Both the position numbers and the translations under genes were made by a program. A stretch of DNA of 64,000 bases, from positions 172,554 to 236,553 of the forward strand of contig JBNRMN010000034.1 of the NCBI GenBank assembly GCA_050309605.1, in the 5' to 3' direction. Source of the DNA: Anaerohalosphaeraceae bacterium (GTDB lineage Bacteria; Planctomycetota; Phycisphaerae; Sedimentisphaerales; Anaerohalosphaeraceae). This document shows, piece by piece, positions 1-64,000 of the stretch (within the stretch, counting starts at the first letter, position 1; every line of letters starts with the position of its first letter). The notes under the pieces are model-generated. The model searched no databases, was not told where the DNA came from, and worked only from the letters and a program-made list of their open reading frames with translations.

Positions 1-8
1 AAAACGCC

Positions 9-407
9 GTGCTGAAGCGGGTGTTGGGCGGGCGGATTAACGAGTTGACGCTGGATTTTTTGTGCGTCCTGGCACGGCGGAATCGACTCAATTACCTGTT
101 CGGCATTCACGACCGTTATCTGACGCTGATGGATCAGTCTCAGGATATTCAACATCTTGAGGTCACGCTGGCCGCCGCTCCCGACGACCGGCAGATTGAG
201 AAAATCAAACAGGATATCAAGCGGGCCGTGGGAACCGAAGTTAAGTTGTCGGTACAGGTCGATCCGGATATTCTGGGCGGCATCATCATTCGAAAAGGCG
301 ACAGGGTCATTGATAATTCGGTACGTTCTCTGCTGGATCGGGCGGTCAAAGCCGTGGTCAGCCGTTCAAAGGAAAAAAAACAAAACCAAAATCACTTGAA
401 TGAATAG
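9..407 (+). CDS. atpH: F1 ATP synthase delta subunit (5'-truncated by window edge)
   Basis: C-terminal OSCP/delta motif '[24 protein letters not shown]'; lies directly upstream of atpA. Confidence 0.9.
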
Positions 408-424
408 GTCTGTTCATAGCTCTT

Positions 425-1948
425 ATGCGATTTGATATCAATGAAATCAGCAGCCTGATCAAAGAAGAAGTGCTTCGCTTCAAGGCCGAAGCCGACGTCG
501 CACAAGTGGGAACCGTGCTGGAGGTCGGCGACGGAATCGCCCGTGTCTATGGGCTGGATTCGGTCATGGCCGGCGAAATGCTTGAGTTTGAAAACGGGGT
601 GGTCGGCGAGGCGTTCAATCTTGAGGAAGATTCCATCGGCGCTGTCATTTACGGCGACTTCACAAAAGTCAAAGACGGCGGCCAGGTGCGCTCGACCGGC
701 CAGGTTCTGTCGGTTCCGGTCGGCCGGGAGCTGCTGGGGCGTGTGGTCAACGCCCTGTGTGAGCCGATTGACGGAAAAGGCCCGATTCGCACTGAAAAGC
801 GGCGGTTCGTCGATGCCGCCGCGCCCGGCATTGCTGATCGTCAGCCGGTTTGCCAGCCGCTGCCGACCGGCCTGAAAAGTGTCGATGCCATGGTCGCTAT
901 CGGCAGGGGACAGCGTGAATTGATTATTGGCGACCGCAAGACCGGCAAGACGGCTATTGCCCTGGATACCATTATAAACCAGAAAGACCGGGATGTGGCG
1001 TGTGTCTATGTGGCAATCGGTCAGAAAGAATCCACGATCGCCGAGGTCGTGGCCACGCTCGAAAAATACGGCGCGATGGCACATACCGTCGTGGTCGCGG
1101 CGCCGGCCGCCGACAGTGCGGCGATGCAGTACATCGCGCCTTATGCCGGTACGGCGATTGCCGAGTACTTGATGTATGACGAAAAAGCACACGCCCTTTG
1201 TGTGTACGATGATTTGAGCAAGCATGCGATTGCCTACCGCGAACTGAGTCTTTTGCTTCGTCGTCCGCCGGGGCGTGAAGCGTTTCCGGGTGATATTTTC
1301 TACCTGCACAGCCGCCTGCTTGAACGCAGCGCCAAGCTGTCGGATGCTCTGGGCGGCGGCTCGATCACGGCTTTGCCGATTATTGAGACGCTGGAAGGCC
1401 AGGTTTCAGCTTATATTCCGACCAATATTATTTCGATTACGGATGGGCAAATTTATCTGCAGCGCGATCTGTTTTTGGCTGGTGTCCGTCCGGCGGTTGA
1501 TGTCGGCATCAGTGTCAGCCGCGTCGGCGGCGATGCGCAGCCCCGGGCGATGAAAAAAGTCGCTCCCAAACTCCGGCTCGAACTGGCGGCCTTTCGTGAA
1601 CTTCAGGATTTTTCCCGACTGGGTACGGAACTGGACGAGGCGGCCCAGCGCCAGTTGGACCGCGGCCATCGTATGGTCGAGCTGCTCAAACAGAAACAGT
1701 ACTCGCCGATGAGTGTTGCCGAGCAGGTGATAAGTATTCTTGCCGGTTCCACGGGAGCGCTGGATGACATTGAAGTCGCCCGCGTCAACCACTTTGTCGA
1801 AGAACTGCTCGGCTGGATGCGGATGGAAGCGCCGGAATATATTGAAACCATCGAACAAACCGGTGATATCGACCAGTCGCTGATGGCCGGTTTGACCGAG
1901 GCGGTTGAAGCGTACAAAACAATCTATAAGTTTTCTTTCGGCGCCTAA
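425..1948 (+). CDS. atpA: F1 ATP synthase alpha subunit
   Basis: [62 protein letters not shown]. Confidence 0.98.
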
Positions 1949-2025
1949 TCAGGGTCTGGCATCTTATCTGAGGTTTACGACCTGAAATTGCAAAAGTTGA
2001 AATCCAAAAATCCAGATAACGATCT

Positions 2026-2919
2026 ATGTCAAATACGCGACGCATTTTGAAACGCCGCTCGGCGGCCGACAATATTGCCAAAGTGACCGGCACGATGGAG
2101 ACCATCAGTGCCGTGCGCTATCGACAGTACTTTATTCAATGGCAGGAAGGTCGCGCGTTTTACGATGCGCTGGCTCAGCTTGCGTATCTGGTGGTTTCGG
2201 CCGAGCAGCCTATTGACCATCCGCTGATGAAACCGCCGGCCTCCAAAACCCAGGTCGTCCTTGTCATCGGTTCGGATCGCGGTTTGTGCGGGGCCTATAA
2301 CAATGACCTCTACCGGCAGATTGATACCCACGTCAAGATGGCCAAGCGCTTTGGTCGTGAATTGGTGTTTTACGCCAAAGGGCGAAAGGTGGTTGGCTAT
2401 CTCGAACATCACGGTATCCGACCGGCGCGGGTGTTCGATGAGTTTGCCGAAATCCCAACAGTTGAACAGACACGAACGATTGCCGACGAATTTACGCAGC
2501 AGTATCTGGCGGGACAAATCGGCAGGCTGGGAGTAGTGTATAATCGGTTTTTTTCAGCGGCCAGCCAGAAGGTTCAAACACTGACGGTATTGCCGGTGGC
2601 CGAACTCATCGACGATCTGACGACGCGGGCGACGGTCATCTGGCCGTGGGAACTGAATTTTGAGGATTTTATGCTGCTGCCGTCGGCGGCGGAGATTTTC
2701 GAGGGGTTGTCCCGAATGATTATTCGCACGTCGATTCTTGATTGTTTTATGGAAGCGGCGGTCAGCGAACATCTGTCGCGTGTGGTGTGTATGCGCAACG
2801 CCACCGACAACGCCGAAGAGATGATTAAAGAATTGTCCAAAGACTACAACCGCGCTCGACAGGCACAGATTACCGTTGAGTTGCTGGATATCGTCAGCGG
2901 CGTCGAGTCAATGAAATAG
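2026..2919 (+). CDS. atpG: F1 ATP synthase gamma subunit
   Basis: SDRGLCGAYN and C-terminal MRNATDNA...YNRARQAQITVELLDIVSG. Confidence 0.96.
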   Translation: MSNTRRILKRRSAADNIAKVTGTMETISAVRYRQYFIQWQEGRAFYDALAQLAYLVVSAEQPIDHPLMKPPASKTQVVLVIGSDRGLCGAYNNDLYRQIDTHVKMAKRFGRELVFYAKGRKVVGYLEHHGIRPARVFDEFAEIPTVEQTRTIADEFTQQYLAGQIGRLGVVYNRFFSAASQKVQTLTVLPVAELIDDLTTRATVIWPWELNFEDFMLLPSAAEIFEGLSRMIIRTSILDCFMEAAVSEHLSRVVCMRNATDNAEEMIKELSKDYNRARQAQITVELLDIVSGVESMK

Positions 2920-2972
2920 TTGAATGTTTAGCAGGAAGCGGTTCAGTGCGTATGTATTGAGATAACAGGTAA

Positions 2973-4394
<1,422 letters not shown>

Positions 4395-4443
4395 TCGGCT
4401 GACAGATGTCAAGAATGAGAATTAATTTTGGAATGTCCTGCTT

Positions 4444-4890
4444 ATGGTAGGTCTGTCACGCGGAAAATTCAGAGTGGTTTTGTTAACTCCTCAAGCCGGC
4501 CTGCTGGACTGTCGAGCCGGATCGGTGGTGTTGCCGGGACATGACGGCTATCTCGGTATATTGCGCAATCATTGTCCGATGTTGAGCACCGTCAGTCGGG
4601 GGATTATGCAGGTGCGGGAAATTCCCGGCCGGACGGACGCCTTTTTTATCGTGGAAGGGGGGTTTGTACAAGTCAGCGAAAATCACGTCACGGTACTGGC
4701 TTATGAAGCGACCACCTTTGAGGGGCAGGACGAAAAAAGCATTGAAGAGATGCTGTACCACGCTCGCAGCGTGGTGGCGGGGCACGAATACATCCGCTCG
4801 CAACAGGAAGCGATTGATTATGACAAGGCGCGTCTGATAGTGCGAATGGCCGAGATGGCCGATGTCAAGCTGGCCGCCGAAAAAGAATAA
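4444..4890 (+). CDS. atpC: F1 ATP synthase epsilon subunit
   Basis: 'LPGHDGYLGILRNHCP' and 'VEGGFVQV..NHVTVLA'; follows atpD. Confidence 0.92.
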   Translation: MVGLSRGKFRVVLLTPQAGLLDCRAGSVVLPGHDGYLGILRNHCPMLSTVSRGIMQVREIPGRTDAFFIVEGGFVQVSENHVTVLAYEATTFEGQDEKSIEEMLYHARSVVAGHEYIRSQQEAIDYDKARLIVRMAEMADVKLAAEKE

Positions 4891-4984
4891 TTCGCTGATT
4901 GCCGCCGACTTCCGGAAAAAAGTTTGAAATTCCGACGCCGAATAATTAGAATCACGGCACTCGGTTGAGCTTGGATAATAAAAG

Positions 4985-5278
4985 ATGACCTCGAACCAAA
5001 ACAAGCATGACAGCGCATCCGCCGATTCGGCCGTTGAAGCCTTTGTTCGCGGTTTGGATGACAAATACCGGATGCTCGTAATCCTCAAATCGCAGCTTTA
5101 CGGCGGGCGATGGGAGCCGATGCTTGATGACTTACAGAATCGACTTGAGGGCAAACCTTACATTTTCAAGCTGGCCAACCGAATCAAAGACGACGTGGAC
5201 CGCATCGCCGTGCTGCGCGCCTTTGAACAAACGCATGACGTCGATTTGGCCGACTACATCAAGCTGGATTCGCATTGA
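4985..5278 (+). CDS. Small hypothetical protein (97 aa)
   Basis: Clean ORF in an intergenic gap with protein-like helical sequence (LYGGRWEPMLDDLQNRLEGKPYIFKL). Confidence 0.75.
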   Translation: MTSNQNKHDSASADSAVEAFVRGLDDKYRMLVILKSQLYGGRWEPMLDDLQNRLEGKPYIFKLANRIKDDVDRIAVLRAFEQTHDVDLADYIKLDSH

Positions 5279-5357
5279 GTCGGTTTCGTCGGGGTGGGAC
5301 GACCACCGTAGCCAACAGGTATGCAGTTAAGGCTGTCAGACACAGATCGGAGATGAT

Positions 5358-6467
5358 ATGAAGACAAGCGTAATAAGTGTGATGTATGTGATGGTGTGGT
5401 GGGGATGTGCCGCCGCTCAGACAGTGCCCCAAAATGCAACGCCGACGTCTGAATTGATTTCGCCGGCGCTGATCGACCGGGCGGGATGGACGATGAACTG
5501 GCAGCTCAAACTGCCGCTGCGAGCGAGCGAGACAGTGGACCGGATCGTTATTTTTGATGAGTATCTTTATGTCCTGACCGACAGAAATGTATTGTTTTGT
5601 ATAAACCGCCAGGCGGGGACTATGCGTTTTGTGACGCCGCTGGCCCCACGCGGTCTGCCGATCTGCGATCCCATCTCTTTTGAGAACAACCTGCTGTTTA
5701 TGGTGGGCAATGAATTGGTCGTTGTCGATCCCTGGGCCGGAACCATTGCTGAACGGTACAGTTTTGCTCAAATCGGCAATACGTATGAATGCGGACTGGC
5801 AATGAACAGCGAATATGTGTATTTGACCGGTTCAGACGCACGTCTTTATGCCTACTCCCGCGACGGCTACTGGCGTGTCTTTTCCGCCACAGCGGATAAC
5901 AATTCACCGATTATTTCACTGGCGGCGCTGGAGGACCGGGTATTGTTTGCCACGCAGGCGGGCAATGTGGTGGCCATCGCCCCCAATCGCGCGGAAAAAT
6001 ACTGGCAATTTGACGCCACCGGTACGATTGATTCAGAACTGGTCGTATCCGAAGGGAAGGTCTATATCGGCAGTCACGATACCAAACTGTATCAATTGGA
6101 TGTCAATACCGGGCGTTTGGCCTGGCCTTCGCCGTTTCACGCCGGCGCCCGGATTCACAAGCCCGTGGTGATCGGTCAAGACCTGGTGTACCTGACCGCC
6201 GGCACAATGGGTGTTTATGGAATCAACAAAGAGACCGGACGAGCGGTCTGGCAGGTTCGCGACGGCCTGGGGGTCTTGACCGAAACCGTCGAGCACAGCT
6301 TTGTGCTCAGTCGCCCCGGATTATTGAATGTAATGGACAATGCCACCGGCCGAAAACTTTACAGCGTCAATTTCTCGCGGGTCAGACGGTTTGCGACAAA
6401 AATGGATGAACCCAGACTCTATGTCGCTGATGAAGGCGGCCGCATTGCGGGAATTACGGTCAGATAA
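5358..6467 (+). CDS. Secreted PQQ-like (BamB-type) beta-propeller repeat protein
   Basis: Signal peptide; repeated 'VYIGSHDTKLYQLDVNTGRLAW' / 'VYGINKETGRAVW' blades. Confidence 0.85.
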   Translation: MKTSVISVMYVMVWWGCAAAQTVPQNATPTSELISPALIDRAGWTMNWQLKLPLRASETVDRIVIFDEYLYVLTDRNVLFCINRQAGTMRFVTPLAPRGLPICDPISFENNLLFMVGNELVVVDPWAGTIAERYSFAQIGNTYECGLAMNSEYVYLTGSDARLYAYSRDGYWRVFSATADNNSPIISLAALEDRVLFATQAGNVVAIAPNRAEKYWQFDATGTIDSELVVSEGKVYIGSHDTKLYQLDVNTGRLAWPSPFHAGARIHKPVVIGQDLVYLTAGTMGVYGINKETGRAVWQVRDGLGVLTETVEHSFVLSRPGLLNVMDNATGRKLYSVNFSRVRRFATKMDEPRLYVADEGGRIAGITVR

Positions 6468-6550
6468 CACCGAACTCGGCTCTCGGCCGGGACTTTTGCC
6501 ACGGATAATAGGGTTGATAGTTTAATTCGAGATATGGAAAGGAAACCAGC

Positions 6551-8161
6551 GTGGATATATCTATCAAACGGGCGTTGATCAGTGTATCGGATAAAACCGG
6601 TTTGACGCCGTTTGCCAAGGCGTTAAGCGAGATGGGGGTAACGATTATCAGTACCGGCGGCACGGCCAAAGCGCTGACGGAGGCGGGCGTTCCCGTTGTC
6701 AGCGTCGATTCGGTGACCGGCTTTCCGGAGATGATGGACGGCCGCGTCAAAACACTGCACCCCAAGATTCACGGCGGCCTGCTGGGACTGCGAGACAAAG
6801 CCGATCATGTGGACGCGATGACTGCCCACGGTATTGAGCCGATTGATTTGGTGTGCGTGAACCTGTACCCCTTTGAAAAGACCGTTGCCAAGGCCGATTG
6901 TTCATTTGACCAGGCCATCGAGAATATCGACATCGGCGGGCCGAGCATGGTCCGTTCGGCGGCCAAAAATCATAAATTTGTTACTATTGTAACCAGTCCG
7001 TCCCAATATGACGAACTTTTGGCGGAGATGAAATCCAAAGACGGAGCAACCGGTTTGCCGCTGCGTCAGAAACTGGCGCGAGCGGCCTTTTCCCTGACGG
7101 CCTCGTATGACGCCGCCATCGCACACTATCTGACGCGACACGCCGGCGAGATATTCCCGGAACGGCTGTCAGTGGCTTTACTCAAAGAACAGGAACTGCG
7201 TTACGGCGAAAATCCCCATCAGCGCGGCGCATTTTATCGTCTGCCCGACAGCCGTGAGGTCAGCGTCGGCAATGCGAAGCTCCTGACCGGCGGTACGCCC
7301 ATCAGTTTCAATAATCTGATGGACGCCAATGCGGCTTTTGAACTGGTTAAAGAATTTGATGAACCGGCGGCCGTGGTGGTCAAGCATATGAACCCGTGCG
7401 GCTGTGCGGTCGATGCGGATATTTGTAAAGCCTACGAAAAGGCCTATCTGGGCGATGTGGTCAGTGCGTTCGGCGGTATTGTCGCGCTGAACCGACCGGT
7501 CGATAAAGAACTGGCGACGGTCATTATGGAATCGTATGCCCGGTTCGGCAAAGCCAAAGGCGCTGCGGGCTTCTTTGCCGAAGTCATTATTGCGCCGTCC
7601 TATGAGCAGGAAGCGGTTGAAGTAATTCGCACCCTCAAAGCGTGGGGACAGCGCGTCCGTCTGCTCGAAACCGGTCCAATTGACCGAAAACAGGTGGATG
7701 CACATCAATACGATGTCCGTTGTCTGGTCGGCGGGCTGCTCTTGCAGCAGCGCGATCTGGTCGGTTGGGAACCGGACGCACTGACGTTTCCGACGGCGGT
7801 CAAACCCACCGCCGAGCAGCTTGAGGATTTGCGCCTTGCCTGGCTGTGTGCCAAACACGTCAAGAGCAACACGATTACGCTCGTCAAAGGCCGGACGCTG
7901 GTTGGTGTAGGCGCCGGGCAGATGAACCGCGTCGAATCGGGCCTGATCGCCGTCAAACAGGCAGGCAGCCAGGCCCAGGGTGCGGCCATGGGGTCGGACG
8001 CCTTTTTCCCGTTCCCCGACAATGTTGAAAACGCCGCTCAAGCGGGCATTGCCTGTATCGTCCAGCCTGGCGGATCAAAGAAAGACGACGAGGTCATCGC
8101 CTGCGCGGACAAGCACGGCATCGCCATGGTCTTTACCGGAAAGCGTCATTTCTATCATTAA
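6551..8161 (+). CDS. purH: Bifunctional AICAR transformylase/IMP cyclohydrolase
   Basis: [63 protein letters not shown]. Confidence 0.98.
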
Positions 8162-8168
8162 TGGACAA

Positions 8169-10298
8169 ATGGGAAATAGACCCCCTTTTTTTAATACCCT
8201 TTTCACGTCGCCGCGAGCCGCTGTCGCCGGAATGATGGCGATGACGCTCCTTGGCATAGGCTTGATGTTTTTACAGTTGAGCTATCCGGAGCTGAAAAGC
8301 GTTCATGAGGCGCGAGTGGTCGTTACCGCCGAAAATATGGTTCGGCAGGGGGATTGGGTCGTGCCTGTTTTCAACGACCAAATTCGCCTCGAAAAGCCGC
8401 CGCTGCCGTATTGGGTCGTCGCGGCCACACGTACGATCACCGGTTCGATGGAAGAGTCGGCGTTCCGTTTGCCCTCAGCGGTAATGGGAGCAGCGGGGGT
8501 GCTGCTGGCGGCGCTCTGTGCCCGACTGATGTTTGGACGAAATACGGCCCTGTTGGCGGGGGTGTTTACTGCATTGATGCTGATGTATGTCATCGAAGCC
8601 CGACTGGCGGAAGTGGATATTTATTTGACGTTTTGCGTCACCGTCTGTCTGTTTTTGATGTGTCATATTTGTTATGGAACACACCGGCGGGATGGGTTGT
8701 GGTTGCTGTTGGGAGCGGCGGTCGCGGCGGGGGGGCTGGCCAAGGGACCGGTGATTTTTATTTTTGCCGTGCCGCTGATCCTGTTGGGCTGTCTATTCTA
8801 TCCGGACAGACGGCCGAAAGCGATTTGGTTTGTCGGGTGTTTGGGTGTGTTTGCGGTCTTGTCGGCAATTTGGCCGCTGCTGGTGATTCAGCGAGTGGGC
8901 TGGGAAACCGTCAGTGATGTGTGGTTTTCGGATATCATGCGCAATGTCGCAGAATACACACGCCGACGCAGGCCCTGGCATTTTTACTTGACCCGCTATT
9001 TGATGGTGGCGTTCCCCTGGTCGGTCCTGGCCGGCGCTGCGGCGCTGCTGCCGTTCTGGAAGGAAGTGAAAGCGAACCGTACATTGTGGCGTAAAACGCT
9101 TTTTCTTGTCTTGTCCATGGCCGCGGTGATTCTGGCGTTCTCATTGGTTCGCAAAAAGAAAATTGACTACCTCGTCCCGCTGGTGCCGATCATCGGTATT
9201 CTCATCGCAGCGGCGTGGGATATCATCCGTGATAATATGGCGCGTCGAACGGCGGCGGCGCGAGCCAATCGAATCCTGCTGTCGGCGCAGGCGATTCTGT
9301 TTATCGCCATGGGAGCCGTGGCGATTGTGTATGCATCTTTTGATCCGCTCAACAGGACAGCACTTATGATACTGGCCGGGATCGGGTTGTGTCTGGGTGG
9401 AGCGGCGGGAATCTATTTCATTAATAAAAACATGCCGACGGCGGCATTGATGGGGCAAGGGACAGGCTTTTTGTTGTTCGGGTATCTACTGTTCGGCCTG
9501 TTCGTTCCGCAGGAAAATGTGCGTATCTCCCCGGCGCGATTCTGCTCGGCGGTCAGGGAAGTCATCGACGATGCGCCGGTGGTCTATTTCAAAGGCCGCG
9601 ACGATACGCTGGTGTATCATCTGGACCGAACAATCCACCACGTTCGCTCGGCGGCGGAATTACAGACGTTTCTGCGTCAGCATCCCGACGCCTTTGTCCT
9701 TGTACGGCACCGATTTCTCGATGAGGCGCAATCCGTCGCCGATCACATTGTCTTTCATCATCCCCGGATGCGCGATCTGGAGCTGCCCTTGCCGGAGTTT
9801 CCCTTCGGCAATGAAGACGATGAAGCCGACCAAGCCGACGAAGAAGAGATTCTTGGAGATACGGGATATTATTATAACATCTATGTTCTCAAGGCAGGGC
9901 AATGGGATCGGCCGCCGCGCACCTTTGATACCTATGAGGTGGAAGCGCCGAGCTGGCTGACGGCCGAATTCTTATGGGTCGGCTTTGGTCTGATTGCACA
10001 GACGATGTTTTTTATGCGGTTCCTGGTGCAGTGGATTGCCTCGGAAAAAGCAAAGCAAAGCGTTGTGCCCGTGCTTTTTTGGTGGCTCAGCCTCAGCGGC
10101 GGACTGATGCTGCTGACTTATGCGATCTATCGTCGTGATCCGGTCTTCATTTTCGGCCAATCGACGGGGGTATTTATCTATTTGCGCAATTTGTGGCTGA
10201 TCTACGGACATAAAGAACCCACGGGCGGGACCGTGAGGGAAAAATCGGATGTGCTGGAAGACTCCGTAGCGTTTCAGGATAACGGGGCGTCAGACTGA
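8169..10298 (+). CDS. ArnT/PMT-like GT-C glycosyltransferase fused to a C-terminal lipid A biosynthesis N-terminal (LAB_N)-like domain
   Basis: EKPPLPYW, FRLPSA, LAKGPV motifs with many TM helices; tail 'FFMRFLVQWIASEKAKQSVVPVLFWWLSLSGGLMLLTYAIYRRDPVF..GQ'. Start moved to ATG 8169, after the purH stop. Confidence 0.88.
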   Translation: MGNRPPFFNTLFTSPRAAVAGMMAMTLLGIGLMFLQLSYPELKSVHEARVVVTAENMVRQGDWVVPVFNDQIRLEKPPLPYWVVAATRTITGSMEESAFRLPSAVMGAAGVLLAALCARLMFGRNTALLAGVFTALMLMYVIEARLAEVDIYLTFCVTVCLFLMCHICYGTHRRDGLWLLLGAAVAAGGLAKGPVIFIFAVPLILLGCLFYPDRRPKAIWFVGCLGVFAVLSAIWPLLVIQRVGWETVSDVWFSDIMRNVAEYTRRRRPWHFYLTRYLMVAFPWSVLAGAAALLPFWKEVKANRTLWRKTLFLVLSMAAVILAFSLVRKKKIDYLVPLVPIIGILIAAAWDIIRDNMARRTAAARANRILLSAQAILFIAMGAVAIVYASFDPLNRTALMILAGIGLCLGGAAGIYFINKNMPTAALMGQGTGFLLFGYLLFGLFVPQENVRISPARFCSAVREVIDDAPVVYFKGRDDTLVYHLDRTIHHVRSAAELQTFLRQHPDAFVLVRHRFLDEAQSVADHIVFHHPRMRDLELPLPEFPFGNEDDEADQADEEEILGDTGYYYNIYVLKAGQWDRPPRTFDTYEVEAPSWLTAEFLWVGFGLIAQTMFFMRFLVQWIASEKAKQSVVPVLFWWLSLSGGLMLLTYAIYRRDPVFIFGQSTGVFIYLRNLWLIYGHKEPTGGTVREKSDVLEDSVAFQDNGASD

Positions 10299-10311
10299 TT
10301 GAGGATGTTTT

Positions 10312-11049
10312 ATGACTGCGGACAAGCCTGTGAACAACATTGAACTTTCGCTGGTGATTCCCGCTTATAATGAGCAGGACACCATAGATCCCTTGCTTGC
10401 GCGGATCGCCGAAGTATTCGAAGACGCCGTTTATTCCTTTGAAGCCATTGTGGTGGATGACGGCAGTACCGATCGAACGCTCGAACTGCTCAAGGCCGCT
10501 AAAACCCAAAAACCCTGGCTTAGAATTCTCACCTTCGACCGCAATCACGGCCAGACTGCTGCGATGAGCGCCGGCTTTCAAGCCGCCGGCGGGCGTATCG
10601 TCGCCACACTGGATGCCGACTTGCAGAACGACCCGGCGGAGGTGCCGCGATTGATGAAACTGCTTAGTGATGAAGTCGATGCCGTGATCGGCTGGCGTCA
10701 GAAGCGACAAGACCCCTGGCTGCGCAGAGTCTCGACCAAAATTGCCAATACCGTTCGCAACTGGCTCTCCGGCGAGTCGATCCATGACTCGGCCTGTTCA
10801 CTAAAGGTCTATAAACGCGGCTGTCTGGAGCACGTTACGCTTTTTGAAGGCATGCACCGGTTTATGCCGACGCTGGTCAAGATGCAGGGCTATCACGTCA
10901 TTGAAGTGCCCGTCTCGCATCATCCGCGTTACGCTGGACAGGCCAAATACGGCGTTTGGAATCGCGTCTTCAAGGCTTTTTTTGATTTGCTGGCGGTGCG
11001 CTGGATGAAAAAAAGGGTTTTGCGCTATCGCGTCACAGAAATTGAGTAG
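10312..11049 (+). CDS. GT2 polyprenol-phosphate glycosyltransferase (ArnC/DPM synthase-like)
   Basis: VIPAYNE, VDDGSTD, NHGQTAA, TLDADLQNDP, HRFMP. Confidence 0.93.
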   Translation: MTADKPVNNIELSLVIPAYNEQDTIDPLLARIAEVFEDAVYSFEAIVVDDGSTDRTLELLKAAKTQKPWLRILTFDRNHGQTAAMSAGFQAAGGRIVATLDADLQNDPAEVPRLMKLLSDEVDAVIGWRQKRQDPWLRRVSTKIANTVRNWLSGESIHDSACSLKVYKRGCLEHVTLFEGMHRFMPTLVKMQGYHVIEVPVSHHPRYAGQAKYGVWNRVFKAFFDLLAVRWMKKRVLRYRVTEIE

Positions 11050-11074
11050 GTCTTTTCGGCGGACTGCGAATCGG

Positions 11075-11845
11075 ATGCTGACACACTTGCGACAACCTGT
11101 TACTCGCCTGTGGGGTCGGGTGTGCCGGGGACTTGCCGGACTGGACGACTTGCTGTTTCCGCCGTATTGCCTTCTTTGCAAGACGCCGATTGACAGGCAA
11201 AATGACGGCTTGTGCCTGGGTTGCTGGCAGGAGCTGACACGGAACGTTGCCGGCGATTACTGCCGTCGGTGCGGCCGCAACGCCAGCCCCTTCGGCATTG
11301 TCAACAACCGCTGCGGCGCCTGTCAGAACGAAACGCCCGCTTTCGATGGTATCATCCGGGCCGGCGTCTATGAAACGGCCTTGCGCAGCCTGATTCTGGC
11401 GTTCAAATTCCACCAGCGCACGGAATACGCTCCGCGGCTTGGCCGCATGATGCGCGACGCGCTGGCCGTCAGCGGCTTTGCGCGTCAAATCGACTTGTTC
11501 GTTCCCGTTCCTCTCCATTGGCGGCGACGACTGGAACGCGGCTATAATCAGGCCTTCTATCTATCGCGGCATCTGTGTGCGCCGCCGGCTCGCATCTGTA
11601 CCGACCTGGTCCGAACCCGCTACACCAAACGCCAGTGGAATCTAACCGAAGCCCAGCGCCGTCGCAACGTCAAAAACGCCTTTGCCGTCCGTCGCGGCCA
11701 TCGCTTCGAAGGCAAATCCGTCGCCTTGGTCGATGATATCACGACCAGCGGCGCGACCTTAACCGAATGCGCCAACGTTCTCAAGGCCGCCGGTGCCAGA
11801 CAGGTGTACGCCGTCGTGACTGCCGTCGCCCATCAGGACACGTAG
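11075..11845 (+). CDS. comF: ComF family protein (zinc ribbons plus PRTase domain)
   Basis: LFPPYCLLC..CLGC..CRRCG..CGAC, PVPLHWRRRLERGYNQA, LVDDITTSGATL; start uncertain (11042 or 11075). Confidence 0.9.
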   Translation: MLTHLRQPVTRLWGRVCRGLAGLDDLLFPPYCLLCKTPIDRQNDGLCLGCWQELTRNVAGDYCRRCGRNASPFGIVNNRCGACQNETPAFDGIIRAGVYETALRSLILAFKFHQRTEYAPRLGRMMRDALAVSGFARQIDLFVPVPLHWRRRLERGYNQAFYLSRHLCAPPARICTDLVRTRYTKRQWNLTEAQRRRNVKNAFAVRRGHRFEGKSVALVDDITTSGATLTECANVLKAAGARQVYAVVTAVAHQDT

Positions 11846-11909
11846 CCCCTGCAAAACAAAGGAAGCAGTAAGATAATTTCAAGTGAACTGACCGCGCATT
11901 GTCGATAAG

Positions 11910-12422
11910 TTATGCGCTGAGTTTTGCCAGTGCGTCGCGAATCAAGCCCTGAAGCACGCCGTCGGACAAATCTGCAAGCTCCGGCTCCGGATGGTCGGCC
12001 CGCGCCATCGCACCAAGGACACGCTGGGCGATCTTTTTATGGCGGTGCAGTGAATCGAATGTTTGCTCGGCCTGTGTCAGCTCCCCGTCGGCCATCTGAC
12101 GAAGATACAGAATAGAATTCTTGATGATCTCTTTTTCTGCCGCCTTTTGGGCGTTTGGGTCGTCCTGAGGTCCGTCGTCAACCGGCTGACGTTCCTTTAA
12201 TATCTTGTGTGTCAGGTCATACGTTTCACGCATCAGCTCATTGACCTGCGTTTCTTCGGCCTCGTCAATCGGTGTCAGCTTCAGCTCCGGTTCATCATTG
12301 GATTTCGGCAGGGGGATATAACACCGATGTTGGCAATACGGGCACTTGCCCCATTTACCCCCTGATTCGTCCGGCGCTTTGATTTTCTTTTTGCACGACT
12401 CACAATGAAAGCTGATCGCCAT
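11910..12422 (-). CDS. Hypothetical protein with N-terminal zinc ribbon
   Basis: MAISFHCESC...GKCPYC (two CxxC pairs) followed by a helical region. Confidence 0.8.
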   Translation of the reverse strand: MAISFHCESCKKKIKAPDESGGKWGKCPYCQHRCYIPLPKSNDEPELKLTPIDEAEETQVNELMRETYDLTHKILKERQPVDDGPQDDPNAQKAAEKEIIKNSILYLRQMADGELTQAEQTFDSLHRHKKIAQRVLGAMARADHPEPELADLSDGVLQGLIRDALAKLSA

Positions 12423-12510
12423 GGTCCTGCCCTCTATGAAATAACATTACACCGTATTTGATTGTCCGTCCACACAGCCGCGACAGAGCGTTAAAATCGG
12501 TACGCCTGGA

Positions 12511-12870
12511 TTATTGCCCCGCTTCGGCTGAATAGTCCGCCCGCACCTCGGTGGTGATCCCGCCGCGCGGCGTAAACTGGGAGGTGATTCGCATCCAGCG
12601 CGGCTGGCAGGCCGAAACAAGATCATCCAAAATATCGTTGGTCAATCGCTCATAAAAAATCCCCTGATTGCGGAAACTCTGCATATAAAATTTCAGACTT
12701 TTCAGCTCAATGCAGGATTTATCAGGGACATACTCAATCAGGATTTCGCCAAAATCCGGTTGTCCCGTCTTGGGACATACGCTCGTAAACTCCGGACAGT
12801 GGATCGTAATGGTGTAATCCCGGCCGGGACGGGGATTGTCAAACAGTTCGATGGTCGGCTTATCACTCAT
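12511..12870 (-). CDS. queF: NADPH-dependent preQ0 reductase, short type
   Basis: [29 protein letters not shown]; start probably ATG 12870. Confidence 0.95.
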
Positions 12871-12977
12871 ACAGATTTCCAATCCGTCAAAAAAACAGTG
12901 CGTTTTTGTTCAAAAAATGCTAAATTACCTGTGTATTTTAGTGCAAACCGGAATTGTTATCAAGGAATTCGACAAAA

Positions 12978-13673
12978 ATGTCCACGAAATCAGCGATCAT
13001 CTTGCTCAGCGGGGGGCTGGACTCGGCCACCACACTGGCCATGGCCAAAGACCAGGGGTACGACTGTTACGCAATGACGTTTCAGTACGGTCAGCGACAC
13101 GCCCGCGAAATTCAGGCGGCCCGGCGAATTGCAGCGGCCTTCGATGTGCACGAGCACAGATTCATCGCGATTGATTTGGCGGCTTTCGGCGGGTCGGCCC
13201 TGACGGATCCGGCCCTTGCGGTACCTTCTGATAGAACTGACATATCCTCTGAAATACCAATTACTTATGTTCCTGCTCGCAACACTGTTTTTCTCAGTTA
13301 TGCACTGGCCTGGGCCGAGGTGCTGGGGCTGTGGGATATCTTCATCGGCGTCAACGCCCTCGATTACAGCGGCTATCCCGACTGCCGGCCGGCCTTTGTT
13401 GCAGCCTTTGAGACCATGGCCAATCTGGCAACCGCCAGGGCCGTGCAGGGGCAGGGGACCTATCGTATCCGCACGCCGATTATCGAGATGACCAAGGCCC
13501 AAATCATACGCAGGGGGATTGAATTGGGCGTCGATTACGCCCTGACCCATAGCTGCTACGATCCCGACCCCGCAGGCCGTGCATGCGGCCGCTGCGACGC
13601 CTGCCGACTGCGGCTCAAAGGCTTCGAACAGGCCGGACTGCGCGATCCGATAGAATACGCAAAATATCAGTAG
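12978..13673 (+). CDS. queC: 7-cyano-7-deazaguanine synthase
   Basis: [36 protein letters not shown]. Confidence 0.96.
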
Positions 13674-13848
13674 CGCTGCGGTGCGAGCCGCCCCATAATC
13701 GTCCGGTTAGCCGAGCCATTTCGATGCAACTGGCGGCACCCCCTTAAACACCGCCATTTGCCCAAAAAAAATGCTTTTATCGACGCGATATTCAGGGTAT
13801 AGTGGTCTGACAAAGACAAGTTTGATGTGAGCACAGCGAGGTGTAACA

Positions 13849-14814
13849 ATGACAGAACGGATTCCCAAAGTCCTTGTGGTCGGGCCGACCTATGTGGATA
13901 TGGCGGTCAAATGCGAGCTGTTTCCCGAACCCGGCAGGCCGGTCGAAGGGTCCGGTTTTTCCTGCGTGTCGACCGGCGCGGGACTGAACGAGGCAATTCA
14001 GGCCGCCCTGTGCGGCGCCGAGGTCTATTTGCTTTCGCGTATCGGCGAGGACTGTTTCGGCGAGATGATCAAACAAACCCTGCGGCGGTACGGCGTGTCC
14101 ACGGATCTGGTTTACTTGACTCAGGCCATCAGTACCGGCATCGTCGTAACGATGGTGGACGGCAACGGCGAAAATCGAAGCTGCCGCTCAGCCGGCGCCA
14201 ATCGGGTGCTCGGACGGGATGAAATCGAATACGCCGGGGCCGAACAGCTCATTCAGACGGCCGATGTCTGTCTGGTCAGCGACGGCATCCCGCCGACGGC
14301 GGCGGTCTCGGCCATCCGCACGGCCGGCCTGCACAAAACCCGCGTCGTGCTCGAAGCACGCCTGCCGGGCGTGGAGCGGCAGGTGCTGCGGTCGATTGAC
14401 TGGCCGGTCGATTTCTTCAATGCCGATGTCATTATTTTGCGATTTGAAGGCATTGTTTGCGCCTCGGAGCTTGGCGCCGGCGGCGACGGCGACCTGAAAT
14501 TTATCGGCACCGAGCTGGTCGCCTGCGGCGCCCGATGCGTTGTCATCAGCATGGGTTGGCACGGCGCGCTGGTCATCGACCGACATGGACAGCGGCGCAT
14601 ACCCGGCATTACACTGGATGTGGTCGATCAGACCGGCTGTGAGTCGGCCTTTGCCGGTGCCCTGGCCGCAAGCTGCGGCAGCGGTGACGATCCCGACAGG
14701 GCGGTCAAGTTTGCCGTCGCCGCCGAGACACTGGCCCGAAGCCGTTTCGGCCTGCACGACGCACTGCCCAAAAAAGAAGATATCCTCATGCTCCTGCAAG
14801 ACCAGCCGGATTGA
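13849..14814 (+). CDS. PfkB/ribokinase-family protein with degenerate catalytic motif
   Basis: VLVVG..YVD, IGEDCFG, GEN....AGAN fold motifs; C-terminal 'VVDQTGCESAFAGAL'. Confidence 0.85.
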   Translation: MTERIPKVLVVGPTYVDMAVKCELFPEPGRPVEGSGFSCVSTGAGLNEAIQAALCGAEVYLLSRIGEDCFGEMIKQTLRRYGVSTDLVYLTQAISTGIVVTMVDGNGENRSCRSAGANRVLGRDEIEYAGAEQLIQTADVCLVSDGIPPTAAVSAIRTAGLHKTRVVLEARLPGVERQVLRSIDWPVDFFNADVIILRFEGIVCASELGAGGDGDLKFIGTELVACGARCVVISMGWHGALVIDRHGQRRIPGITLDVVDQTGCESAFAGALAASCGSGDDPDRAVKFAVAAETLARSRFGLHDALPKKEDILMLLQDQPD

Positions 14815-14908
14815 GAACGATGAGAATCCAAATGGAAGGATGAGAAATGGACAGTTTTGCATACTGGATATTTGGATATCAGAAGTTTTCTGAGCCTCAA
14901 TAATAACA

Positions 14909-15814
14909 ATGAAAAATTCTAAAACATCTTTGCGACTGCTGCTGACCCTGTTGCTGTGGGGTCTAACGGTTTCCGCTGAAATGCCTGCATCGGCAATCGA
15001 CCCCAATGTCGTCGAACAGCCCGTCAGCCTTGACCATTTACCGGATGTCAGTTATGCGTTTTATCCATTTGATGAGCCGCGGCCGATTCGCGTACACGTG
15101 CTGGAGATTGATCTTTCGCAGGACACGGTCGAGCCGGTAGTTGTCATCGGCGACAATCCGCCGGAAGAAGACCGAAACGCCGTCCGTGCCGATCCGCGCA
15201 AGCTGGCCGCCCATCCGCATCTGATGGCGTTTGTCAACACCAATCCCTGGACGCCATGGGGGCCGATTTATCCGATAAACGTGACGATTACCGGTCTGGC
15301 CGCAGCCAACGGCGTGGTTCGCAGCCCGCATCGCGGCGTATCGGTCTGGACGAATAAACAAGGCCGCGTTTTTATTGGCGATCCAAAAGACACCGAGATT
15401 CAGGAAGGCGTTGGCGGCTTTGAGCAAATCCTCAAGGCCGGTCAGATCATCGTCGAAAAGGGCGGTCCGTTGCATCCGCGCACGGCCATCGGCGTCAATG
15501 AACACGGCGATCGGTTGTATCTGGCGGTTGCCGACGGGAGACAGCCGGGGTTCAGTGAAGGCATGAGTCTGGAAGAATTGGCAGCGCTCATGAGCGATCT
15601 GGGCTGTTGGGACGCCGCCAATATGGACGGGGGCGGCAGCAGCGTCCTGGGCATTGTCGATAAGAACGACCGGATTCGCATCCTCAACCGACCGCCCGGC
15701 CCGCCGGGTTATTTACGCCCGCTGCCTATCATTTTAACCCTCCGTCATAAGCAGACCCCCGACGAACTGGATCAGCTTGGATGCCCCAAAGAAAATGAAA
15801 CAGGGGGGAAATGA
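14909..15814 (+). CDS. Secreted phosphodiester glycosidase (NAGPA-like) family protein
   Basis: Signal peptide; HPRTAIG, VADGRQPGFSEGMSL, ANMDGGGSS. Confidence 0.9.
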   Translation: MKNSKTSLRLLLTLLLWGLTVSAEMPASAIDPNVVEQPVSLDHLPDVSYAFYPFDEPRPIRVHVLEIDLSQDTVEPVVVIGDNPPEEDRNAVRADPRKLAAHPHLMAFVNTNPWTPWGPIYPINVTITGLAAANGVVRSPHRGVSVWTNKQGRVFIGDPKDTEIQEGVGGFEQILKAGQIIVEKGGPLHPRTAIGVNEHGDRLYLAVADGRQPGFSEGMSLEELAALMSDLGCWDAANMDGGGSSVLGIVDKNDRIRILNRPPGPPGYLRPLPIILTLRHKQTPDELDQLGCPKENETGGK

Positions 15815-15815
15815 C

Positions 15816-16961
15816 TTGAATTTTGTGCGAAAACACGATATTCTTGACGCCTCACAGGTGATGTCCGAACTTATCGGCGGCCATCCGATCCATTTGGAAC
15901 AATGCCGCATCAGAGGAACAATGGATTTAAACGCCGCACTGGTAAATGCGTCCGCAGAAAGGGACGAGACGATCTCACGTTCTATCACTCTGACACAAGA
16001 CATCCATTTTAACAATTGCACATTTGAAGAAGATGTCTCCTTTTCCGGTCCGTGGGAAAACACCGAGAGTCTGCGTGTGATCTTTAAGGGCGATGTGCGT
16101 TTTAATATGTCTGTTTTTTCAGGACAGGCGCGGTTCATCGGTGCGACGTTCGAAAAAACCGCCGGTTTTGACGGCTGTACATTCCAGCGGGTCTGTGCGT
16201 TTCGGGAAGCAGTTTTCGGCGGACGGACACTGTTTCGCACCGTAATGTTTGACGGATACGTGCTGTTTAATAAAGCGCAATTCGTCGAAGACGCCCGGTT
16301 TATCAATACCTGTTTTAGCAAAGGCGCCAATTTTACCGAGACAATTTTTCGAAGCAAAGCCGATTTTCAGGGCGTCTATTCCCGCGGACGAACCATCCCG
16401 CAGATTGACGGTGTGTGTTTTCAGCGCAAACGATTTGGCGATGAGGTTACATTTTGGCGTTTCATGAAACAAGTCAGCCAGGAAGCGGGATTGTATCGGG
16501 ATGCCGGGCAATGCTTTTACAAAGAACAATGTGCGCATTTCTGGCAGCGGTTTCGCGGTCCGGATTATTGACGGCTCTCGGCAGCAGGGAAAGCTTTACG
16601 CTGGGCCGCGGGCTTTCGATTGATACCTGAACTGTTGCTCGGTCGTCTTCTGTTCGGTTACGGCGAAAGACCGATCCGCGTATTGACCGCCGCGGGACTA
16701 TTGATTCTGGTGTGCGGTCTGTTTTACAGCTCGCCGCTGGCGCGGTTTTCCATTGCAAACGATCCGACACGCGATCAATTAACGCTGCTGGAAGGCATAT
16801 TTTACAGTACGACAACGTTTACCACACTGGGGCTGGGAGATTTTGCGCCGGCCACGGCATCAACGCTGACCAAATTGGTTACGATGTTTGAGGCGTTTAC
16901 CGGCGCTTTTTTGATTGCGCTGTTTGTCGTGTGTTTTTGGAAGCGTTTCTCACGCGGGTAA
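15816..16961 (+). pseudogene. Pentapeptide-repeat plus two-TM ion-channel-domain gene interrupted by a single in-frame TGA (16569-16571)
   Basis: ORFs 15777..16571 and 16620..16961 are in the same frame and the bridge is open; 'A.F....F' repeats, then GYGERPIR and YSTTTFTTLGLGD pore motif. TTG 15816 has a G-rich SD-like run upstream. Confidence 0.8.
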
Positions 16962-17131
16962 GGAACAGGGAAGTCGTATTTGTAAGACTTTACCAAAAAT
17001 GAAGCAACGCCTTAATGGGTCGTATGACTGCCCTGTCCAAAGTCCGATAATGTATCTTATGTTGCATTCAGCGGAAAAACTTTATCCAGGAGTAATTTCA
17101 GGGAGATTTTAGCGGGATTCTATCGTCCGCC

Positions 17132-18781
17132 TCAGCCGGATTTCATTGCCGCTAAATTGCCGGCTGTTTCAATCATCCGATGCCAATTGGTAAAGGCCCG
17201 ATCTACCAAGCCGAGGTTTTCAAGAATCGTCTCCAGATTGGTATGCACTTCGGTATCCTGAATCGGCTCACCGACCTGCATCTGAACTTGCCGCAAGGCC
17301 CTGGCAAAGGCCGGCCGGTCACAATACAAAATGGCCGTGCGATAATACAAGTGGAACATTGCCGCAGGGATCGGTTCGGTTGTACGCAGCGTTGCCAGCG
17401 CCTCATCCACTTGACCGTTGTCAAATTGGCACAGACACAGCTTACTGCGGGCACGGTAATGAATCGGATTCAGCCGGATTGTGTTTTCGAATGCCTCAAT
17501 GGCCTCGGTGTAATTATTTTCGACCATCATCAGGATGCCGTACTTATAATGCACATCCGCCCGCGATTCGAGGTGTCTGACCTGATCATGATGTGCCCGA
17601 ATGACATCGTTAATCATCACAACGACCCGTTCGGACGGCTGTGAATCCGGTTTGTTGTCGTCCACAATAGTCTGAAAATGAAGAGTCGCCGCCTCCGAAA
17701 ACAGTAATGTGCTGTTTTGCTGAATGGACGATGTCAGTGACAATGTCCGTCCGGCTTCATCAATATCCCCTGCGGCCTGGTGCGCTGCGGCCAGCCCGAT
17801 ATACGCATCGACGATTTCGTCGTTCAGTTCGGCGGCCCGATTGAACTGCTCTGCGGCCAGCGAGAACCGTCGGCTGCGCAGGTAATGTGTCCCCAGTTTT
17901 ATCATCGCTTCAAGTGAATTGGGTTGGCAGCGAATGGCGTTTTCATAGCAGGCGATTGCCTCGCCGTCCCGACCCCATCGCCCGTACACTTCGGCCATGC
18001 GAACAATCAAATCCGGCATTGGCCCGACCTGCTCGATAAGCCAATGGATTTTTTCGAGCGCCTGTTCGTACAAGCCGTTTTCAACCAGGGCGTCGATGTC
18101 ATCGTTTTCGCCCACATCCAGAAAATTATCGGGATGTGAAATAATCGCCAGATTGAACATATCAATCGCTTGTTCGGTTTGTTCGGTCGTCAGATAGAGA
18201 TAGCCGAGCAGCACCATTGAGGTAATGTCGTCGGGATGTTCGCGGATCAGCAATTCATACTCCGCGACCGCTTTGTCCAAATGCCCCAACCGCAGACTGA
18301 TCGCCGCCAGCCGCTGCCGAGGCAATTGCAGATGATGCTGAAATTTCAGGCAATCCTGGTAACATTCCGCCGCTTCGGCCGATTGACCGAGCCGTTCGCG
18401 GCAGTATCCCATAATGTACAAGGCCATCGTATTGGACGGCTGACGAAAATATACACTTAGGGCCTGCTCCAGCGCTTCGACTGGTTCGTTGTTTCTCAGA
18501 CACAGCGCCGCGGCGGCCATCCGACCCAGACAGCATTCCGGAAAGTCGTGCAGATAGCGCCGGAGTTTGTCCTCGGCCTGAACCATTTCGTGGTTGGCCA
18601 GATGCTCAATGATGCCGGCAAGTTGGTCTTTTGCGTTCGGGTCGTTTATTTTTTGTGGAAGATTCTGATCCAGCCAGTGCCATATCAATTCCACCGTGTC
18701 AAGGGCGATTCCTTTTCCAAAGATCTCAAGCAGTTTGCTCATTCGGTATTCCGGCTCGGTAGTTAATAAATTCTCGTTCAA
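17132..18781 (-). CDS. Tetratricopeptide repeat protein
   Basis: Many TPR units (e.g. LGQSAEAAECYQDCL, GEAIACYENAIRCQP, EAIEAFENTIRLNP); start could be 18742. Confidence 0.88.
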   Translation of the reverse strand: MNENLLTTEPEYRMSKLLEIFGKGIALDTVELIWHWLDQNLPQKINDPNAKDQLAGIIEHLANHEMVQAEDKLRRYLHDFPECCLGRMAAAALCLRNNEPVEALEQALSVYFRQPSNTMALYIMGYCRERLGQSAEAAECYQDCLKFQHHLQLPRQRLAAISLRLGHLDKAVAEYELLIREHPDDITSMVLLGYLYLTTEQTEQAIDMFNLAIISHPDNFLDVGENDDIDALVENGLYEQALEKIHWLIEQVGPMPDLIVRMAEVYGRWGRDGEAIACYENAIRCQPNSLEAMIKLGTHYLRSRRFSLAAEQFNRAAELNDEIVDAYIGLAAAHQAAGDIDEAGRTLSLTSSIQQNSTLLFSEAATLHFQTIVDDNKPDSQPSERVVVMINDVIRAHHDQVRHLESRADVHYKYGILMMVENNYTEAIEAFENTIRLNPIHYRARSKLCLCQFDNGQVDEALATLRTTEPIPAAMFHLYYRTAILYCDRPAFARALRQVQMQVGEPIQDTEVHTNLETILENLGLVDRAFTNWHRMIETAGNLAAMKSG

Positions 18782-18963
18782 AGCTGTTAACGCTGTATCG
18801 GCTGAACACCGGCGGCGTTTAAGGACAAGCTCTGAAAAGAATTCCCCGAATGAGCAATTCTGAGGGAAAAGTTGTGGACTATACCGGCTGTATCGATTGT
18901 TTGGTGCAGGCCGAAACTCGACACCGGATCAAATGAGATGCGCTGCTCAAGGTCCTATAAAAC

Positions 18964-19437
18964 CTAAGTTTGCCTTGTCTGCTGTACATTCTGCTCAATT
19001 TCAGTCAGATAAGCCAGCGTGCGCTCAAGCTTGTCGGTCAGGTGTTTGAGTCGCAGCATGGTCTTGACGCGGGTCAATAATTCCCATTTGTTGATGGGTT
19101 TGCTGATGAAATCATCCGTTCCGCATTGAATCGCCCGCTCGATGTCTCCGATCTCGTTTAAGGCCGTGACCATAATGATCGGGATGTCGGCGGTTTTGGG
19201 ATTATTTTTCAGCTTGCGGCAGACCTCAAACCCGCTGATTTTGGGCATCATCACATCCAGCAGTATCAAGTCCGGCGGGTTATTGCGGACGATTTCAAGG
19301 GCTTGCAGCCCCCCTTCCGCGGCCAGGGTTCGGCAATCCAGATCCTCAAGGTAAGCCAGAATCAGCTCAAGATTATGCAGGTTATCGTCAACCACAAGCA
19401 CAACGGGTTTGTGGTTATTGTTCTGTACCATATCCAT
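18964..19437 (-). CDS. Response regulator receiver protein with short coiled-coil tail
   Basis: VLVVDD, DLILLDVMMPKISG, IIMVTAL, DDFISKP. Confidence 0.93.
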   Translation of the reverse strand: MDMVQNNNHKPVVLVVDDNLHNLELILAYLEDLDCRTLAAEGGLQALEIVRNNPPDLILLDVMMPKISGFEVCRKLKNNPKTADIPIIMVTALNEIGDIERAIQCGTDDFISKPINKWELLTRVKTMLRLKHLTDKLERTLAYLTEIEQNVQQTRQT

Positions 19438-19593
19438 TATCCCTTAAATCAAACAAATGATTGTCGCGCTATTGTCCGTTCAAGAAAATTATCACAACTG
19501 CCGATAAAGAAATATGTAAATCGTGTAATCTGAGTTGATCTTAACCGGGCATAATAAAAAATCAATGTTAAATTTCATGGGAGAGGGACGCCT

Positions 19594-20358
19594 GTGCGAC
19601 TGCTGGAGAATCGACAAACCCTGCACCGACGATTGACGGTACTTGAAGAGAGTCACCAACACCTATTACGGCAGCTTCAGCAGGCCCAACGGCTCAGCGG
19701 ATTGGGACTGGCTTGGGCAATTACAGCCCACGAGCTGAACAATTTGCTGACATCCATGACCAATTATGCACGTCTTTCGCTGCACTACCCCGATGACCGG
19801 CAACTGAGCACAAAAGCCCTTGAAAAAACAGTGTTCATTGGGCAGCGTGCCGCCGATATACTCGAAAAAGTGATGGATCTGGCTTCCGGCAAGGCCATGG
19901 AGACCGAACGGATCGAAATGGACACCCTGCTGGATGACGTGTTGTTGTGTATCGGGCGGGATTTCGAAAAAGACGGCATTACGCTGGTGCGTCGCTGTCC
20001 GTCGGGGATTTCGGTGCGGGGGGATCGGGTGTTGCTGGGACAGGTCTTGTTGAACCTTCTGCTGAACGCCCGTCGGGCGATGCTTGCCCACGGCGGGACC
20101 CTTCATATGACCGTGCAATCCACCCCGAACGGAACACAGATCGAGATTGCCGACAGCGGCAGCGGCATGTCTCCGGAGGTCATATCGCGTATTTTTGAGC
20201 CGTTTTACAGCGGCAGCGAGGTTCAGGCGGATTACGAGGGCAAGGGGTTGGGATTGTTTTTCTGCAGACAAATCATCGAAGCTCACAACGGAAGCATTCA
20301 GGTCCAATCCGCACCGCAGCGCGGAACAACCTTCAGGATTCTGTTGCCAACCGACTGA
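19594..20358 (+). CDS. Cytoplasmic histidine kinase (HisKA plus HATPase_c, no sensor domain)
   Basis: H box AHELNNLL, N box QVLLNLLLNA, G1 IADSGSGM, F IFEPFY, G2 GKGLGL. Confidence 0.9.
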   Translation: MRLLENRQTLHRRLTVLEESHQHLLRQLQQAQRLSGLGLAWAITAHELNNLLTSMTNYARLSLHYPDDRQLSTKALEKTVFIGQRAADILEKVMDLASGKAMETERIEMDTLLDDVLLCIGRDFEKDGITLVRRCPSGISVRGDRVLLGQVLLNLLLNARRAMLAHGGTLHMTVQSTPNGTQIEIADSGSGMSPEVISRIFEPFYSGSEVQADYEGKGLGLFFCRQIIEAHNGSIQVQSAPQRGTTFRILLPTD

Positions 20359-20416
20359 CAAGGCGGTATAACGGCTCTGTTGAAGCGGTTTAATATCGGC
20401 AAAACAGAGAGGGATT

Positions 20417-21712
20417 GTGGCGACGTTTTTACTTCATTCAATTTGGCAGCTTTCAGCGATGACGGCGCTGCTGCTGGCATCGGGATTTTGCTCAGGCTCG
20501 GAGACGGCGTTCTTTCATCTGTCGCGCAGACAGGTTCGACGGTTTTCCGCCTCGCCGGCGCCGCTTGAACGGCTGGCGGCCTCGCTGCTGAGCAACCCCA
20601 ACCGGTTTTTGACCGCCCTGCTGTTTGCCAATATGACGGTCAATGTGCTGTATTTTGCCACCTCAAGTATGCTGTCAATTCAGGCGGGCCGTGCAGGCGG
20701 TGTCGCTGCCGGCGCCGCGGCGGCGTTTGTGAGTTTTCTGGCACTTTTGCTGGGCGGCGAGATGCTGCCCAAGTCGCTGGCTTACGCCAATACACGTCAG
20801 TTTTGCTTGTTTGCCTCACCGGCCTGTTACGTGCTGCTGCGGGCGCTGTCGCCGCTGCTGGCGGTTCTGGATCATGTGCTTGTCCAGCCTGCGGTGCGGC
20901 TTTTGGTGCACCCGGCGGCTCAGTCGTCGCCGATTACCGCCGATCAGCTCAGGATGCTGCTGGACAAGACGCGGCGAAAAGGCTGGATCGGAGACGATGA
21001 AAACCTGCTGCTGGCCGAGATTTTGAAGTTCGGATTCTTAAAGGTGCGCCATATTATGCAGCCGCGCGTCGAGATGCCCGCCTGTTCAATAACGCTTACG
21101 TCCTCTCAAATTCGGGCAATGATGTATCAACATCAATTGGTCAAGATACCCGTTTATAAACAGTATATCGACGCCATTGCCGGCGTGGTGTATCTGCGCG
21201 ATCTGCTGCTGAATCCCGATCGAGAGCCGGCTCACCTGGTGCGGCCGGTCGTGTATGTGCCGGAACAGAAAAGCGTTGAATCGCTGATTGAGTTTTTTCG
21301 TACCAGCGGCGAAAATATGGCGATTGTTGTGGACGAATACGGCGGCATCGCCGGGTGGGTTCGTTTTGAGCACATCATCGAGCAGTTGCTCCAGCCGATG
21401 GAAGACGGCGGTACAGAACGCCCCATCGAGCAAATCGGTCCGCTGTCCTATCGACTGGAGGCGGATTTGTCGATTTACGACTGGAAAGATGCCTTCGGCA
21501 TTGACCTCGAAGAGACCCATTTGACCACGGTCGGGGGGTTTGTTACCGCCCTGCTCGGCCGCATCCCCCGCCCCGGCGACGAAGCCCGCCTGAAAAATCT
21601 GAAATTCTCCGTTGAAAGCGTTCGCAATAATCGCATCCATACCGTGGTGCTGACGCTGGAGCCGATTCTTGACAAAACCTTGCCGCAGACGGACAACGGA
21701 GCGAGGGCATGA
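20417..21712 (+). CDS. CNNM/HlyC-CorC family protein (DUF21, CBS pair, CorC domain)
   Basis: SGFCSGSETAFF, GEMLPKS, AIVVDEYGG, TTVGGFV..LGRIP..GD. Confidence 0.92.
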   Translation: MATFLLHSIWQLSAMTALLLASGFCSGSETAFFHLSRRQVRRFSASPAPLERLAASLLSNPNRFLTALLFANMTVNVLYFATSSMLSIQAGRAGGVAAGAAAAFVSFLALLLGGEMLPKSLAYANTRQFCLFASPACYVLLRALSPLLAVLDHVLVQPAVRLLVHPAAQSSPITADQLRMLLDKTRRKGWIGDDENLLLAEILKFGFLKVRHIMQPRVEMPACSITLTSSQIRAMMYQHQLVKIPVYKQYIDAIAGVVYLRDLLLNPDREPAHLVRPVVYVPEQKSVESLIEFFRTSGENMAIVVDEYGGIAGWVRFEHIIEQLLQPMEDGGTERPIEQIGPLSYRLEADLSIYDWKDAFGIDLEETHLTTVGGFVTALLGRIPRPGDEARLKNLKFSVESVRNNRIHTVVLTLEPILDKTLPQTDNGARA

Positions 21713-22707
21713 TGGTTGTTTTATTGCAGTTTGTTCTCATTGTCGGTTTGATCGCACTGAGCGGTTTTTTCTCAGGCAGTGAAACGGGCTTGTACCGGCT
21801 GAGTCGGTTTCGTCTGCGTCTGGGGGTGGAAGAACAGCGCCCGTTTTACGAGACGCTCTTTGCACTGATTCGGGACGGTCGGGCCGCGATGATGTCCATA
21901 CTGATCGGGAATAATCTGATCAATTATGCGCTGACCAGCCTTGTTACCATACTGATTTTCAGACGGCTCAGTGATCAGCGTCTGGCTGAACTCTACACCA
22001 CAGCGATTCTGTCGCCGCTTCTTTTTGTGTGTGGTGAGATGATTCCCAAGATTCTGTTTTATCATTGGGCCGATATGCTGATGCCGCGTTTGACGTGGCT
22101 GCTGTGGGCGATCCACAAAACACTGACGGCAACCGGCATTGTCGCGGCGCTGCAATGGATGTCCGACCAATTGGCTCGGCTGCTGCGATTGGGGACGAAT
22201 ACGGCCGCAGCGGTCGATGCCACTCAGCGGCACCAGGTCTTTCAGATCATACACGAAACCCGCGAAGAAGGACTGCTTAGCGATGTGCAGCGTGATATGA
22301 TCGCTCGTCTGCTGCAAATTCCGAACGTGCCGGTTCATACCGTGATGACGTCTTATCGAAAAACTGAAAAAGTCGCTGTCGGCTGCAACCGGCAAGACCT
22401 GCTGAAACATCTGGCACACGCGTCGCACACCCGCCAGTTGGCGTGCGCGTCGGATGGTGGTGTGCTCGGCTACATCCTGATTTACGAGGTCCTCGGCAGT
22501 GAAGGCGAATTCGACGACCTGCACTCGTTTGTGCGGCCGATTGTTACACTGGAACCGATGTGTTCGGCAATCGACGCGATGAATGTCCTTTGCCGTAAGC
22601 GTGAAAAAATCGCGTTGGTCAAAGCCCCCCATTCCCGGCAGCCGCTGGGCATTATCACACTGACTGATTTGGTCGAGGAATTGACCGGCGAGCTGGCGGT
22701 TGCCTGA
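21709..22707 (+). CDS. CNNM family protein (DUF21 plus degenerate CBS pair)
   Basis: SGFFSGSETG, ILIGNN, GEMIPK, GIITLTDLVEELTGE; ATGA overlap with upstream paralogue. Confidence 0.9.
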   Translation: MMVVLLQFVLIVGLIALSGFFSGSETGLYRLSRFRLRLGVEEQRPFYETLFALIRDGRAAMMSILIGNNLINYALTSLVTILIFRRLSDQRLAELYTTAILSPLLFVCGEMIPKILFYHWADMLMPRLTWLLWAIHKTLTATGIVAALQWMSDQLARLLRLGTNTAAAVDATQRHQVFQIIHETREEGLLSDVQRDMIARLLQIPNVPVHTVMTSYRKTEKVAVGCNRQDLLKHLAHASHTRQLACASDGGVLGYILIYEVLGSEGEFDDLHSFVRPIVTLEPMCSAIDAMNVLCRKREKIALVKAPHSRQPLGIITLTDLVEELTGELAVA

Positions 22708-22715
22708 ATCGCCCG

Positions 22716-23516
22716 CTAAGGGACTTTGTAAGCGCTGTTGTCCGGCGATAAAAACCCGACGGGCGAACGGGGATGCTGCTGATTGTACTGCTCAAGGGCT
22801 TGCTGATGCCGGGCCGGCTCGACTGTCGTATAGACGTCCGCTTGTGAACGCGTACTGCCGTCGCCGCACGCCATATTGGTTTGCCGGTTGTGGCGAAACC
22901 CCTGTGTGCCGGCCCATCGGTCATTAAACGACAGATCGCCTTCGCTTCGCAGCGGGGCACGCATAAATTTATTGGCGCCGTGGATGTATTGGCCGTCGCC
23001 GAAAATTGCAACGCGCGCCGGCTGAGTCAAACGCCCGCGTCGCGCCGGCTGTGAAATGCTTTCTTGTTGACCGCGGCCGATGTAGCTGACGTTGTAATTG
23101 TAGCCGGTATAAGGATCGTAAGGGGTGTTCGACTCGCCCTGAAAAGACGGACACTGCTGAACCTTGTCAACCGGTTCGCCCTGCCATAAAATTCCCGATT
23201 CAACGATGGGGTGTTCATCAACAAAACGTACCGTAAAATCCCAATTGTAGTGAATGGGTCCCTTATCGGTCTGCTGTGTATAGTACGCGATGGGAAAAAA
23301 ATCGTTATGGTCTTCGGTATAGATCAACGCAGCGATCATCATCTGCCGCAGATTGCTTTGACAATAAACCGATTCAGCCTGCCGCCGGGCATGGGCCAGC
23401 ACCGGCAGCGTGATCGCCAGCAGCAGCGCTGTAACCGCAATCACGATCATCATTTCGATGAGCGTAAACGCCCCGATGTGTGGATTTTTTATCGTCATCT
23501 TCAAGGTTCGTCGCAT
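22716..23516 (-). CDS. Prepilin-type N-terminal cleavage/methylation protein with H-X9-DG motif (DUF1559-like planctomycete pilin-like family)
   Basis: GA|FTLIEMMIVIAV..LLAITLP, CQSNLRQ, C-terminal HNRQTNMACGDG. Confidence 0.92.
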   Translation of the reverse strand: MRRTLKMTIKNPHIGAFTLIEMMIVIAVTALLLAITLPVLAHARRQAESVYCQSNLRQMMIAALIYTEDHNDFFPIAYYTQQTDKGPIHYNWDFTVRFVDEHPIVESGILWQGEPVDKVQQCPSFQGESNTPYDPYTGYNYNVSYIGRGQQESISQPARRGRLTQPARVAIFGDGQYIHGANKFMRAPLRSEGDLSFNDRWAGTQGFRHNRQTNMACGDGSTRSQADVYTTVEPARHQQALEQYNQQHPRSPVGFLSPDNSAYKVP

Positions 23517-24457
23517 TGCCAGGTACAGACCAGCCAGTGTTCGGCCAAAATCGCAAAATCCGCCAGATCCACGCGGCAGTCGTGATTCAAATCGCCCGGC
23601 GGAAACGGATGCCGGTAATCACCGCAGGCGGCGACATCGGCTACGGCGTCCAGTTCTGCCCATTCTTCACTGGTCAGCTTGACGTATTGGATCCATCGGC
23701 GTCCGCTGGCCGGGTCAATCCGCAGCGTCTCATAATCGTCGGGTTCAAGCCATTGCAGGTCAAACCCCGTCCCCCCCGCCGAACCGTCATACAGGGCGAT
23801 GGCCTCGGGCACGGACAGTCCGGAAAAATCGCTTAGCGTCAGATTCGGATCGACGGGCCTGAGAAAATCCAGCGGCTTGCCCCACTGTCTGGAATCGCTG
23901 TCCCAGGCAAAAGGATTGGTCGGAAACAAATCGCCCGCGGACGCCCGGTCGGACGGAAACGTAAACCACGGCCCGTTGGGATCCTGGGCCACACTGACGG
24001 TCAGCCACTCGGCGTTCAGTGAGGCCGGCACGGTCAGCATAACCGTATTCATATCCGTAGTCGGGGTCAGTTCGCCGCCGGCACGCTGAAAAAACGAATT
24101 GCTAAAGACGATAAAATCAATCCCGTAGGGGTTGTTTATGTCATCAGCGACTGGATGGTCAAACCCCACAACCACTTCGCTGCCCAACCCCAATGTCAGA
24201 ACCGTCGGACGGCCGTCGGGCGTGACATTCCAGGCCGGATAAACCAGCGAGGCAGTAAACACCCCCTGTTCCCAACCGTCATAGACCTGCGTCGTCGGCG
24301 GGCCGAGTACCGCGTTGGGGTCATTATAGGGATAGACGCCGAACGGCCCTCGATACGAAACGAGCCGACTTGCAAAATCCGACCCATCCGAGGCCCATGC
24401 GACCGCTCCGACGGCAAATGTCAGAATTAAAACCGACTGAATCAGAGATCGCTTCAT
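23501..24457 (-). CDS. Secreted protein with dockerin-like C-terminal tail; core possibly related to Bacteroidota B12-binding surface proteins
   Basis: Signal peptide MKRSLIQSVLILTFAVGAVAWA; core TLGLGSEVVVGFDHPV..NPYGIDFIVFSNSF..GGTGFDL..IQYVKL; tail GDLNHDCRVDLADFAILAEHWL. Confidence 0.8.
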   Translation of the reverse strand: MKRSLIQSVLILTFAVGAVAWASDGSDFASRLVSYRGPFGVYPYNDPNAVLGPPTTQVYDGWEQGVFTASLVYPAWNVTPDGRPTVLTLGLGSEVVVGFDHPVADDINNPYGIDFIVFSNSFFQRAGGELTPTTDMNTVMLTVPASLNAEWLTVSVAQDPNGPWFTFPSDRASAGDLFPTNPFAWDSDSRQWGKPLDFLRPVDPNLTLSDFSGLSVPEAIALYDGSAGGTGFDLQWLEPDDYETLRIDPASGRRWIQYVKLTSEEWAELDAVADVAACGDYRHPFPPGDLNHDCRVDLADFAILAEHWLVCTWQCDEP

Positions 24458-24461
24458 TTGT

Positions 24462-25052
24462 TTAATGTCCGCTGTTTTGTTTTCGTGAACGACAACAAAC
24501 AACAGCCCCCGCTGCCAGCAGCACCATCGATGTCGGTTCGGGAATGGTCAAGCTGTCGCTGGTCCAGTTGGCGCCGTCCAGATTGAAGCCTTCGATGCGG
24601 CCGTGGCGAAGCTGCTGTTTGTCCACGCCGTCGGAATTGCCCGTCCACGTCTGACCGCCGTCGTCGGTGTGGCCGGTCCACCACCAGCCGAAAAAGTCCG
24701 TTCCGGCGGTATGGTAATCGCCGTCCACCGTGGTTTGATCATAGATCATATCGCCGATGAACCCCCCGCCGTATGCGAAAATCACACTCAACGGGCCGGC
24801 GGCTTCCAGCGCCGTCAGGGCGTCTTTGACGGTCGTCTGCGGGTCGTCCCAACGAAACCCGAAACAATGAAATTCGGTCTTGTATGGGCCGTTGGTCTGG
24901 TTCCAGTCGATGACGATAACGCTTTCGTTGACTCCGGAACCGGCCCAATAATCGATCGTCAGCTCGACTCCCTGAATCAGATACGCCCTGGCGGGTGCAC
25001 TACAGCATAAACCGACCAGCAGCCCGATCCACATACACCGTTGTTTTTTCAT
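24462..25052 (-). CDS. PEP-CTERM sorting-domain surface protein
   Basis: GAGGA SD before ATG 25052, signal peptide, C-terminal IPEPTSMVLLAAGAVVCC-RSRK. Confidence 0.9.
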   Translation of the reverse strand: MKKQRCMWIGLLVGLCCSAPARAYLIQGVELTIDYWAGSGVNESVIVIDWNQTNGPYKTEFHCFGFRWDDPQTTVKDALTALEAAGPLSVIFAYGGGFIGDMIYDQTTVDGDYHTAGTDFFGWWWTGHTDDGGQTWTGNSDGVDKQQLRHGRIEGFNLDGANWTSDSLTIPEPTSMVLLAAGAVVCCRSRKQNSGH

Positions 25053-25254
25053 TGATATCCTCTCACTTGGTTTCATCATCCAACACAAACAGCCGTTTAC
25101 ATTCAGCGTCGGTCGGACGGCCGCGGTTGTCGGCAGACCCAAACCACCGCGGCTGTCCCGAACCGTGCCGGCCCTCGGCGTCCGACCGAGAGCTGTGGAA
25201 ATAATTACGTAACCCGTAACGTTGTGCCGTTGTTTTCCAGAATCCACAAACCAC

Positions 25255-25293
25255 AAAAAAAGCCGCTGCCCTTCGCGAGAGGGGCAACGGCTT
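25255..25293 (-). terminator. Intrinsic terminator in the riboswitch expression platform
   Basis: Minus strand AAGCCGTTGCCCCT-CTCGCGA-AGGGCAGCGGC followed by T7, between the aptamer and the first gene. Confidence 0.85.
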
Positions 25294-25399
25294 ATCATTA
25301 TGCAGTCTTCGTCGGTTCTATGCGGAATATTCCTACAGGAATGTTCCGGGCTGTCCGACAGGCCGTCGTGTTCCAATCGCGAGAACACACGTACATATC

Positions 25400-25609
25400 A
25401 TTGGCATAAGGCAGGTTTTCTGACTCGCATCCTACCGCCGGACCCCTTCCCGTCCACAGCGTGGACAGTGGGACAATGTCTGACGGATTTGCCGAAAGCC
25501 AACCGCTCTCGACAGCGGACGCACACAGCGGCGCGACCGTCACGGATTTTCACCGTGTTCCCGTTTTGGCATATTTGGCCCGATGAACAGGGCCAAACCT
25601 TAAGCCAAT
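25400..25609 (-). promoter_or_regulatory. Cobalamin (B12) riboswitch
   Basis: Minus strand: P1 ATTGGCTTAAGG...CCTTATGCCAAT, core AAAACGGGAACACGGTGAAAATCCGTGACGGTCGCGCCGCTGT, CCCACTG...GGGAAGG, B12 box GAGTCAGAAAACCTGCC. Confidence 0.95.
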
Positions 25610-25667
25610 TTCTGGACTTGTTTGAAAGAACGACACACACTGTAACGGACAGCCGGCAAAACGGCAA

Positions 25668-25703
25668 CAAAAAAATCCCGCCGTTTTGAAAAACGACAGG
25701 ATT
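25668..25703 (-). terminator. Intrinsic terminator closing the EPS operon
   Basis: Minus strand AATCCTGTCGTTT-TTC-AAAACGGCGGGAT followed by a T run, ~30 nt after the sugar transferase stop. Confidence 0.75.
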
Positions 25704-25730
25704 CGAACATTTTGCGTTACGGCTGCATTT

Positions 25731-27338
25731 TCAGCCAAACTGGTCGAGGAAGTTGTTGATCAGCCTGGCGGCGGTTTTCAGGCAGATGGACAGATCCTGA
25801 CGAAATGACAGGTTTCGAACATAGCGGGTGTCGTAATGGACCCACTCCTGAAAGTCCTGCCCTTCCTGTCGGGTGCGGCACACCTGCCACAGGCCGGTGA
25901 TGCCCGGACGCACGGACAGCCGGGCGTCGCGCCAGGCCGGACAGGATTCATTTTCGTTCTCCGGCGACGGACGCGGCCCGACCACACTCATCTGGCCGGC
26001 CAGCACATTAAAAAACTGCGGCAGCTCGTCGATACAGGTATCCCGCAAAAATTTGCCCACACCGGTGATGCGGGGGTCGTTGTCGATCTTAAACTGCGGG
26101 CCGTCCACCTGATTGACGACGCGCAAACGCTCCTGCAAAGCGTCGGCCTGCACCATCATCGTGCGGAATTTCAGACAGTTAAACTCTTTACCGTGAAGCC
26201 CCTGACGACGAGCGCGATAAAACACCGGCCCGCTGCTGGTCAGTTTGACCATCACGGACACAATCGCCAGAACGGGACTGATCAGCAACAAAATACACAG
26301 TGAAAAGACAATATCGAAGATTCGCTTGCCCAGACGCGGATACGACAACAAGGGCCAGTTGCGAAACGCCTGGTCCTGTTTGCGACGGGTTGAACTAAAC
26401 TCTATTGCCGTCGAGCCTTGATGCCATGTATTCGGCGACGTGCAGAGTGCGTTTTGAATCACATCATCGGCCTTCACTTCCGTATTCGGCCCCAGAACGG
26501 CGTTTTGAACGACGGCTCCTTTGCCGATTTTGACATTCTCACAAAGGATCGCCGGCCCGAGCACGATCGCATGATCTTCAATTTGCACCTCAGGGCCGAT
26601 CCACACGGGACCGCTCAGACGAGCGGTCGGGGCAACCGCAGCCGATCCGTCCGTCTGGTTGAGTCGTCTTGCATCCATTCGTTCCAACAGGCTCAGCAAT
26701 CCTTCGATGGTATTCAGGTCAAGACCCTGTCCGCCGAGTCGAAACCGTCTTAACGGAATGTGCATCTCGGCAAGCCGTTGTTTCAACACCTCAAGGTCAA
26801 GGGGGATAGCGCCTTGTTTTTTGAATTCAGAAATTATCTGATATGGCAGGTGTAAAAAATCCGGAAATGTCGAATCGTCCTCGCAGGTCGGCTCAATTAA
26901 ATCCTCAAAGAGCCGCCGAACGCCGACAATGTGATGCTCAGAGGTTAGCCTGACCGGCTCATTGGAGGCGGCCAATTCCGGCGCCATCTGAACTGCGGCG
27001 ACCGCCGTTCGGGAGGCATCCAGCAACGTATGGAGCTTGTGCGGATCATACCGATACAAGCGGCGCGCGTTGCCAATCAAAATACCGTCTTTGGCTGACC
27101 CATTGAGCGAATCGACGGGCAGTCCGTCGGCGCCGAAACCCTGCATCGGCACGGCCGACCGGTCAAGATCATCCAGCCAGTCGGCCGGGACATACATCGC
27201 CGTTCGGTCGGCGTTAGGGTACCGCAGGCCGTTTAGCAGTGTATGTTGGAGCAGACCGCCCGCACCGGGCAGAGACAGAACATCTCGAAGGCAATCCCCG
27301 GCGTCTGTCGGTCGCGGCGGTATCAGAGCAATCAGCAT
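25731..27338 (-). CDS. Priming sugar transferase (Bac_transf/WcaJ-like) with N-terminal degenerate nucleotidyltransferase-like and hexapeptide beta-helix region
   Basis: KRIFDI, GPVFY..R.G, KFRTM, DPRITGVGKFLR..IDELPQFFNVL.GQMSVVGPRP, RPGITGLWQV; LbH repeats GPVWIGPEVQI..GPAILCENVKIG. Confidence 0.93.
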   Translation of the reverse strand: MLIALIPPRPTDAGDCLRDVLSLPGAGGLLQHTLLNGLRYPNADRTAMYVPADWLDDLDRSAVPMQGFGADGLPVDSLNGSAKDGILIGNARRLYRYDPHKLHTLLDASRTAVAAVQMAPELAASNEPVRLTSEHHIVGVRRLFEDLIEPTCEDDSTFPDFLHLPYQIISEFKKQGAIPLDLEVLKQRLAEMHIPLRRFRLGGQGLDLNTIEGLLSLLERMDARRLNQTDGSAAVAPTARLSGPVWIGPEVQIEDHAIVLGPAILCENVKIGKGAVVQNAVLGPNTEVKADDVIQNALCTSPNTWHQGSTAIEFSSTRRKQDQAFRNWPLLSYPRLGKRIFDIVFSLCILLLISPVLAIVSVMVKLTSSGPVFYRARRQGLHGKEFNCLKFRTMMVQADALQERLRVVNQVDGPQFKIDNDPRITGVGKFLRDTCIDELPQFFNVLAGQMSVVGPRPSPENENESCPAWRDARLSVRPGITGLWQVCRTRQEGQDFQEWVHYDTRYVRNLSFRQDLSICLKTAARLINNFLDQFG

Positions 27339-27446
27339 ATCAGACCTGAAACATACGCTTGTTCATAGCGAAGGGATAGGACGCAATCCATAACACACAG
27401 ACGGTATTTGATTCCAAAAAGGAAGTATCGAAAAACACGATAAAAA

Positions 27447-29702
27447 TTAATGTTCGGTCGATTCGGCCACTTCGCTGAGCAGCAGTGTTTTGGATTTTTT
27501 TGTTTTATGCGCGGGGCGTTTGGGTTGTTTTTTGGCGCTGTAATGGTACCCGTAACCGTATCCGTATCGCCGATAGCTGTGCGAGGTCTTGACGTTGTTG
27601 ACGACGGTTCCGATGATATTGGCCTTGATTTCCTGAAGCCGTTTGGTGGCCTGTTTCATTTCCGTCTGCGAGGTGTGTCCGACAAAACTGGTCATAATGA
27701 CGCCATCGGCCATTTTAGCCCAGACCATGGCATCGGAAAACGCCAGCACCGGCGGTGTATCAATGATGATGTAATCAAACTCATCGCGAAGTTTACGAAT
27801 TCGGGCGGCCGTATCCGGAAGGGACAGCAATTCAAATGCATCCTGTATGTTGCGGTTGTCTGAAGCGAGTACAAACAACGGCATTCCCTCGACAGGATAA
27901 AGTGTTTTTTGGAGATCAATACCGAACAGATAATCCTGTATGCCGCGGTGCCCTGCCGACAGATTCAGCATTCCGGCAATATCGGGCTTGCGCAGATCGC
28001 CGTCAACCAGCAGTGTTTTACGGCCGGAACGGGCGAAACTGGTGGCCAGATTCACCGCCAGCGTACTCTTGCCGTCGCCCATACCGGGGCTGGTGATGAC
28101 CAGCATTTTGGTTTCGCCGTCGCCGTCCAGCAGGCCGAGATTGGCGCGGATGGTTTGGTAATCATCCACAAGCTGACGTCCGAGGAGCTTTCGGCTGACG
28201 TGTTCCGGTCCGGTCGTCGTGCCGATAATGCGCACGCCCACCCGACGCGCTACGTCGTCCGGCGTATGGACGCGCCGATCCAGCTTGGCCAGCAAAAACG
28301 CCAGCGCCAGGCCCGCCGCCAGTCCGCCGAAGGGCGCCGCGGCCACCAGCTTCATCTTCTTGCCTTCCGCCGAGACGCTGCGCGCCCAGGAACCGATGGA
28401 AATCCGCGGCTGTCGGTCACGTTCGATGTTCAGTTCCTCGATACGCCGCGTGATTTCATTGTAAATCTGCCGTGAATTTTCAAACTGTTCGCGCAGGTCA
28501 TCAATGTCCAATTGGGTACGACCGATGCGAATGGTGCTTTCGTCCTGCTCTTCCAGCTGGGCGATGATCTTTTCTTCATAAGTGATCAGCCGATTCAGCT
28601 CCGACTTGAGCGCTTCCAACTCGGCCTGCCGGGATCGTCTGACGTCAGCCAGGGCGATTTTTTCATAACGTTCGGTCGCTTCCTGCCGCTGTTTTTCCAG
28701 TTCTTCCTGAAGGTCGGCAAGGATCTGTCTTCTTCGCTGCATTTCGGGATTGGTGTCCAGCATCGTCGCCTGGCCGTCGCGAATGATCTGCTCATAACGA
28801 CGAATATCCTGACGCAGGGCAACGATGGTCGGATCGTTTTCAACGCGCACCTGGATCTGGTCGGCGATGTCTTCGGCGGTCAGGGGTTCATTCAACTGTT
28901 GTTCTTTGGCCTGCACCCGCGCTTCCATCTGCATCCGCTGCACGCCGATGGCGATTTGTTCCTGCTTGAGTGTAGCCACCTGCTGGAGTGCGATTTCCTG
29001 ACGCGGCGTCAACTGTTCGGTACCGTATTCCTCAACCCGTTCGCGAATCCGTGCCCGCTGGCGGCGCATCTGTTCTTCCAGGGTGCGGCGCTGGGCTTCC
29101 AGCCGTGCCAATCGATCATCAATCGCTCGGATTTCATCGGTTCGCACAACGGCTTCATAACTGCGCAAAAATGCATCGATCAGCACCTCGGCATCTGCGG
29201 CGTGTTCGGTTTTCATCCGGACGTGAAGAAACTCCGTCTGGCGGTCCGGAATGACCTCAACGTCGCCTTTGGAAACCATACTGCGCAGTGCCTGCAACAG
29301 GTTCTGGCCGGGTTCAAAGAAGGCCAGCCGTCGATCTTTGACAGCGTCCGCTACGCGGTTCAAGACCACATCACTGGTCATTACGCCGGCCTGAGTATTT
29401 TTGAAGGTTTGATAGGCGCCCACGCCGCCTTGCGCGGTGGTCTCATACATAATCGGCACGACCACGGAGGACACCAGCACCGAACCCTGGGTCTCATATT
29501 TATCGGGCATAAAGAACCAGATTCCCGCCGCCCCGCCGCCGCCGATGAAGATCGCACACAGCAGCACGATATACCATCGACGTAAAATAGCCATGGCCAG
29601 CTCGGCCATATCATCCGATGAATGGGGCTGCTCAGGCGCTTCGACATAGTCAACCACCTCGCCATGAACCGGCGAGAAGGGATATTTTTCCAAATCCTGC
29701 AT
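27447..29702 (-). CDS. wzc: Polysaccharide co-polymerase / BY tyrosine autokinase (Wzc-like)
   Basis: Two TM segments flanking a coiled coil; Walker A TSPGMGDGKS, VDGDLRKP, IIIDTPP, Tyr cluster YRRYGYGYGYHY. Confidence 0.9.
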   Translation of the reverse strand: MQDLEKYPFSPVHGEVVDYVEAPEQPHSSDDMAELAMAILRRWYIVLLCAIFIGGGGAAGIWFFMPDKYETQGSVLVSSVVVPIMYETTAQGGVGAYQTFKNTQAGVMTSDVVLNRVADAVKDRRLAFFEPGQNLLQALRSMVSKGDVEVIPDRQTEFLHVRMKTEHAADAEVLIDAFLRSYEAVVRTDEIRAIDDRLARLEAQRRTLEEQMRRQRARIRERVEEYGTEQLTPRQEIALQQVATLKQEQIAIGVQRMQMEARVQAKEQQLNEPLTAEDIADQIQVRVENDPTIVALRQDIRRYEQIIRDGQATMLDTNPEMQRRRQILADLQEELEKQRQEATERYEKIALADVRRSRQAELEALKSELNRLITYEEKIIAQLEEQDESTIRIGRTQLDIDDLREQFENSRQIYNEITRRIEELNIERDRQPRISIGSWARSVSAEGKKMKLVAAAPFGGLAAGLALAFLLAKLDRRVHTPDDVARRVGVRIIGTTTGPEHVSRKLLGRQLVDDYQTIRANLGLLDGDGETKMLVITSPGMGDGKSTLAVNLATSFARSGRKTLLVDGDLRKPDIAGMLNLSAGHRGIQDYLFGIDLQKTLYPVEGMPLFVLASDNRNIQDAFELLSLPDTAARIRKLRDEFDYIIIDTPPVLAFSDAMVWAKMADGVIMTSFVGHTSQTEMKQATKRLQEIKANIIGTVVNNVKTSHSYRRYGYGYGYHYSAKKQPKRPAHKTKKSKTLLLSEVAESTEH

Positions 29703-29775
29703 AGACTCCTCGTTGGGAATTTTTGCACACCTTGGTATCGCTTAGTGCATCCACGCAAAAAGCCGATTTAGTATT

Positions 29776-31755
29776 TCAACTGCTATTTCGGCTGAAAACG
29801 ACCTGGTGTTCAACAGTTTCCGGCGGGTTAAATAAAACTTTCATCAACCATAACTCCAACAGGATTAGCCCTATCGCCAACGGCATCATTGCCAGCCCGC
29901 CGAAATCGTGGAACAGCTCTTCAAGCCGTTCCGAATGCACATACGTAAACGCAATCGAGGTTAATGTTAAACGAATTGTATTGCATAGCAAGGCAATAGG
30001 GATTGTAGAAATCAAGAGAACCGCTTTTTCCCAGAGCTTGCGATTGGAGATCAGGACAACAAAACCGCTAATGACAAAGAAGGCCGTCAACATCCGTAAT
30101 CCATTGCACGCCTCAGCCACCGCCACCACCGTTTCGCCAATGCGGATCACATTGCCCTCGCGAATGACGTGATAGCCGAGGGTTTCCAGCGAAAACACCG
30201 CCGAGACGGTCGCAAATTGCTGCAGCGGGATCGTGATCATTCCCTCCACCCGGCGCGGAAACGGAAGCATCAGGAAAAAGAACACAAACACCGGCAAGAA
30301 ACGCCAAAAAAATGTCCAGCCATATAACAGCAGGATAATCCCTCCTATGGAGAACACCAGCGCCAGCCGTTCGGCCGAGGCGAACATAAAATACAGCCCA
30401 AACAGCCGGAAGGCCTGGGCCGCCAGCAAGACCGCGATTCCCGCGACGGCGGGTTTGACGGGACTGGCCAGAAATGACTGACGGCACGTCCATATCACAT
30501 AGCCGGCCAGAAACGGCACCAGCAGGCCGCTGGAATATTCATCGCTGCGGAGCCAGACACTCCACAGATCGACAATCGTCGGCTTCCAATAGGCCGCCAA
30601 TAACGCCCCGAAAAGCAGTACCGTCATCCCGAACAGCCCCCATTTTAATCGAGGTCTGTCCAAACAGTCGGCCAAGGTGCCGGCGGTTTGTGTTACAGTC
30701 GGTTGTGGGTGGGTCCATTGTTTTAATCGCATAGAAATCCCCTCGGCCAATCCGCTCAACAGCCCTTTGGGTTGGGCCGCGGGCGTCTCATTCAAAACGA
30801 CTCCGCTTGGAATCTTTCGCTGCCGATCAACCAGCGACCGGCGGATTTGACAGCCGCGGCCTATCGACGCATTGTCCCAGATTATGCTTTGACGGACAAT
30901 GGTATTTTGCCCGATTTTGACATTTTTACCGATAGCAGCCGGCCCTAAAATGACCGCCTTGGCTTCGATCCGGCTTGCCGATTCAATCAAAACCGGACCG
31001 CAAATCCGCGCTGATTCGGCGATCTGAACATCCTTGCCGACCCACACATCACCGCTTGTCCCAACCGGCTGATAATTGGACCGCCAATCAGACTCCGGAT
31101 CGGCGGCTTCAAGAAGCCCTGCAACAACGGTCATATACTGACGCCATGTGGTAAAATGACCGGACGGGCGGAGTAAGCGGGCGGCATAGGGCGGTTTGTC
31201 GGCAGCGACAAGGGCGGGAATCAGCCCTTCTTTGATGTCTTCATAGCCCTTTTTCGGGATATAGGACAAAACGGATGGCTCACAGACATAAATCCCCGCA
31301 TCCTTGAGGCCTCGGCCGTTGGCCCCGCAGGCGGGATTGAACAGGACGGTCATCTCCGCCTGGCCGCTTCGATGGGCGGCGATTATCTCCTGAACATCCG
31401 GCGGCGATGCGGTGCAGGCGGCACATACAATCAACAGCTCGTCGCGCCCCGGATCGGCGGCGTCCAGAACCGAGCCGGCTGTGCCGCGCGGCATGGTTTG
31501 CTCGATATACTGAACTTGCAGTGTATCGGGAAGCGTGATCGCTTCGCGAATGTCGCCGGCCTGGTTTTCACAGCAAACGACAAACCGCTGCACGCCCTGG
31601 GCAGCGAGTTGTTCGATCAGGTGCTGCACAACGGGCTTGCCGGCAATCTGCCATAAGGCGCGGTTATGCCGTGTGGCTATGGGACACCGCCCAAAATCCC
31701 GCCCGCCGACGAGGATGACCACTTTGATGTTGTTTATGGAAGTTGAGTCAGTCAT
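29776..31755 (-). CDS. Exosortase with N-terminal NDP-sugar pyrophosphorylase-like plus beta-helix module
   Basis: C-terminal multi-TM domain with triad motifs VAEACNGLRML (Cys), NTIR (Arg), FHDFGG (His); N-term VILVGG..., PRGTAG, AGIYV.EP, LbH repeats. Confidence 0.92.
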   Translation of the reverse strand: MTDSTSINNIKVVILVGGRDFGRCPIATRHNRALWQIAGKPVVQHLIEQLAAQGVQRFVVCCENQAGDIREAITLPDTLQVQYIEQTMPRGTAGSVLDAADPGRDELLIVCAACTASPPDVQEIIAAHRSGQAEMTVLFNPACGANGRGLKDAGIYVCEPSVLSYIPKKGYEDIKEGLIPALVAADKPPYAARLLRPSGHFTTWRQYMTVVAGLLEAADPESDWRSNYQPVGTSGDVWVGKDVQIAESARICGPVLIESASRIEAKAVILGPAAIGKNVKIGQNTIVRQSIIWDNASIGRGCQIRRSLVDRQRKIPSGVVLNETPAAQPKGLLSGLAEGISMRLKQWTHPQPTVTQTAGTLADCLDRPRLKWGLFGMTVLLFGALLAAYWKPTIVDLWSVWLRSDEYSSGLLVPFLAGYVIWTCRQSFLASPVKPAVAGIAVLLAAQAFRLFGLYFMFASAERLALVFSIGGIILLLYGWTFFWRFLPVFVFFFLMLPFPRRVEGMITIPLQQFATVSAVFSLETLGYHVIREGNVIRIGETVVAVAEACNGLRMLTAFFVISGFVVLISNRKLWEKAVLLISTIPIALLCNTIRLTLTSIAFTYVHSERLEELFHDFGGLAMMPLAIGLILLELWLMKVLFNPPETVEHQVVFSRNSS

Positions 31756-31759
31756 AGGG

Positions 31760-32728
31760 TTATTTGACTTTGGATTTTGTGTGGTCGATAATCAATTGGA
31801 GCGTTTGGTCAAGCGAGTATTTGGCCTGGTAGCCGATTTGCTCGTGAATGCGATTCAGGTTAGGCACACGACGCTGCATATCGTCAAAGGGCCGCCCGTA
31901 AGCGGCTTCATAACTGAGGAATACCTTTTCGCTGCGGCTGCCGGTCAATTGGATAATTTTGTCGGCCAGGCCGCGGATGGTGATTTCTTCGTCTGAGCCG
32001 AGGTTATAGACCCGCCCGGCGGCGTGGGAGCACTCCATTAAAGCGGTCAGCCCGTCGATGACGTCATAGACACAGCAAAAACAGCGGCTTTGCCGGCCGT
32101 CGCCATAGATTTGGATGGGGTCGCTGCGCAGCGCCCGCTCGACAAAACGCGGGACGACCATGCCGTATCGACCGGTCTGGCGCGGGCCAACCGTGTTGAA
32201 CAGCCGCACCACGACCACCGGCAGACCATACTGCTGATGATAGGCCAGGGCCAGAAATTCGTCGATGGCTTTGCTGCACGCATACGACCAGCGGCTAAAT
32301 CGGGTGCTGCCCAGGACCGTATCGTCGTCCTCGTGAAAGGGAATCGCCTCGCTTTTGCCATAGACCTCGCTGGTGGAGGCGATCAGGACTTTTTTGCCGA
32401 ATTTGTTGGCGATGGACAACACGACTTCGGTGCCGTGGATGTTGGTCTCGATGGTGTGGACGGGGCGATCGACGATGAGCTGCACCCCCACCGCCGCGGC
32501 CAGATGATAGACCACATCGCAGCGTTCGATGAGCAGATACATCGTGTTGGCGTTGCGGACCGAATCCAGCACGAACGAAAAGTTCGGATGGCCCCGCACC
32601 GCCGTCAGATTGTCCAGAGAGCCGGTGCTGAGATCATCAACGGCCACGACCCGATGTCCGTCTGCCAGCAGCCGCTCGGCCAGATGAGACCCGACAAACC
32701 CCGCCCCGCCGGTAATTAAGATGTTCAT
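31760..32728 (-). CDS. NAD-dependent nucleotide-sugar epimerase/dehydratase (extended SDR)
   Basis: ITGGAGFVGSHL, HLAAAVGV, STSEVYG, YACSK, RLFNTVGPRQ. Confidence 0.95.
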   Translation of the reverse strand: MNILITGGAGFVGSHLAERLLADGHRVVAVDDLSTGSLDNLTAVRGHPNFSFVLDSVRNANTMYLLIERCDVVYHLAAAVGVQLIVDRPVHTIETNIHGTEVVLSIANKFGKKVLIASTSEVYGKSEAIPFHEDDDTVLGSTRFSRWSYACSKAIDEFLALAYHQQYGLPVVVVRLFNTVGPRQTGRYGMVVPRFVERALRSDPIQIYGDGRQSRCFCCVYDVIDGLTALMECSHAAGRVYNLGSDEEITIRGLADKIIQLTGSRSEKVFLSYEAAYGRPFDDMQRRVPNLNRIHEQIGYQAKYSLDQTLQLIIDHTKSKVK

Positions 32729-33007
32729 AGTTTTTGGTTCTTCGTTTTGAGTGGGTTATCTGCTTTTCCGCTATCAGCAGCCGGAGTACAGCAACTGATG
32801 CGAAACAGGTTTTAAGACGCGACATAGCCGCAACCCAATTCGAAATATACCCTTCAGGGTAGAAAATATGATTAATCTACATATGCCCCTTGGAGGTGGT
32901 CAAAATCAAAGAATGAAATCGATGTATCGCCAAGCCATTCCGCATAACCCATACAGACCATCTATTTTACCTAAATTTCCAAATGGGTTCGTTTTGGAAA
33001 AACTTAA

Positions 33008-33175
33008 TAACTCAAACTGACCGATGGCCAGTTTGAGAGATCAAAAATCAAAGATTAAAGAGCAAAATTGAGGATTCGCCCTTTCGGGCGAGCTTTTTTA
33101 CGGCCTTTTTGTGGACACTGTAACATCTTTTATAGACTATATTTATGTCAAAACAGATCCGCTTTTGGGTCAGTT
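33008..33175. repeat. Dispersed ~170 bp intergenic element, copy 1 (longest)
   Basis: 33056-33156 is identical to 38499-38599; the left part matches 51013-51074. Confidence 0.95.
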
Positions 33176-33314
33176 GCGGTTCAATTATTATTTTTCGTTG
33201 CGACCGATTATCAGACATTTTCCACCAAAAACTGACAAACTCGATCAATCACCCCCTGCCGGTTCGGGATACGGGGTTTGTCGCCATGATCCTTTGCTAC
33301 TGTTTTTTTACCCA

Positions 33315-34424
33315 TCAAGATAATTTGTCTATCATAATATTGACTATTCGCTGAGAGGCTTTTCCATCCCAAAGGGGAGGAATTTGGAAAGTTTTCAGTT
33401 TTCCGCTTGTGATATGTCTGTAGCCGTCAATCATTTTCTGCGGATCATTTCCAACCAGTTGATTGGAGCCTATTTGGACTGTCACTGGCCGTTCTGTATT
33501 ATCACGAAGTGTCAGACAGGGAATCTTAAGTACCGTTGTCTCTTCCTGTATCCCGCCGGAGTCTGTCAAAACAAGTTTTGCATTTGAAAGCAATTGTAAG
33601 AAATCCAAGTAACCCACAGGATCCATTAATCGTAATCCCTGCATAGAACTAATGCGAGAAGACAGTCCGGATTGCGTAAGATTTTTTCTTGTCCGCGGAT
33701 GGATTGGAAAGAGAATGGGCATATCCCGTTGAATAACTTCAAGCCCATCAAGAATTCTCGAAAAATTAACAGAGTCATCCACATTTGAGGGACGATGCAA
33801 TGTCAATACGGCAAACCGTTCGCCATTTAACACATGTTGTTTTTTCAGATGTTCAAGAATGAGCGAGTGCCGGGCTTTTTTGAGATTATTATAAAGTGTG
33901 TCAATCATCACGTGTCCGACCATATGAATCTTGTCTTCGCAGACACCTTCATTGATCAGATTGTCCACACCGCTTTGTTCGGTGCAAAACAGCAAGTCGC
34001 TGATTGAATCAGTCAATATCCGATTGATTTCTTCAGGCATCGTACGGTCGAAACTGCGCAGCCCTGCTTCAACATGAATCAATTTTATGCCCAGCTTGAC
34101 AGCAACCAGACCGCAGGCAATCGTGCTGTTGACATCGCCAACGACCAGCATTGCATCGGGTTTATATTGCAGAAGAACCGGTTCAATGGATTTCATTATT
34201 TCAGCAGTTTGAACGGCATGACTGGCAGAACCTACACCCAAATTGATATCCGGTTGAGGGATACCGAGCTGGTCAAAAAACAGATCAGACATGGCTTTGT
34301 CATAATGCTGGCCGGTGTGGACAAGCAGCGGTTTTATGGCGTTGTGTTTGCAGTACTCAGCCATGAGCGGCGCAATTTTCATAAAGTTTGGCCGCGCGCC
34401 GACAATATTGATTATTTTCAACAT
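33315..34424 (-). CDS. wecB: UDP-N-acetylglucosamine 2-epimerase (non-hydrolysing)
   Basis: GARPNFMK, HTGQHYD, HVEAGLRS, MPEEINR, TDSGGIQEE, TERP. Confidence 0.96.
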   Translation of the reverse strand: MLKIINIVGARPNFMKIAPLMAEYCKHNAIKPLLVHTGQHYDKAMSDLFFDQLGIPQPDINLGVGSASHAVQTAEIMKSIEPVLLQYKPDAMLVVGDVNSTIACGLVAVKLGIKLIHVEAGLRSFDRTMPEEINRILTDSISDLLFCTEQSGVDNLINEGVCEDKIHMVGHVMIDTLYNNLKKARHSLILEHLKKQHVLNGERFAVLTLHRPSNVDDSVNFSRILDGLEVIQRDMPILFPIHPRTRKNLTQSGLSSRISSMQGLRLMDPVGYLDFLQLLSNAKLVLTDSGGIQEETTVLKIPCLTLRDNTERPVTVQIGSNQLVGNDPQKMIDGYRHITSGKLKTFQIPPLWDGKASQRIVNIMIDKLS

Positions 34425-34446
34425 TGGGCAAACTCCTCAAAGAAAA

Positions 34447-35232
34447 TCACTTCTGTTTGACACGTCCCAGTCGATGCCGCAGAATTTCCGGGACACTTAA
34501 GGCCAGAAAGATAGAATTGGTGACAAAGTAACGCTTCCACATCCGGCTAGGTTCCTGTATCACGCGATACAGCCATTCCAGTCCGGCTTTCTGCATCCAA
34601 AGAGGCGCTCGCTTTGTAACACCGGCAAAAACGTCAAAGCTGCCGCCGACGCCATGACATACGGGGACATTGAAGACGTTCTTGAACCGATCCATAAACA
34701 TTTCTTTTTTGGGTGGAGTGATGGCCACAAATAAGATGTCCGCATTGCTGTCGCGAATTTGATCGGCCACCCACTGCCCGTCTGTTTCCAGATCAAAGTA
34801 ACCGTCGTGACAACCAGCTATTTGAAGACCGGGATAATCCTGTTGTGCTTTTTGAACTACTGTATCAAGAACGGCCGGTTTAGCCCCGAGAAAAAAAATG
34901 CGATAGCGTTTTTTTGCTGCGCGCTGCATCAAGCCGTACATTACATCAATGCCGGCTACACGTTCAGGCAATGGACATCCGGCAAGACGGCTGAGCCACA
35001 CCACACCCTGTCCATCGGCGGCGGTCATGTCCGATTCCATAAGACTCTTGCGCAGTTCTGAATTTTTCCGGCAATTGACGAGCTTGGCCACATTAACCAT
35101 GCCGAGTACCAAAGTTGTTCGCTTTAGAATTGCCTCTTCACAGCAATCCAAAAGCTCATTCATTCTGATTTTGTTTATACCTATTCCGATCAGATGAATC
35201 GTTGGATACTTTCGAAGAAGAGACGACATCAT
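34447..35232 (-). CDS. WecG/TagA/CpsF family glycosyltransferase
   Basis: ADGQGVVW, ERVAGID, GVGGSFDV, RAPLWMQKAGLEWLYR..QEP.RMWKRY. Confidence 0.95.
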   Translation of the reverse strand: MMSSLLRKYPTIHLIGIGINKIRMNELLDCCEEAILKRTTLVLGMVNVAKLVNCRKNSELRKSLMESDMTAADGQGVVWLSRLAGCPLPERVAGIDVMYGLMQRAAKKRYRIFFLGAKPAVLDTVVQKAQQDYPGLQIAGCHDGYFDLETDGQWVADQIRDSNADILFVAITPPKKEMFMDRFKNVFNVPVCHGVGGSFDVFAGVTKRAPLWMQKAGLEWLYRVIQEPSRMWKRYFVTNSIFLALSVPEILRHRLGRVKQK

Positions 35233-35240
35233 TAACCTTT

Positions 35241-36401
35241 CTATTGCGATTTATTTGTGTGATCCGCCCATGCGTAAAGTATCCAACCCAAGTGATAGGG
35301 TCGGCATTCCCGGTTCACTTGAAAACCCCAAATCGGTTTACCTAACAAGCGATGACATTGATCGGCCTGCAAAACACAACAGACGCTTCGAGCAAAACGA
35401 CTGAATTTCGGCAGTTCCCGGCGTTCGATATCGCGCCAGATAATGCCTTTTTCGGGAACTATAAGATTTTCTTTTAGCTCATTATTTCCAAGCAACCAAC
35501 GCAGTCCTAACTCAATATTCTTGGTATGATCGGCACCGGAAACCTTATCCGCTGCTAATATTGCCATCGGCGCCATTGCGTCTTGGTGTACCGAAAAGAT
35601 GGGATACTCTTCACAGACTTTTCCGGAGTTCACATCATAGTGCCACATCCATTGGCCTAAGGGCCCCTGAAATTTGCATATCGATTCTACGACGGAAGCG
35701 GCGCAGCGTATGCTCCAATCATCATTAAACGCAGCTCCATAAGAGGCCATGGCGAGAATCGGGTAGATCTGATCTGCAAAACAGGAGATGGTTCGTCCGA
35801 CTTTAAGTCGTCCTTTTCGATTATGGCGTCGAAACAGTCTCTGTTGGGGACAATATAACGATTTTAGACGAGAATACGCGTCGTCAAGAAGCGGACGAAT
35901 CCTTTCGGCCCATTGACGGTTTTCGGATTTTGTACACAGTACAGCAGCCTGAACAACCCACCCCAGTTCTACGGCGTTGCACAAATCGCGCTGATGAGAC
36001 CATAAAGAAAGGACAACATCAACAAACCGATCTGGTTTTGACTCTTTGCTTTCGATTGCTGCCCACAGAGTCAGGGCAGCGTCACCCATATGCTGAATTT
36101 CAGAAATCCGGCTTAAAATCGCAGGGAAAAGATTAGGCAAAAGCGTCTTGTCTTCAGCATAATAGTCGAGCCATCTGGCAATGCCTATTTGACTTATTGC
36201 AGCATACCTTAGACTCTTACCGATTATTTTGACTTGCTTGCAGTCTTTCAGCCGAGTTGTGTAAGGTAATTGTACGGAAGAGTTGATGTAACCATTAGTC
36301 AATCCCTGTTTTGCAGTATTGCATAATAATGCCACAATCTGTGTGTAATTAGTTACAGTTTGCGGATTTTCTTCAATCAACATGAGCAAGCTCCGGAGCA
36401 A
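35241..36401 (-). CDS. Hypothetical protein in EPS operon (helical, possibly alpha/alpha-barrel enzyme)
   Basis: 386 aa ORF packed in the operon; motif-like segments FADQIYP, GQWMWHYD, SVHQDAMAP, ECRPYHLGW. Confidence 0.75.
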   Translation of the reverse strand: MLRSLLMLIEENPQTVTNYTQIVALLCNTAKQGLTNGYINSSVQLPYTTRLKDCKQVKIIGKSLRYAAISQIGIARWLDYYAEDKTLLPNLFPAILSRISEIQHMGDAALTLWAAIESKESKPDRFVDVVLSLWSHQRDLCNAVELGWVVQAAVLCTKSENRQWAERIRPLLDDAYSRLKSLYCPQQRLFRRHNRKGRLKVGRTISCFADQIYPILAMASYGAAFNDDWSIRCAASVVESICKFQGPLGQWMWHYDVNSGKVCEEYPIFSVHQDAMAPMAILAADKVSGADHTKNIELGLRWLLGNNELKENLIVPEKGIIWRDIERRELPKFSRFARSVCCVLQADQCHRLLGKPIWGFQVNRECRPYHLGWILYAWADHTNKSQ

Positions 36402-36427
36402 ATTTCGATAGGTTTATTTTGTTTCTA

Positions 36428-37327
36428 TTACAAAACAGATACCTTGTTGAAGGTGAGAATTCTCTTGATTTGTTCTTTGCGAATATATTCGACAAGTTCT
36501 GTTGGGACCTGTCGGTTATCATGGTGAAAAAAACCATAGCAATAACCTAAAAAGCGTGCACAACCACCGATTAAAAAAGGCGATTCTTTGAAACATCGCT
36601 TAAACGATTTTAATAATACAAACAAGACATGACTTCCTAAAAAATAGTCCCCCATCCCCAAGCGAAATCGAATTTTCAACAATCCCTTTGTATGACCGGT
36701 TCCGACGGGCTTGTTGTGAACGGCCACGACATCGGGAAACGACCAGGTCTTCCAGCCGTTCATTCGGGCGGCAAAGCAGGCAACGGTATCTTCATAGCCA
36801 TACTTCATCGGGACAAAGCCGCCGACCTGGTCAAAACATTTCTTGTTGAATACCATCAGGGCCTTGGGTGTTGAGCGGCGGTCGTTGAGCACCTTGCGGA
36901 TGCGGCCGTTGCCGAGATTATCCACATAGACGCCCGAGGCGATGCCCAATTTGGAATCGCTGTGCATCCGCGTCAGAATCTTTTCGTAATAATCAGAAGG
37001 CAATTTGATGTCGGCATCCAATATCGCCAGGAAGTCGTAATTTTGAATTTTGAATTTTGAATTTTGAATGTGATTGATGCCGTGTCTTATGGCATAGACG
37101 TTGCTGGCGTAATAGGTTTGTGCGGGGTCTTTTTCTCGATAGACATAATGAATCCACGGATGCTGTTGGGCATAGCGATTAATTATGTCCGCCGTCGGAT
37201 CGGTTGAACCGTCGTCCACGATCACCCAAACGAGAGGTTTGATTGTTTGCGCCAGAACGCTTTGAATCGTTTGCTCAATGTACGCCGCCTCATTAAAGGC
37301 TGGTGTGATGATAAAAAATCGAAACAT
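36428..37327 (-). CDS. GT2 glycosyltransferase containing an internal heptamer tract
   Basis: IITPAFNE, IVDDGSTD, LDADI, GYEDT; start set at MFRFFII (37327). Confidence 0.92.
   Translation of the reverse strand: MFRFFIITPAFNEAAYIEQTIQSVLAQTIKPLVWVIVDDGSTDPTADIINRYAQQHPWIHYVYREKDPAQTYYASNVYAIRHGINHIQNSKFKIQNYDFLAILDADIKLPSDYYEKILTRMHSDSKLGIASGVYVDNLGNGRIRKVLNDRRSTPKALMVFNKKCFDQVGGFVPMKYGYEDTVACFAARMNGWKTWSFPDVVAVHNKPVGTGHTKGLLKIRFRLGMGDYFLGSHVLFVLLKSFKRCFKESPFLIGGCARFLGYCYGFFHHDNRQVPTELVEYIRKEQIKRILTFNKVSVL
37039..37069. repeat. Perfect tandem heptamer (AATTTTG)x4 plus partial unit, inside the GT2 CDS
   Basis: aattttg aattttg aattttg aattttg aat; encodes IQNSKFKIQN. Confidence 0.97.
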
Positions 37328-37465
37328 TTTTTTGAAGACTATGATATTGGTTTTCAGGCACAAACGAGCTATCCGGCACAACGCCCCGTGCCTCATGGAG
37401 CAGCGTTCCAACCCTGGCGTTGCAGGGGCGTAGCCAACGTTTTTGCGAAACCTCAAAATGCAAAA

Positions 37466-37523
37466 TTTGCTGGTCTGGCTTGTTTTTTTGCGCTGTTTTA
37501 ACCATTTTTGCAAAAGTCCAGTT
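37466..37523. repeat. ~57 bp direct repeat, copy A
   Basis: tttgctggtctggcttgtttttttgcgctgttttaaccatttttgcaaaagtccagtt; last 28 nt identical to copy B. Confidence 0.93.
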
Positions 37524-37541
37524 CGTAGTTCTTAGCGGTTG

Positions 37542-38465
37542 TTATTCTGTATTGTCTGTGTTATTGACGTCCAGATCGATTTTGAACGGGGCGGGGAGGG
37601 CTTCGCCGCGTCGCATTCGCTGGAGGCGCTCCAGTTCGCTGATGGCTTTGTAGAACTGTTTTTCGATGGAGCCTTCGTACTTGAGCAGACGGGCCAGGTT
37701 GCGGGCGTCGGGTATGCTGTGGAGTTTTTTCTGGACTTGAAGGGCCAGCTTGTTGTCTTCTTTTTCCTTCTGTAATTCTTCTATATTCTGTGTGTAAAAT
37801 CGGACCATCTCATCGCAATTTTCGATGTGAAACTTCCAGATGTCGTCATCCGACCAGCCGGCTTGATTCAATGCTTCTCGAATGGACTCCGGCGAATTGT
37901 CCGCCGTGCTCATCAGGGAAACTTTAAATTGCTTTGCCAAATACTTCCAGTTGAGGGAGTAGAGCTCACAATTAATATCAGAAAGGTCCGCCTTGCCTTC
38001 ATACAGTTCGGTGAACACTTCTTTGTCATTGCGCCACTTGGTGATTTCCTGCTTAATTTGACGAATGTCCTCATCGATCTGATCGTCGGTGCGTTTGGGG
38101 TCGAGGGCATTATAGCTGTCCCATTTATAATAATTTTTGACTGCATTGTCCATATTTCGGCGGAGCAGGCCGACTTCGTATCGGTGGGCGCGACGCAGCC
38201 GCCAGTAGGCGACGGCGATCTTCTCGACGAGTATCTCTTCGAGCGCACCCTGCGGGCTGAACTGCTCGGTCAGGTCGGACAGGACGTCGTCAAACTCCTC
38301 GCGGCTTTCGGGGTTTTCGCCCTCGGTAATGACGACTTCTTTGGCCAGCAGGCCGTGCTTGAGTGAGTTTCTCGAGGCGATGGCCTTGCCCTGGATTGTT
38401 TTCGGGCCGGTGGACCGTTGGGCGTTGCGGCGGTTGGCAGCGATTTGTTTTTCAGAGGGGTTCAT
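37542..38465 (-). CDS. Hypothetical protein with N-terminal 'QIAANRRNAQRSTGPKT..GK..S.N..KHGL' motif; not polysaccharide-related
   Basis: Basic N-terminal motif related to HGGxSTG-type proteins; WRLRRA; C-terminal LLKYE..IEKQFYKAISELERLQ. Confidence 0.85.
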   Translation of the reverse strand: MNPSEKQIAANRRNAQRSTGPKTIQGKAIASRNSLKHGLLAKEVVITEGENPESREEFDDVLSDLTEQFSPQGALEEILVEKIAVAYWRLRRAHRYEVGLLRRNMDNAVKNYYKWDSYNALDPKRTDDQIDEDIRQIKQEITKWRNDKEVFTELYEGKADLSDINCELYSLNWKYLAKQFKVSLMSTADNSPESIREALNQAGWSDDDIWKFHIENCDEMVRFYTQNIEELQKEKEDNKLALQVQKKLHSIPDARNLARLLKYEGSIEKQFYKAISELERLQRMRRGEALPAPFKIDLDVNNTDNTE

Positions 38466-38484
38466 TGTTTACCCTAATTGATCT

Positions 38485-38618
38485 ATGGCCAGTTTGAGTA
38501 AAGAGCAAAATTGAGGATTCGCCCTTTCGGGCGAGCTTTTTTACGGCCTTTTTGTGGACACTGTAACATCTTTTATAGACTATATTTATGTCAAAACAGC
38601 TCCGATTTTCGGTCAGTT
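38485..38618. repeat. Dispersed intergenic element, copy 2
   Basis: 101 bp identical to 33056-33156; lacks 18 nt of the heptamer tract of copy 1. Confidence 0.95.
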
Positions 38619-38635
38619 TGATTTAAAAATTATGT

Positions 38636-38691
38636 TTTGCTGGTCTCGCTTGTTTTTTCGCTATTTTAACCATTTTTGCAAAAGTCCAGTT
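38636..38691. repeat. ~57 bp direct repeat, copy B
   Basis: tttgctggtctcgcttgttttttcgctattttaaccatttttgcaaaagtccagtt. Confidence 0.93.
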
Positions 38692-38698
38692 ATTAAGA

Positions 38699-39355
38699 TT
38701 AAATAATCAAATGCTCCTCGACAACAATCAAAGTCTCAGCCATAAAAGTGATTCTAGATTTTATGATTCGACTCCCAGGAAAAAGATATTCCAACTCACG
38801 CTGAGTGACCAAACATAACTCATTTCTGTCCAATCCAAACTGATATTTCTTGGCGACATGATTATAACTTATTAGTTTTCCGATTACTCGGTAACCATGC
38901 AACGGCAGCCATGTCACAAAGGGAAGGCGCATATGAAACTCAAATGGATACCAGCGATTGGGAGTCGTTACAAACCACGATTTGCCCACTCGCATTATCT
39001 CAGATGCCATCTGTTTTTGATGTTCAAAACTACCAACATGTTCAATGACCGCATTGCTATAGACCACATCAAACGATTTATCGGGATAGGGCAAATTGCA
39101 CGCATTTCCGATGCGGGCGTCAATCTCCGGATAAACTTCCTTGATCTTATTGATATGGGCTTCAGAAAGATTGATCGCTGAAAGATTTGATTTCCATGGA
39201 TAGCTATCAATAAGTTGTAAACTACCATCGCCGGCAGGATTAATTTCAGCCCCAACATCTAAAATACGCATATCTTCATTCGGTTTGATAATATCATAAA
39301 ATAGCTTTAGCTTTTGTTGTCTGCTTTTGCATGATAATCTCGAAAAAAGGCTCAT
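38699..39355 (-). CDS. Class I SAM-dependent methyltransferase
   Basis: ILDVGA, LPYPDKSFDVVYSNAVIEHVG, TPNRWYPFEFH. Confidence 0.9.
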   Translation of the reverse strand: MSLFSRLSCKSRQQKLKLFYDIIKPNEDMRILDVGAEINPAGDGSLQLIDSYPWKSNLSAINLSEAHINKIKEVYPEIDARIGNACNLPYPDKSFDVVYSNAVIEHVGSFEHQKQMASEIMRVGKSWFVTTPNRWYPFEFHMRLPFVTWLPLHGYRVIGKLISYNHVAKKYQFGLDRNELCLVTQRELEYLFPGSRIIKSRITFMAETLIVVEEHLII

Positions 39356-40323
39356 ATTCTGAAATTCTCCTGTTTGGGTGAGGCTAATGCTTTAAAAATA
39401 CTGCACCAGGCGGATGCATAAGCTTTTAGTCTTATCGCGGCGTTCATGTCGCTTCGTCTGATTATGTTTAGTAACCACCATCCCGGAATTCGTATTAATA
39501 AGAACAATGACATTAGCAAACCTGCCATAAAATAATAAGGATAGCTTTTATGTTTGTAAAAAAAGTGCAAAATACCCAGTCGAAGCTGGACCAACGACTT
39601 CGCCCGTACCTGTTTACTGCTCTGCCCGCCCAAGTGGATGATCTGTGCATCCGGATAAAAGAGATTCTGCCAGCCGGCCTGTTTGAAGCGAAAGCACCAG
39701 TCGGTTTCTTCGGCATACATAAAAAAGTCTTCATCCATCAGGCCGACCTGTTCGATGACTTTTCGCCGAACCAACATAAAACAACCGGTTACGACATCGA
39801 CCTCGCGAACATTATCGCGATTCCACCATGACATGCGTTCCCGACCGAAAAAACGGCTGTGCGGGAAGATTTTATAGAGATAGCTTGCCGACAGAAACAA
39901 ATTCAGCAGCGAGGGGAACATAAAGCAGGTCGGCTGAAGGGAGTGATCCGGATTCAGCACTTTGCAGCCCACCACAGCGGCTTGGGGGTGCTGGTCGGCA
40001 AAGGCAACGGTTTTTTGAATCGCGCCGTCCAAAACAATCGTATCGGAATTGAGCAGCAGGATATAGCGGCCTTTGGCGATCCGCATGCCCTGATTATTGG
40101 CCGCGGCAAAGCCGCGGTTTTCCGTGTTTTCGATGAGGAGAGCCTGCGGAAATTCGGACTTGACCCTCTGAGCCGACCCATCGGAGGACGCATTGTCAAT
40201 GACGATGACTTCAAAGTCCATGCCGTGTGTCTGCTGGAACACTGAAGTCAGACAGTTCCGGAGAATATCCCGCGTATTCCAGTTGACAATGATGATAGAA
40301 CAGTCATATGGCTGCATCGTCAA
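39352..40323 (-). CDS. GT2 glycosyltransferase (rhamnosyltransferase-like)
   Basis: SIIIVNWN, IDNASSDGS, NRGFAAANN, LLNSD, FFMYAEETDWC. Confidence 0.94.
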   Translation of the reverse strand: MTMQPYDCSIIIVNWNTRDILRNCLTSVFQQTHGMDFEVIVIDNASSDGSAQRVKSEFPQALLIENTENRGFAAANNQGMRIAKGRYILLLNSDTIVLDGAIQKTVAFADQHPQAAVVGCKVLNPDHSLQPTCFMFPSLLNLFLSASYLYKIFPHSRFFGRERMSWWNRDNVREVDVVTGCFMLVRRKVIEQVGLMDEDFFMYAEETDWCFRFKQAGWQNLFYPDAQIIHLGGQSSKQVRAKSLVQLRLGILHFFYKHKSYPYYFMAGLLMSLFLLIRIPGWWLLNIIRRSDMNAAIRLKAYASAWCSIFKALASPKQENFRI

Positions 40324-40337
40324 TCTATGATCCTATT

Positions 40338-41528
40338 TTAGGTGAGCATATCTTTTTTTTTGATTTGTCGTCGAATTCGCTGGATTTTTTCGAATAAAGT
40401 TTTATTTTGCATCGTTATTTTTTTACAAATTACACTCAATGCTGTCAATACCGAAGCGATGAGATTTGCAATGATTAATTTAGGACAAAAAGAAAGGATC
40501 ATCCACGTACATTCCTGCCATTTATCCCCTTGCGGCCATTGTTTATGTCTTTCCTGGCCATGATCGGAGTCCCAGATCATGATTTTCGGCTCTTGACATA
40601 TGTCCTTCAACATTCCAATCAGGACAATTGTTCCAACACTGTATTGTGCCCACTTGGGATCATAGCCCATTCGATCTCCGAAACAAATGTGTTTGTACTT
40701 ATAGGCCAAATAGAAAGCACAGGGGCTTTTTTGAATATAAAGCACGTACGCCAACAACCAGCCCTTTTGCGCACAGTCGGTCAACAAATGAATGGTTCTG
40801 TCATCATCATTAACACCCGCACCATAAGCTGATTGGTACGTTTTGGCAGAAATATAGGCCATGTCTTGTACTGCTATAGAGACTTGGTCGGGACTGGAAA
40901 ATCTTTTGAAAGCAACCTGATTGGGATAGGCTGCATGAAGCTTTCGCTCTTTTTTACGAATAACAGATCGCCTGTTTTTTGAGCAGCGACTTAGCAGCTC
41001 ATCAAAACTCGAGCTTAACAGACAATTAAAATGGATAAGCTTTCGGGCATAAAAGGGCTGACGCAGCCTTGTAATATTTCTCTTCAAGGCTGCGAATAAA
41101 GGATTATCGGTACGAATTCGTTCAAAGACGATACCCTGAATATTTTGAGATTTCAGCGTATGAAGCAAGCTGTCCGTTAAAAAGTTACACAGGGCATCGT
41201 CCAGATGGCCGAGAACACCACCATAAATAATTGACCAAGAAGAGAATGTCGGCGTCCAAAGATGATTATACCCCAGCTTGCAATCGATACAGTTTGGTTT
41301 CAAGACACCGATTAACAGGACAACGACTTGATTGTGGTCTTTAACGAGGCCAATACATGGGGTTTGGTTGGGATCCGCATTGGAAAGAACTGCCAGATAA
41401 CGATCAATATCCGCATGAATGATGGGATAGTCCTGGGCATTTTGCAAAGCCGCCCATGCGGGCCGCAGATTTTCGATACCCAATCTGTCGGTGATGATTT
41501 TAAAAGTTAATCCTTCAAGGTCACGCAT
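40338..41528 (-). CDS. GNAT-family (CelD/BcsL-like) acyltransferase, paralogue 3
   Basis: SFDELL..CSKNRR, GYDPKWAQYSVGTIVL; start probably ATG 41528. Confidence 0.8.
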   Translation of the reverse strand: MRDLEGLTFKIITDRLGIENLRPAWAALQNAQDYPIIHADIDRYLAVLSNADPNQTPCIGLVKDHNQVVVLLIGVLKPNCIDCKLGYNHLWTPTFSSWSIIYGGVLGHLDDALCNFLTDSLLHTLKSQNIQGIVFERIRTDNPLFAALKRNITRLRQPFYARKLIHFNCLLSSSFDELLSRCSKNRRSVIRKKERKLHAAYPNQVAFKRFSSPDQVSIAVQDMAYISAKTYQSAYGAGVNDDDRTIHLLTDCAQKGWLLAYVLYIQKSPCAFYLAYKYKHICFGDRMGYDPKWAQYSVGTIVLIGMLKDICQEPKIMIWDSDHGQERHKQWPQGDKWQECTWMILSFCPKLIIANLIASVLTALSVICKKITMQNKTLFEKIQRIRRQIKKKDMLT

Positions 41529-41533
41529 ATAAA

Positions 41534-42676
41534 TCAAGAGATATTTTGGTAAAAACGGCGGATTAGCTTCGTTATTCGCTGCCAAAGGCGTCTGATAAAC
41601 TTAACATCATAAATCTTCCATATTGCGAAATAGAACCCGACGAGTACTCTCCCCGTGGCTCTGCTTCCTGTAGCACTTCGCCATATCTGATGTTGATGTG
41701 TTCCCCAAAATCTCTTCCAAAGCGCATCACTATGCCCAAAGTTTATCACCTTGATTTGTTCATGACAAGCATCACGAAATACCTGTTGAGTCAGCATATC
41801 ACCAATGGACTGTTGCTTTATATTGAACTTGAGCTTAAATGCTCTTAAATGGATTTCCAGCCTTTTGTTATTGTGGAAAGCCAGTTCGAACGCCGCATTA
41901 TCGCCGTTTATTGTCATCAGCCAAAGTCGAGCCAGGTCCGCCTGAGCCATGGCCAAGATTAAACTGCGTCTGAAAGGATTTGCCAAAAAGACGGCACCGC
42001 GCTGAACCATCCAACTTTGCTGTTGGATTTCAAGTGCCTTATCCAGCACGGATTCTGTCAACTTTGTTCCCCTATAATGATGGATTTGAACTTGCCCCAG
42101 CTCATAAAGCTTTTTTTCTTTCCATCGTAATTTTTTTTTGCTCTTTGGTGATTTGGTTTGGTTCAAATAGTCTTCAAATGAACCGTTCAATCGGGCATAA
42201 TGGGTTATGTTGCGGTACACCTGATGGGACTTCATGCCTCGCTTATGAAGCTCATTTAAAAGTTGTTGAGTTGCAATGTCATCAGAGGACAGATCATCAT
42301 TTACATAAACATCAAAAACTCGATTGCAGATAATAAAGTCTGCCAATTGGCTGAGAACATCCAGATGCGCAGAATCCAGTAAAATACCCAAGCAGCCGGG
42401 GATTCCGGTACCAATGGGTTTAGCCACCTTTAACCAAGCGATTCTGCATATCATCAATGGTAATACAGCAAGCAATGTGCCATTTTGACGAATCGTCAGT
42501 ATAGATACACGGCCTTTAAACTGATGTGTCTCAATAAACGTTGACACCCAAGGAAAACTAAGACAGTAAGGTGCATAATCGGCCCGTGCAAAAAGTTTGC
42601 ACCATTCATTTTGAAGCGCTTGATATGTTTTTATTCCGAATGATTCAATGTGATAGGAACTTGAATTCATTTTCAT
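41534..42676 (-). CDS. GNAT-family (CelD/BcsL-like) acyltransferase, paralogue 2
   Basis: LQNEWCKL, AVLPL, SFEDYL...KKLRWKEKKL, RLWLMTING, FG.SDALWKRFW. Confidence 0.82.
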   Translation of the reverse strand: MKMNSSSYHIESFGIKTYQALQNEWCKLFARADYAPYCLSFPWVSTFIETHQFKGRVSILTIRQNGTLLAVLPLMICRIAWLKVAKPIGTGIPGCLGILLDSAHLDVLSQLADFIICNRVFDVYVNDDLSSDDIATQQLLNELHKRGMKSHQVYRNITHYARLNGSFEDYLNQTKSPKSKKKLRWKEKKLYELGQVQIHHYRGTKLTESVLDKALEIQQQSWMVQRGAVFLANPFRRSLILAMAQADLARLWLMTINGDNAAFELAFHNNKRLEIHLRAFKLKFNIKQQSIGDMLTQQVFRDACHEQIKVINFGHSDALWKRFWGTHQHQIWRSATGSRATGRVLVGFYFAIWKIYDVKFIRRLWQRITKLIRRFYQNIS

Positions 42677-42695
42677 ATTGTTATATCGGAATTAA

Positions 42696-43886
42696 TCATC
42701 TTTGATTTTCGATTTTTTCATGCAACTTTCTGCGCCATTTGCGCTTGAGCCATCCGTAAATACCACATTTTTTAACTGTCCACATCAGGCCGAGAGTGAA
42801 AATGGAATTCACCGTAATGACCAGATTAATCAGAATCGGATAGACTCGCGGCGCAAACAGATACGTTGCAGCCGCTTCCTGCCAGGATTCATCCCCATAA
42901 CTTTGTTTATATTCGGCATCACCAAAACCGAAGTCCAACTGCAATGCTTTTGGATCACTGCAAAGCTCATCAAGGACTTTTAGAAACAATACGGAACCCA
43001 CATTCCAAGAGGCATAATGAGGATCGTATCCCAGTTTTTCCAAAAAGTAAGTCCCACGGTAGATCGTTCCCCATTGAAAGCTGACAGGCTGATTGCGCAG
43101 ATACATAATGGATAAAAAAAGCCGACCTTTTTCTATGTCTTTCGCAATTATCGATCGCAACAAAGGATTGTCATAAAAGCCCACTCCCAGTGGATGTTGA
43201 TAGGTTTTTTCTGAAACAACAACAGCATCATGAAACATTTTCTCAAGATTACAGTTTTTTCGATAATGGATGATATGAAGGCGTTCTTTGTATTGAGATT
43301 CTAATTTTTTTTGAACTCGTTTAAGGTTGGCCCGATGCTTTTTAGAGAGTTTCGTATAAAATTCATCTACGTTACTTGGTATCGACATTCGCCAGTGAGG
43401 CTCAATAACCAGAAAATGACTGCGGCTCCAAAACGAACCCCGTCGTATCTGTATGAAAAATTGGGTATCGATCCGTAAATGATTGAAAAAGATAACATCG
43501 ATTTGACGCTTTCGGAGTAACTTTCTAAACTCTTTGCACAATAATGCAGACGTCTCATTGTCAGGCTGGCCTAAAATAACGCCGTAAACCACTGTTATGG
43601 CATTGAGTTTGGGTCTGAGAAACGTTTTATAGCCTATGCAAACCGGTATTGACAGTTTTTCACGGCGACCAATGATTATCGCACGGAGGAATTGCCCCTT
43701 TTTAAGCAGTATAAACAGTGGACTGCACCGATTTTCATTGGCCTTCAATACGGACAAATAGCGGTCAATGTCAGCATTGATGACCGGACAAGGCTCCTGA
43801 TCCTGCAACTGCTGCCAGACAGAACGAATGGATTCGATCTGGTCAAGGGTTTCAATGATTTCGACCTGCCAGTTATTGTTATTCAT
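42696..43886 (-). CDS. GNAT-family (CelD/BcsL-like) acyltransferase, paralogue 1
   Basis: EFYTKLSKKHRANLKR, GYDPHYASWNVGSVL, LDFGFGDAEYKQ. Confidence 0.85.
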   Translation of the reverse strand: MNNNNWQVEIIETLDQIESIRSVWQQLQDQEPCPVINADIDRYLSVLKANENRCSPLFILLKKGQFLRAIIIGRREKLSIPVCIGYKTFLRPKLNAITVVYGVILGQPDNETSALLCKEFRKLLRKRQIDVIFFNHLRIDTQFFIQIRRGSFWSRSHFLVIEPHWRMSIPSNVDEFYTKLSKKHRANLKRVQKKLESQYKERLHIIHYRKNCNLEKMFHDAVVVSEKTYQHPLGVGFYDNPLLRSIIAKDIEKGRLFLSIMYLRNQPVSFQWGTIYRGTYFLEKLGYDPHYASWNVGSVLFLKVLDELCSDPKALQLDFGFGDAEYKQSYGDESWQEAAATYLFAPRVYPILINLVITVNSIFTLGLMWTVKKCGIYGWLKRKWRRKLHEKIENQR

Positions 43887-43917
43887 TGTTTTGTGATCTG
43901 AAAACACGGATTTGTCT

Positions 43918-45294
43918 TTATTGTGACTTTGTGGAGACTTTTGAAGGGAGAATAACTGCCGTTTGTTTGGAAGTCCATTTGGAGCGTCTGATCGGAATTT
44001 GACTTGAGGTCGCGGTCAAGCTGGCAATCATAGCTAAAAGCAAATACCAGAGAATCGTGATCTGGCCGAAATAGGATACTCCAAGAAAATTTGTGCAGTG
44101 AACAAACAGACTGACTCCCAATGCCCACGATAATGCCAGTCGATATGTATTATCTGTATTTTGCCGCCACAGCTTGCCAATACTGTGAAATGCAAGAGTA
44201 ATCACTGTTATGAATAATGCCAGTGTCAATAAACCGCCTTGTACGCCGACCAGAACGTATTGATTCGTAATGTCGGCAGCGTGAACGCCCCATCCCAAGA
44301 CAGTGTAACCTGAGCAACCCATGAGCCACCACTCACTGACGTTATTGATTGCTGCATTGAGAAGTTTATAACGATGATAACTGGTGGACCCGCTTACCGC
44401 GCTAACCCGCGAAATCAAATGCCAGACGGGCGCCTGCATCATTAGATGAAGTCCGATCAGCATAAATAAAATTCCCCAACGAATAGGGCGCATTCTCTTG
44501 CGGAAGAAAAAAAACAAACCGCCGACAACAGCGCTTATCACTCCCATGACAGGAGTGCTTGATGCACAAGCGGCGACAATGAATAAGGACGTCAATAAAC
44601 CAATTATCGCTTTTGAACGATCTTTAGATGACTTCCACCAAAATGCGGCGATTAACGGCATCAACGCCGCCCAAAAACATCCGGCCAGAATGGCATGTGA
44701 ATAGGCGCCGCTGGCGCGAATTCTACCGTCGCGCACTGATGAGAACAGCGACTTTCCGCCAAATATCGAAAAGGCATTGCGTCCGGTAGCTTGCTCCATC
44801 ACGAAGAAAAAGGCTACTGGAATGCTGATGATCACAATACCGAAAATGATACGGTCCACATCCTGCCAGTGCCGTACTAAACAACGAAATAGAAAATACA
44901 TTCCAAACGCGTCAAACCCAAAACCGAGGCGATTAATAACCGCCGAAAAGGAGTTTTCACGAAGGATATATAATCCCATATAGGTCAACGTATATAGAAT
45001 CATCGCCGTATCCAATGGCTGCCAGATAAAGCCCTGATACTCTTTGTGAAGTATCAGCCGCATTGTGCCGAACAGGACCATAATCCGCAAAAAACTGAAA
45101 TCGCAACCTGCAATGACAATGCGCTGGGCCGACGGGATGAAGCAGGCGATGATCAGCATCGGGACCACTGACCATCGACGCGGCAACCATAAAAGGCACA
45201 GCCCCAGGACAACGACCATCGCCAACCCCAGCGGGTGAACGGAGGTCTGACCGGCCCATGAAGGGTCGCCTACAATGTGACGCTGATCATCCAT
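43918..45294 (-). CDS. Multi-pass membrane protein, probable Wzy polymerase / O-antigen ligase-like
   Basis: About 10-12 TM segments; RDGRIRASGAYSHAILAG, S.YHRY.L, DITNQY; location in the EPS operon. Confidence 0.75.
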   Translation of the reverse strand: MDDQRHIVGDPSWAGQTSVHPLGLAMVVVLGLCLLWLPRRWSVVPMLIIACFIPSAQRIVIAGCDFSFLRIMVLFGTMRLILHKEYQGFIWQPLDTAMILYTLTYMGLYILRENSFSAVINRLGFGFDAFGMYFLFRCLVRHWQDVDRIIFGIVIISIPVAFFFVMEQATGRNAFSIFGGKSLFSSVRDGRIRASGAYSHAILAGCFWAALMPLIAAFWWKSSKDRSKAIIGLLTSLFIVAACASSTPVMGVISAVVGGLFFFFRKRMRPIRWGILFMLIGLHLMMQAPVWHLISRVSAVSGSTSYHRYKLLNAAINNVSEWWLMGCSGYTVLGWGVHAADITNQYVLVGVQGGLLTLALFITVITLAFHSIGKLWRQNTDNTYRLALSWALGVSLFVHCTNFLGVSYFGQITILWYLLLAMIASLTATSSQIPIRRSKWTSKQTAVILPSKVSTKSQ

Positions 45295-46234
45295 ATGATT
45301 TACGATGTTTCCACGCTCGGTATTGTTCTATTAACTTTAATGGCAATAAAACATATATTAAGGGCTTGTAATATCTGACACTGGACGGATGCAACTTAAT
45401 ACAGGAAAAAGCCGTTTTGAATGCCGCAAAAAATCTGCCTGTCCTACGGAGATCCAGTACACTTTCCATAAAATGCGGGACGACTCCGTATAGCTGCTCG
45501 TTTTCTGAGACCGCTCTTTTATGTTCAGGAAGATATGATTGTCCTCGTCGCGCATAGGTTTTTTTCAAGACGGCCTGCACTTTTTCGGCCTTGCGTTTTG
45601 CGTCTGAACGTGTGTTTGATGAGGGATTGATCCGATAGGAATAAAGACACTCGCCAAGAACCATCAAGGGGTATTGTTCACCGACACGAAGAATATAATC
45701 CCAGCCCTGACCAATTCTCAAGTCCGGATCATATTTCAAATCCTTGACCATAGACATTCGAAACATGACTGTCGGATCATGGGATGGCATACGCATCTGC
45801 TCAATATCTTCCCTGCATTCCTCAGTGCCTTTATCGCGAAAACGCGGTGCAATACGGCGACCCTGTATAATCAAATCATAGCCGCTAAAGACTCCGGCGA
45901 TGTGGGGATATTCAGCCATCGTCTCAACGAGCCGTTCGATACGCGCGGGATAACTTAAGTCATCCGCATCCTGAATGGTATAAAACCGGCCACCGGCTAT
46001 CTCTAATGCCCTATTCAGCGCAACCGACTTACCGGCATTATTTTGCCTGAGAATCTTAATGCGACTGTCCCTGATGTCTGCTATCGATTCAAAACAGCCA
46101 TCCGTACTACCGTCATTGATGATGATAATTTCTAAATTTTTGTAGCTTTGACAGAGAACGCTCTCAAGAGATGGACGCAGATATTGTCCTGCATTATAAA
46201 CGGATATCAAGATGGAAACGAGAGAGTCTGGCAT
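45287..46234 (-). CDS. GT2 glycosyltransferase
   Basis: VSILISVYN, INDGSTD, NAGKSVALN, QDADD. Confidence 0.93.
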   Translation of the reverse strand: MPDSLVSILISVYNAGQYLRPSLESVLCQSYKNLEIIIINDGSTDGCFESIADIRDSRIKILRQNNAGKSVALNRALEIAGGRFYTIQDADDLSYPARIERLVETMAEYPHIAGVFSGYDLIIQGRRIAPRFRDKGTEECREDIEQMRMPSHDPTVMFRMSMVKDLKYDPDLRIGQGWDYILRVGEQYPLMVLGECLYSYRINPSSNTRSDAKRKAEKVQAVLKKTYARRGQSYLPEHKRAVSENEQLYGVVPHFMESVLDLRRTGRFFAAFKTAFSCIKLHPSSVRYYKPLIYVLLPLKLIEQYRAWKHRKSYG

Positions 46235-46246
46235 AACAGAGAGTTT

Positions 46247-47077
46247 CTATGCAAGGATTCGCTTTAGTTTGTTTCTCAGCACACGTACACCTTTTCGCCA
46301 GCCGGTATAATACGTAACCTCGAAGGGATCGTCGAGCAGGTTTCGGACAATGTCGTTACGTCGTTTCATGCGCCCTTCTACGTCGTTATAGCTGCCTGAC
46401 TTGAGGCCGAACGTGATGTTTTTGTACACTGCAAAGCTCTCAGCGTCTTTTATCATGCAATATTTGCTCTTGGGGTCATCCATATGTTCTTGGTAGATTA
46501 GCGGGTAGTACCAGCCGTTGATATACCCGGCTCGGGCCATCTGCATAAAATAATATGTTGTGCCGGTCATGTGGCCTGGTTTCCAAAGACCCTGTTCCAA
46601 AAATGTTTTGCGCTTTAGGATAAAGCCCGAACCGGCGACCCAGGGATGGCGAAAAATCTGATGGCCGTTAAATTCCTGGATCTTGTGTCTGGCTCGGTCG
46701 TAGTCAAAGTCTTCTTCAAAAAAATGCCACATCCCCACGGCGCCAAGCTGCGGAATCTCCTGATGCGCTTTTGCAAAAGTGCGCGTCCAGCCGGGGGTGG
46801 GCAGGCAGTCGTTGTCCAGTTTGCCGACAAGCTCGGATTTTGTTTGTGACCACGCCCAGTTCATCGCGCCAACCTGCCCTTCGTTGGTTTTGCTGATGTG
46901 AACGTCTGCAATCCGGGGATCGCTTAGGCTTTTGAGGTACTCGGCCGTTTGGTCCGTCGAAGCATTGTCCCACAAATACAGTTCAAACTCCTCGGCCGGA
47001 TCTTCCAGAAGCCGCGGGATGGTTTTTTGGGTGTATTCGAGCCGATTATGGGTGGGAATAACGATTGTAACATGCAT
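46247..47077 (-). CDS. GT2 glycosyltransferase
   Basis: IVIPTHNR, WDNASTD, KLDND. Confidence 0.9.
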   Translation of the reverse strand: MHVTIVIPTHNRLEYTQKTIPRLLEDPAEEFELYLWDNASTDQTAEYLKSLSDPRIADVHISKTNEGQVGAMNWAWSQTKSELVGKLDNDCLPTPGWTRTFAKAHQEIPQLGAVGMWHFFEEDFDYDRARHKIQEFNGHQIFRHPWVAGSGFILKRKTFLEQGLWKPGHMTGTTYYFMQMARAGYINGWYYPLIYQEHMDDPKSKYCMIKDAESFAVYKNITFGLKSGSYNDVEGRMKRRNDIVRNLLDDPFEVTYYTGWRKGVRVLRNKLKRILA

Positions 47078-47110
47078 GATGAGACCTGCTGGACTTGTCG
47101 AGGCTGTTGA

Positions 47111-48913
47111 TTATTCAAATTTGTTCAACCATACCGCAAGTTGAAGTAGTCTAAATCCATCTTGCCAATGTAAATTATTTGATTTTATTAGAGTTGATCC
47201 TGAAAGATTGAAGACTGTTTCATTTAATCGATTTAAACGGGAAGCGTACTGATCAATCAGAATTATAATACGTTGATTTGATTGCCAGTAATCTTGATAA
47301 TCGTGCCAAGAATGCTGAATCAAGGTGTTTTTCCCAAATCTATTTAACAACTTTGTTCCTTTATCTTGCGATTTTCGAATTACTCGCTGAATAAGATAAT
47401 TCACTTGTTTACTCGCGGGCGTCACGCCGTTGTCGGCCGAGGGGATATATTTCCCAGATCCATATAAATCAAGGGTTGATTTCAAAAAAAACTTTTTATT
47501 AAATTTAAGGTTAACTGGACAACGAAAAGCTACATCCAAAATTCTGCGGTCAAAAGCAACAAATTTTTGATTAAGAACTCTCCTCTCTGCTGACCAACAT
47601 GCCCCAATCTTGTTTTGGGAAAAGGGATAAAGATGAAGCCATTCCGCCTGACTTGTACGATTTTTTTGCAGAAATTCAGCAAGAAACTTTTGCTTTCGAT
47701 CATAAATTTGATGGACAAGATTAATCTTAAGATTAGATTTTGAAAAGCTCGTCAATTGATGAGCAAAGTCGTAACTACTGTGCTTAAATTCAGGGGGCCT
47801 TAATCCCCACAAACGTTTGTGTTTTATAAAATCTACGGCAAAATGTGCTTTGAGATAAGCATCGATCTCCATGCCATTAAGCAATACATCAATATTATGA
47901 GTAAAAAATTGTTCAGCTGCTGCAATACCATGAGCATTGATCCAGTCAAAATCGCACCCTATCAGCCTCGTCGTCTGCAACAAACAATCAGCCAAATAGT
48001 TTTCGCTGCGTTGAAGGGGGTACCATGGTCGGCCATAGCACTGAGAGACTTTCATCGCTGTTCGTGTTTCACGGTTTTCATGGTCACAGAGAGTTAAGCC
48101 GATGCACTCTTTAGACTCTGGTACAAGGGCCATAATCAAACGAGAATCCAAGCCGCCGCTGAGTGCAATGCCAACCTTGTGATGGTTTTTAATGCGATCC
48201 TGTACGCTTGCGACCAAGGCTTTGCGTAAATCGTCTGCAAGCTGCTCTTCACTGATGGTACGGTCCTCAGCAGGCGGTGTCCAATATTGCATGGATTTGC
48301 GGGTCAACCTTTGATTGTTAAATTCAAAGCAATGTATTGTGCCCGGACGCATTTCCTTAACATGCTTGTACGTCGTGTGGGGAAATGTCGTCGTCCCGGC
48401 GTTCAGAAATTCTGCTAGTGAGACATGGTCAAGATGATTTTTTTCTCCACTGACCGCGGCTATCGTTTCCAGGTGTGTGCCAATATAAATGCTTTCCGGG
48501 TCACCAGATACCTCATTGTGGATGAAAACCTGCGTATAAGCCATTGGATCTGTGATAATGACAAGCTGGTTTTGGGTGGCAATCAAACACGCAAACGCAC
48601 CGTTAAGTTTTGTAAAGCATTCCCGATGTAATTGCAGATTCTCGTTATTGGGCTGATTGAGTGTCTCCAAAATTTCATCGACATCCTTTGCAGAAAGAGG
48701 CGATACAAGATCACCCACCCACGCAAAAATGATTCCGTCAAATTCACAGATATTCTTACAATTTGCTAACTGATCCTCAAGAACAGCGGCATTCCCCCAT
48801 GGGTACTCAAAAAAATGACCCACAGGCTTTTTGTCTCCATAAGGCAACCGCAACAATCGACATAAATGGTGGCCTTGAAGCTCTCTGTTTAATGAAATAA
48901 GAAAATCAGGCAT
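47111..48913 (-). CDS. Asparagine synthetase-related amidoligase
   Basis: LNGAFA, ITDP, PP-loop ALSGGLDSRLI; no N-terminal catalytic Cys. Confidence 0.87.
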   Translation of the reverse strand: MPDFLISLNRELQGHHLCRLLRLPYGDKKPVGHFFEYPWGNAAVLEDQLANCKNICEFDGIIFAWVGDLVSPLSAKDVDEILETLNQPNNENLQLHRECFTKLNGAFACLIATQNQLVIITDPMAYTQVFIHNEVSGDPESIYIGTHLETIAAVSGEKNHLDHVSLAEFLNAGTTTFPHTTYKHVKEMRPGTIHCFEFNNQRLTRKSMQYWTPPAEDRTISEEQLADDLRKALVASVQDRIKNHHKVGIALSGGLDSRLIMALVPESKECIGLTLCDHENRETRTAMKVSQCYGRPWYPLQRSENYLADCLLQTTRLIGCDFDWINAHGIAAAEQFFTHNIDVLLNGMEIDAYLKAHFAVDFIKHKRLWGLRPPEFKHSSYDFAHQLTSFSKSNLKINLVHQIYDRKQKFLAEFLQKNRTSQAEWLHLYPFSQNKIGACWSAERRVLNQKFVAFDRRILDVAFRCPVNLKFNKKFFLKSTLDLYGSGKYIPSADNGVTPASKQVNYLIQRVIRKSQDKGTKLLNRFGKNTLIQHSWHDYQDYWQSNQRIIILIDQYASRLNRLNETVFNLSGSTLIKSNNLHWQDGFRLLQLAVWLNKFE

Positions 48914-50440
48914 TTAACTTTTATGTTTCTTCAGTATTTTCACGACTTTTATAAGTCGCAGTATCGGCTCAATGCTCCACTCTATCATGCAGCATGCTAC
49001 AAAATACACAGCTATACCCACACAAAAGGTAATGAATAACTGTGATGCCGGATTAAAACCGTAAATCAAGAAAGTGTTCAGCGAGAAGACTGCAGAGGCC
49101 ATTATCAGCGACGCCAATAGCGGTGTTCTGAACGCGTTTAATATAATTCTCAATGTTACCGGTGTACCCCGCGAAGCATACCACATAGACGGAATAAACA
49201 AGCTCAACCTGCAAACAGTAACCGCAAATGCAACCGCTGTCGGGCCATGGCCTGCGCTTACAGAAATAGAGCCTATCAGAAGTAATCCATCGACCAATCC
49301 AAGTCTGAACATGCGATGGGTTTGATTTGTTGTCACAAAAAGCCATCCTTGACTGGTCCAAACAGTGTATACCAATCCAAAGATTCCAAGTATTGCAAAA
49401 ATACTGCTTGCCGCAAGCCATTGTTCTCCCAGTACAATTTCAATAACTTGAGATGACATCACAATCAGAAATGCAGTCACGGGCATTGAAAAAAATGACA
49501 TGAAATATATTACCTGGCTATAAAATAAACGGTAATTAACGGAATCTTCCTGCAACCGGCTGAGTGCAGGAATCGCCACCGATCCGATCGGACCTCTTAT
49601 TTGGGTCAATGGCAGCAATAGTAGTGCATATGCTCTGCTGTAATACCCTAACGCAACCGAACCTGACAGTTTCCCTATTAAAACGTGGTCTAGATGGCGG
49701 CTGATATAATTTACAATACTGTTTGCCGTAATAAAACCGCCAAAACCCAGCATTTTCTTTGTACCAATTCGACGCTTAGGCCTGCCCGGAAGCCATGGAA
49801 AAGCAATCCATTTGCCGGCGGCTGTGGCTACGGCAAGTGCAATGTGCATGAAAACCAGCGACCAGTAACCAGCACCAAACAGGCCGGCAATGATGGCAAC
49901 AGCAACAGCGATAGCCATTGCGACAATCTCGACTACACCGATAGCAAGAAAACGCATATGCCGCTGCAGCATGGCCTGATGCTGGACGGTCAGGCCGCCA
50001 AAAATGAAGGTTGTTGCCAGCGCCATGGTTACCGGTGTCAACCGCGGATCGTCGTAAAACCACGCCACGGCCGGCGCCAGAGCGAATACAACAGCAGCTA
50101 CCGAGACTCCCAACGCAGCATTGACCCAGAAAAGCGTGCTGACTTGGTCATGATTGATCTCGGCCCTTTGAACCGTCGCAGACGAAAGCCCCAAGTCACG
50201 AAACATCAATGCAAAATTGGTCACAGCGGTGACCATCGCAATGAGGCCAAAATCGGCCGGCGTCAGGATGCGCGCCAAAACGACCGTTGAGCCGGTCTTC
50301 AGGATAAACTTGCAGGCTTGGGATACTACTGTTATCGCCCCGCCGCGGACGGAACGGCCTTTCAAATCGGCCGTTAGGTAGCTGGTGTCGAATAGATCAG
50401 AGGAGTTTTGAGGTTTAAGTTTTGAGTTAATTGTCAGCAT
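48914..50440 (-). CDS. wzx: Polysaccharide flippase (Wzx/PST, WzxC-like)
   Basis: LARILTPADFGL, DLGLSSATVQ, STLFW, LGYYSRAY, PALSRLQ. Confidence 0.92.
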   Translation of the reverse strand: MLTINSKLKPQNSSDLFDTSYLTADLKGRSVRGGAITVVSQACKFILKTGSTVVLARILTPADFGLIAMVTAVTNFALMFRDLGLSSATVQRAEINHDQVSTLFWVNAALGVSVAAVVFALAPAVAWFYDDPRLTPVTMALATTFIFGGLTVQHQAMLQRHMRFLAIGVVEIVAMAIAVAVAIIAGLFGAGYWSLVFMHIALAVATAAGKWIAFPWLPGRPKRRIGTKKMLGFGGFITANSIVNYISRHLDHVLIGKLSGSVALGYYSRAYALLLLPLTQIRGPIGSVAIPALSRLQEDSVNYRLFYSQVIYFMSFFSMPVTAFLIVMSSQVIEIVLGEQWLAASSIFAILGIFGLVYTVWTSQGWLFVTTNQTHRMFRLGLVDGLLLIGSISVSAGHGPTAVAFAVTVCRLSLFIPSMWYASRGTPVTLRIILNAFRTPLLASLIMASAVFSLNTFLIYGFNPASQLFITFCVGIAVYFVACCMIEWSIEPILRLIKVVKILKKHKS

Positions 50441-50927
50441 TCAGATTCCAGCTTCCAGCGGCCAGCTTCGCTGGAATTTAGAATGAAGAAAGAAAAATGT
50501 AGAATTTAATAACATTCAATTAAGTCTGCGCGGACGCTGTCCCGGTCGGTTGACGACAATTTTGAATTTTTAATGCTTAATTTTTAATTATTCAGTAGCA
50601 AGCCTTCAGCGTCCGGCTTCCAGCGGCCAGTGGACAAGAAATTGCCTATTTCCGATTTCCTATTGCCAATGTGATTAAGCCGACACGTTCGGTCTTTAAC
50701 GGGCTGAAACGACCGTATGATTCTGGTAATGGACGGTCTTTTTCTCTCGCCGCGCTGCAACTGTATTCAACTGTCACTATTTCGGCTGTTTACGGGGATA
50801 ATTGTACCAAAAAATAGGAAGAAAACAAGATTGTCTTGTGTTTGAGCTGCCGGCTGCGCCGGAATGTAGAATTTAGTATATAGAATGAAGAATTCGTAAT
50901 CAGCTTCCGGCGGTCAGCGGTCGGCAA
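50403..50927. repeat. Cluster of eight short degenerate 7-nt-period arrays
   Basis: Arrays at 50403-430, 50434-468, 50472-506, 50557-591, 50599-633, 50640-667, 50860-894 and 50900-927, each 4-5 units. Confidence 0.88.
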
Positions 50928-51012
50928 GGTGCGGAATTTTCTTCATCAGTATCCTTAAAGTCCGATAATATTATTGCGGCTGCGTTGACGGAGGGAACGG
51001 GATACGTTAAAC

Positions 51013-51083
51013 TAACTCAAACGGGTCGATGGCCAGTGTGAGAGATTAAAAATCAAAGATTAAAGAGCAAAATTTTCGGTCAG
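51013..51083. repeat. Dispersed intergenic element, copy 3 (internally deleted)
   Basis: Left ~60 nt match 33008-33069 and join directly to the right end 'ttcggtcag' seen at 38608-38616. Confidence 0.85.
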
Positions 51084-51241
51084 CTTGAGAAGCTAAATAG
51101 TTTGGTTATGGGATTTTATTGGGTTTGTTGGATTGCGGCTTGCTATCGCCTTGGAGATTGCGGGGGGATATTTTATGCTTTATTTGAGTTGAAAAACCTT
51201 CGACATGACGAAATATGACATTCAAACTTGAGGATTGTGGT

Positions 51242-54200
51242 ATGAAGACCATCTTTTATAGCGGACGGTTACCAATCGCGGCCTGTTCTTTGTTGCTGAT
51301 GTTAACCACAACGGCGAGCGCTGAGGTCGGCCCGAACTGGATTGAGCAATGGGGCATTCGCTGGACATTTGATAAGAATCTTTCGCTGGACGGTGCAGGC
51401 GATACATATCAATACGGCCAGTTCGTTAATGGCGATTATTGGGTTATCGGGCCTGTAAATATCATTAGTATTTCGCCTGAGACTGTTGTTTTATCTGAAG
51501 ACACACCTTGTCCAGATATTCCAACTCGAACAATGTCTGCGGGGCGTTCGATTAACGGGTCGATGTTAAATCCAGACCCTGGCGGGTCTCAGGGTTATGA
51601 TAGTGATGCGGGTGGTTACAGCGCTGAGCTTAATGTTGCTTTAGGCGTCAGCGAAAGTACCCCGCTTTCGATTACCACCGGTTCACTTGTTTCGACTGTC
51701 AGCAGGGTAAGTACAAATGAAGGGTCTGACGCGGCTCGTGTCTGGAAGGCATCTGTATTAACGGTTGTTTCTGAGGCTCCTGCAACAGGCAGTTTCAGGC
51801 CGCCTTATACCGGATCGGACAAGACATCTTATTTTAACGAAGACCAACTTGATTATTCGTTGTTATCTAATCTTCAGCCTGTTTCTGGAACACCTGTGCT
51901 TGCTGATTTAGCTCAAGACTTCAAAAAACTATGGCTCGACCATAAAAACGGCTGGAGCACCGGCCAAATACACCCCAAAGAGAATATGCCAACTTATGGC
52001 CGTGAATTGTCAAACAAAGTAGGTGTGGCGGCTCTTGCATTACATACACGGTGGAATGAAGATGATGAGCAGAGTAATGCACTCAAACGCGATTTAATGA
52101 TTGGATTTGTTCAGTATGGTATTGATAGCTTCGGTTTGATTAGCAATGGGGGCGAAAGCTTATGGATTGCTGATGGTGGGCACGGTGCAGGTCGGAAATG
52201 GCCTATTTTGTTCGCTGGATTGGTATTAAATGATGCGGATATGATGGCGATAGGCGAAAAGAGCGGCTCGTATAGATACACAGGTGAGTACGGTCCAGGA
52301 AACTTGCCGCCGGACCTTGTTAATTTCCAAGAAGATAACTCTACGTTTTACGTCAAAGAATCTGACGTTTATGAGCCTCCTTATGAGTTTTATTATGTTG
52401 GTCAAAAATATGTTAATCACGGTTCAGTTATTGTAACCAATGGCAGTAATGTAGTAGAAGGTGTTAATACGAGTTGGACAGCAGATAAGCTGGAAGGTAG
52501 GCTTTATTTTGCCGTGCGGTACGGTCCAGAGGTAGGATACTCCATGCGGGCTTTGTTGGGAACTGACCCGGAAGGAAGCAGGTATGATTGCCGGGGTGGG
52601 TATGACTTCCGAATTATTGGCTATGATATAGATAATCAACAGCTTTTCTTGGGCGATGAATCACTGAATCCTAAAAATTTTGATGGATACTCCGGTGAAT
52701 ATACTGAATATGTAATTTCGGAGCATGTCATTTTTGGACACGGCGATATATCGAAAAGGCACGATTTTGTAGAGTTTATTTCAGATGATGTTGGTATACC
52801 GTACTGGGGTATTCGCTATGCAAGACAGCCTCGAACAGCAGGCCGGCAATGGGACAGGGGTTATATTTGGATAGGGAAATCATTTGCCGGCTATGTGTTG
52901 GCCGCTCGGATTATGAATGCTGCTGTCAATGTAAAGTACGAAAGTACTGTTCAGCAACTTTGGAATCACGATGCCTTGTTTGATTATCTTGATCGTTATA
53001 TGACCTACCTTGATGGAGACTATGCACAGGGTTCGAAGTGGGTCTTTGATATGTGGGATGCTTATCGAGGAGATTATGGACCTATTTGGCCGGAGACCTC
53101 CGGTAAAAGAACTGTTCAACACAATTTGGGCGTTGAATATGACCTCCAACGAGGAACGGTCACACCGGATAGCGGGCAATATCCTACTGGCAGTGAAGTG
53201 GTACTTTATGCCCAAGCTAATGATGGCTATCGGTTTGTCGGCTGGGGAGGCGATGAGACTGGTATTGAGCCATCGGTTACCATTACGATGGATGAGGACA
53301 AGACAATTCTCGCACTTTTTGAGCCGATTGAGTATGCGCCCGTCGCACAGCAACTCGCTCATTTGCCGCTGACAGAGGCGGTTAATGGTCAGGTCAGTGA
53401 TTTGTCGGTCAATATGCATACGGCGACGGCGGAGGGCAATGTGACCTTTGAGTCCGGGATGGGGGCGCGGTTTGACGGCAGCGATGGTTATTTGCGCGTT
53501 GCCGATGCCGACAGTCTGGATATGCAGGAGCCAATGACCATCTCAGTGTGGATATGGCCGATGGGCGCCACGCCGTTTGCCAAGCTCGTCGTCAAGCCGT
53601 ATGCGGCCTATGCGTCCCCCTGGGAGATGTACGCCATCGACCTGGGCAGCAGCGGGGATACGCCTCGGTTTATTGTAACCGATGGAATCGCCGGCGGCCG
53701 CATCGCCGTCGCCGCCAACAGCGATGTGAAGCTGCAAACCGGACAGTGGTATCATCTCGTGGCGGTGTATGACGGCCAGTCGATTGCACTGTACCTGGAT
53801 GGCCGCCTCATCGCCCAACAAAGCGTCGATTTTGCCATCGGAACCAACAACCAGCCGCTGTGTATCGGCGGGCGGATGGGCTTGAATACGTTTGACGGGT
53901 ACATCAACGATGTGAAGATCTATCAAGGGGCGTTTACGCCTGAGCAGGTATCCGGCATCTTCTCTCGCGATCGAAACAGCGGGTTGGCCGGGCACTGGCT
54001 GTTTGAACGGCCTTATGTGGCCGAGGTGACGGATGTGGTCAGCGGGCAGAAGGCCGAATTGGTCGATCAGCCTGACTGGGGCGAAGGCTGGGCAGCGGAG
54101 TATTTTGTCCGGCTGACCGATGGCCGGCAGGCCGTACAGATTCCTATGGACGGCAGCACTGCCGAGGCCGGGACGATTGGGCTGTGGGTGCAGCCGGAAG

Positions 54201-54913
54201 CCGCAACGGATACAGAAACAGCCTCTGCCTTGCAGCTTTTGTTCGGGCATGCCGTCAACAGCGACGATAATCGGATCACGCTTTATACCGTTGAAAGCAC
54301 AGACGCCGAAGGCAACACGGTGCACAAGTTGGCGCTGGGGCTGGGCGATAATGCTGCACTTCAAGATAATATTGCACAGCTTGTGCCGGGGCAGCTTTAT
54401 CATGTTGCGTTGACGTGGGATGGGACAACGTATGCGGTATTTGTTGACGGTGTGCGGCGGGATGCGGGAACCTTCAGCGGGCTGACAGAGCTGGAAGCGT
54501 TTGCCGATGTCGGCAACTTCGGCACGGCCAGCGGACGGGCGTATGCGTCGGGTTTTCGGGGCCTTGTCGATGAGATACGGCTGTACCGGCGGGCGCTTGG
54601 GTCTGAGGAGATTGAGCGGCTGTTTTTGACCCATACGGTCAACGAAAACCGACCGATTGAGTTTGTGGTATCGGGGTATGATCAAGCGGGCAACCGGATA
54701 TCCTATACGGCTGCTAAACTGCCCGACGGTGCGACGTTTGACGAACAGACACAGACCTTCTCCTGGCGGCCCGGTCTGTATAATGCGGCGGGACACTATG
54801 AGGTGGTATTCGCTGCTGCTGACCAGCCGGAGCAAACGGTGACGATCGCCGTGCGGGATGTGGCCCTGGCGGGGTGGTATATCGCGTTTTTAGAACAGCA
54901 CGGACTGCATTGA
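51242..54913 (+). CDS. Large secreted protein: unknown N-terminal domain, InlB-B/bacterial repeat, two LamG domains, putative Ig domain
   Basis: Signal peptide; A.ANDGYRFVGWGGD; WYHLVAVYDG..LYLDG..FDGYINDVKIY; YHVALTWDG..FRGLVDEIRLYRRAL; LPDGATFD..TFSW.P. Confidence 0.9.
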   Translation: MKTIFYSGRLPIAACSLLLMLTTTASAEVGPNWIEQWGIRWTFDKNLSLDGAGDTYQYGQFVNGDYWVIGPVNIISISPETVVLSEDTPCPDIPTRTMSAGRSINGSMLNPDPGGSQGYDSDAGGYSAELNVALGVSESTPLSITTGSLVSTVSRVSTNEGSDAARVWKASVLTVVSEAPATGSFRPPYTGSDKTSYFNEDQLDYSLLSNLQPVSGTPVLADLAQDFKKLWLDHKNGWSTGQIHPKENMPTYGRELSNKVGVAALALHTRWNEDDEQSNALKRDLMIGFVQYGIDSFGLISNGGESLWIADGGHGAGRKWPILFAGLVLNDADMMAIGEKSGSYRYTGEYGPGNLPPDLVNFQEDNSTFYVKESDVYEPPYEFYYVGQKYVNHGSVIVTNGSNVVEGVNTSWTADKLEGRLYFAVRYGPEVGYSMRALLGTDPEGSRYDCRGGYDFRIIGYDIDNQQLFLGDESLNPKNFDGYSGEYTEYVISEHVIFGHGDISKRHDFVEFISDDVGIPYWGIRYARQPRTAGRQWDRGYIWIGKSFAGYVLAARIMNAAVNVKYESTVQQLWNHDALFDYLDRYMTYLDGDYAQGSKWVFDMWDAYRGDYGPIWPETSGKRTVQHNLGVEYDLQRGTVTPDSGQYPTGSEVVLYAQANDGYRFVGWGGDETGIEPSVTITMDEDKTILALFEPIEYAPVAQQLAHLPLTEAVNGQVSDLSVNMHTATAEGNVTFESGMGARFDGSDGYLRVADADSLDMQEPMTISVWIWPMGATPFAKLVVKPYAAYASPWEMYAIDLGSSGDTPRFIVTDGIAGGRIAVAANSDVKLQTGQWYHLVAVYDGQSIALYLDGRLIAQQSVDFAIGTNNQPLCIGGRMGLNTFDGYINDVKIYQGAFTPEQVSGIFSRDRNSGLAGHWLFERPYVAEVTDVVSGQKAELVDQPDWGEGWAAEYFVRLTDGRQAVQIPMDGSTAEAGTIGLWVQPEAATDTETASALQLLFGHAVNSDDNRITLYTVESTDAEGNTVHKLALGLGDNAALQDNIAQLVPGQLYHVALTWDGTTYAVFVDGVRRDAGTFSGLTELEAFADVGNFGTASGRAYASGFRGLVDEIRLYRRALGSEEIERLFLTHTVNENRPIEFVVSGYDQAGNRISYTAAKLPDGATFDEQTQTFSWRPGLYNAAGHYEVVFAAADQPEQTVTIAVRDVALAGWYIAFLEQHGLH

Positions 54914-54994
54914 TGTTTTAGCAGGACGACTGGACTAAACCACGAAGCCCGTCAAATAAAATGTGCTTCAAAACAACTTTTCGCCTTATATGGT

Positions 54995-57900
54995 TTAAGG
55001 TCCAGTGTTCATCCAGTACTCGGACAGTACGTGAAAGTCCGCCAGATCGACGCGGCCATCGCCATGGGGAGGCGGCGCCCAGTCGTAACAGGCATCATCT
55101 GTCAGCCAGGCGGCGGCGAATGCCGCCAGATCCGCGATGTCTATGGTTCCGGTCATCGTAACATCGGCCGGGCGGAACAGAATCGATTGCCATGTAAATG
55201 TGTCGGACGAATCGGGTGGATTGTCGTAGTCGATGCGTACCGTCAACAAACCGTCCGAGGTCGCCTGGCCGAGTGCGGGGATATAACAGAATCGTACGTC
55301 GTGAGACAGCACATTGAGATGGGCCGGCGCTGACTGCGGTATCAGCCGAAGATTGCGAATCGGTCTGTCGCAGCGATTATGCACCACGACCCTGTAGTCC
55401 ATCTCGTATTGGGTCCGTGAAATACGACGCTGGCCGACCAGAACCGCATGGTTAAACTCAACACTGACGCACTCATGAATCGACACGACAAACCCGCCCA
55501 GCACGGCGGCTTCGGCAAACAGACCGTCGGTATCGGATATTTGGCCGTCAGCCAGCGCAACACTGTACAAGCCGTTGAGACTGCCTTCCCACAGGCCGTT
55601 CGGCGGCAAGATGTGATACAGCACCGTCGTATCCTGTCCGTTGACGGCGATAATCTGAACAAATTGCACGACCAGCGGCTGTCCCTCAGGGTCGGCGACG
55701 AGGATATTGCCATCGCCCAGCGTGTCTGCGTCAAGCCCCGTTTGATCCCGATAGGTAACCGTCAAGGCCAGCGGTCCGGACGACAGCTCCGTCGGATCGA
55801 CGACACCGATCGCATTGACAACCGGCGGCTGATTGGCCGGCAGCTCGAAATACAGCGTGTAACTGCCGGAGCCTTCATCGTCAAACAGGTGCAGCAGCGC
55901 TTCGTCATACTCCGGCCGGTCTTCGGGATAGTGCCGCTTATAAGTCGTCCAGACATTGTCGCCGGGCAGGACCTTGCCGTCAGAGCGTACCGCTTGGGTC
56001 AATACATAATCCGGCCAGCCGGGGTTGTCCAGTCGAACATAGTAAAAGCCCGTCGGTGATTGCGGCAGCGTCAGGGTTACCTGTCCCGAATCGGAGGCTT
56101 CGCTCAGCCATGCCGGGCTGCCGATAAGGGCCGTTACCGGTTCAACCGTGCCGTCGCTGAGGTGCAGCGTATCGGGCAGGTCGTCAGCGTCGGGGAGGTC
56201 ATTGGTCAAAAAGTCCGGTATCCTATCCTCGTCGGGGCGGTCGGCCAAGACAGCGCGCACCAGTTCGTGGATGGATACCGACTGAATCAGCGACAGCCGC
56301 GGGTCGCCCAGCGTGTCGGTATGTGCAAATTCCGCCTCATAATCGACAAAATGCCCTTGCAGCGAACTCTGCATCCGCCAGACGACCGTTTTGGTTTGGT
56401 CGGGAGCGATATGTCCCAGCGGAACCCGCAGCGAGGGCGCATGCGGTTCGTCGTCCACCTGCGCGTCAAGCAGCTCAAAATCCAGCAGAATCTGCTTATC
56501 CGCTTCCTGCCGCACGATGGCCGGCTGCGCCGAATGGATGGTCATATTATATGCAGTGCCGTAACCTTCGTTGGACACCATCAGCCCCAACATAAACGGA
56601 ATCGACGGCTCGATTTGTTCGGTGAACGGATCGTCGCCATAGACATCACCCTCCAGAAAATAGCGAAGATGCAGTTCCGCATCAGGCCAGACCGTTATCG
56701 TATCGGGGATGATCGGAATCGACACCGCTCCGCCGTTGATCGTATAATGAATTGTGCCGCCGACATAGTAATAGGCCGCCTCCTGGGAAGCCGCGTCGAG
56801 TGTCGGCACCAGCAGCCACTGGGCGTCAAAGGCCTTGCCGGGATCGAGCCGCCCGCCGCCGGCCACATCCGAAACGCCGGTAAGATGGGGTGGATGAATC
56901 CCAAACAGCGTCGTCGCATCGCCGCCGTTCCTATCCACCACGGACACTTCGACCGCAATGTTTTCAATCGCGTCGATACCGCTGGTGTTCTGCATTTGCA
57001 GTTGCGCGGTAAAGCCGGTGCGGGTCAGCGTCGCCGTTTGCTGAATCTGCATCTGGACCTGTACGCACACCCCCTTGGCCTGCTCTTCCAGTTCCTCTTT
57101 GAGCATCTTTAGCGTCTCTTCGATGGCTTCATACAGATGGGTGTAGCCCATCGTCATATCCTCGGCGATGGCCTCTTGGGCAGCGATGTTTTTGGCCATT
57201 GCGATATCGGTGGCGATGAAGTCAGGATCGTCGCCCGGCTCCAGGTCCGTCGTCTGAAATTTACCCATTTGCCAATACATCTGCGTGCGATTCCACCGCT
57301 GACACAGTGCAGCGACGTTGTCGGGGACAATATGGCCGGGCAGCGGCATCGTCAACAGTGCCGTTTGTTCGGCTGCACTGACCAATACACCCTCCTGGCC
57401 GCCCTCTTCAATCGCCGCCGAGAATGCGGCAAAGAACTCGTCCTGCAAAGGTTGATCGTCGGGATGCCCCTCAAACCATATCGGATCGCCCAGGGCATAA
57501 TTTACCGCCTCGGCAACCGCCAACATCCGGTCGCGCTGTTCGACCAGCAGCGCCAGCAAATCCGCCGAGGCGGAAGGATCAGCGGGCATGTCGATGCCGG
57601 TCAGCATCTGAAACTCGGCGGCTGCGAGTTGGTAGGCAACCGGATCATTGGTATCACAGGCGTTGATGATGCCGTCCAGACACTTGGCCCAGGAATAGGC
57701 TGTTCCGACCACCGGAACCAGCTCAATCAGTTCTTCTGAGTAAACTTTCAGACACGTCCAAAAGGTCATTTCCTGACTGAAACATCCGTCGTAAAAACTC
57801 AGTACTTTCAGGATATCGCTCAAAATCGGTATTGAGCCGGAGACGCAATCGTAGATTGCAAATATCATATTTTGCGGACAGGGATCGCAGGTGTTGCCAA

Positions 57901-60900
57901 TGTCTCCGCCATAATCGATTTTCGGCAGTGTGATTAAAGGCATATCCGGCGAATCGCCGATAAAACGCGGCGCTCTGGGCGCGCTGGGAGCAAACGACAC
58001 CGCCAGGCCGCCTCCGCCTCCGCCCGATCCGGGCCACTGGGTTTTGGGCGTATAGTCGTCTTCATAGTTGCGTTCGGGGTTGTAGCCGCCGTCGCCGGGG
58101 CCGACGATGCCGCGAATGACATTGAGCAGATCGCAGGCCCAGTTGGCCATCCGAATGGGGACTTTCTTCCATTTTCTGTCCGGGCCGCACACGTAGGTAT
58201 AGTATGTGCCGCCCCGGACAGGATCGCAATTTCCGCCGAACGGCATCAATGTATCGTCGCCGAGCAATTGAACGTCCGACATTATTGGCATTGGCTGCAA
58301 ATTGTTATCCGTGACCATTGCCGGGATAACAACCGTCTGGCCCGGAGCAACCTGCCCGTTGAAGTCCGTCAGCAGTTCCACCCGATAACGCGGATGGTTG
58401 TCGAAAACCAGATGGACATCCTCAGCGGCAATCAGCCCGTGGTTGGTTACGGTAAAGTCCACTTGCATTCGGCCGTCCACCATAGCGGACAAATCCACAT
58501 TGGCCGGTTCGACCACTACCACCGGCGCCGGGACATTTGTTTCAAACGTCGTGTTCAGTGTGACGGTATAGACGTCCTGTATTGCGGTCGGCGTTACCGT
58601 CCAGGTGTACTTAACCAGTTCGCGCGACATAAACGCGGTAATCGTGGTCGTTACGCCCGGAGCGGCGTAGAGGGTTGAACGATAGCCGCTGTGTTCCGGT
58701 GCGGCCAGTTCCAGAATGTAATAGCCCTCGGCAATATCGTCCAGCAGCCATCGGCCGTCGGGCATCGGTTCGTTGACAAACAGCGCCTCGCGGGAAAAGG
58801 CGTCCCGCAGCGTTAGCCGGGCGTCGCTGACCAGCGGTGCACCTTGGGCGTAATAGGTAAATTCATCGACCGCCTTGACGTCCAGCCGGCCGATCCGGTC
58901 GCTGACGCAGTTAAACGTAAACGGAACCGTTCGGGTCATTCCCGTGCCGTGGACATACAGCGATCCCTGATACGGCCCCAGCGGCAGCGACTCATCGGGC
59001 GTCAGCAGCAGCGTTACCTCTGCTATATCGCCGGGTTGAAGGACGCCGATGACGACCGGGGTGGCCATGGACAGCCACGGCGCATCGGGAATCAGCACGC
59101 TCAATTCGGGCGTCGCCAGGCCGCCTTCGTTGGCCACTTCAAACGACACGGCCTGCTGCTGTCCGCGAACCATCCCCGCCTCCAGCGCTGCCGGCAAAAC
59201 CTTTACGTCAATGCTCAGCGGAATGACGCGCGTTGTGTACGCCAGCGAGGCGGTTGCGCCCTGGTCGCTGACAAACTGCACATCCACCACCGACAGGCGC
59301 ACGGACGCATCGACGGCGCGGAGCCGCAGTGCTGCGGTTTCCGTCGCGCCGCCGGCAATCACGGCCAGCGGTTCAAACTCCATTTCAATCGTCTCGGTGC
59401 CGCCGACCTTCACGGCTTCGATCTGCGTCAACGTCGTGTCGCCGGGATTGTTCAGCGATACCGTCGTTTCATACCATTCGCCTTCTGTCAGACGGGGACG
59501 TTGCACCGAATCGCTTGCGGTCAGCGCAACCAGCGTAAAGTTGTCCTGGGCCTCTTGAGGAACCGCCAGCGGATGGCCGGCGCTGATTCCGTAAAGTCCC
59601 GCCTCGTTGCCGACGGGTGTGAAGGTAAACGCAAACTGACCTTCTGCATCCGTCATCGGTTTGAAGACGCGAACGGTGTTTTTGAGCCGAACGTGCAGAT
59701 GCACCGTCACATTGGCCGTTGGCGTTCCGTCGGCCAGGTCATACGCCTGCCCGACAATCGGAATCGGCGACCCTGCCGGGGCCAGTTCAATGTCCGTCCA
59801 CGTCTCGGCGGCGTAGCCAATCGGAACAACGGCCTTGAACGTCTTTTCGTCCGTGCCATAGGTATTGCTCGCGCGCACCTGCACCGTATGCGGGCTGCCG
59901 ACAGCGGTGGGAACCGGCCAACTGATCGCGCCGGTGGCCGCGTCAATCGTCATCCCCGTCGGCCCTTGCGTCAGCGCGAATGTAACCGGTGCTTGTCCGG
60001 CCAGCAACTGGGCCGCCGGGCCGGCATACGGCCTGTTTTCGACCATCTGAACATCCGACGCATCGGCCAGGACGGGCTTTGAATGGATCGTCAGGGCAAA
60101 GGTCTCGGTATCGCTGCCGGCACAATTCTGTGCCTGCAGCGTAATGGTATGCGGCACATCGGAGGCCACCGGCGACGGCCAGACGATCTGGCCGGTGGCC
60201 GCCTGAATAGTCATCCCCGCCGGGGCCTCTGCCAGCGACCAGGTCACATGCGTGCCCTGCATCAGCGTCGGCAGCGGCGCGATGTATGAGGTTGCGTTCC
60301 CGGCGAGCTTGTCGCCATAGGCGGCGATGACCGGCGGCTGCACGACCGTAATCGGCCAGCTTTGCGTGTGCGAGCCGACGACGTTTTCCGCCTTAAGCGT
60401 TACGGTGTGCGGCGAACCGGCATAAGTTGCCGACGGCCAACTGACCGCGCCGGTGGCCGGGTCAACCGTCATCCCCGCGGGTGCTGCGACAAGACTCCAC
60501 TCAACTGGCGGGCTGCCTTGGAACAAGCCGGGTGCAGCGGCCGCATACGGCGCATGTTCAGCCGTCAGGGCCTCGGCAATCGGTCGAATCAGAGGGGCCC
60601 GCAGGACGGTCAAGATAAATGTGTTCTGGTCAGCACCGACGGCGTTGGCGGCACGCAGGGTAACGGTATAAGGACTATAGTTGCCATTGGCATACGGCAG
60701 TGTCAACTGCCCGTTCGCGTCGATACTCATTCCCAGCGGCCCTGATATGACTGTATAGACAACAGGCCCTGTTCCCTGTATCAAAGAAATCTGTCGCGAA
60801 AAGGACTGGCCTTCGTGAACGGTCTGATGGTCCAAATCGGCCAGTACCGGCGGCAGCATCACCCGGATCGTGAATGATTGGGTATGACTGCCCATTGTGT

Positions 60901-62488
60901 TGGCCGCGCGCACTGTGACGCTATGCGTGCTGTCTTCCGGGCCGGGATCAGCCCAGCTTATCGCGCCGGTTGTTGCGTTGATGCTCATCTGCGGCGGTGC
61001 TGCATCCAGCGACCACTCTGCGGCCGGCACGCCCTTGATGAGAACCGGATTCAAGTTGAACGGCTGGCCGAGAATGATCTGTCTGTCCGTCATAGCAGCA
61101 ATTTGCGGCACGCTGTGCACCCAGACCGAAAACGATGTTGTATCTGAACCAATGGCATTTGTCGCCCGGAGGGTTACCGGATAGGCCGAAAAGGACGGCA
61201 CAGGATTTTCCCACGAAACAACGCCTGCAGCAGTATCTATCGTCATCTGGGCCGGGCCGCTGACCAGCGCCCATTCCACCGGCGGCGACCCTTTAAGCAA
61301 TATCGGTGGCTCCGAGACAAATGGCGTCGATTCAACAGCTATTTGCGTTGACAGCGTTTGAATCTGCGGAAGCGACAAGACCGTCAACTGCCAACTGGCC
61401 TGATCGCTGCCGAGCGGGTTGTCAGCCTGTATCGTGATGGTGTACGGCTCCGATGCGCCGACAGGCTGCGGCCAGCTTACACTGCCCGTCTTCGGATTGA
61501 CGGTCATTCCGACGGCTCCTTCGATAAGCGACCATGTCACACTCACATTGCCCTGCGTCAAGACCGGCACAGGACTGTGATAGCTGCTGTTGTCGGCGAT
61601 ATGATGGTCGGCAATCGGCATAATAACAGGCAATTGTGTTACATAAATTGTAATTGATGCAAAACGAATCTTGTCGGAGTTATCTGTACAGGTTACACTG
61701 ATGGTATGCTCGCCTTCGGTAAGCAAATCGATAGCCAGCGTCTGTGCAGTGCCCAATGTGCCGTCAATATCCGATTTCCATTCAAATTCATACGGTTCAG
61801 TTCCGCCGTCGGCAAACGCTTCAAAATGAATCAATTCGTCCGGTGTAAATCCCGCCCCGTCCGCGGGATGGGTTATGTCCACGGATAAATCTTTTTCCGG
61901 CGGGATGTAATATGCCTCTGCAATCTCATAATAAAAGCTGTTGGCATAGCCGTCGCCGACTAATTTGTGGGCAAATGAATTGGCCAGCAAATCCCAGTTG
62001 ACATCGCTAATCGTGCCGGAATTGACGGTTATGCCGCCTGCTCCGTACCCCGAATAGCTATAATTGATGCTCCAAGTGCGGTTTTCATTAAACAAGATCT
62101 CGGTGTAAATCCAGGTATTGGTGGAAATGACAATGCTTGACGCCCACGAATGGTGGGTTGTCAGATTATAGGCCGCCATCCGACCCCAGGGGTAGCAGCC
62201 ATCCTGCGTCCAGCAATAATTACCCCCGCAATTGACACGCCACTTGTAACGCACGACCGCCCCCTGAAAGTTGTAGGTGTCTTTCGTGCGATAATTGACA
62301 TGACCGCGCCACGCATTACACGTCGCACGCAGATACCCTTCGGCAGTCTGTGTCAGGGTACGGGGGGAAGTGACGGTTCCGTGTTCGGTCCAGTCACTTG
62401 GAGCAAGCGAGATATCGATACGCCCATGGGCCGATAATCCCGCTAAGAAGAGAAACAACCCAAAAATGAACAAGCGACATGTCTTCAT
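54995..62488 (-). CDS. Giant (~2500 aa) secreted adhesin-like protein with tandem putative-Ig repeats and dockerin-like C-terminus
   Basis: Signal peptide MKTCRLFIFGLFLFLAGLSAHG; PKD-like WKSDIDG; seven ~86 aa repeats; tail ADVTMTGTIDIADLAAFAAAWL...DGRVDLADFHVLSEYWM. Confidence 0.9.
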   Translation of the reverse strand: MKTCRLFIFGLFLFLAGLSAHGRIDISLAPSDWTEHGTVTSPRTLTQTAEGYLRATCNAWRGHVNYRTKDTYNFQGAVVRYKWRVNCGGNYCWTQDGCYPWGRMAAYNLTTHHSWASSIVISTNTWIYTEILFNENRTWSINYSYSGYGAGGITVNSGTISDVNWDLLANSFAHKLVGDGYANSFYYEIAEAYYIPPEKDLSVDITHPADGAGFTPDELIHFEAFADGGTEPYEFEWKSDIDGTLGTAQTLAIDLLTEGEHTISVTCTDNSDKIRFASITIYVTQLPVIMPIADHHIADNSSYHSPVPVLTQGNVSVTWSLIEGAVGMTVNPKTGSVSWPQPVGASEPYTITIQADNPLGSDQASWQLTVLSLPQIQTLSTQIAVESTPFVSEPPILLKGSPPVEWALVSGPAQMTIDTAAGVVSWENPVPSFSAYPVTLRATNAIGSDTTSFSVWVHSVPQIAAMTDRQIILGQPFNLNPVLIKGVPAAEWSLDAAPPQMSINATTGAISWADPGPEDSTHSVTVRAANTMGSHTQSFTIRVMLPPVLADLDHQTVHEGQSFSRQISLIQGTGPVVYTVISGPLGMSIDANGQLTLPYANGNYSPYTVTLRAANAVGADQNTFILTVLRAPLIRPIAEALTAEHAPYAAAAPGLFQGSPPVEWSLVAAPAGMTVDPATGAVSWPSATYAGSPHTVTLKAENVVGSHTQSWPITVVQPPVIAAYGDKLAGNATSYIAPLPTLMQGTHVTWSLAEAPAGMTIQAATGQIVWPSPVASDVPHTITLQAQNCAGSDTETFALTIHSKPVLADASDVQMVENRPYAGPAAQLLAGQAPVTFALTQGPTGMTIDAATGAISWPVPTAVGSPHTVQVRASNTYGTDEKTFKAVVPIGYAAETWTDIELAPAGSPIPIVGQAYDLADGTPTANVTVHLHVRLKNTVRVFKPMTDAEGQFAFTFTPVGNEAGLYGISAGHPLAVPQEAQDNFTLVALTASDSVQRPRLTEGEWYETTVSLNNPGDTTLTQIEAVKVGGTETIEMEFEPLAVIAGGATETAALRLRAVDASVRLSVVDVQFVSDQGATASLAYTTRVIPLSIDVKVLPAALEAGMVRGQQQAVSFEVANEGGLATPELSVLIPDAPWLSMATPVVIGVLQPGDIAEVTLLLTPDESLPLGPYQGSLYVHGTGMTRTVPFTFNCVSDRIGRLDVKAVDEFTYYAQGAPLVSDARLTLRDAFSREALFVNEPMPDGRWLLDDIAEGYYILELAAPEHSGYRSTLYAAPGVTTTITAFMSRELVKYTWTVTPTAIQDVYTVTLNTTFETNVPAPVVVVEPANVDLSAMVDGRMQVDFTVTNHGLIAAEDVHLVFDNHPRYRVELLTDFNGQVAPGQTVVIPAMVTDNNLQPMPIMSDVQLLGDDTLMPFGGNCDPVRGGTYYTYVCGPDRKWKKVPIRMANWACDLLNVIRGIVGPGDGGYNPERNYEDDYTPKTQWPGSGGGGGGLAVSFAPSAPRAPRFIGDSPDMPLITLPKIDYGGDIGNTCDPCPQNMIFAIYDCVSGSIPILSDILKVLSFYDGCFSQEMTFWTCLKVYSEELIELVPVVGTAYSWAKCLDGIINACDTNDPVAYQLAAAEFQMLTGIDMPADPSASADLLALLVEQRDRMLAVAEAVNYALGDPIWFEGHPDDQPLQDEFFAAFSAAIEEGGQEGVLVSAAEQTALLTMPLPGHIVPDNVAALCQRWNRTQMYWQMGKFQTTDLEPGDDPDFIATDIAMAKNIAAQEAIAEDMTMGYTHLYEAIEETLKMLKEELEEQAKGVCVQVQMQIQQTATLTRTGFTAQLQMQNTSGIDAIENIAVEVSVVDRNGGDATTLFGIHPPHLTGVSDVAGGGRLDPGKAFDAQWLLVPTLDAASQEAAYYYVGGTIHYTINGGAVSIPIIPDTITVWPDAELHLRYFLEGDVYGDDPFTEQIEPSIPFMLGLMVSNEGYGTAYNMTIHSAQPAIVRQEADKQILLDFELLDAQVDDEPHAPSLRVPLGHIAPDQTKTVVWRMQSSLQGHFVDYEAEFAHTDTLGDPRLSLIQSVSIHELVRAVLADRPDEDRIPDFLTNDLPDADDLPDTLHLSDGTVEPVTALIGSPAWLSEASDSGQVTLTLPQSPTGFYYVRLDNPGWPDYVLTQAVRSDGKVLPGDNVWTTYKRHYPEDRPEYDEALLHLFDDEGSGSYTLYFELPANQPPVVNAIGVVDPTELSSGPLALTVTYRDQTGLDADTLGDGNILVADPEGQPLVVQFVQIIAVNGQDTTVLYHILPPNGLWEGSLNGLYSVALADGQISDTDGLFAEAAVLGGFVVSIHECVSVEFNHAVLVGQRRISRTQYEMDYRVVVHNRCDRPIRNLRLIPQSAPAHLNVLSHDVRFCYIPALGQATSDGLLTVRIDYDNPPDSSDTFTWQSILFRPADVTMTGTIDIADLAAFAAAWLTDDACYDWAPPPHGDGRVDLADFHVLSEYWMNTGP
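59820..61636 (-). repeat. Seven tandem putative Ig (He_PIG/cadherin-like) coding repeats
   Basis: Consensus P.L.QG..PV.WSL..AP.GMTID..TG..SW..P....P.TVT..A.N..GS; boundaries approximate. Confidence 0.85.
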
Positions 62489-62530
62489 AATTACCCTCAC
62501 AGTCTTCGCTTCTATATCAGGAAAAAAACC

Positions 62531-63073
62531 TCAGTCCCGCTGAGATTTTCTTTGACTTATCAGAAATGTACCGACCGCAAATAAAAGCAGGGTCCCCGGT
62601 TCGGGAATATAGGTCGCGTAGCCTATCCTGAGCAAATTGACTTGATCATCATAAATCTCAAAGTACTGATCCGCAACAGGCATCCCCTCCCCCAGCCAGC
62701 CAAACGATATTGAAAAGCCCGCCAGTGATTGTCCGGGAAGTATGCCCTCGGAAAGCGCCTGAATATCATACAGTCCGCGTATAAGAAGTGGGTCGATCAA
62801 TTGAGGATCACAGACATATTGATCCCATTGATTGGAAAGCGGTTCCGGCGTCTCAACCTGAAGGCTGTCATAAAGCCCATAGTCATAATAGACGGTGAAC
62901 CACTCAATCCCCAGCAACTCATCAAGATTGTCAATTTTATATGTCGCCTTCCAGCGGCCAAACCCCAAATCATGGAGTGAATAAGAAACTTGGACGTTTG
63001 CCTCTGCGGGCGGAGTGGAAAAAAGAAATGACAAAATGAGAAATGAAACAAAACTCAATAGACCTTTTTTCAC
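62531..63073 (-). CDS. PEP-CTERM sorting-domain surface protein
   Basis: AGGAGG SD before GTG 63073; signal peptide; C-terminal IPEPGTLLLFAVGTFLIS-QRKSQR. Confidence 0.9.
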   Translation of the reverse strand: MKKGLLSFVSFLILSFLFSTPPAEANVQVSYSLHDLGFGRWKATYKIDNLDELLGIEWFTVYYDYGLYDSLQVETPEPLSNQWDQYVCDPQLIDPLLIRGLYDIQALSEGILPGQSLAGFSISFGWLGEGMPVADQYFEIYDDQVNLLRIGYATYIPEPGTLLLFAVGTFLISQRKSQRD

Positions 63074-63347
63074 CAGAAACCCTCCTAAAAAATTTTCGTC
63101 TTCTCTGCTTCTCATCCCCGCCAAATCCATAATGATAATCAAACAGAATACCATAATGACCGAGTATTGTCAATTATTTTATAAGAAGCTTATTTGGATA
63201 CCGAATCGCTATAAATATGCTGACCACATGGTTCGGCTGTCCCGATCCTGGTTTGATCAACTTCGAAGGATGGAGATTTTCCTTTGTCCATTATATGGAG
63301 ATACAGCAACTACTTTACAAAGCGTTTCAGGGGTGGGTAAAAAAGAA

Positions 63348-63438
63348 CGGAGAGGGCGGGATTCGAACCCGCGGTGCGGGCGATTACCCACACGACGGTT
63401 TAGCAAACCGTTGCCTTAAGCCGCTCGGCCACCTCTCC
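63348..63438 (-). tRNA. tRNA-Ser (GCT), CCA not encoded
   Basis: GGAGAGG acceptor stem, D arm TGGCCGAGCGGCTTAAGGC, anticodon arm ACGGT-TTGCTAA-ACCGT, long variable arm, GGTTCGAATCC. Confidence 0.97.
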
Positions 63439-63942
63439 ACGTTCTTTTCAAAGTGATTTTACAGAAAAACTCCTTCGAGTTTGATTCCCGGACTGCACCC
63501 TTGACTCAAACCGCTGCCAAGGTGCAGCGGCAATCACCATATTTGAAGCCAATTAATGTCTTTTACAGCAACACAACAGGCCCTGTCAAACATCAACAGT
63601 GCAAAAGCCGGAGAACTCGCTTCGGCAAATTTTCGCCTACCTTACACAAAGCCGGCACATATTGCAAGGAAATTAAAGGGAAAATCAGGGCAATTGCATG
63701 AAATAACAAGGTGCAAAAAAACTCAAAATGTCAAAATAGGCAATTTCGCCCCCCGTGCGTAATCACTTACACTCCTGTTTTTAGGATTATTCCTGTATGA
63801 ATATTTACGAAGTGCTGCCGGCCTGGTAAACTTACCACTGGCCGGCATAATCAATGCAAAAGGCAAAATGTAGAAGGCAAAAGTGCGGACAGCCCTTCGG
63901 GCTGGCTGAATAACTTTAATCAGCTGTTGGCCGCACGGACGA

Positions 63943-64000
63943 CCCTCTCGAAAGCTCTCCCCCTTGAAAAGGGGGAGTACCCCAAAGGGGGGAGGGGGGG
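63943..64000. repeat. REP-like palindromic C-run/G-run element, truncated at window end
   Basis: CTCCCCCTT-GAA-AAGGGGGAG hairpin followed by CCCC-AAA-GGGG. Confidence 0.5.

Follow-up and report, generated by a model that had tools for sequence, protein, structure and literature searches.

A cobalamin riboswitch-led operon for three exported proteins in an Anaerohalosphaeraceae bacterium, predicted to capture corrinoids outside the cytoplasm

The window, a stretch of 64,000 nucleotides from an Anaerohalosphaeraceae bacterium, carries three minus-strand genes (A, B and C, in order of transcription) behind a cobalamin riboswitch. The features of the locus and its surroundings are the following:

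21709-22707, plus strand: convergent gene for a CNNM-type protein (family match)
22716..23498, minus strand: gene C, 260 aa, with a prepilin-type N-terminus, a DUF1559-like body and an H-X9-DG motif; alternative start at 23516
23501..24457, minus strand: gene B, 318 aa, with a signal peptide, a BtuH-class domain (~residues 22-276) and a C-terminal single dockerin-like repeat
24462..25052, minus strand: gene A, 196 aa, with a signal peptide, a beta-domain-like fold (~residues 40-161) and a PEP-CTERM tail
25255..25291, minus strand: intrinsic terminator of the expression platform (hairpin 25262-25291, U-tract 25255-25261)
25393..25617, minus strand: cobalamin riboswitch aptamer (RF00174, full model)
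25673-25704, minus strand: upstream terminator-like site, behind a sugar-transferase gene
29776..31755, minus strand: EpsH-type exosortase with a fused nucleotidyl-transferase/LbH domain (PF09721, 186.8 bits)

The aptamer matched the RF00174 covariance model from end to end (model positions 1-189 of 189) with 78.5 bits and an E-value of 1.2e-17, the gathering score being 31.5 bits. It was the sole match when the whole genome (3.4 Mb, 99.73% complete) was scanned. About 100 nt past the aptamer lies a terminator, a 12-bp G + C-rich stem followed by seven U. The region 25235-25400 folded with an MFE of -61.3 kcal/mol (z -3.5) and 0 of 200 shuffles were equally stable; the hairpin at 25255-25291 was absent from the list of a simple terminator scan. 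This hairpin would be the expression platform through which the aptamer switches the three genes. In an RNA library, one contig of 312 nt spanned 25304-25615, ending 13 nt short of the hairpin. This leader-only RNA, one contig from one library, is only a weak hint of ligand-dependent repression. Beyond the leader contig, library X20 had a single 33-nt partial piece on the genes, and its uncovered parts prove nothing. Library X19 is probably DNA.

Gene A starts 8 nt after a Shine-Dalgarno-like GAGAGG and is followed by B after 4 nt. The gap between B and C is 2 nt, with C starting at 23498. A preliminary description of this DNA had recognized the riboswitch with its terminator, the tight packing of the genes and the two borders of the operon (the upstream terminator-like site and the convergent gene). 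All of this was confirmed except for an overlap of B and C, which exists only with the upstream ATG at 23516; an alignment of 39 operon-linked C-family members (alignment A8) favours 23498. Within the operon there was no gene for a transporter, BtuB or BtuFCD, nor for a pilus assembly ATPase, platform protein or secretin. The N-terminal signal peptides of A, B and C were judged by eye.

The exosortase gene, 4 kb upstream of the operon and outside riboswitch control, likely encodes the sorting enzyme for the PEP-CTERM tail of A. The operon adjoins an exosortase/EPS locus. Judged by ORF sizes, loci L032, L033 and L038 have these three genes upstream of the operon as well, and in most other lineages the operon does not lie beside an exosortase locus.

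For the cores of A and B, neither Pfam nor NCBIfam gave a domain name. The PEP-CTERM tail of A was recognized by TIGR02595 (17.1 bits, cut-off 16), with Pfam PF07589 scoring 18.3-19.5 bits, under its cut-off of 20.7. PEP-CTERM was matched in 20 of the 25 A-family members. The AF2 model of A had moderate confidence (pLDDT 77.9) and was closest to the transcobalamin beta domain (VIA Z 11.3, rmsd 2.4 Å, 98 residues aligned). All top 15 structural matches were transcobalamin, intrinsic factor, haptocorrin or the bacterial DUF4430 (PF14478) chain 3u7z, and the next fold followed at Z 6.3. Residues 40-161 superposed on the whole beta domain of these carriers (5np4, 2bb6, 2pmv and 4kki; 98 residues, Z 10.3-11.3), and 94 of 97 residues aligned with 3u7z (Z 9.7). 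The isolated human beta domain has been crystallised with cyanocobalamin, according to the title of PDB entry 5np4.

As modelled, A has a transcobalamin beta-domain (DUF4430-type) fold. In sequence it differs from these chains: PF14478 was not matched at E≤1 by any of the 25 A-family members, and profiles A2 and A9 gave no B12-related match against PDB sequences. Because of this we regard A as a fold-alike and not as a member of the DUF4430 family. A further differs from transcobalamin in having a PEP-CTERM anchor and, instead of an alpha-domain partner, a BtuH-like one. A modelled fold by itself is no proof of ligand binding. The A-domain family is large: 1796 representative clusters were counted at E≤0.001. 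Of 34 sampled A-domain proteins, 29 had no Pfam annotation beyond other domains or a sorting tail (16 had no match whatsoever), and one of the 34 carried DUF4430 as well. Protein P0190 had DUF5074 fused to A-type domains, with a "quinoprotein amine dehydrogenase-like protein" as best PDB match. The idea that DUF5074 might be the BtuG propeller was dropped, since neither the literature nor this PDB match confirmed it.

The AF2 model of B (pLDDT 91.6) matched BtuH2 (7biz residues 314-592; VIA Z 13.4, 24% identity, 147 aa) and the H-domain of BtuG1 (8blw_B residues 390-660; Z 12.9), with the next row at 9.6. The Foldseek E-value against the BtuH class was 2.8e-5. At 22-24% identity, the BtuH rows exceeded the next row by 3.8 Z and the rows of carbohydrate-binding modules (CBM) by about 4.5-5 Z. 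A broad profile (A6), built from B plus B-like proteins, matched 8blw_B residues 390-528 at E 1.8e-9; the homology of B and the B-like proteins is supported by an hhalign probability of 99.55% (E 2e-23). The narrower B family profile A3 did not match BtuH among PDB sequences. By structure and by sequence profile, B belongs to the BtuH-class B12-binding domains. In BtuH2 the corrin and metal-site residues include Gln333, Asn399, His476 and Tyr510, as given in the available parts of the source papers (PMC8941943, PMC13616437). An assignment of B to DUF4465/BtuJ was rejected (hhalign of A3 vs A4, probability 3.8%), and PF14717 was matched neither in 52 B-family members nor in this genome.

No lipobox cysteine was seen by eye after the signal peptide of B. 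Its tail gave a weak match to Dockerin_1 (PF00404; E 0.2), covering a single repeat (profile positions 1-23 of 57). Dockerin_1 was matched in 33 of the 52 B-family members, and profile A6 matched solved dockerins at E 3.5e-9. Of the three export features described before, the PEP-CTERM (TIGR02595) and the prepilin N-terminus (PF07963) were confirmed, and the tail of B itself shows one weak dockerin-like repeat.

The jelly-roll core of B also resembles CBM32 carbohydrate-binding modules (Z 8-9). An alternative is that A and B bind glycans or mediate adhesion at the surface as part of the exosortase/EPS system next door, and came under B12 control for reasons other than corrinoid binding, such as a B12-dependent step in envelope biogenesis. 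The dockerin-like tail on B, the PEP-CTERM tail on A and the position of the operon would suit such a role. However, the BtuH rows stand well above the CBM rows and the profile match of B is significant, and with the survey data below we hold this explanation to be very improbable.

Gene C has the prepilin-type cleavage/methylation N-terminus (N_methyl PF07963, 24.4 bits, cut-off 21.2; TIGR02532, 19.4 bits, cut-off 16.3) seen in type II secretion pseudopilins and in type IV and competence pilins. Its best NCBIfam rows were ComGC and GspG, with the N-terminus only and far under the cut-offs, and unlike type II secretion and type IV pilus systems its operon brings no assembly machinery. DUF1559 (PF07596) scored 21.4 bits, under the cut-off of 23.3, and for the N-terminal part alone (profile positions 3-54). 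In the Atlas clusters nearest to C, 16-27% of the members had PF07596. The H-X9-DG motif was read from the sequence, and its H203 and D213 do not vary among the members of alignment A8. With these DUF1559 features and this motif, C resembles the DUF1559/H-X9-DG expansion of Planctomycetota. A C-family HMM, which included gene C itself, gave 339.9 bits for C vs 102.6 for the best of 42 paralogue matches in the genome. Judged by sequence, the C family is an orthologous group of its own, tied to B12 riboswitches. To our knowledge DUF1559 has no known function, and the literature searched had no paper on DUF1559 together with cobalamin. From the position of the gene alone we infer a role for C in the module. 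A complex prediction for B (residues 22-318) and C (residues 36-260) returned no answer (score 0.00), which is evidence neither way.

The survey of genes behind B12 riboswitches that the preliminary description had proposed showed that the module recurs. Among 401 sampled genomes of the class, B was found in 126 and a DUF4465 variant in 67. In 74 of the 80 surveyed same-class genomes with a B match, a same-strand cobalamin riboswitch preceded a B homologue by ≤5 kb, and 79 of the 105 riboswitches in these genomes head a B homologue. Fifty-nine of the 80 have a single riboswitch, which is B-linked in 54. For the best B homologues, RF00174 was upstream on the same strand in 21 of 29 loci (1.5-kb flanks). 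The loci tested with the broad profile (L124, L129 and 18 that lie outside the class) had a riboswitch in 20/20 cases; a C-family gene was beside B in only four of these 20 (L124, L134, L135 and L137).

Three variants were distinguished. In A–B–C, C followed directly after B in 19 of 20 wider loci, and tblastn found an A-like gene ahead of B in 13 of the 20. Of 20 loci examined for variant 2 (riboswitch–B–PQQ_2 beta-propeller–C), 14 had the propeller and 13 a C-like gene. The best solved relatives of this propeller are BamB, which its sequence resembles; its identification as a BtuG homologue was not supported. In variant 3 (riboswitch–DUF4465 with PEP-CTERM–B-like–C), a riboswitch was present in 19 of 20 DUF4465 loci, and the 19 wider DUF4465 loci included 16 with a B-like gene and 18 with a C-family gene. 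DUF6580 adjoins the B-like genes in L146 and L150 and was considered as a possible membrane transporter; a search for it was unmatched in this genome and in control genomes alike, and is therefore uninformative. Fusions were common: of 52 longer B homologues, 36 had a match to the A family on the N-terminal side of the B domain (in six of these 36 as two tandem copies) and four carried a fused PQQ_2 propeller, with no B–C fusion among the 52. The remaining riboswitches in the sample from the class precede nrdD and metE or additional B/C modules; btuB and btuFCD were behind none of them. Across the phylum, interchangeable forms of the module are found, each behind a riboswitch, and within the class nearly all end with a C-family gene.

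Three observations weigh against a glycan-binding or adhesion role. The link to the riboswitch persists in lineages without an adjoining exosortase locus. In locus L040, cobalamin salvage genes (CobC-like, CobU, CobT and CobS) come after C on the same strand. Variant 3 swaps A for DUF4465, a family for which B12 binding in vitro, also by a protein of Mucisphaera calidilacus (Phycisphaerae), is reported in the available part of PMC13398666.

The physiology suggested by the genome fits a need for corrinoids from outside. CbiC, CobS and MetE were not found in the 99.73%-complete genome, which appears, from its gene content, unable to make corrinoids, and two corrinoid proteins plus B12-binding radical-SAM enzymes are encoded. 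A search for the activation domain of MetH (PF02965) was negative, so we claim no MetH dependence. The lack of a transporter stated before holds for the operon; elsewhere the genome has a single ABC system resembling BtuFCD, along with two TonB-dependent receptors, all without a riboswitch. These two receptors could do the outer-membrane transport without any pilin. Secretin genes are also present.

The substrate might be cobalt or another tetrapyrrole such as haem. B12 producers have cobalt transporters under the control of cobalamin riboswitches, and the binding protein of the BtuFCD-like system also resembles the haem-binding protein IsdE. Yet without CbiC and CobS free cobalt would have no evident use in corrin synthesis, and in structure both A and B are closest to cobalamin binders. 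We therefore consider a cobalt or haem system the least credible of all explanations. Of the corrinoid or cobalt capture suggested earlier, only the corrinoid part is supported, by the recurrence and by the folds of A and B.

No paper describing this riboswitch-led module was found in the literature searched. The closest known system is the relay of Bacteroides thetaiotaomicron, in which BtuJ (DUF4465), BtuH and BtuG feed BtuB and BtuFCD under cobalamin riboswitches, as far as described in the available parts of PMC13616437 and PMC8941943. Both systems have riboswitch-headed operons for several exported proteins, which are corrinoid binders there and predicted ones here. B shares the fold of the BtuH domain and its sequence at profile level, and sister operons of the same class have DUF4465 (the BtuJ family) in the place of A. 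A beta-propeller partner occurs in both, including B–propeller fusions as in BtuGH (PMC13616437, available part), but the propeller here is of the BamB/PQQ_2 type and not BtuG-like in sequence. Further differences are the PEP-CTERM and dockerin-like tails instead of lipoprotein anchors, the lack of BtuB/BtuFCD in this operon, the DUF1559 prepilin-like gene that ends the planctomycete module within the class, and the transcobalamin-beta-like domain of A, which is absent from the relay parts described in the available text of PMC13616437. According to the same text, BtuH homologues are known from 37 gut Bacteroidota alone. With such a relative, the module is a variant and not a categorically new system. 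Likewise, of the three families called poorly understood, A and B appear to be divergent members of known B12-binding folds, and only C (DUF1559), which keeps that description, would obtain a first functional context.

Taken together, we consider it probable that the module serves B12-repressed corrinoid capture outside the cytoplasm. At high intracellular cobalamin the aptamer would favour the terminator, and transcription would end ahead of gene A; at low cobalamin A, B and C would be made and exported. The exosortase would process the tail of A, tethering A at the cell surface, and B, with its BtuH-class domain and dockerin-like tail, would also be displayed outside. Both are predicted to bind corrinoids, probably jointly, since single proteins often contain both domains. 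C, the constant last member within the class, stands where Bacteroides operons encode BtuB, and its most likely function is to connect the binders with the envelope. It might form a pseudopilus or pilus through a secretin that displays or retrieves loaded binders, act as a periplasmic receiver anchored in the inner membrane, or be a pseudopilin required for the export of A and B. Entry to the cytoplasm would be via the single BtuFCD-like importer.

Pseudopilins act classically in type II secretion. The module could sequester or store corrinoids, withholding them from competitors or keeping an extracellular reservoir, instead of importing them, with C as a type II secretion-like pseudopilin for the secretion of A and B. 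All three proteins are exported, the operon has no transporter and the genome has secretin genes; moreover, the role of an extracellular reservoir has been ascribed to Bacteroides BtuJ1 (bioRxiv 10.1101/2025.07.01.662609; PMC13616437, both in the parts available). Against this, repression by B12 suits uptake driven by need, and captured corrinoid must finally be imported because the genome appears unable to make it. Reservoir and uptake roles are also compatible with each other. Storage in place of import thus seems improbable to us.

Within the favoured reading of capture for uptake, a more specific and rather speculative version can be proposed. C would be an envelope-crossing minor pilin or pseudopilin of a secretin-spanning fibre, on which the A/B, DUF4465/B or B/propeller binders dock. 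By retraction or hand-over it would bring the corrinoid to the periplasm for the BtuFCD-like importer, without a dedicated TonB-dependent BtuB. A and B would form a two-lobed cobalamin clamp, like the alpha and beta domains of transcobalamin.

Surface capture of B12 by several dedicated binders has so far been described mainly for gut Bacteroidota. The locus shows a parallel, modular system spread through the Planctomycetota, extends the BtuH class beyond Bacteroidota, and brings to light a large, unnamed family of domains whose fold is transcobalamin-beta-like. Since its hosts seem to be B12-auxotrophic inhabitants of digesters, sludge and litter, the module bears on corrinoid sharing in these communities. 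The very large DUF1559 pilin-like family gains its first defined regulatory and genomic context. If C is indeed an envelope-crossing uptake pilin, the large sets of DUF1559 proteins in Planctomycetota would be uptake pilins specific to particular cargoes.

The Infernal search confirmed a single cobalamin riboswitch of full length in the window, as the preliminary description had read from the sequence. No second RF00174 match was found in the full assembly, which spans 3.4 Mb in 97 contigs and is 99.73% complete, and the operon would be the only B12-regulated unit of this genome. Its parts are:

25393-25617, minus strand: cobalamin riboswitch (RF00174, Infernal, 78.5 bits, gathering threshold 31.5, model positions 1-189)
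25255-25291, minus strand: 12-bp G+C-rich hairpin followed by seven U (RNA fold), ~100 nt past the aptamer
24462-25052, minus strand: gene A, 196 aa
23501-24457, minus strand: gene B, 318 aa
22716-23498, minus strand: gene C, 260 aa
25673-25704, minus strand: terminator-like site ending the preceding sugar-transferase gene (simple consensus terminator scan)
20417-22707, plus strand: two adjoining CNNM/CorC-type membrane genes, convergent to the operon and outside riboswitch control

The anatomy was borne out in most respects: riboswitch with terminator, three minus-strand genes, an upstream terminator-like site and a convergent gene, of the CNNM type, closing the operon. The tight packing held for the 4-nt gap between A and B. 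The proposed overlap of B and C arises only with the ATG at 23516 as start of C; the family alignment prefers 23498, which leaves a gap of 2 nt. Members of the CNNM/CorC family have been associated with efflux of divalent cations (Mg/Co).

The 166-nt tail of the leader folded with a z-score of -3.5 against shuffles. The hairpin and U-tract at its end were absent from the list of the simple consensus scan. A 312-nt contig of a compost-derived RNA library matched the leader (25304-25615) at every position and stopped 13 nt short of the terminator hairpin; the same run had almost nothing over the genes. This fits a transcribed leader, either terminated or stable, and is a weak hint, as it comes from a single contig of a single library and RNA ends cannot be read from contigs. 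DNA near-identical to 22716-25720 was found in metagenome runs labelled as poultry litter, sludge, biogas fermenter, soil, compost and gut; 12 runs contained at least half of the sampled words from this stretch, two of which may be the source.

Further features of the window were annotated around the operon:

25731-31755, minus strand: EPS locus adjoining the operon (sugar transferase, Wzz/tyrosine-kinase-type protein, exosortase fusion)
29776-31755, minus strand: exosortase of the EpsH type (186.8 bits), fused to a nucleotidyl-transferase/left-handed-helix domain
11042-11845, plus strand: ComF-like gene with a double zinc ribbon and a phosphoribosyltransferase domain, the only copy in the genome, ~11 kb from the operon
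63348-63438, minus strand: ordinary-looking tRNA gene with a long variable arm (RF00005, 59.6 bits)

ORFs matching those of the EPS locus in size lay upstream of the operon in the loci L032, L033 and L038. In twelve fetched loci (L034, L036, L037, L038, L040, L041, L043, L044, L095, L099, L104 and L111) a ComF-like gene followed the C-family gene after 20-120 nt. The pairing with a pilin-like gene is suggestive, because ComF proteins work with competence pili in DNA uptake; plain synteny is another possibility.

The protein encoded by gene B had a signal-like N-terminus, a core without family name, and at the C-terminus a single weak dockerin-like repeat (E 0.2); Dockerin_1 was matched by 33 of 52 relatives. 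Its structural model (pLDDT 91.6, pTM 0.85) had as its two best PDB matches B12 binders, the BtuH2 lipoprotein (7biz; Foldseek E 2.8e-5) and the C-terminal part of BtuG1 (8blw_B; E 8.2e-5). By VIA, 7biz aligned with Z 13.4 over 147 aa at 24% identity (chain residues 314-592) and 8blw_B with Z 12.9, the next row reaching 9.6 and CBM32-type jelly-rolls 8-9. In the portions of the source articles available, the globular domain of BtuH2 holding cyanocobalamin comprises residues 314-593, and the same domain is carried by BT_1490, which is BtuG1, alias BtuGH (PMC8941943; PMC13616437). A profile of the close family of B only did not recover 7biz or 8blw_B. The broader profile, including distant B-like proteins encoded beside DUF4465 genes, matched 8blw_B at residues 390-528 (E 1.8e-9). 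The fold match and the broad-profile match to the BtuG1 domain therefore place B in the BtuH class. B was homologous to the B-like proteins (hhalign probability 99.55%, E 2.2e-23). Membership of B itself in DUF4465 (PF14717, the BtuJ family) was ruled out (hhalign probability 3.8%).

For A, a signal-like segment was recognized by eye at the N-terminus and a PEP-CTERM tail at the other end (TIGR02595, 17.1 bits, cut-off 16; under the Pfam cut-off), the latter matched by 20 of 25 relatives. The core had no family name in Pfam or NCBIfam. The AlphaFold model, built with 25 sequences (pLDDT 77.9, pTM 0.70), gave as best Foldseek rows transcobalamin, intrinsic factor, haptocorrin and the bacterial chain 3u7z (best E 1.4e-3). 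In a second-look alignment, residues 40-161 spanned the entire transcobalamin beta domain (Z 11.3, rmsd 2.4 Å, 98 residues); the top 15 rows all belonged to this domain family, and the next were unrelated beta-grasp folds (Z 6.3). PF14478 (DUF4430) was matched by none of the 25 family members, and two A profiles matched no PDB sequence. By its modelled fold, without support at the sequence level, A thus resembles the transcobalamin beta domain.

The A-type domain (P0186-P0334) is a large family, whose core has no Pfam model. Searching with a profile of this domain alone gave 1796 representative clusters at E≤0.001 and, at the stricter E≤1e-10, 1075; the domain often formed tandem arrays. In a Pfam scan of 34 of the 150 listed clusters, 16 had no match at all, and one had DUF4430 in the same protein as the A-type domain. 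Seven of the 34 carried type IX secretion tails, pointing to Bacteroidota-like hosts, and four PEP-CTERM tails.

C carried a prepilin cleavage/methylation motif at its N-terminus (24.4 bits, cut-off 21.2), a sub-threshold DUF1559 match, and an H-X9-DG motif. The C-family HMM scored the operon's own C, whose sequence was part of the model, with 339.9 bits; the highest-scoring of the genome's 42 paralogue matches reached 102.6 bits. This separation marks C as belonging to a dedicated orthologue group and does not give its function.

Recurrence of the trio behind B12 riboswitches had been named as a check. The link between riboswitch and B recurred, and the form of the module varied (A-B-C, B-propeller-C, or DUF4465-B-like-C). 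Of 401 genomes sampled from the class Phycisphaerae, 126 had a B homologue (E≤1e-10, some matches being tail-only). RF00174 lay upstream on the same strand in 21 of the 29 best non-self B loci with 1.5-kb flanks; in several of the eight remaining loci it lay just past the flank. Among the 80 genomes that matched B best there were 105 riboswitches, 79 of them at most 5 kb upstream of a same-strand B match, linking riboswitch and B in 74 genomes. A single riboswitch was present in 59 of the 80, and was the B-linked one in 54. Of the six unlinked genomes, one had no riboswitch match; in the others, riboswitch and B were on separate small contigs.

In the A-B-C form, C stood directly behind B in 19 of 20 wider loci, and an A-like gene preceded B in 13 by tblastn, and in more by position and alignment. 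The second form, from other families of the class, had B, a PQQ_2-type beta-propeller, often dockerin-tailed (14/20 loci), and a C-like gene (13/20). The third was a canonical DUF4465 variant. PF14717 occurred in 67 of the 401 genomes of the class and was not found in the genome of the window; within the family and order to which the window belongs, its carriers were mostly genomes without a good B match. A riboswitch was present at 19 of 20 DUF4465 loci, and in 19 wider loci a B-like gene adjoined in 16 (one a fusion) and a C-family gene in 18. Most of these DUF4465 proteins had PEP-CTERM-like tails, and they kept the 'TPAYF' loop, the B12-contacting loop according to the available part of one report (PMC13398666).

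In the phylum Planctomycetota, the broad B profile matched 58 of 401 sampled genomes. All 20 loci inspected (L124, L129 and 18 loci from beyond the class) had a riboswitch upstream, and only four an adjoining C-family gene; FG-GAP propellers, sulfatases or DUF6580 proteins came next in the others. Both A-B and B-propeller fusions occurred repeatedly. Among 52 longer B homologues, an A-family match lay N-terminal of the B domain in 36 (six as tandem copies), PQQ_2 propellers were present in four, and a C-family part in none. The A HMM used here included the signal peptide, so very short N-terminal matches are weak; most of the A-family matches exceeded 120 residues.

Closely spaced or tandem riboswitch pairs preceded B/C-type modules in two other genomes:

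G053:C121, 3882-4099 and 4204-4453, plus strand
L135, 717-926 and 1938-2132, plus strand

In L040, whose genome belongs to the same order, a CobC-like phosphatase, CobU, CobT (DBI_PRT) and CobS were encoded on the strand of the C-family gene (2886-6744, minus strand), between it and the ComF-like gene, which would make a corrinoid capture-plus-remodelling operon. L039 had a DUF1638 gene after C. The remaining riboswitches sampled in the class headed nrdD, metE or further B/C modules, and none a TonB-dependent receptor or ABC importer.

The genome of the window encoded two stand-alone corrinoid proteins and B12-binding radical-SAM enzymes; searches of it for CbiC, CobS, MetE and the MetH activation domain gave no match. 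With corrinoid proteins present and CbiC and CobS not found, the organism looks like a corrinoid user unable to make corrinoids. Its one FecCD-type permease, with ATPase and binding protein, had as best NCBIfam rows BtuC, a corrinoid ABC ATPase and IsdE/BtuF, all under the equivalog cut-offs; this BtuFCD-like system sits behind mutL, without riboswitch. One of two TonB-dependent receptors lay beside two secretin genes:

Contig C92, L072 5719-11586, minus strand: TonB-dependent receptor directly downstream of two tandem GspD/PilQ-type secretin genes

This neighbourhood is unusual and could be relevant to the passage of cargo through the outer membrane.

Capture of corrinoids or cobalt by three exported proteins, with no transporter, had been proposed. 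The corrinoid-capture interpretation is supported in substance, with its details corrected: B is of the BtuH class, and a BtuFCD-like importer is encoded elsewhere in the genome. What the data show directly is the riboswitch with its terminator, how the genes are ordered, how far these features are conserved, and the relationships by fold and by profile. We propose that at low B12 the terminator would be read through, and that A and B would be exported and tethered, A by exosortase sorting and B by its dockerin-like tail to a putative partner. Both may bind corrinoids, perhaps jointly; C would couple this capture to the envelope, and import would fall to the BtuFCD-like system. The role of C is the weakest step. 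It could be a fibre component retrieving or displaying the binders, a periplasmic membrane-anchored receiver, or a pseudopilin required for export of A and B.

Among known systems the nearest is the Bacteroides relay, for which the accessible portion of the description gives the order BtuJ, BtuH/BtuG, BtuB, BtuFCD (PMC13616437). Relay and module share control by a riboswitch, the BtuH class, DUF4465 as an alternative and a propeller as partner, and the A-B and B-propeller fusions mirror the Bacteroides BtuGH fusion given in the same portion (PMC13616437). Unlike the relay, the module has another anchoring, an operon without BtuB, a transcobalamin-beta-like A and a constant pilin-like C. As far as the accessible portion goes, BtuH homologues were reported only in 37 gut Bacteroidota, and the fold was described as without recognisable structural homologues (PMC13616437).

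No published description of the operon was found in the DUF1559, PEP-CTERM, cobalamin and Phycisphaerae literature, supplements and subscription journals lying outside the scope. The searches found no paper joining DUF1559 with cobalamin, nothing related on a cobalamin riboswitch in Phycisphaerae, no title or abstract start on such a PEP-CTERM and cobalamin operon, and no title on the function of DUF1559. The interest of the module rests on its link to DUF1559 and on its breadth.

Follow-up and report, generated by a model that had tools for sequence, protein, structure and literature searches.

The head of an EPS operon in a Phycisphaerae (Planctomycetota) MAG, here G000, raises a simple question: why are nine short arrays of tandem 7-nt units, built on different cores, stacked in front of polysaccharide genes? 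The initial annotation of the window (the whole 64,000-nt stretch of DNA that was analysed, whose positions are used throughout) had read these arrays as a code of sites for ring-shaped nucleic-acid binders or, alternatively, as scars of cassette exchange. The question reaches beyond a single operon. STRR-type heptanucleotide repeats have been unexplained since 1990, when Mazel et al. reportedly described such sequences in heterocystous cyanobacteria. The present genome offers a compact test bed for them: it holds four intact TIGR02436 paralogs in heptamer arms of their own, about 120 further arrays of the same core families, and one spacer that stacks nine arrays ahead of a polysaccharide operon.

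Nine Heptamer Arrays in a Divergent Spacer

The flippase gene wzx is the first gene of the EPS operon, which spans 33315-50440 on the minus strand (operon content by Pfam), and a gene for a large secreted protein is transcribed divergently from it. The spacer between the two covers 50441-51214, or 774 bp, and the arrays (50403-51071) lie within this spacer or at its margin (Table 1). The gene calls rest on a crude ORF map made for this analysis, which is not an annotation.

Table 1. Positions of the genes, arrays and larger features at the head of the EPS operon.
Feature	Position	Strand	Basis
wzx-type polysaccharide flippase	48914..50440	-	Polysacc_synt_3, E 4e-86
Sharp-edged near-identical block	50290..51250	.	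G000 vs G002: 11 substitutions and one 2-nt indel
Cluster 1 (arrays 1-3), imperfect gene-less hairpin	50400..50520	.	Fold z; inverted repeat I4
Array 1, GAGTTTT family (AAAACTN on - strand)	50403..50432	-	Lag-7 identity 15/23
Array 2, TCAGMWT/CCAGCKK, first of three direct copies	50437..50471	+	TRF score 35; repeat family D1; lag-7 18/28
Array 3, TGGAATT/TAGAATG type, first of two direct copies	50473..50507	+	TRF 31; families D2-D4
Array 4, AATTTTK with odd AATGCTT unit, dispersed module	50557..50591	+	TRF score 43
Array 5, CCAGCKK, second copy	50599..50633	+	D1, 87% identical to copy 1; lag-7 18/28
Array 6, ATTKCCK	50640..50667	+	Lag-7 identity 16/21; detected at 75% threshold
Array 7, TAGAATK, second copy, loop of cluster 3 hairpin	50860..50894	+	TRF score 36; D2-D4
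Array 8, CCGGCKK/TCAGCGG type, third copy	50900..50927	+	Lag-7 identity 12/21
Internally deleted copy of ~200-nt MITE-like element, holds array 9	51013..51092	+	Multi-copy; TIRs
Array 9, GATTAAA type, inside MITE-like copy	51044..51071	+	Part of the multi-copy element
1232-aa secreted protein, LamG and Ig-like domains	51215..54913	+	Laminin_G_3, Flg_new_2, He_PIG

All nine arrays that had been noted are present, and the autocorrelation check proposed with them bears out their period. Over the whole region, lag-7 identity comes to 0.377, whereas 1000 dinucleotide shuffles give 0.256 (z 7.1) and none of them attains the observed value; lag-14 identity is raised as well (z 5.6, dinucleotide shuffles). 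Within single arrays, lag-7 identity is 0.57-0.76, compared with only 0.10-0.52 at lags 5, 6, 8 and 9, and each of the nine ranks in the top 0.03-0.6% of same-length segments of the 64-kb window. In addition, TRF reported four period-7 arrays and one period-14 array in the region. Two types recur, as had been observed: CCAGCKK, the commonest type in the field, is found three times and TAGAATK twice, with all copies of each type in direct orientation. Read directly from the sequence, the arrays of the spacer have no uniform strand bias, a property that the initial annotation had marked for checking. On inspection, none of the nine carries GGG tracts in every unit; G-quadruplex-forming heptamers of the kind in Rehm et al. 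(2015) have at least four consecutive G-tracts.

Several arrays have features of their own. Array 1 lies inside the wzx ORF and codes for about residues 2-12 of Wzx; homologous flippases align from residue 6-7 onward. In the local fold this array base-pairs with the tail of array 3, whose units have the form UAG plus 4 bases. Array 8 pairs with 50845-50863 to give a GC-rich stem, and a substitution at 50888 in the sister species G002 turns a unit of array 7 regular. The MITE-like element around array 9 is short and non-coding, with 15-nt terminal inverted repeats; it occurs in at least 10 copies of ~200 nt in G000, and copies are present in several related families.

Two of the array clusters, cluster 1 and cluster 3 (50830-50935), are predicted to fold as gene-less imperfect hairpins, and the other arrays are solo, except array 9 in its MITE-like copy. 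Cluster 1 has a fold z of -2.5 on the plus strand and -3.0 on the minus strand (200 shuffles each), and cluster 3 has -2.6 on the minus strand and -0.4 on the plus strand, whereas the fold of cluster 2 (50545-50675) is no more stable than those of its shuffles. A single large structure across the whole field was rejected, its fold z being -0.63 (plus) and -0.86 (minus) against shuffles. A 38-nt inverted pair (50551-50588 and 51045-51082), 71% complementary and 456 nt apart, was likewise considered as a pair of cassette arms and rejected; it is put down to family resemblance, because the array inside the MITE-like copy makes up its right arm and nothing gene-like lies between.

Regulatory signals were sought in the same spacer. 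A consensus scan gave two promoter sites and one terminator site, the same numbers as in shuffles, and no terminator downstream of the arrays. Rfam returned no RNA family for 50000-51600 at E up to 1; its only hits in the window, a cobalamin riboswitch and a tRNA, lie outside the spacer. An identical 152-nt contig from an RNA library (run X19) covers 50389-50540 and gives a weak hint of transcription, DNA carry-over being possible; contigs of this run fall only there and on the MITE-like stretch, and the run is uninformative on the other parts.

A Genome-Wide Class of Arrays

The field is one member of a class that extends over the genome. With a single detector, 127 merged arrays of period 7 were found, while period 8 gave 2, period 9 gave 19 and period 10 gave 2. 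Approximately 107 of the 127 are intergenic in a genome that is ~90% coding, and more than eight core families are represented. In co-directional spacers, about 31 of 63 arrays begin -13 to +10 nt from the upstream stop codon, and in 44 of the 63 the purine-rich strand is the sense strand. Among all these sites the EPS-head spacer is the densest heptamer field: period-7 segments take up 196 nt of an 800-nt stretch there (runner-up, 125). Enrichment at glycan loci, a check that the initial annotation had proposed, was not seen: in an informal look at the seven densest fields, two were at glycan loci and the others at housekeeping operons. The constant array length of 28-35 nt that had been noted for the field holds only roughly across the genome: arrays have between 2.5 and 8.5 units, and their distribution shows a shoulder at 4-4.5 but no sharp optimum at 4-5 units.

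Four-Helix-Bundle Cassettes

A connection with TIGR02436-type four-helix-bundle genes had also been suggested, and the genome provides it. Six of its seven such genes have an array within 150 nt, compared with 5.5% of all ORFs (P about 2e-7). All seven are flanked by inverted arms; six of the seven arm pairs are heptamer arrays, each with a copy-specific core, and one arm has 9 units. The cassettes are located in mRNA operons (leuABCD, gspEF, ribF and others), and four of the seven genes, those at C3:70077, C33:73331, C33:74265 and C33:76008, are intact. Of 29 TIGR02436 loci in relatives, 17 have inverted arms that score above every one of 50 shuffles, and at the 14 strongest of the relatives' loci the best arm has period 7 in 10 cases and period 8 in 4.

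The cores of the cassettes also occur outside them, with 67 of 119 solo arrays falling within one mismatch of an own-cassette arm consensus. This likeness has no own-genome specificity, since the arms of relatives likewise match 67 solo arrays, and no cassette in G000 has arms of the CCAGCKK type. An inverted partner within 700 nt was found for only 19 of the 127 arrays, and 127 arrays stand against 7 TIGR02436 genes, so that a cassette origin is not visible for most arrays. Across 13 related genomes, for each of which 80-106 kb was sampled, array density shows a weak positive correlation with the number of TIGR02436 genes (Spearman rho 0.55, p 0.05, among kin that are not independent). In G007 (99% complete), TIGR02436 was not found, yet 2 arrays occur in 106 kb.

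As had been stated at the outset, no four-helix-bundle gene lies in the window or the spacer, according to a family search of the genome. Remnants were sought in the spacer in two ways: an HMM of the genome's own paralogs, run in hmmsearch without filters, had no match up to an E of 1000, and the best match in a six-frame tblastn had an E of only 0.72.

Module Homology, Stability and Probable Exchange

Individual modules of the field recur elsewhere. For example, the stretch 50558-50590 of array 4 agrees at 31 of 33 bases with the arm to the left of a TIGR02436 gene in a cassette of genome G028, the one case in which homology to a gene-bearing cassette arm is established. Array 4 also agrees at 31 of 33 bases with an arm of a hairpin in G034 that encloses no gene. 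In another instance, array 3 agrees with a solo array in G017 at 29 of 31 bases. The matches of both arrays cross genera, stand in unrelated contexts and retain the irregular unit order. Furthermore, at least six other contigs of run X7 match the array 4 stretch only.

G000, G002 and the contigs of three independent metagenomes (runs X3, X4 and X7) all have the same unit numbers, and no whole-unit indel was found in the nine arrays in G002 or in these runs. It follows that the arrays are not simple slippage products, as had been argued from their degenerate units. The sole indels are one of 2 nt at 50743, outside the arrays, and one of 7 nt at 51019, upstream of array 9. The latter is seen in a 126-nt low-depth contig on the multi-copy MITE-like stretch that has 12 other differences and may stem from another copy of the element.

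The spacer belongs to a near-identical block shared with the sister species (Table 1), together with the first ~50 wzx codons and the first ~3 codons of the plus-strand gene. Identity between G000 and G002 is ~98.7% over 950 nt of this block, against a background of 81.6% over 54 kb; the stretch 50349-50696 is fully identical, and the 400 nt holding clusters 1 and 2 differ by one base. At about 50290 identity steps from ~0.7 to at least 0.98, and at 51250 it falls to ~0.5. Because the edges are step-like, and non-array filler and synonymous coding positions are as much a part of the block as the arrays, the pattern is typical of recent recombination. Other coding blocks of the EPS locus are 98.2% and 99.6% identical between the two genomes, and the locus is a recombination mosaic. 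The mosaic and the match of array 4 to a cassette arm lend some support to the initial alternative of cassette-exchange scars. Selection on an undetected function, instead of recent exchange, could also produce the near-identity of the spacer. Alleles of the block recur in the three metagenomes, and the spacer sequence was seen in runs of 12 studies, digester and sludge samples being among its sources. Among 41 related genomes, the full-length spacer is present only in G000 and G002, and an exact 25-mer search for more homologues found one public genome contig and no metagenome contig.

Relation to Known Heptamer Repeats and Intervening Sequences

The arrays are a degenerate, STRR-like class of repeats, a kind already published. 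With STRR the field shares tandem 7-nt units, several cores per genome, intergenic position, dispersal in many copies and a function that is unexplained; in contrast to STRR, the Phycisphaerae arrays are more degenerate, have other cores and are tied to four-helix-bundle cassettes. The label "STRR-like" is preferred to STRR proper because the host is not a heterocystous cyanobacterium, the group of the original definition.

Two further heptamer systems allow comparison, each within the available text of its source. GGGNATC-type heptamers of Xanthomonas and Nostoc are over-represented in non-coding DNA; they lie between aligned ORFs, within 50 bp of the stop, prefer about four units and occupy stable loci (Rehm et al., 2015; PMC4692102). 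The arrays described here resemble them in being non-coding, near stops and stable. However, GGGNATC repeats are G-rich and form G-quadruplexes (PMC4692102), whereas the present arrays are mostly A/T- or purine-rich and lack G-tracts. TAACTGA direct repeats, reported from marine Beggiatoaceae, Cyanobacteria and some Bacteroidetes, have been proposed to be bound by S1, Csp or CsrA (MacGregor, 2015; PMC4679880). They have a single core and lie mostly just upstream of start codons, whereas the present arrays have many cores and are more often found next to stop codons. In the accessible parts of the two papers, published heptamer repeats are, like those here, non-coding, placed between aligned ORFs near stops, and about four units long (PMC4692102; PMC4679880). 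Term searches of the same texts gave no hits for four-helix-bundle or IVS proteins in PMC4692102 and none for four-helix-bundle proteins in PMC4679880, and in the literature searched no paper was found that links heptamer repeats to the IVS/Avd-like gene family.

The cassettes have their own counterpart in the ORF-bearing intervening sequences of 23S rRNA, such as the Coxiella burnetii IVS with S23p (PMC4990558). As described in the available text of that source, a PF05635/TIGR02436 gene is enclosed by complementary arms with the potential to form a long stem, which is the layout of all seven genes here. Unlike the rRNA IVS, the present cassettes stand in mRNA operons and have heptamer arrays as arms, and the EPS spacer has arms only, with no gene.

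Origin of the Field

On balance, although only just, the probable explanation is that the field is the densest cluster of the genome-wide STRR-like arrays, consisting of orphan or empty arm modules in a spacer that was exchanged as one block. The arrays behave as dispersed repeat modules rather than slippage-prone microsatellites: they are copied as blocks with their irregular unit order and unit number kept, and they come to lie in non-coding spacers, in many cases directly at a stop codon. Inverted pairs of the same heptamer families are the arms that bracket IVS-type TIGR02436/PF05635 cassettes in operons. In the EPS-head spacer, two gene-less hairpin clusters, three solo arrays, one array in a truncated MITE and one turned into Wzx coding sequence would be orphan or empty arm modules of this cassette/repeat system, gathered over time between two divergent genes that stand far apart. 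Species would then have recently exchanged the entire spacer, which heads a variable EPS locus, as one recombination block. Stable unit number, recurrence of whole modules across genera and sharp-edged blocks together narrow the mechanisms to block-wise copying and recombination. Presumably one process gave rise to the solo arrays and the cassette arms alike, or spreads both of them; the arms may descend from arrays, or the arrays from arms. For EPS biology the outcome is mostly negative, in that there is no sign that the arrays regulate the operon, and they probably have no dedicated role in its control.

Other origins account for parts of the same evidence. Surface-polysaccharide operons are a classical place for contingency loci, and here tandem short units adjoin one; an origin as ordinary simple-sequence repeats by replication slippage, possibly with a phase-variation switch for EPS, is nevertheless highly improbable for units this degenerate, whose number is unchanged in all nine arrays between the two species and the three metagenomes and whose irregular order is retained across genera. 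HutP and TRAP are ring proteins that bind short-period RNA sites with one short repeat unit per subunit, and the UAG-N4 spacing of HutP sites is a form that TAGAATK units share. The probability that an antiterminator ring of the HutP or TRAP kind binds the TAGAATK arrays is nonetheless negligible, given that neither PF09021 (HutP) nor PF02081 (TRAP) has a match at E up to 0.1 in this 99.7% complete genome and that the arrays are not followed by a terminator. A conserved regulatory region of the divergent EPS genes, with promoters, 5' UTRs and operators under purifying selection and the arrays as sites for a putative DNA- or RNA-binding regulator, would suit the near-identity of the spacer, its occurrence in 12 studies and the RNA-library contig over cluster 1. 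This reading is distinctly improbable in view of the step-like identity edges that enclose filler and synonymous positions alike, the equally conspicuous identity of coding blocks in the same locus, promoter- and terminator-like sites no commoner than in shuffles, the lack of an Rfam match in the spacer, and the presence of the same modules in unrelated contexts of other genomes.

The proposal that the arrays are sites for a ring-shaped oligomer, with one 7-nt unit per subunit, touches the cassettes more closely. Avd-like paralogs would each read their own core, and the field would be an EPS regulatory hub. Their superfamily also includes Avd, the accessory variability determinant of diversity-generating retroelements, a small four-helix-bundle protein reported to form pentamers and to bind both nucleic acid and reverse transcriptase. 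PF05635 appears in the available text of a DGR review (PMC10053308), and 2rld, the closest solved relative of two of the paralogs and a single entry, has five chains. A four-helix-bundle protein is a fair candidate for an array binder, and several observations agree with it: the strong gene-array association, the inverted arms around all seven genes, the presence of each cassette's own core among the main solo families, the 4-5 units of most cassette arms and field arrays, the correlation of array density with gene count among the kin genomes, and the unusual conservation of the spacer. The ring code remains doubtful, however, when unit numbers vary from 2.5 to 8.5 and reach 9 in one arm, when cassettes of four relatives have arms of 8-nt period, when only four intact genes would serve 127 arrays of at least eight families, when G007 has arrays although TIGR02436 was not found in it, and when cores lack own-genome specificity. 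The association itself is explained equally by arms that act as cis-structures of a mobile cassette. A wider version, in which solo and hairpin arrays are putative trans-acting sites for four-helix-bundle pentamers and the cassettes and ~120 arrays make up an RNA- or DNA-level network with the EPS spacer as its hub, is rather improbable; if it held, several such proteins would control or process the divergent EPS transcripts at this spacer.

Locus and periodicity of the heptamer field

The heptamer field fills a 774-bp spacer (50441–51214) between two divergent genes and extends a few codons into one of them. A wzx-type flippase gene is the first gene of the minus-strand EPS operon, which also contains GT2 glycosyltransferases, FemAB-like acetyltransferases, a methyltransferase, WecG, and a UDP-GlcNAc 2-epimerase. 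Because wzx leads these glycosyltransferase and other EPS genes, the initial annotation correctly placed the field at the head of the operon. An exosortase EpsH gene lies past the operon, where a 659-aa protein fuses a nucleotidyl-transferase/hexapeptide part to an EpsH domain. At gathering threshold, the whole window gave just two Rfam matches, a cobalamin riboswitch and a tRNA. The spacer sequence matched a single public genome contig, from a Phycisphaerae MAG.

All nine heptamer arrays previously described were found in the sequence; their lag-7 identity is 0.57–0.76, and each ranks in the top 0.03–0.6% of same-length windows across the 64 kb. Over the whole region, lag-7 identity exceeded dinucleotide shuffles, as had been anticipated (0.377 vs. 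0.256, z 7.1, reached by 0/1000), lag 14 was also raised (z 5.6), and TRF reported four arrays of period 7 and one of period 14. The recurrence of two types was likewise borne out, with three copies of CCAGCKK and two of TAGAATK, every copy in direct orientation. Array 1, of the AAAACTN family, encodes Wzx residues ~2–12, and homologous flippases align with Wzx from residue 6–7; this array forms the first ~12 codons of wzx and may have been taken into coding sequence.

Neither a four-helix-bundle remnant nor any Rfam family was found in the spacer, and the fold of the whole region is unexceptional. Two array clusters give local hairpins: an imperfect one in cluster 1 (z −2.5 and −3.0) and, in cluster 3, one with a GC stem and the TAGAATK array in its loop (z −2.6, on the minus strand only). 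For cluster 2 and the last array, the fold did not exceed that of shuffles.

Coordinates of features (positions without prefix count within the window; C-prefixed contigs belong to the genome under study)
Feature	Position	Strand	Remark
Wzx-type flippase	48914–50440	−	Polysacc_synt_3, E 4e-86
LamG/Ig-domain protein, 1232 aa		+	Other side of spacer, divergent from wzx
659-aa EpsH-domain fusion protein	29776–31755	−	Just past EPS operon
Cobalamin riboswitch	25393–25617	−	78.5 bits
tRNA	63348–63438	−	
Array 1	50403–50432		
Array 4	50558–50590		
Cluster 1	50400–50520		
Cluster 3	50830–50935		
MITE-like element, full copy	~33008–33215		
MITE-like element, internally deleted copy	51013–51092		Contains array 9
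MITE-like element, some other copies	C33:46552, C33:60405, C63:56722, C52:9738, C9:28498, C67:69936		
TIGR02436 genes with a single in-frame TGA	C33:141360–141677, C96:51317–51583		
Truncated TIGR02436 gene	C67:162100–162279		
Leucine operon (locus L126)	C33:71000–78000		

Heptamer arrays and four-helix-bundle cassettes in the genome

A detector requiring four units and at least 75% lag matches, with low complexity removed, was applied identically to all periods. It returned 127 arrays of period 7, compared with 2, 19, 2, and 0 for periods 8, 9, 10, and 11; periods 5 and 6 gave 59 and 118, of which only 9 and 13 were mostly non-coding. About 107 of the 127 period-7 arrays are intergenic on a crude ORF map of this ~90% coding genome, and they fall into few core families (CAGAGGT/CAGAAGT, GAATTNA, AAAACTN/CGAACTA, GAAATTY, AAAAGGY, GACGATG, GATCAAA, and CCAGCTT). 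Among 63 arrays in co-directional spacers, ~31 start at −13 to +10 nt relative to the upstream stop codon, and 44 are purine-rich on the sense strand. These habits agree with those of published heptamer repeats (PMC4692102 and PMC4679880), and the EPS-head field adds a new host and a new example to this known, unexplained repeat class. It is the densest such field in the genome (196 nt in period-7 segments per 800 nt vs. 125 for the second). The proposed enrichment at glycan loci was not seen among the seven densest fields: two are glycan-associated, the others lying at thrS, pseudopilins, TrmO/thioredoxin, M48/LemA, and an AMP-binding/ACT operon.

The initial annotation had suggested a binding code for ring-shaped proteins, one unit per subunit as with TRAP. 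Neither TRAP nor HutP is encoded in this genome, and unit numbers tail off between 3 and 8.5, showing a shoulder at 4–4.5 but no sharp optimum. For the four-helix-bundle candidates, a TIGR02436 search gave seven matches, none of them in the window, as had been stated. An array lies within 150 nt of six of the seven, compared with 147/2679 ORFs (5.5%; binomial P ~2e-7), which upholds the predicted enrichment beside these genes. All seven sit in spacers, each gene between inverted arms; in six cassettes the arms consist of heptamer arrays, every copy having its own core (AGTTTTA/TAAAACT, AGAATTT/AATTCTC, AAAAGGT/CCCTTTT, GACGATG/CATCGTC, GAAATTC-type, and CAGAGGT/ACCTCTG). The field arrays belong to the same families as these arms. 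No paper joining heptamer repeats to a four-helix-bundle gene family was found in a literature search that included term searches in both articles.

The cassettes lie inside housekeeping operons. In the leucine operon, all three spacers between genes hold one (leuB–4HB–leuD–4HB–leuC–4HB–leuA, 4HB being the four-helix-bundle gene), and two of the three proteins, with their arms, are close paralogs. Other sites are gspF/gspE, ribF/DHH gene, M48/LemA, and sugar transferase/decarboxylase. Of the seven genes, four are intact; the other three, two with a single in-frame TGA and one truncated, may be pseudogenes or recoded. Among solved structures, the closest relative of two paralogs is 2rld, a single entry with five chains.

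Array modules across genera

TIGR02436 is present in 35/41 related genomes, and inverted arms surpassed all 50 shuffles at 17 of 29 fetched loci. In the 14 strongest, the best arm period was 7 in ten and 8 in four (L029, L030, L036, and L039, e.g., GTATATAG- and ACTCAAGA-type units), so that arms are not always built of heptamers. Long direct repeats on both sides of the gene at loci L020, L021, and L045 (direct alignment scores 97, 109, and 243) could represent tandem cassettes or rRNA-type context. Across 13 related genomes, sampled array density showed a weak rise with the number of TIGR02436 genes (rho 0.55, p 0.05); where the family was not found, two genomes (100 and 106 kb) had no array and a third (106 kb) had 2.

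In the related genome G028, a TIGR02436 cassette has a left arm that shares 31/33 bases with array 4, the odd AATGCTT unit included; in G034, a gene-less hairpin has one arm that likewise shares 31/33. Array 3 and a solo array (one without a cassette gene) of G017 agree at 29/31. Judged by these alignments, the arrays behave as modules, not microsatellites. The genome has 119 solo arrays, and 67 of them differ at no more than one base from the arm consensus of one of its own cassettes. Arms from 12 relatives' cassettes match an equal number, so the order shares one family pool. Array 9 sits in an internally deleted copy of a ~200-nt MITE-like element with 15-nt terminal inverted repeats and at least 10 copies in this genome. 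Inside this element are a heptamer array of the GATCAAA type and a GC hairpin with a T run after it; Rfam yields no match to the element, and several related families carry copies with 78–93% identity.

Conservation and probable exchange between species

Between 50300 and 51249, 11 substitutions and one 2-nt indel separate the spacer from its ortholog in the sister species, and no whole unit is gained or lost; only two substitutions fall inside arrays, each leaving the unit more regular. Contigs from three independent metagenomes carry the same alleles, again without unit changes, and the stretch is present in runs of 12 studies. Background identity between the two species is 81.6% over 54 kb (32 blocks, 66–87%), and the flippases share 54% protein identity. 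Identity climbs from ~0.7 to at least 0.98 near 50290 and drops to ~0.5 at 51250, and two further blocks tied to the EPS locus are 98.2% and 99.6% identical. In our reading, the spacer is near-identical because this mosaic polysaccharide locus recombined recently; alternatively, selection on an undetected function may account for it. Within the EPS operon, the 98.2% block (38859–40300) covers a GT2 gene and one for a methyltransferase. The 99.6% block, on another contig (L101:9308–9782 vs. C13:15602–16076), may be a shared mobile element.
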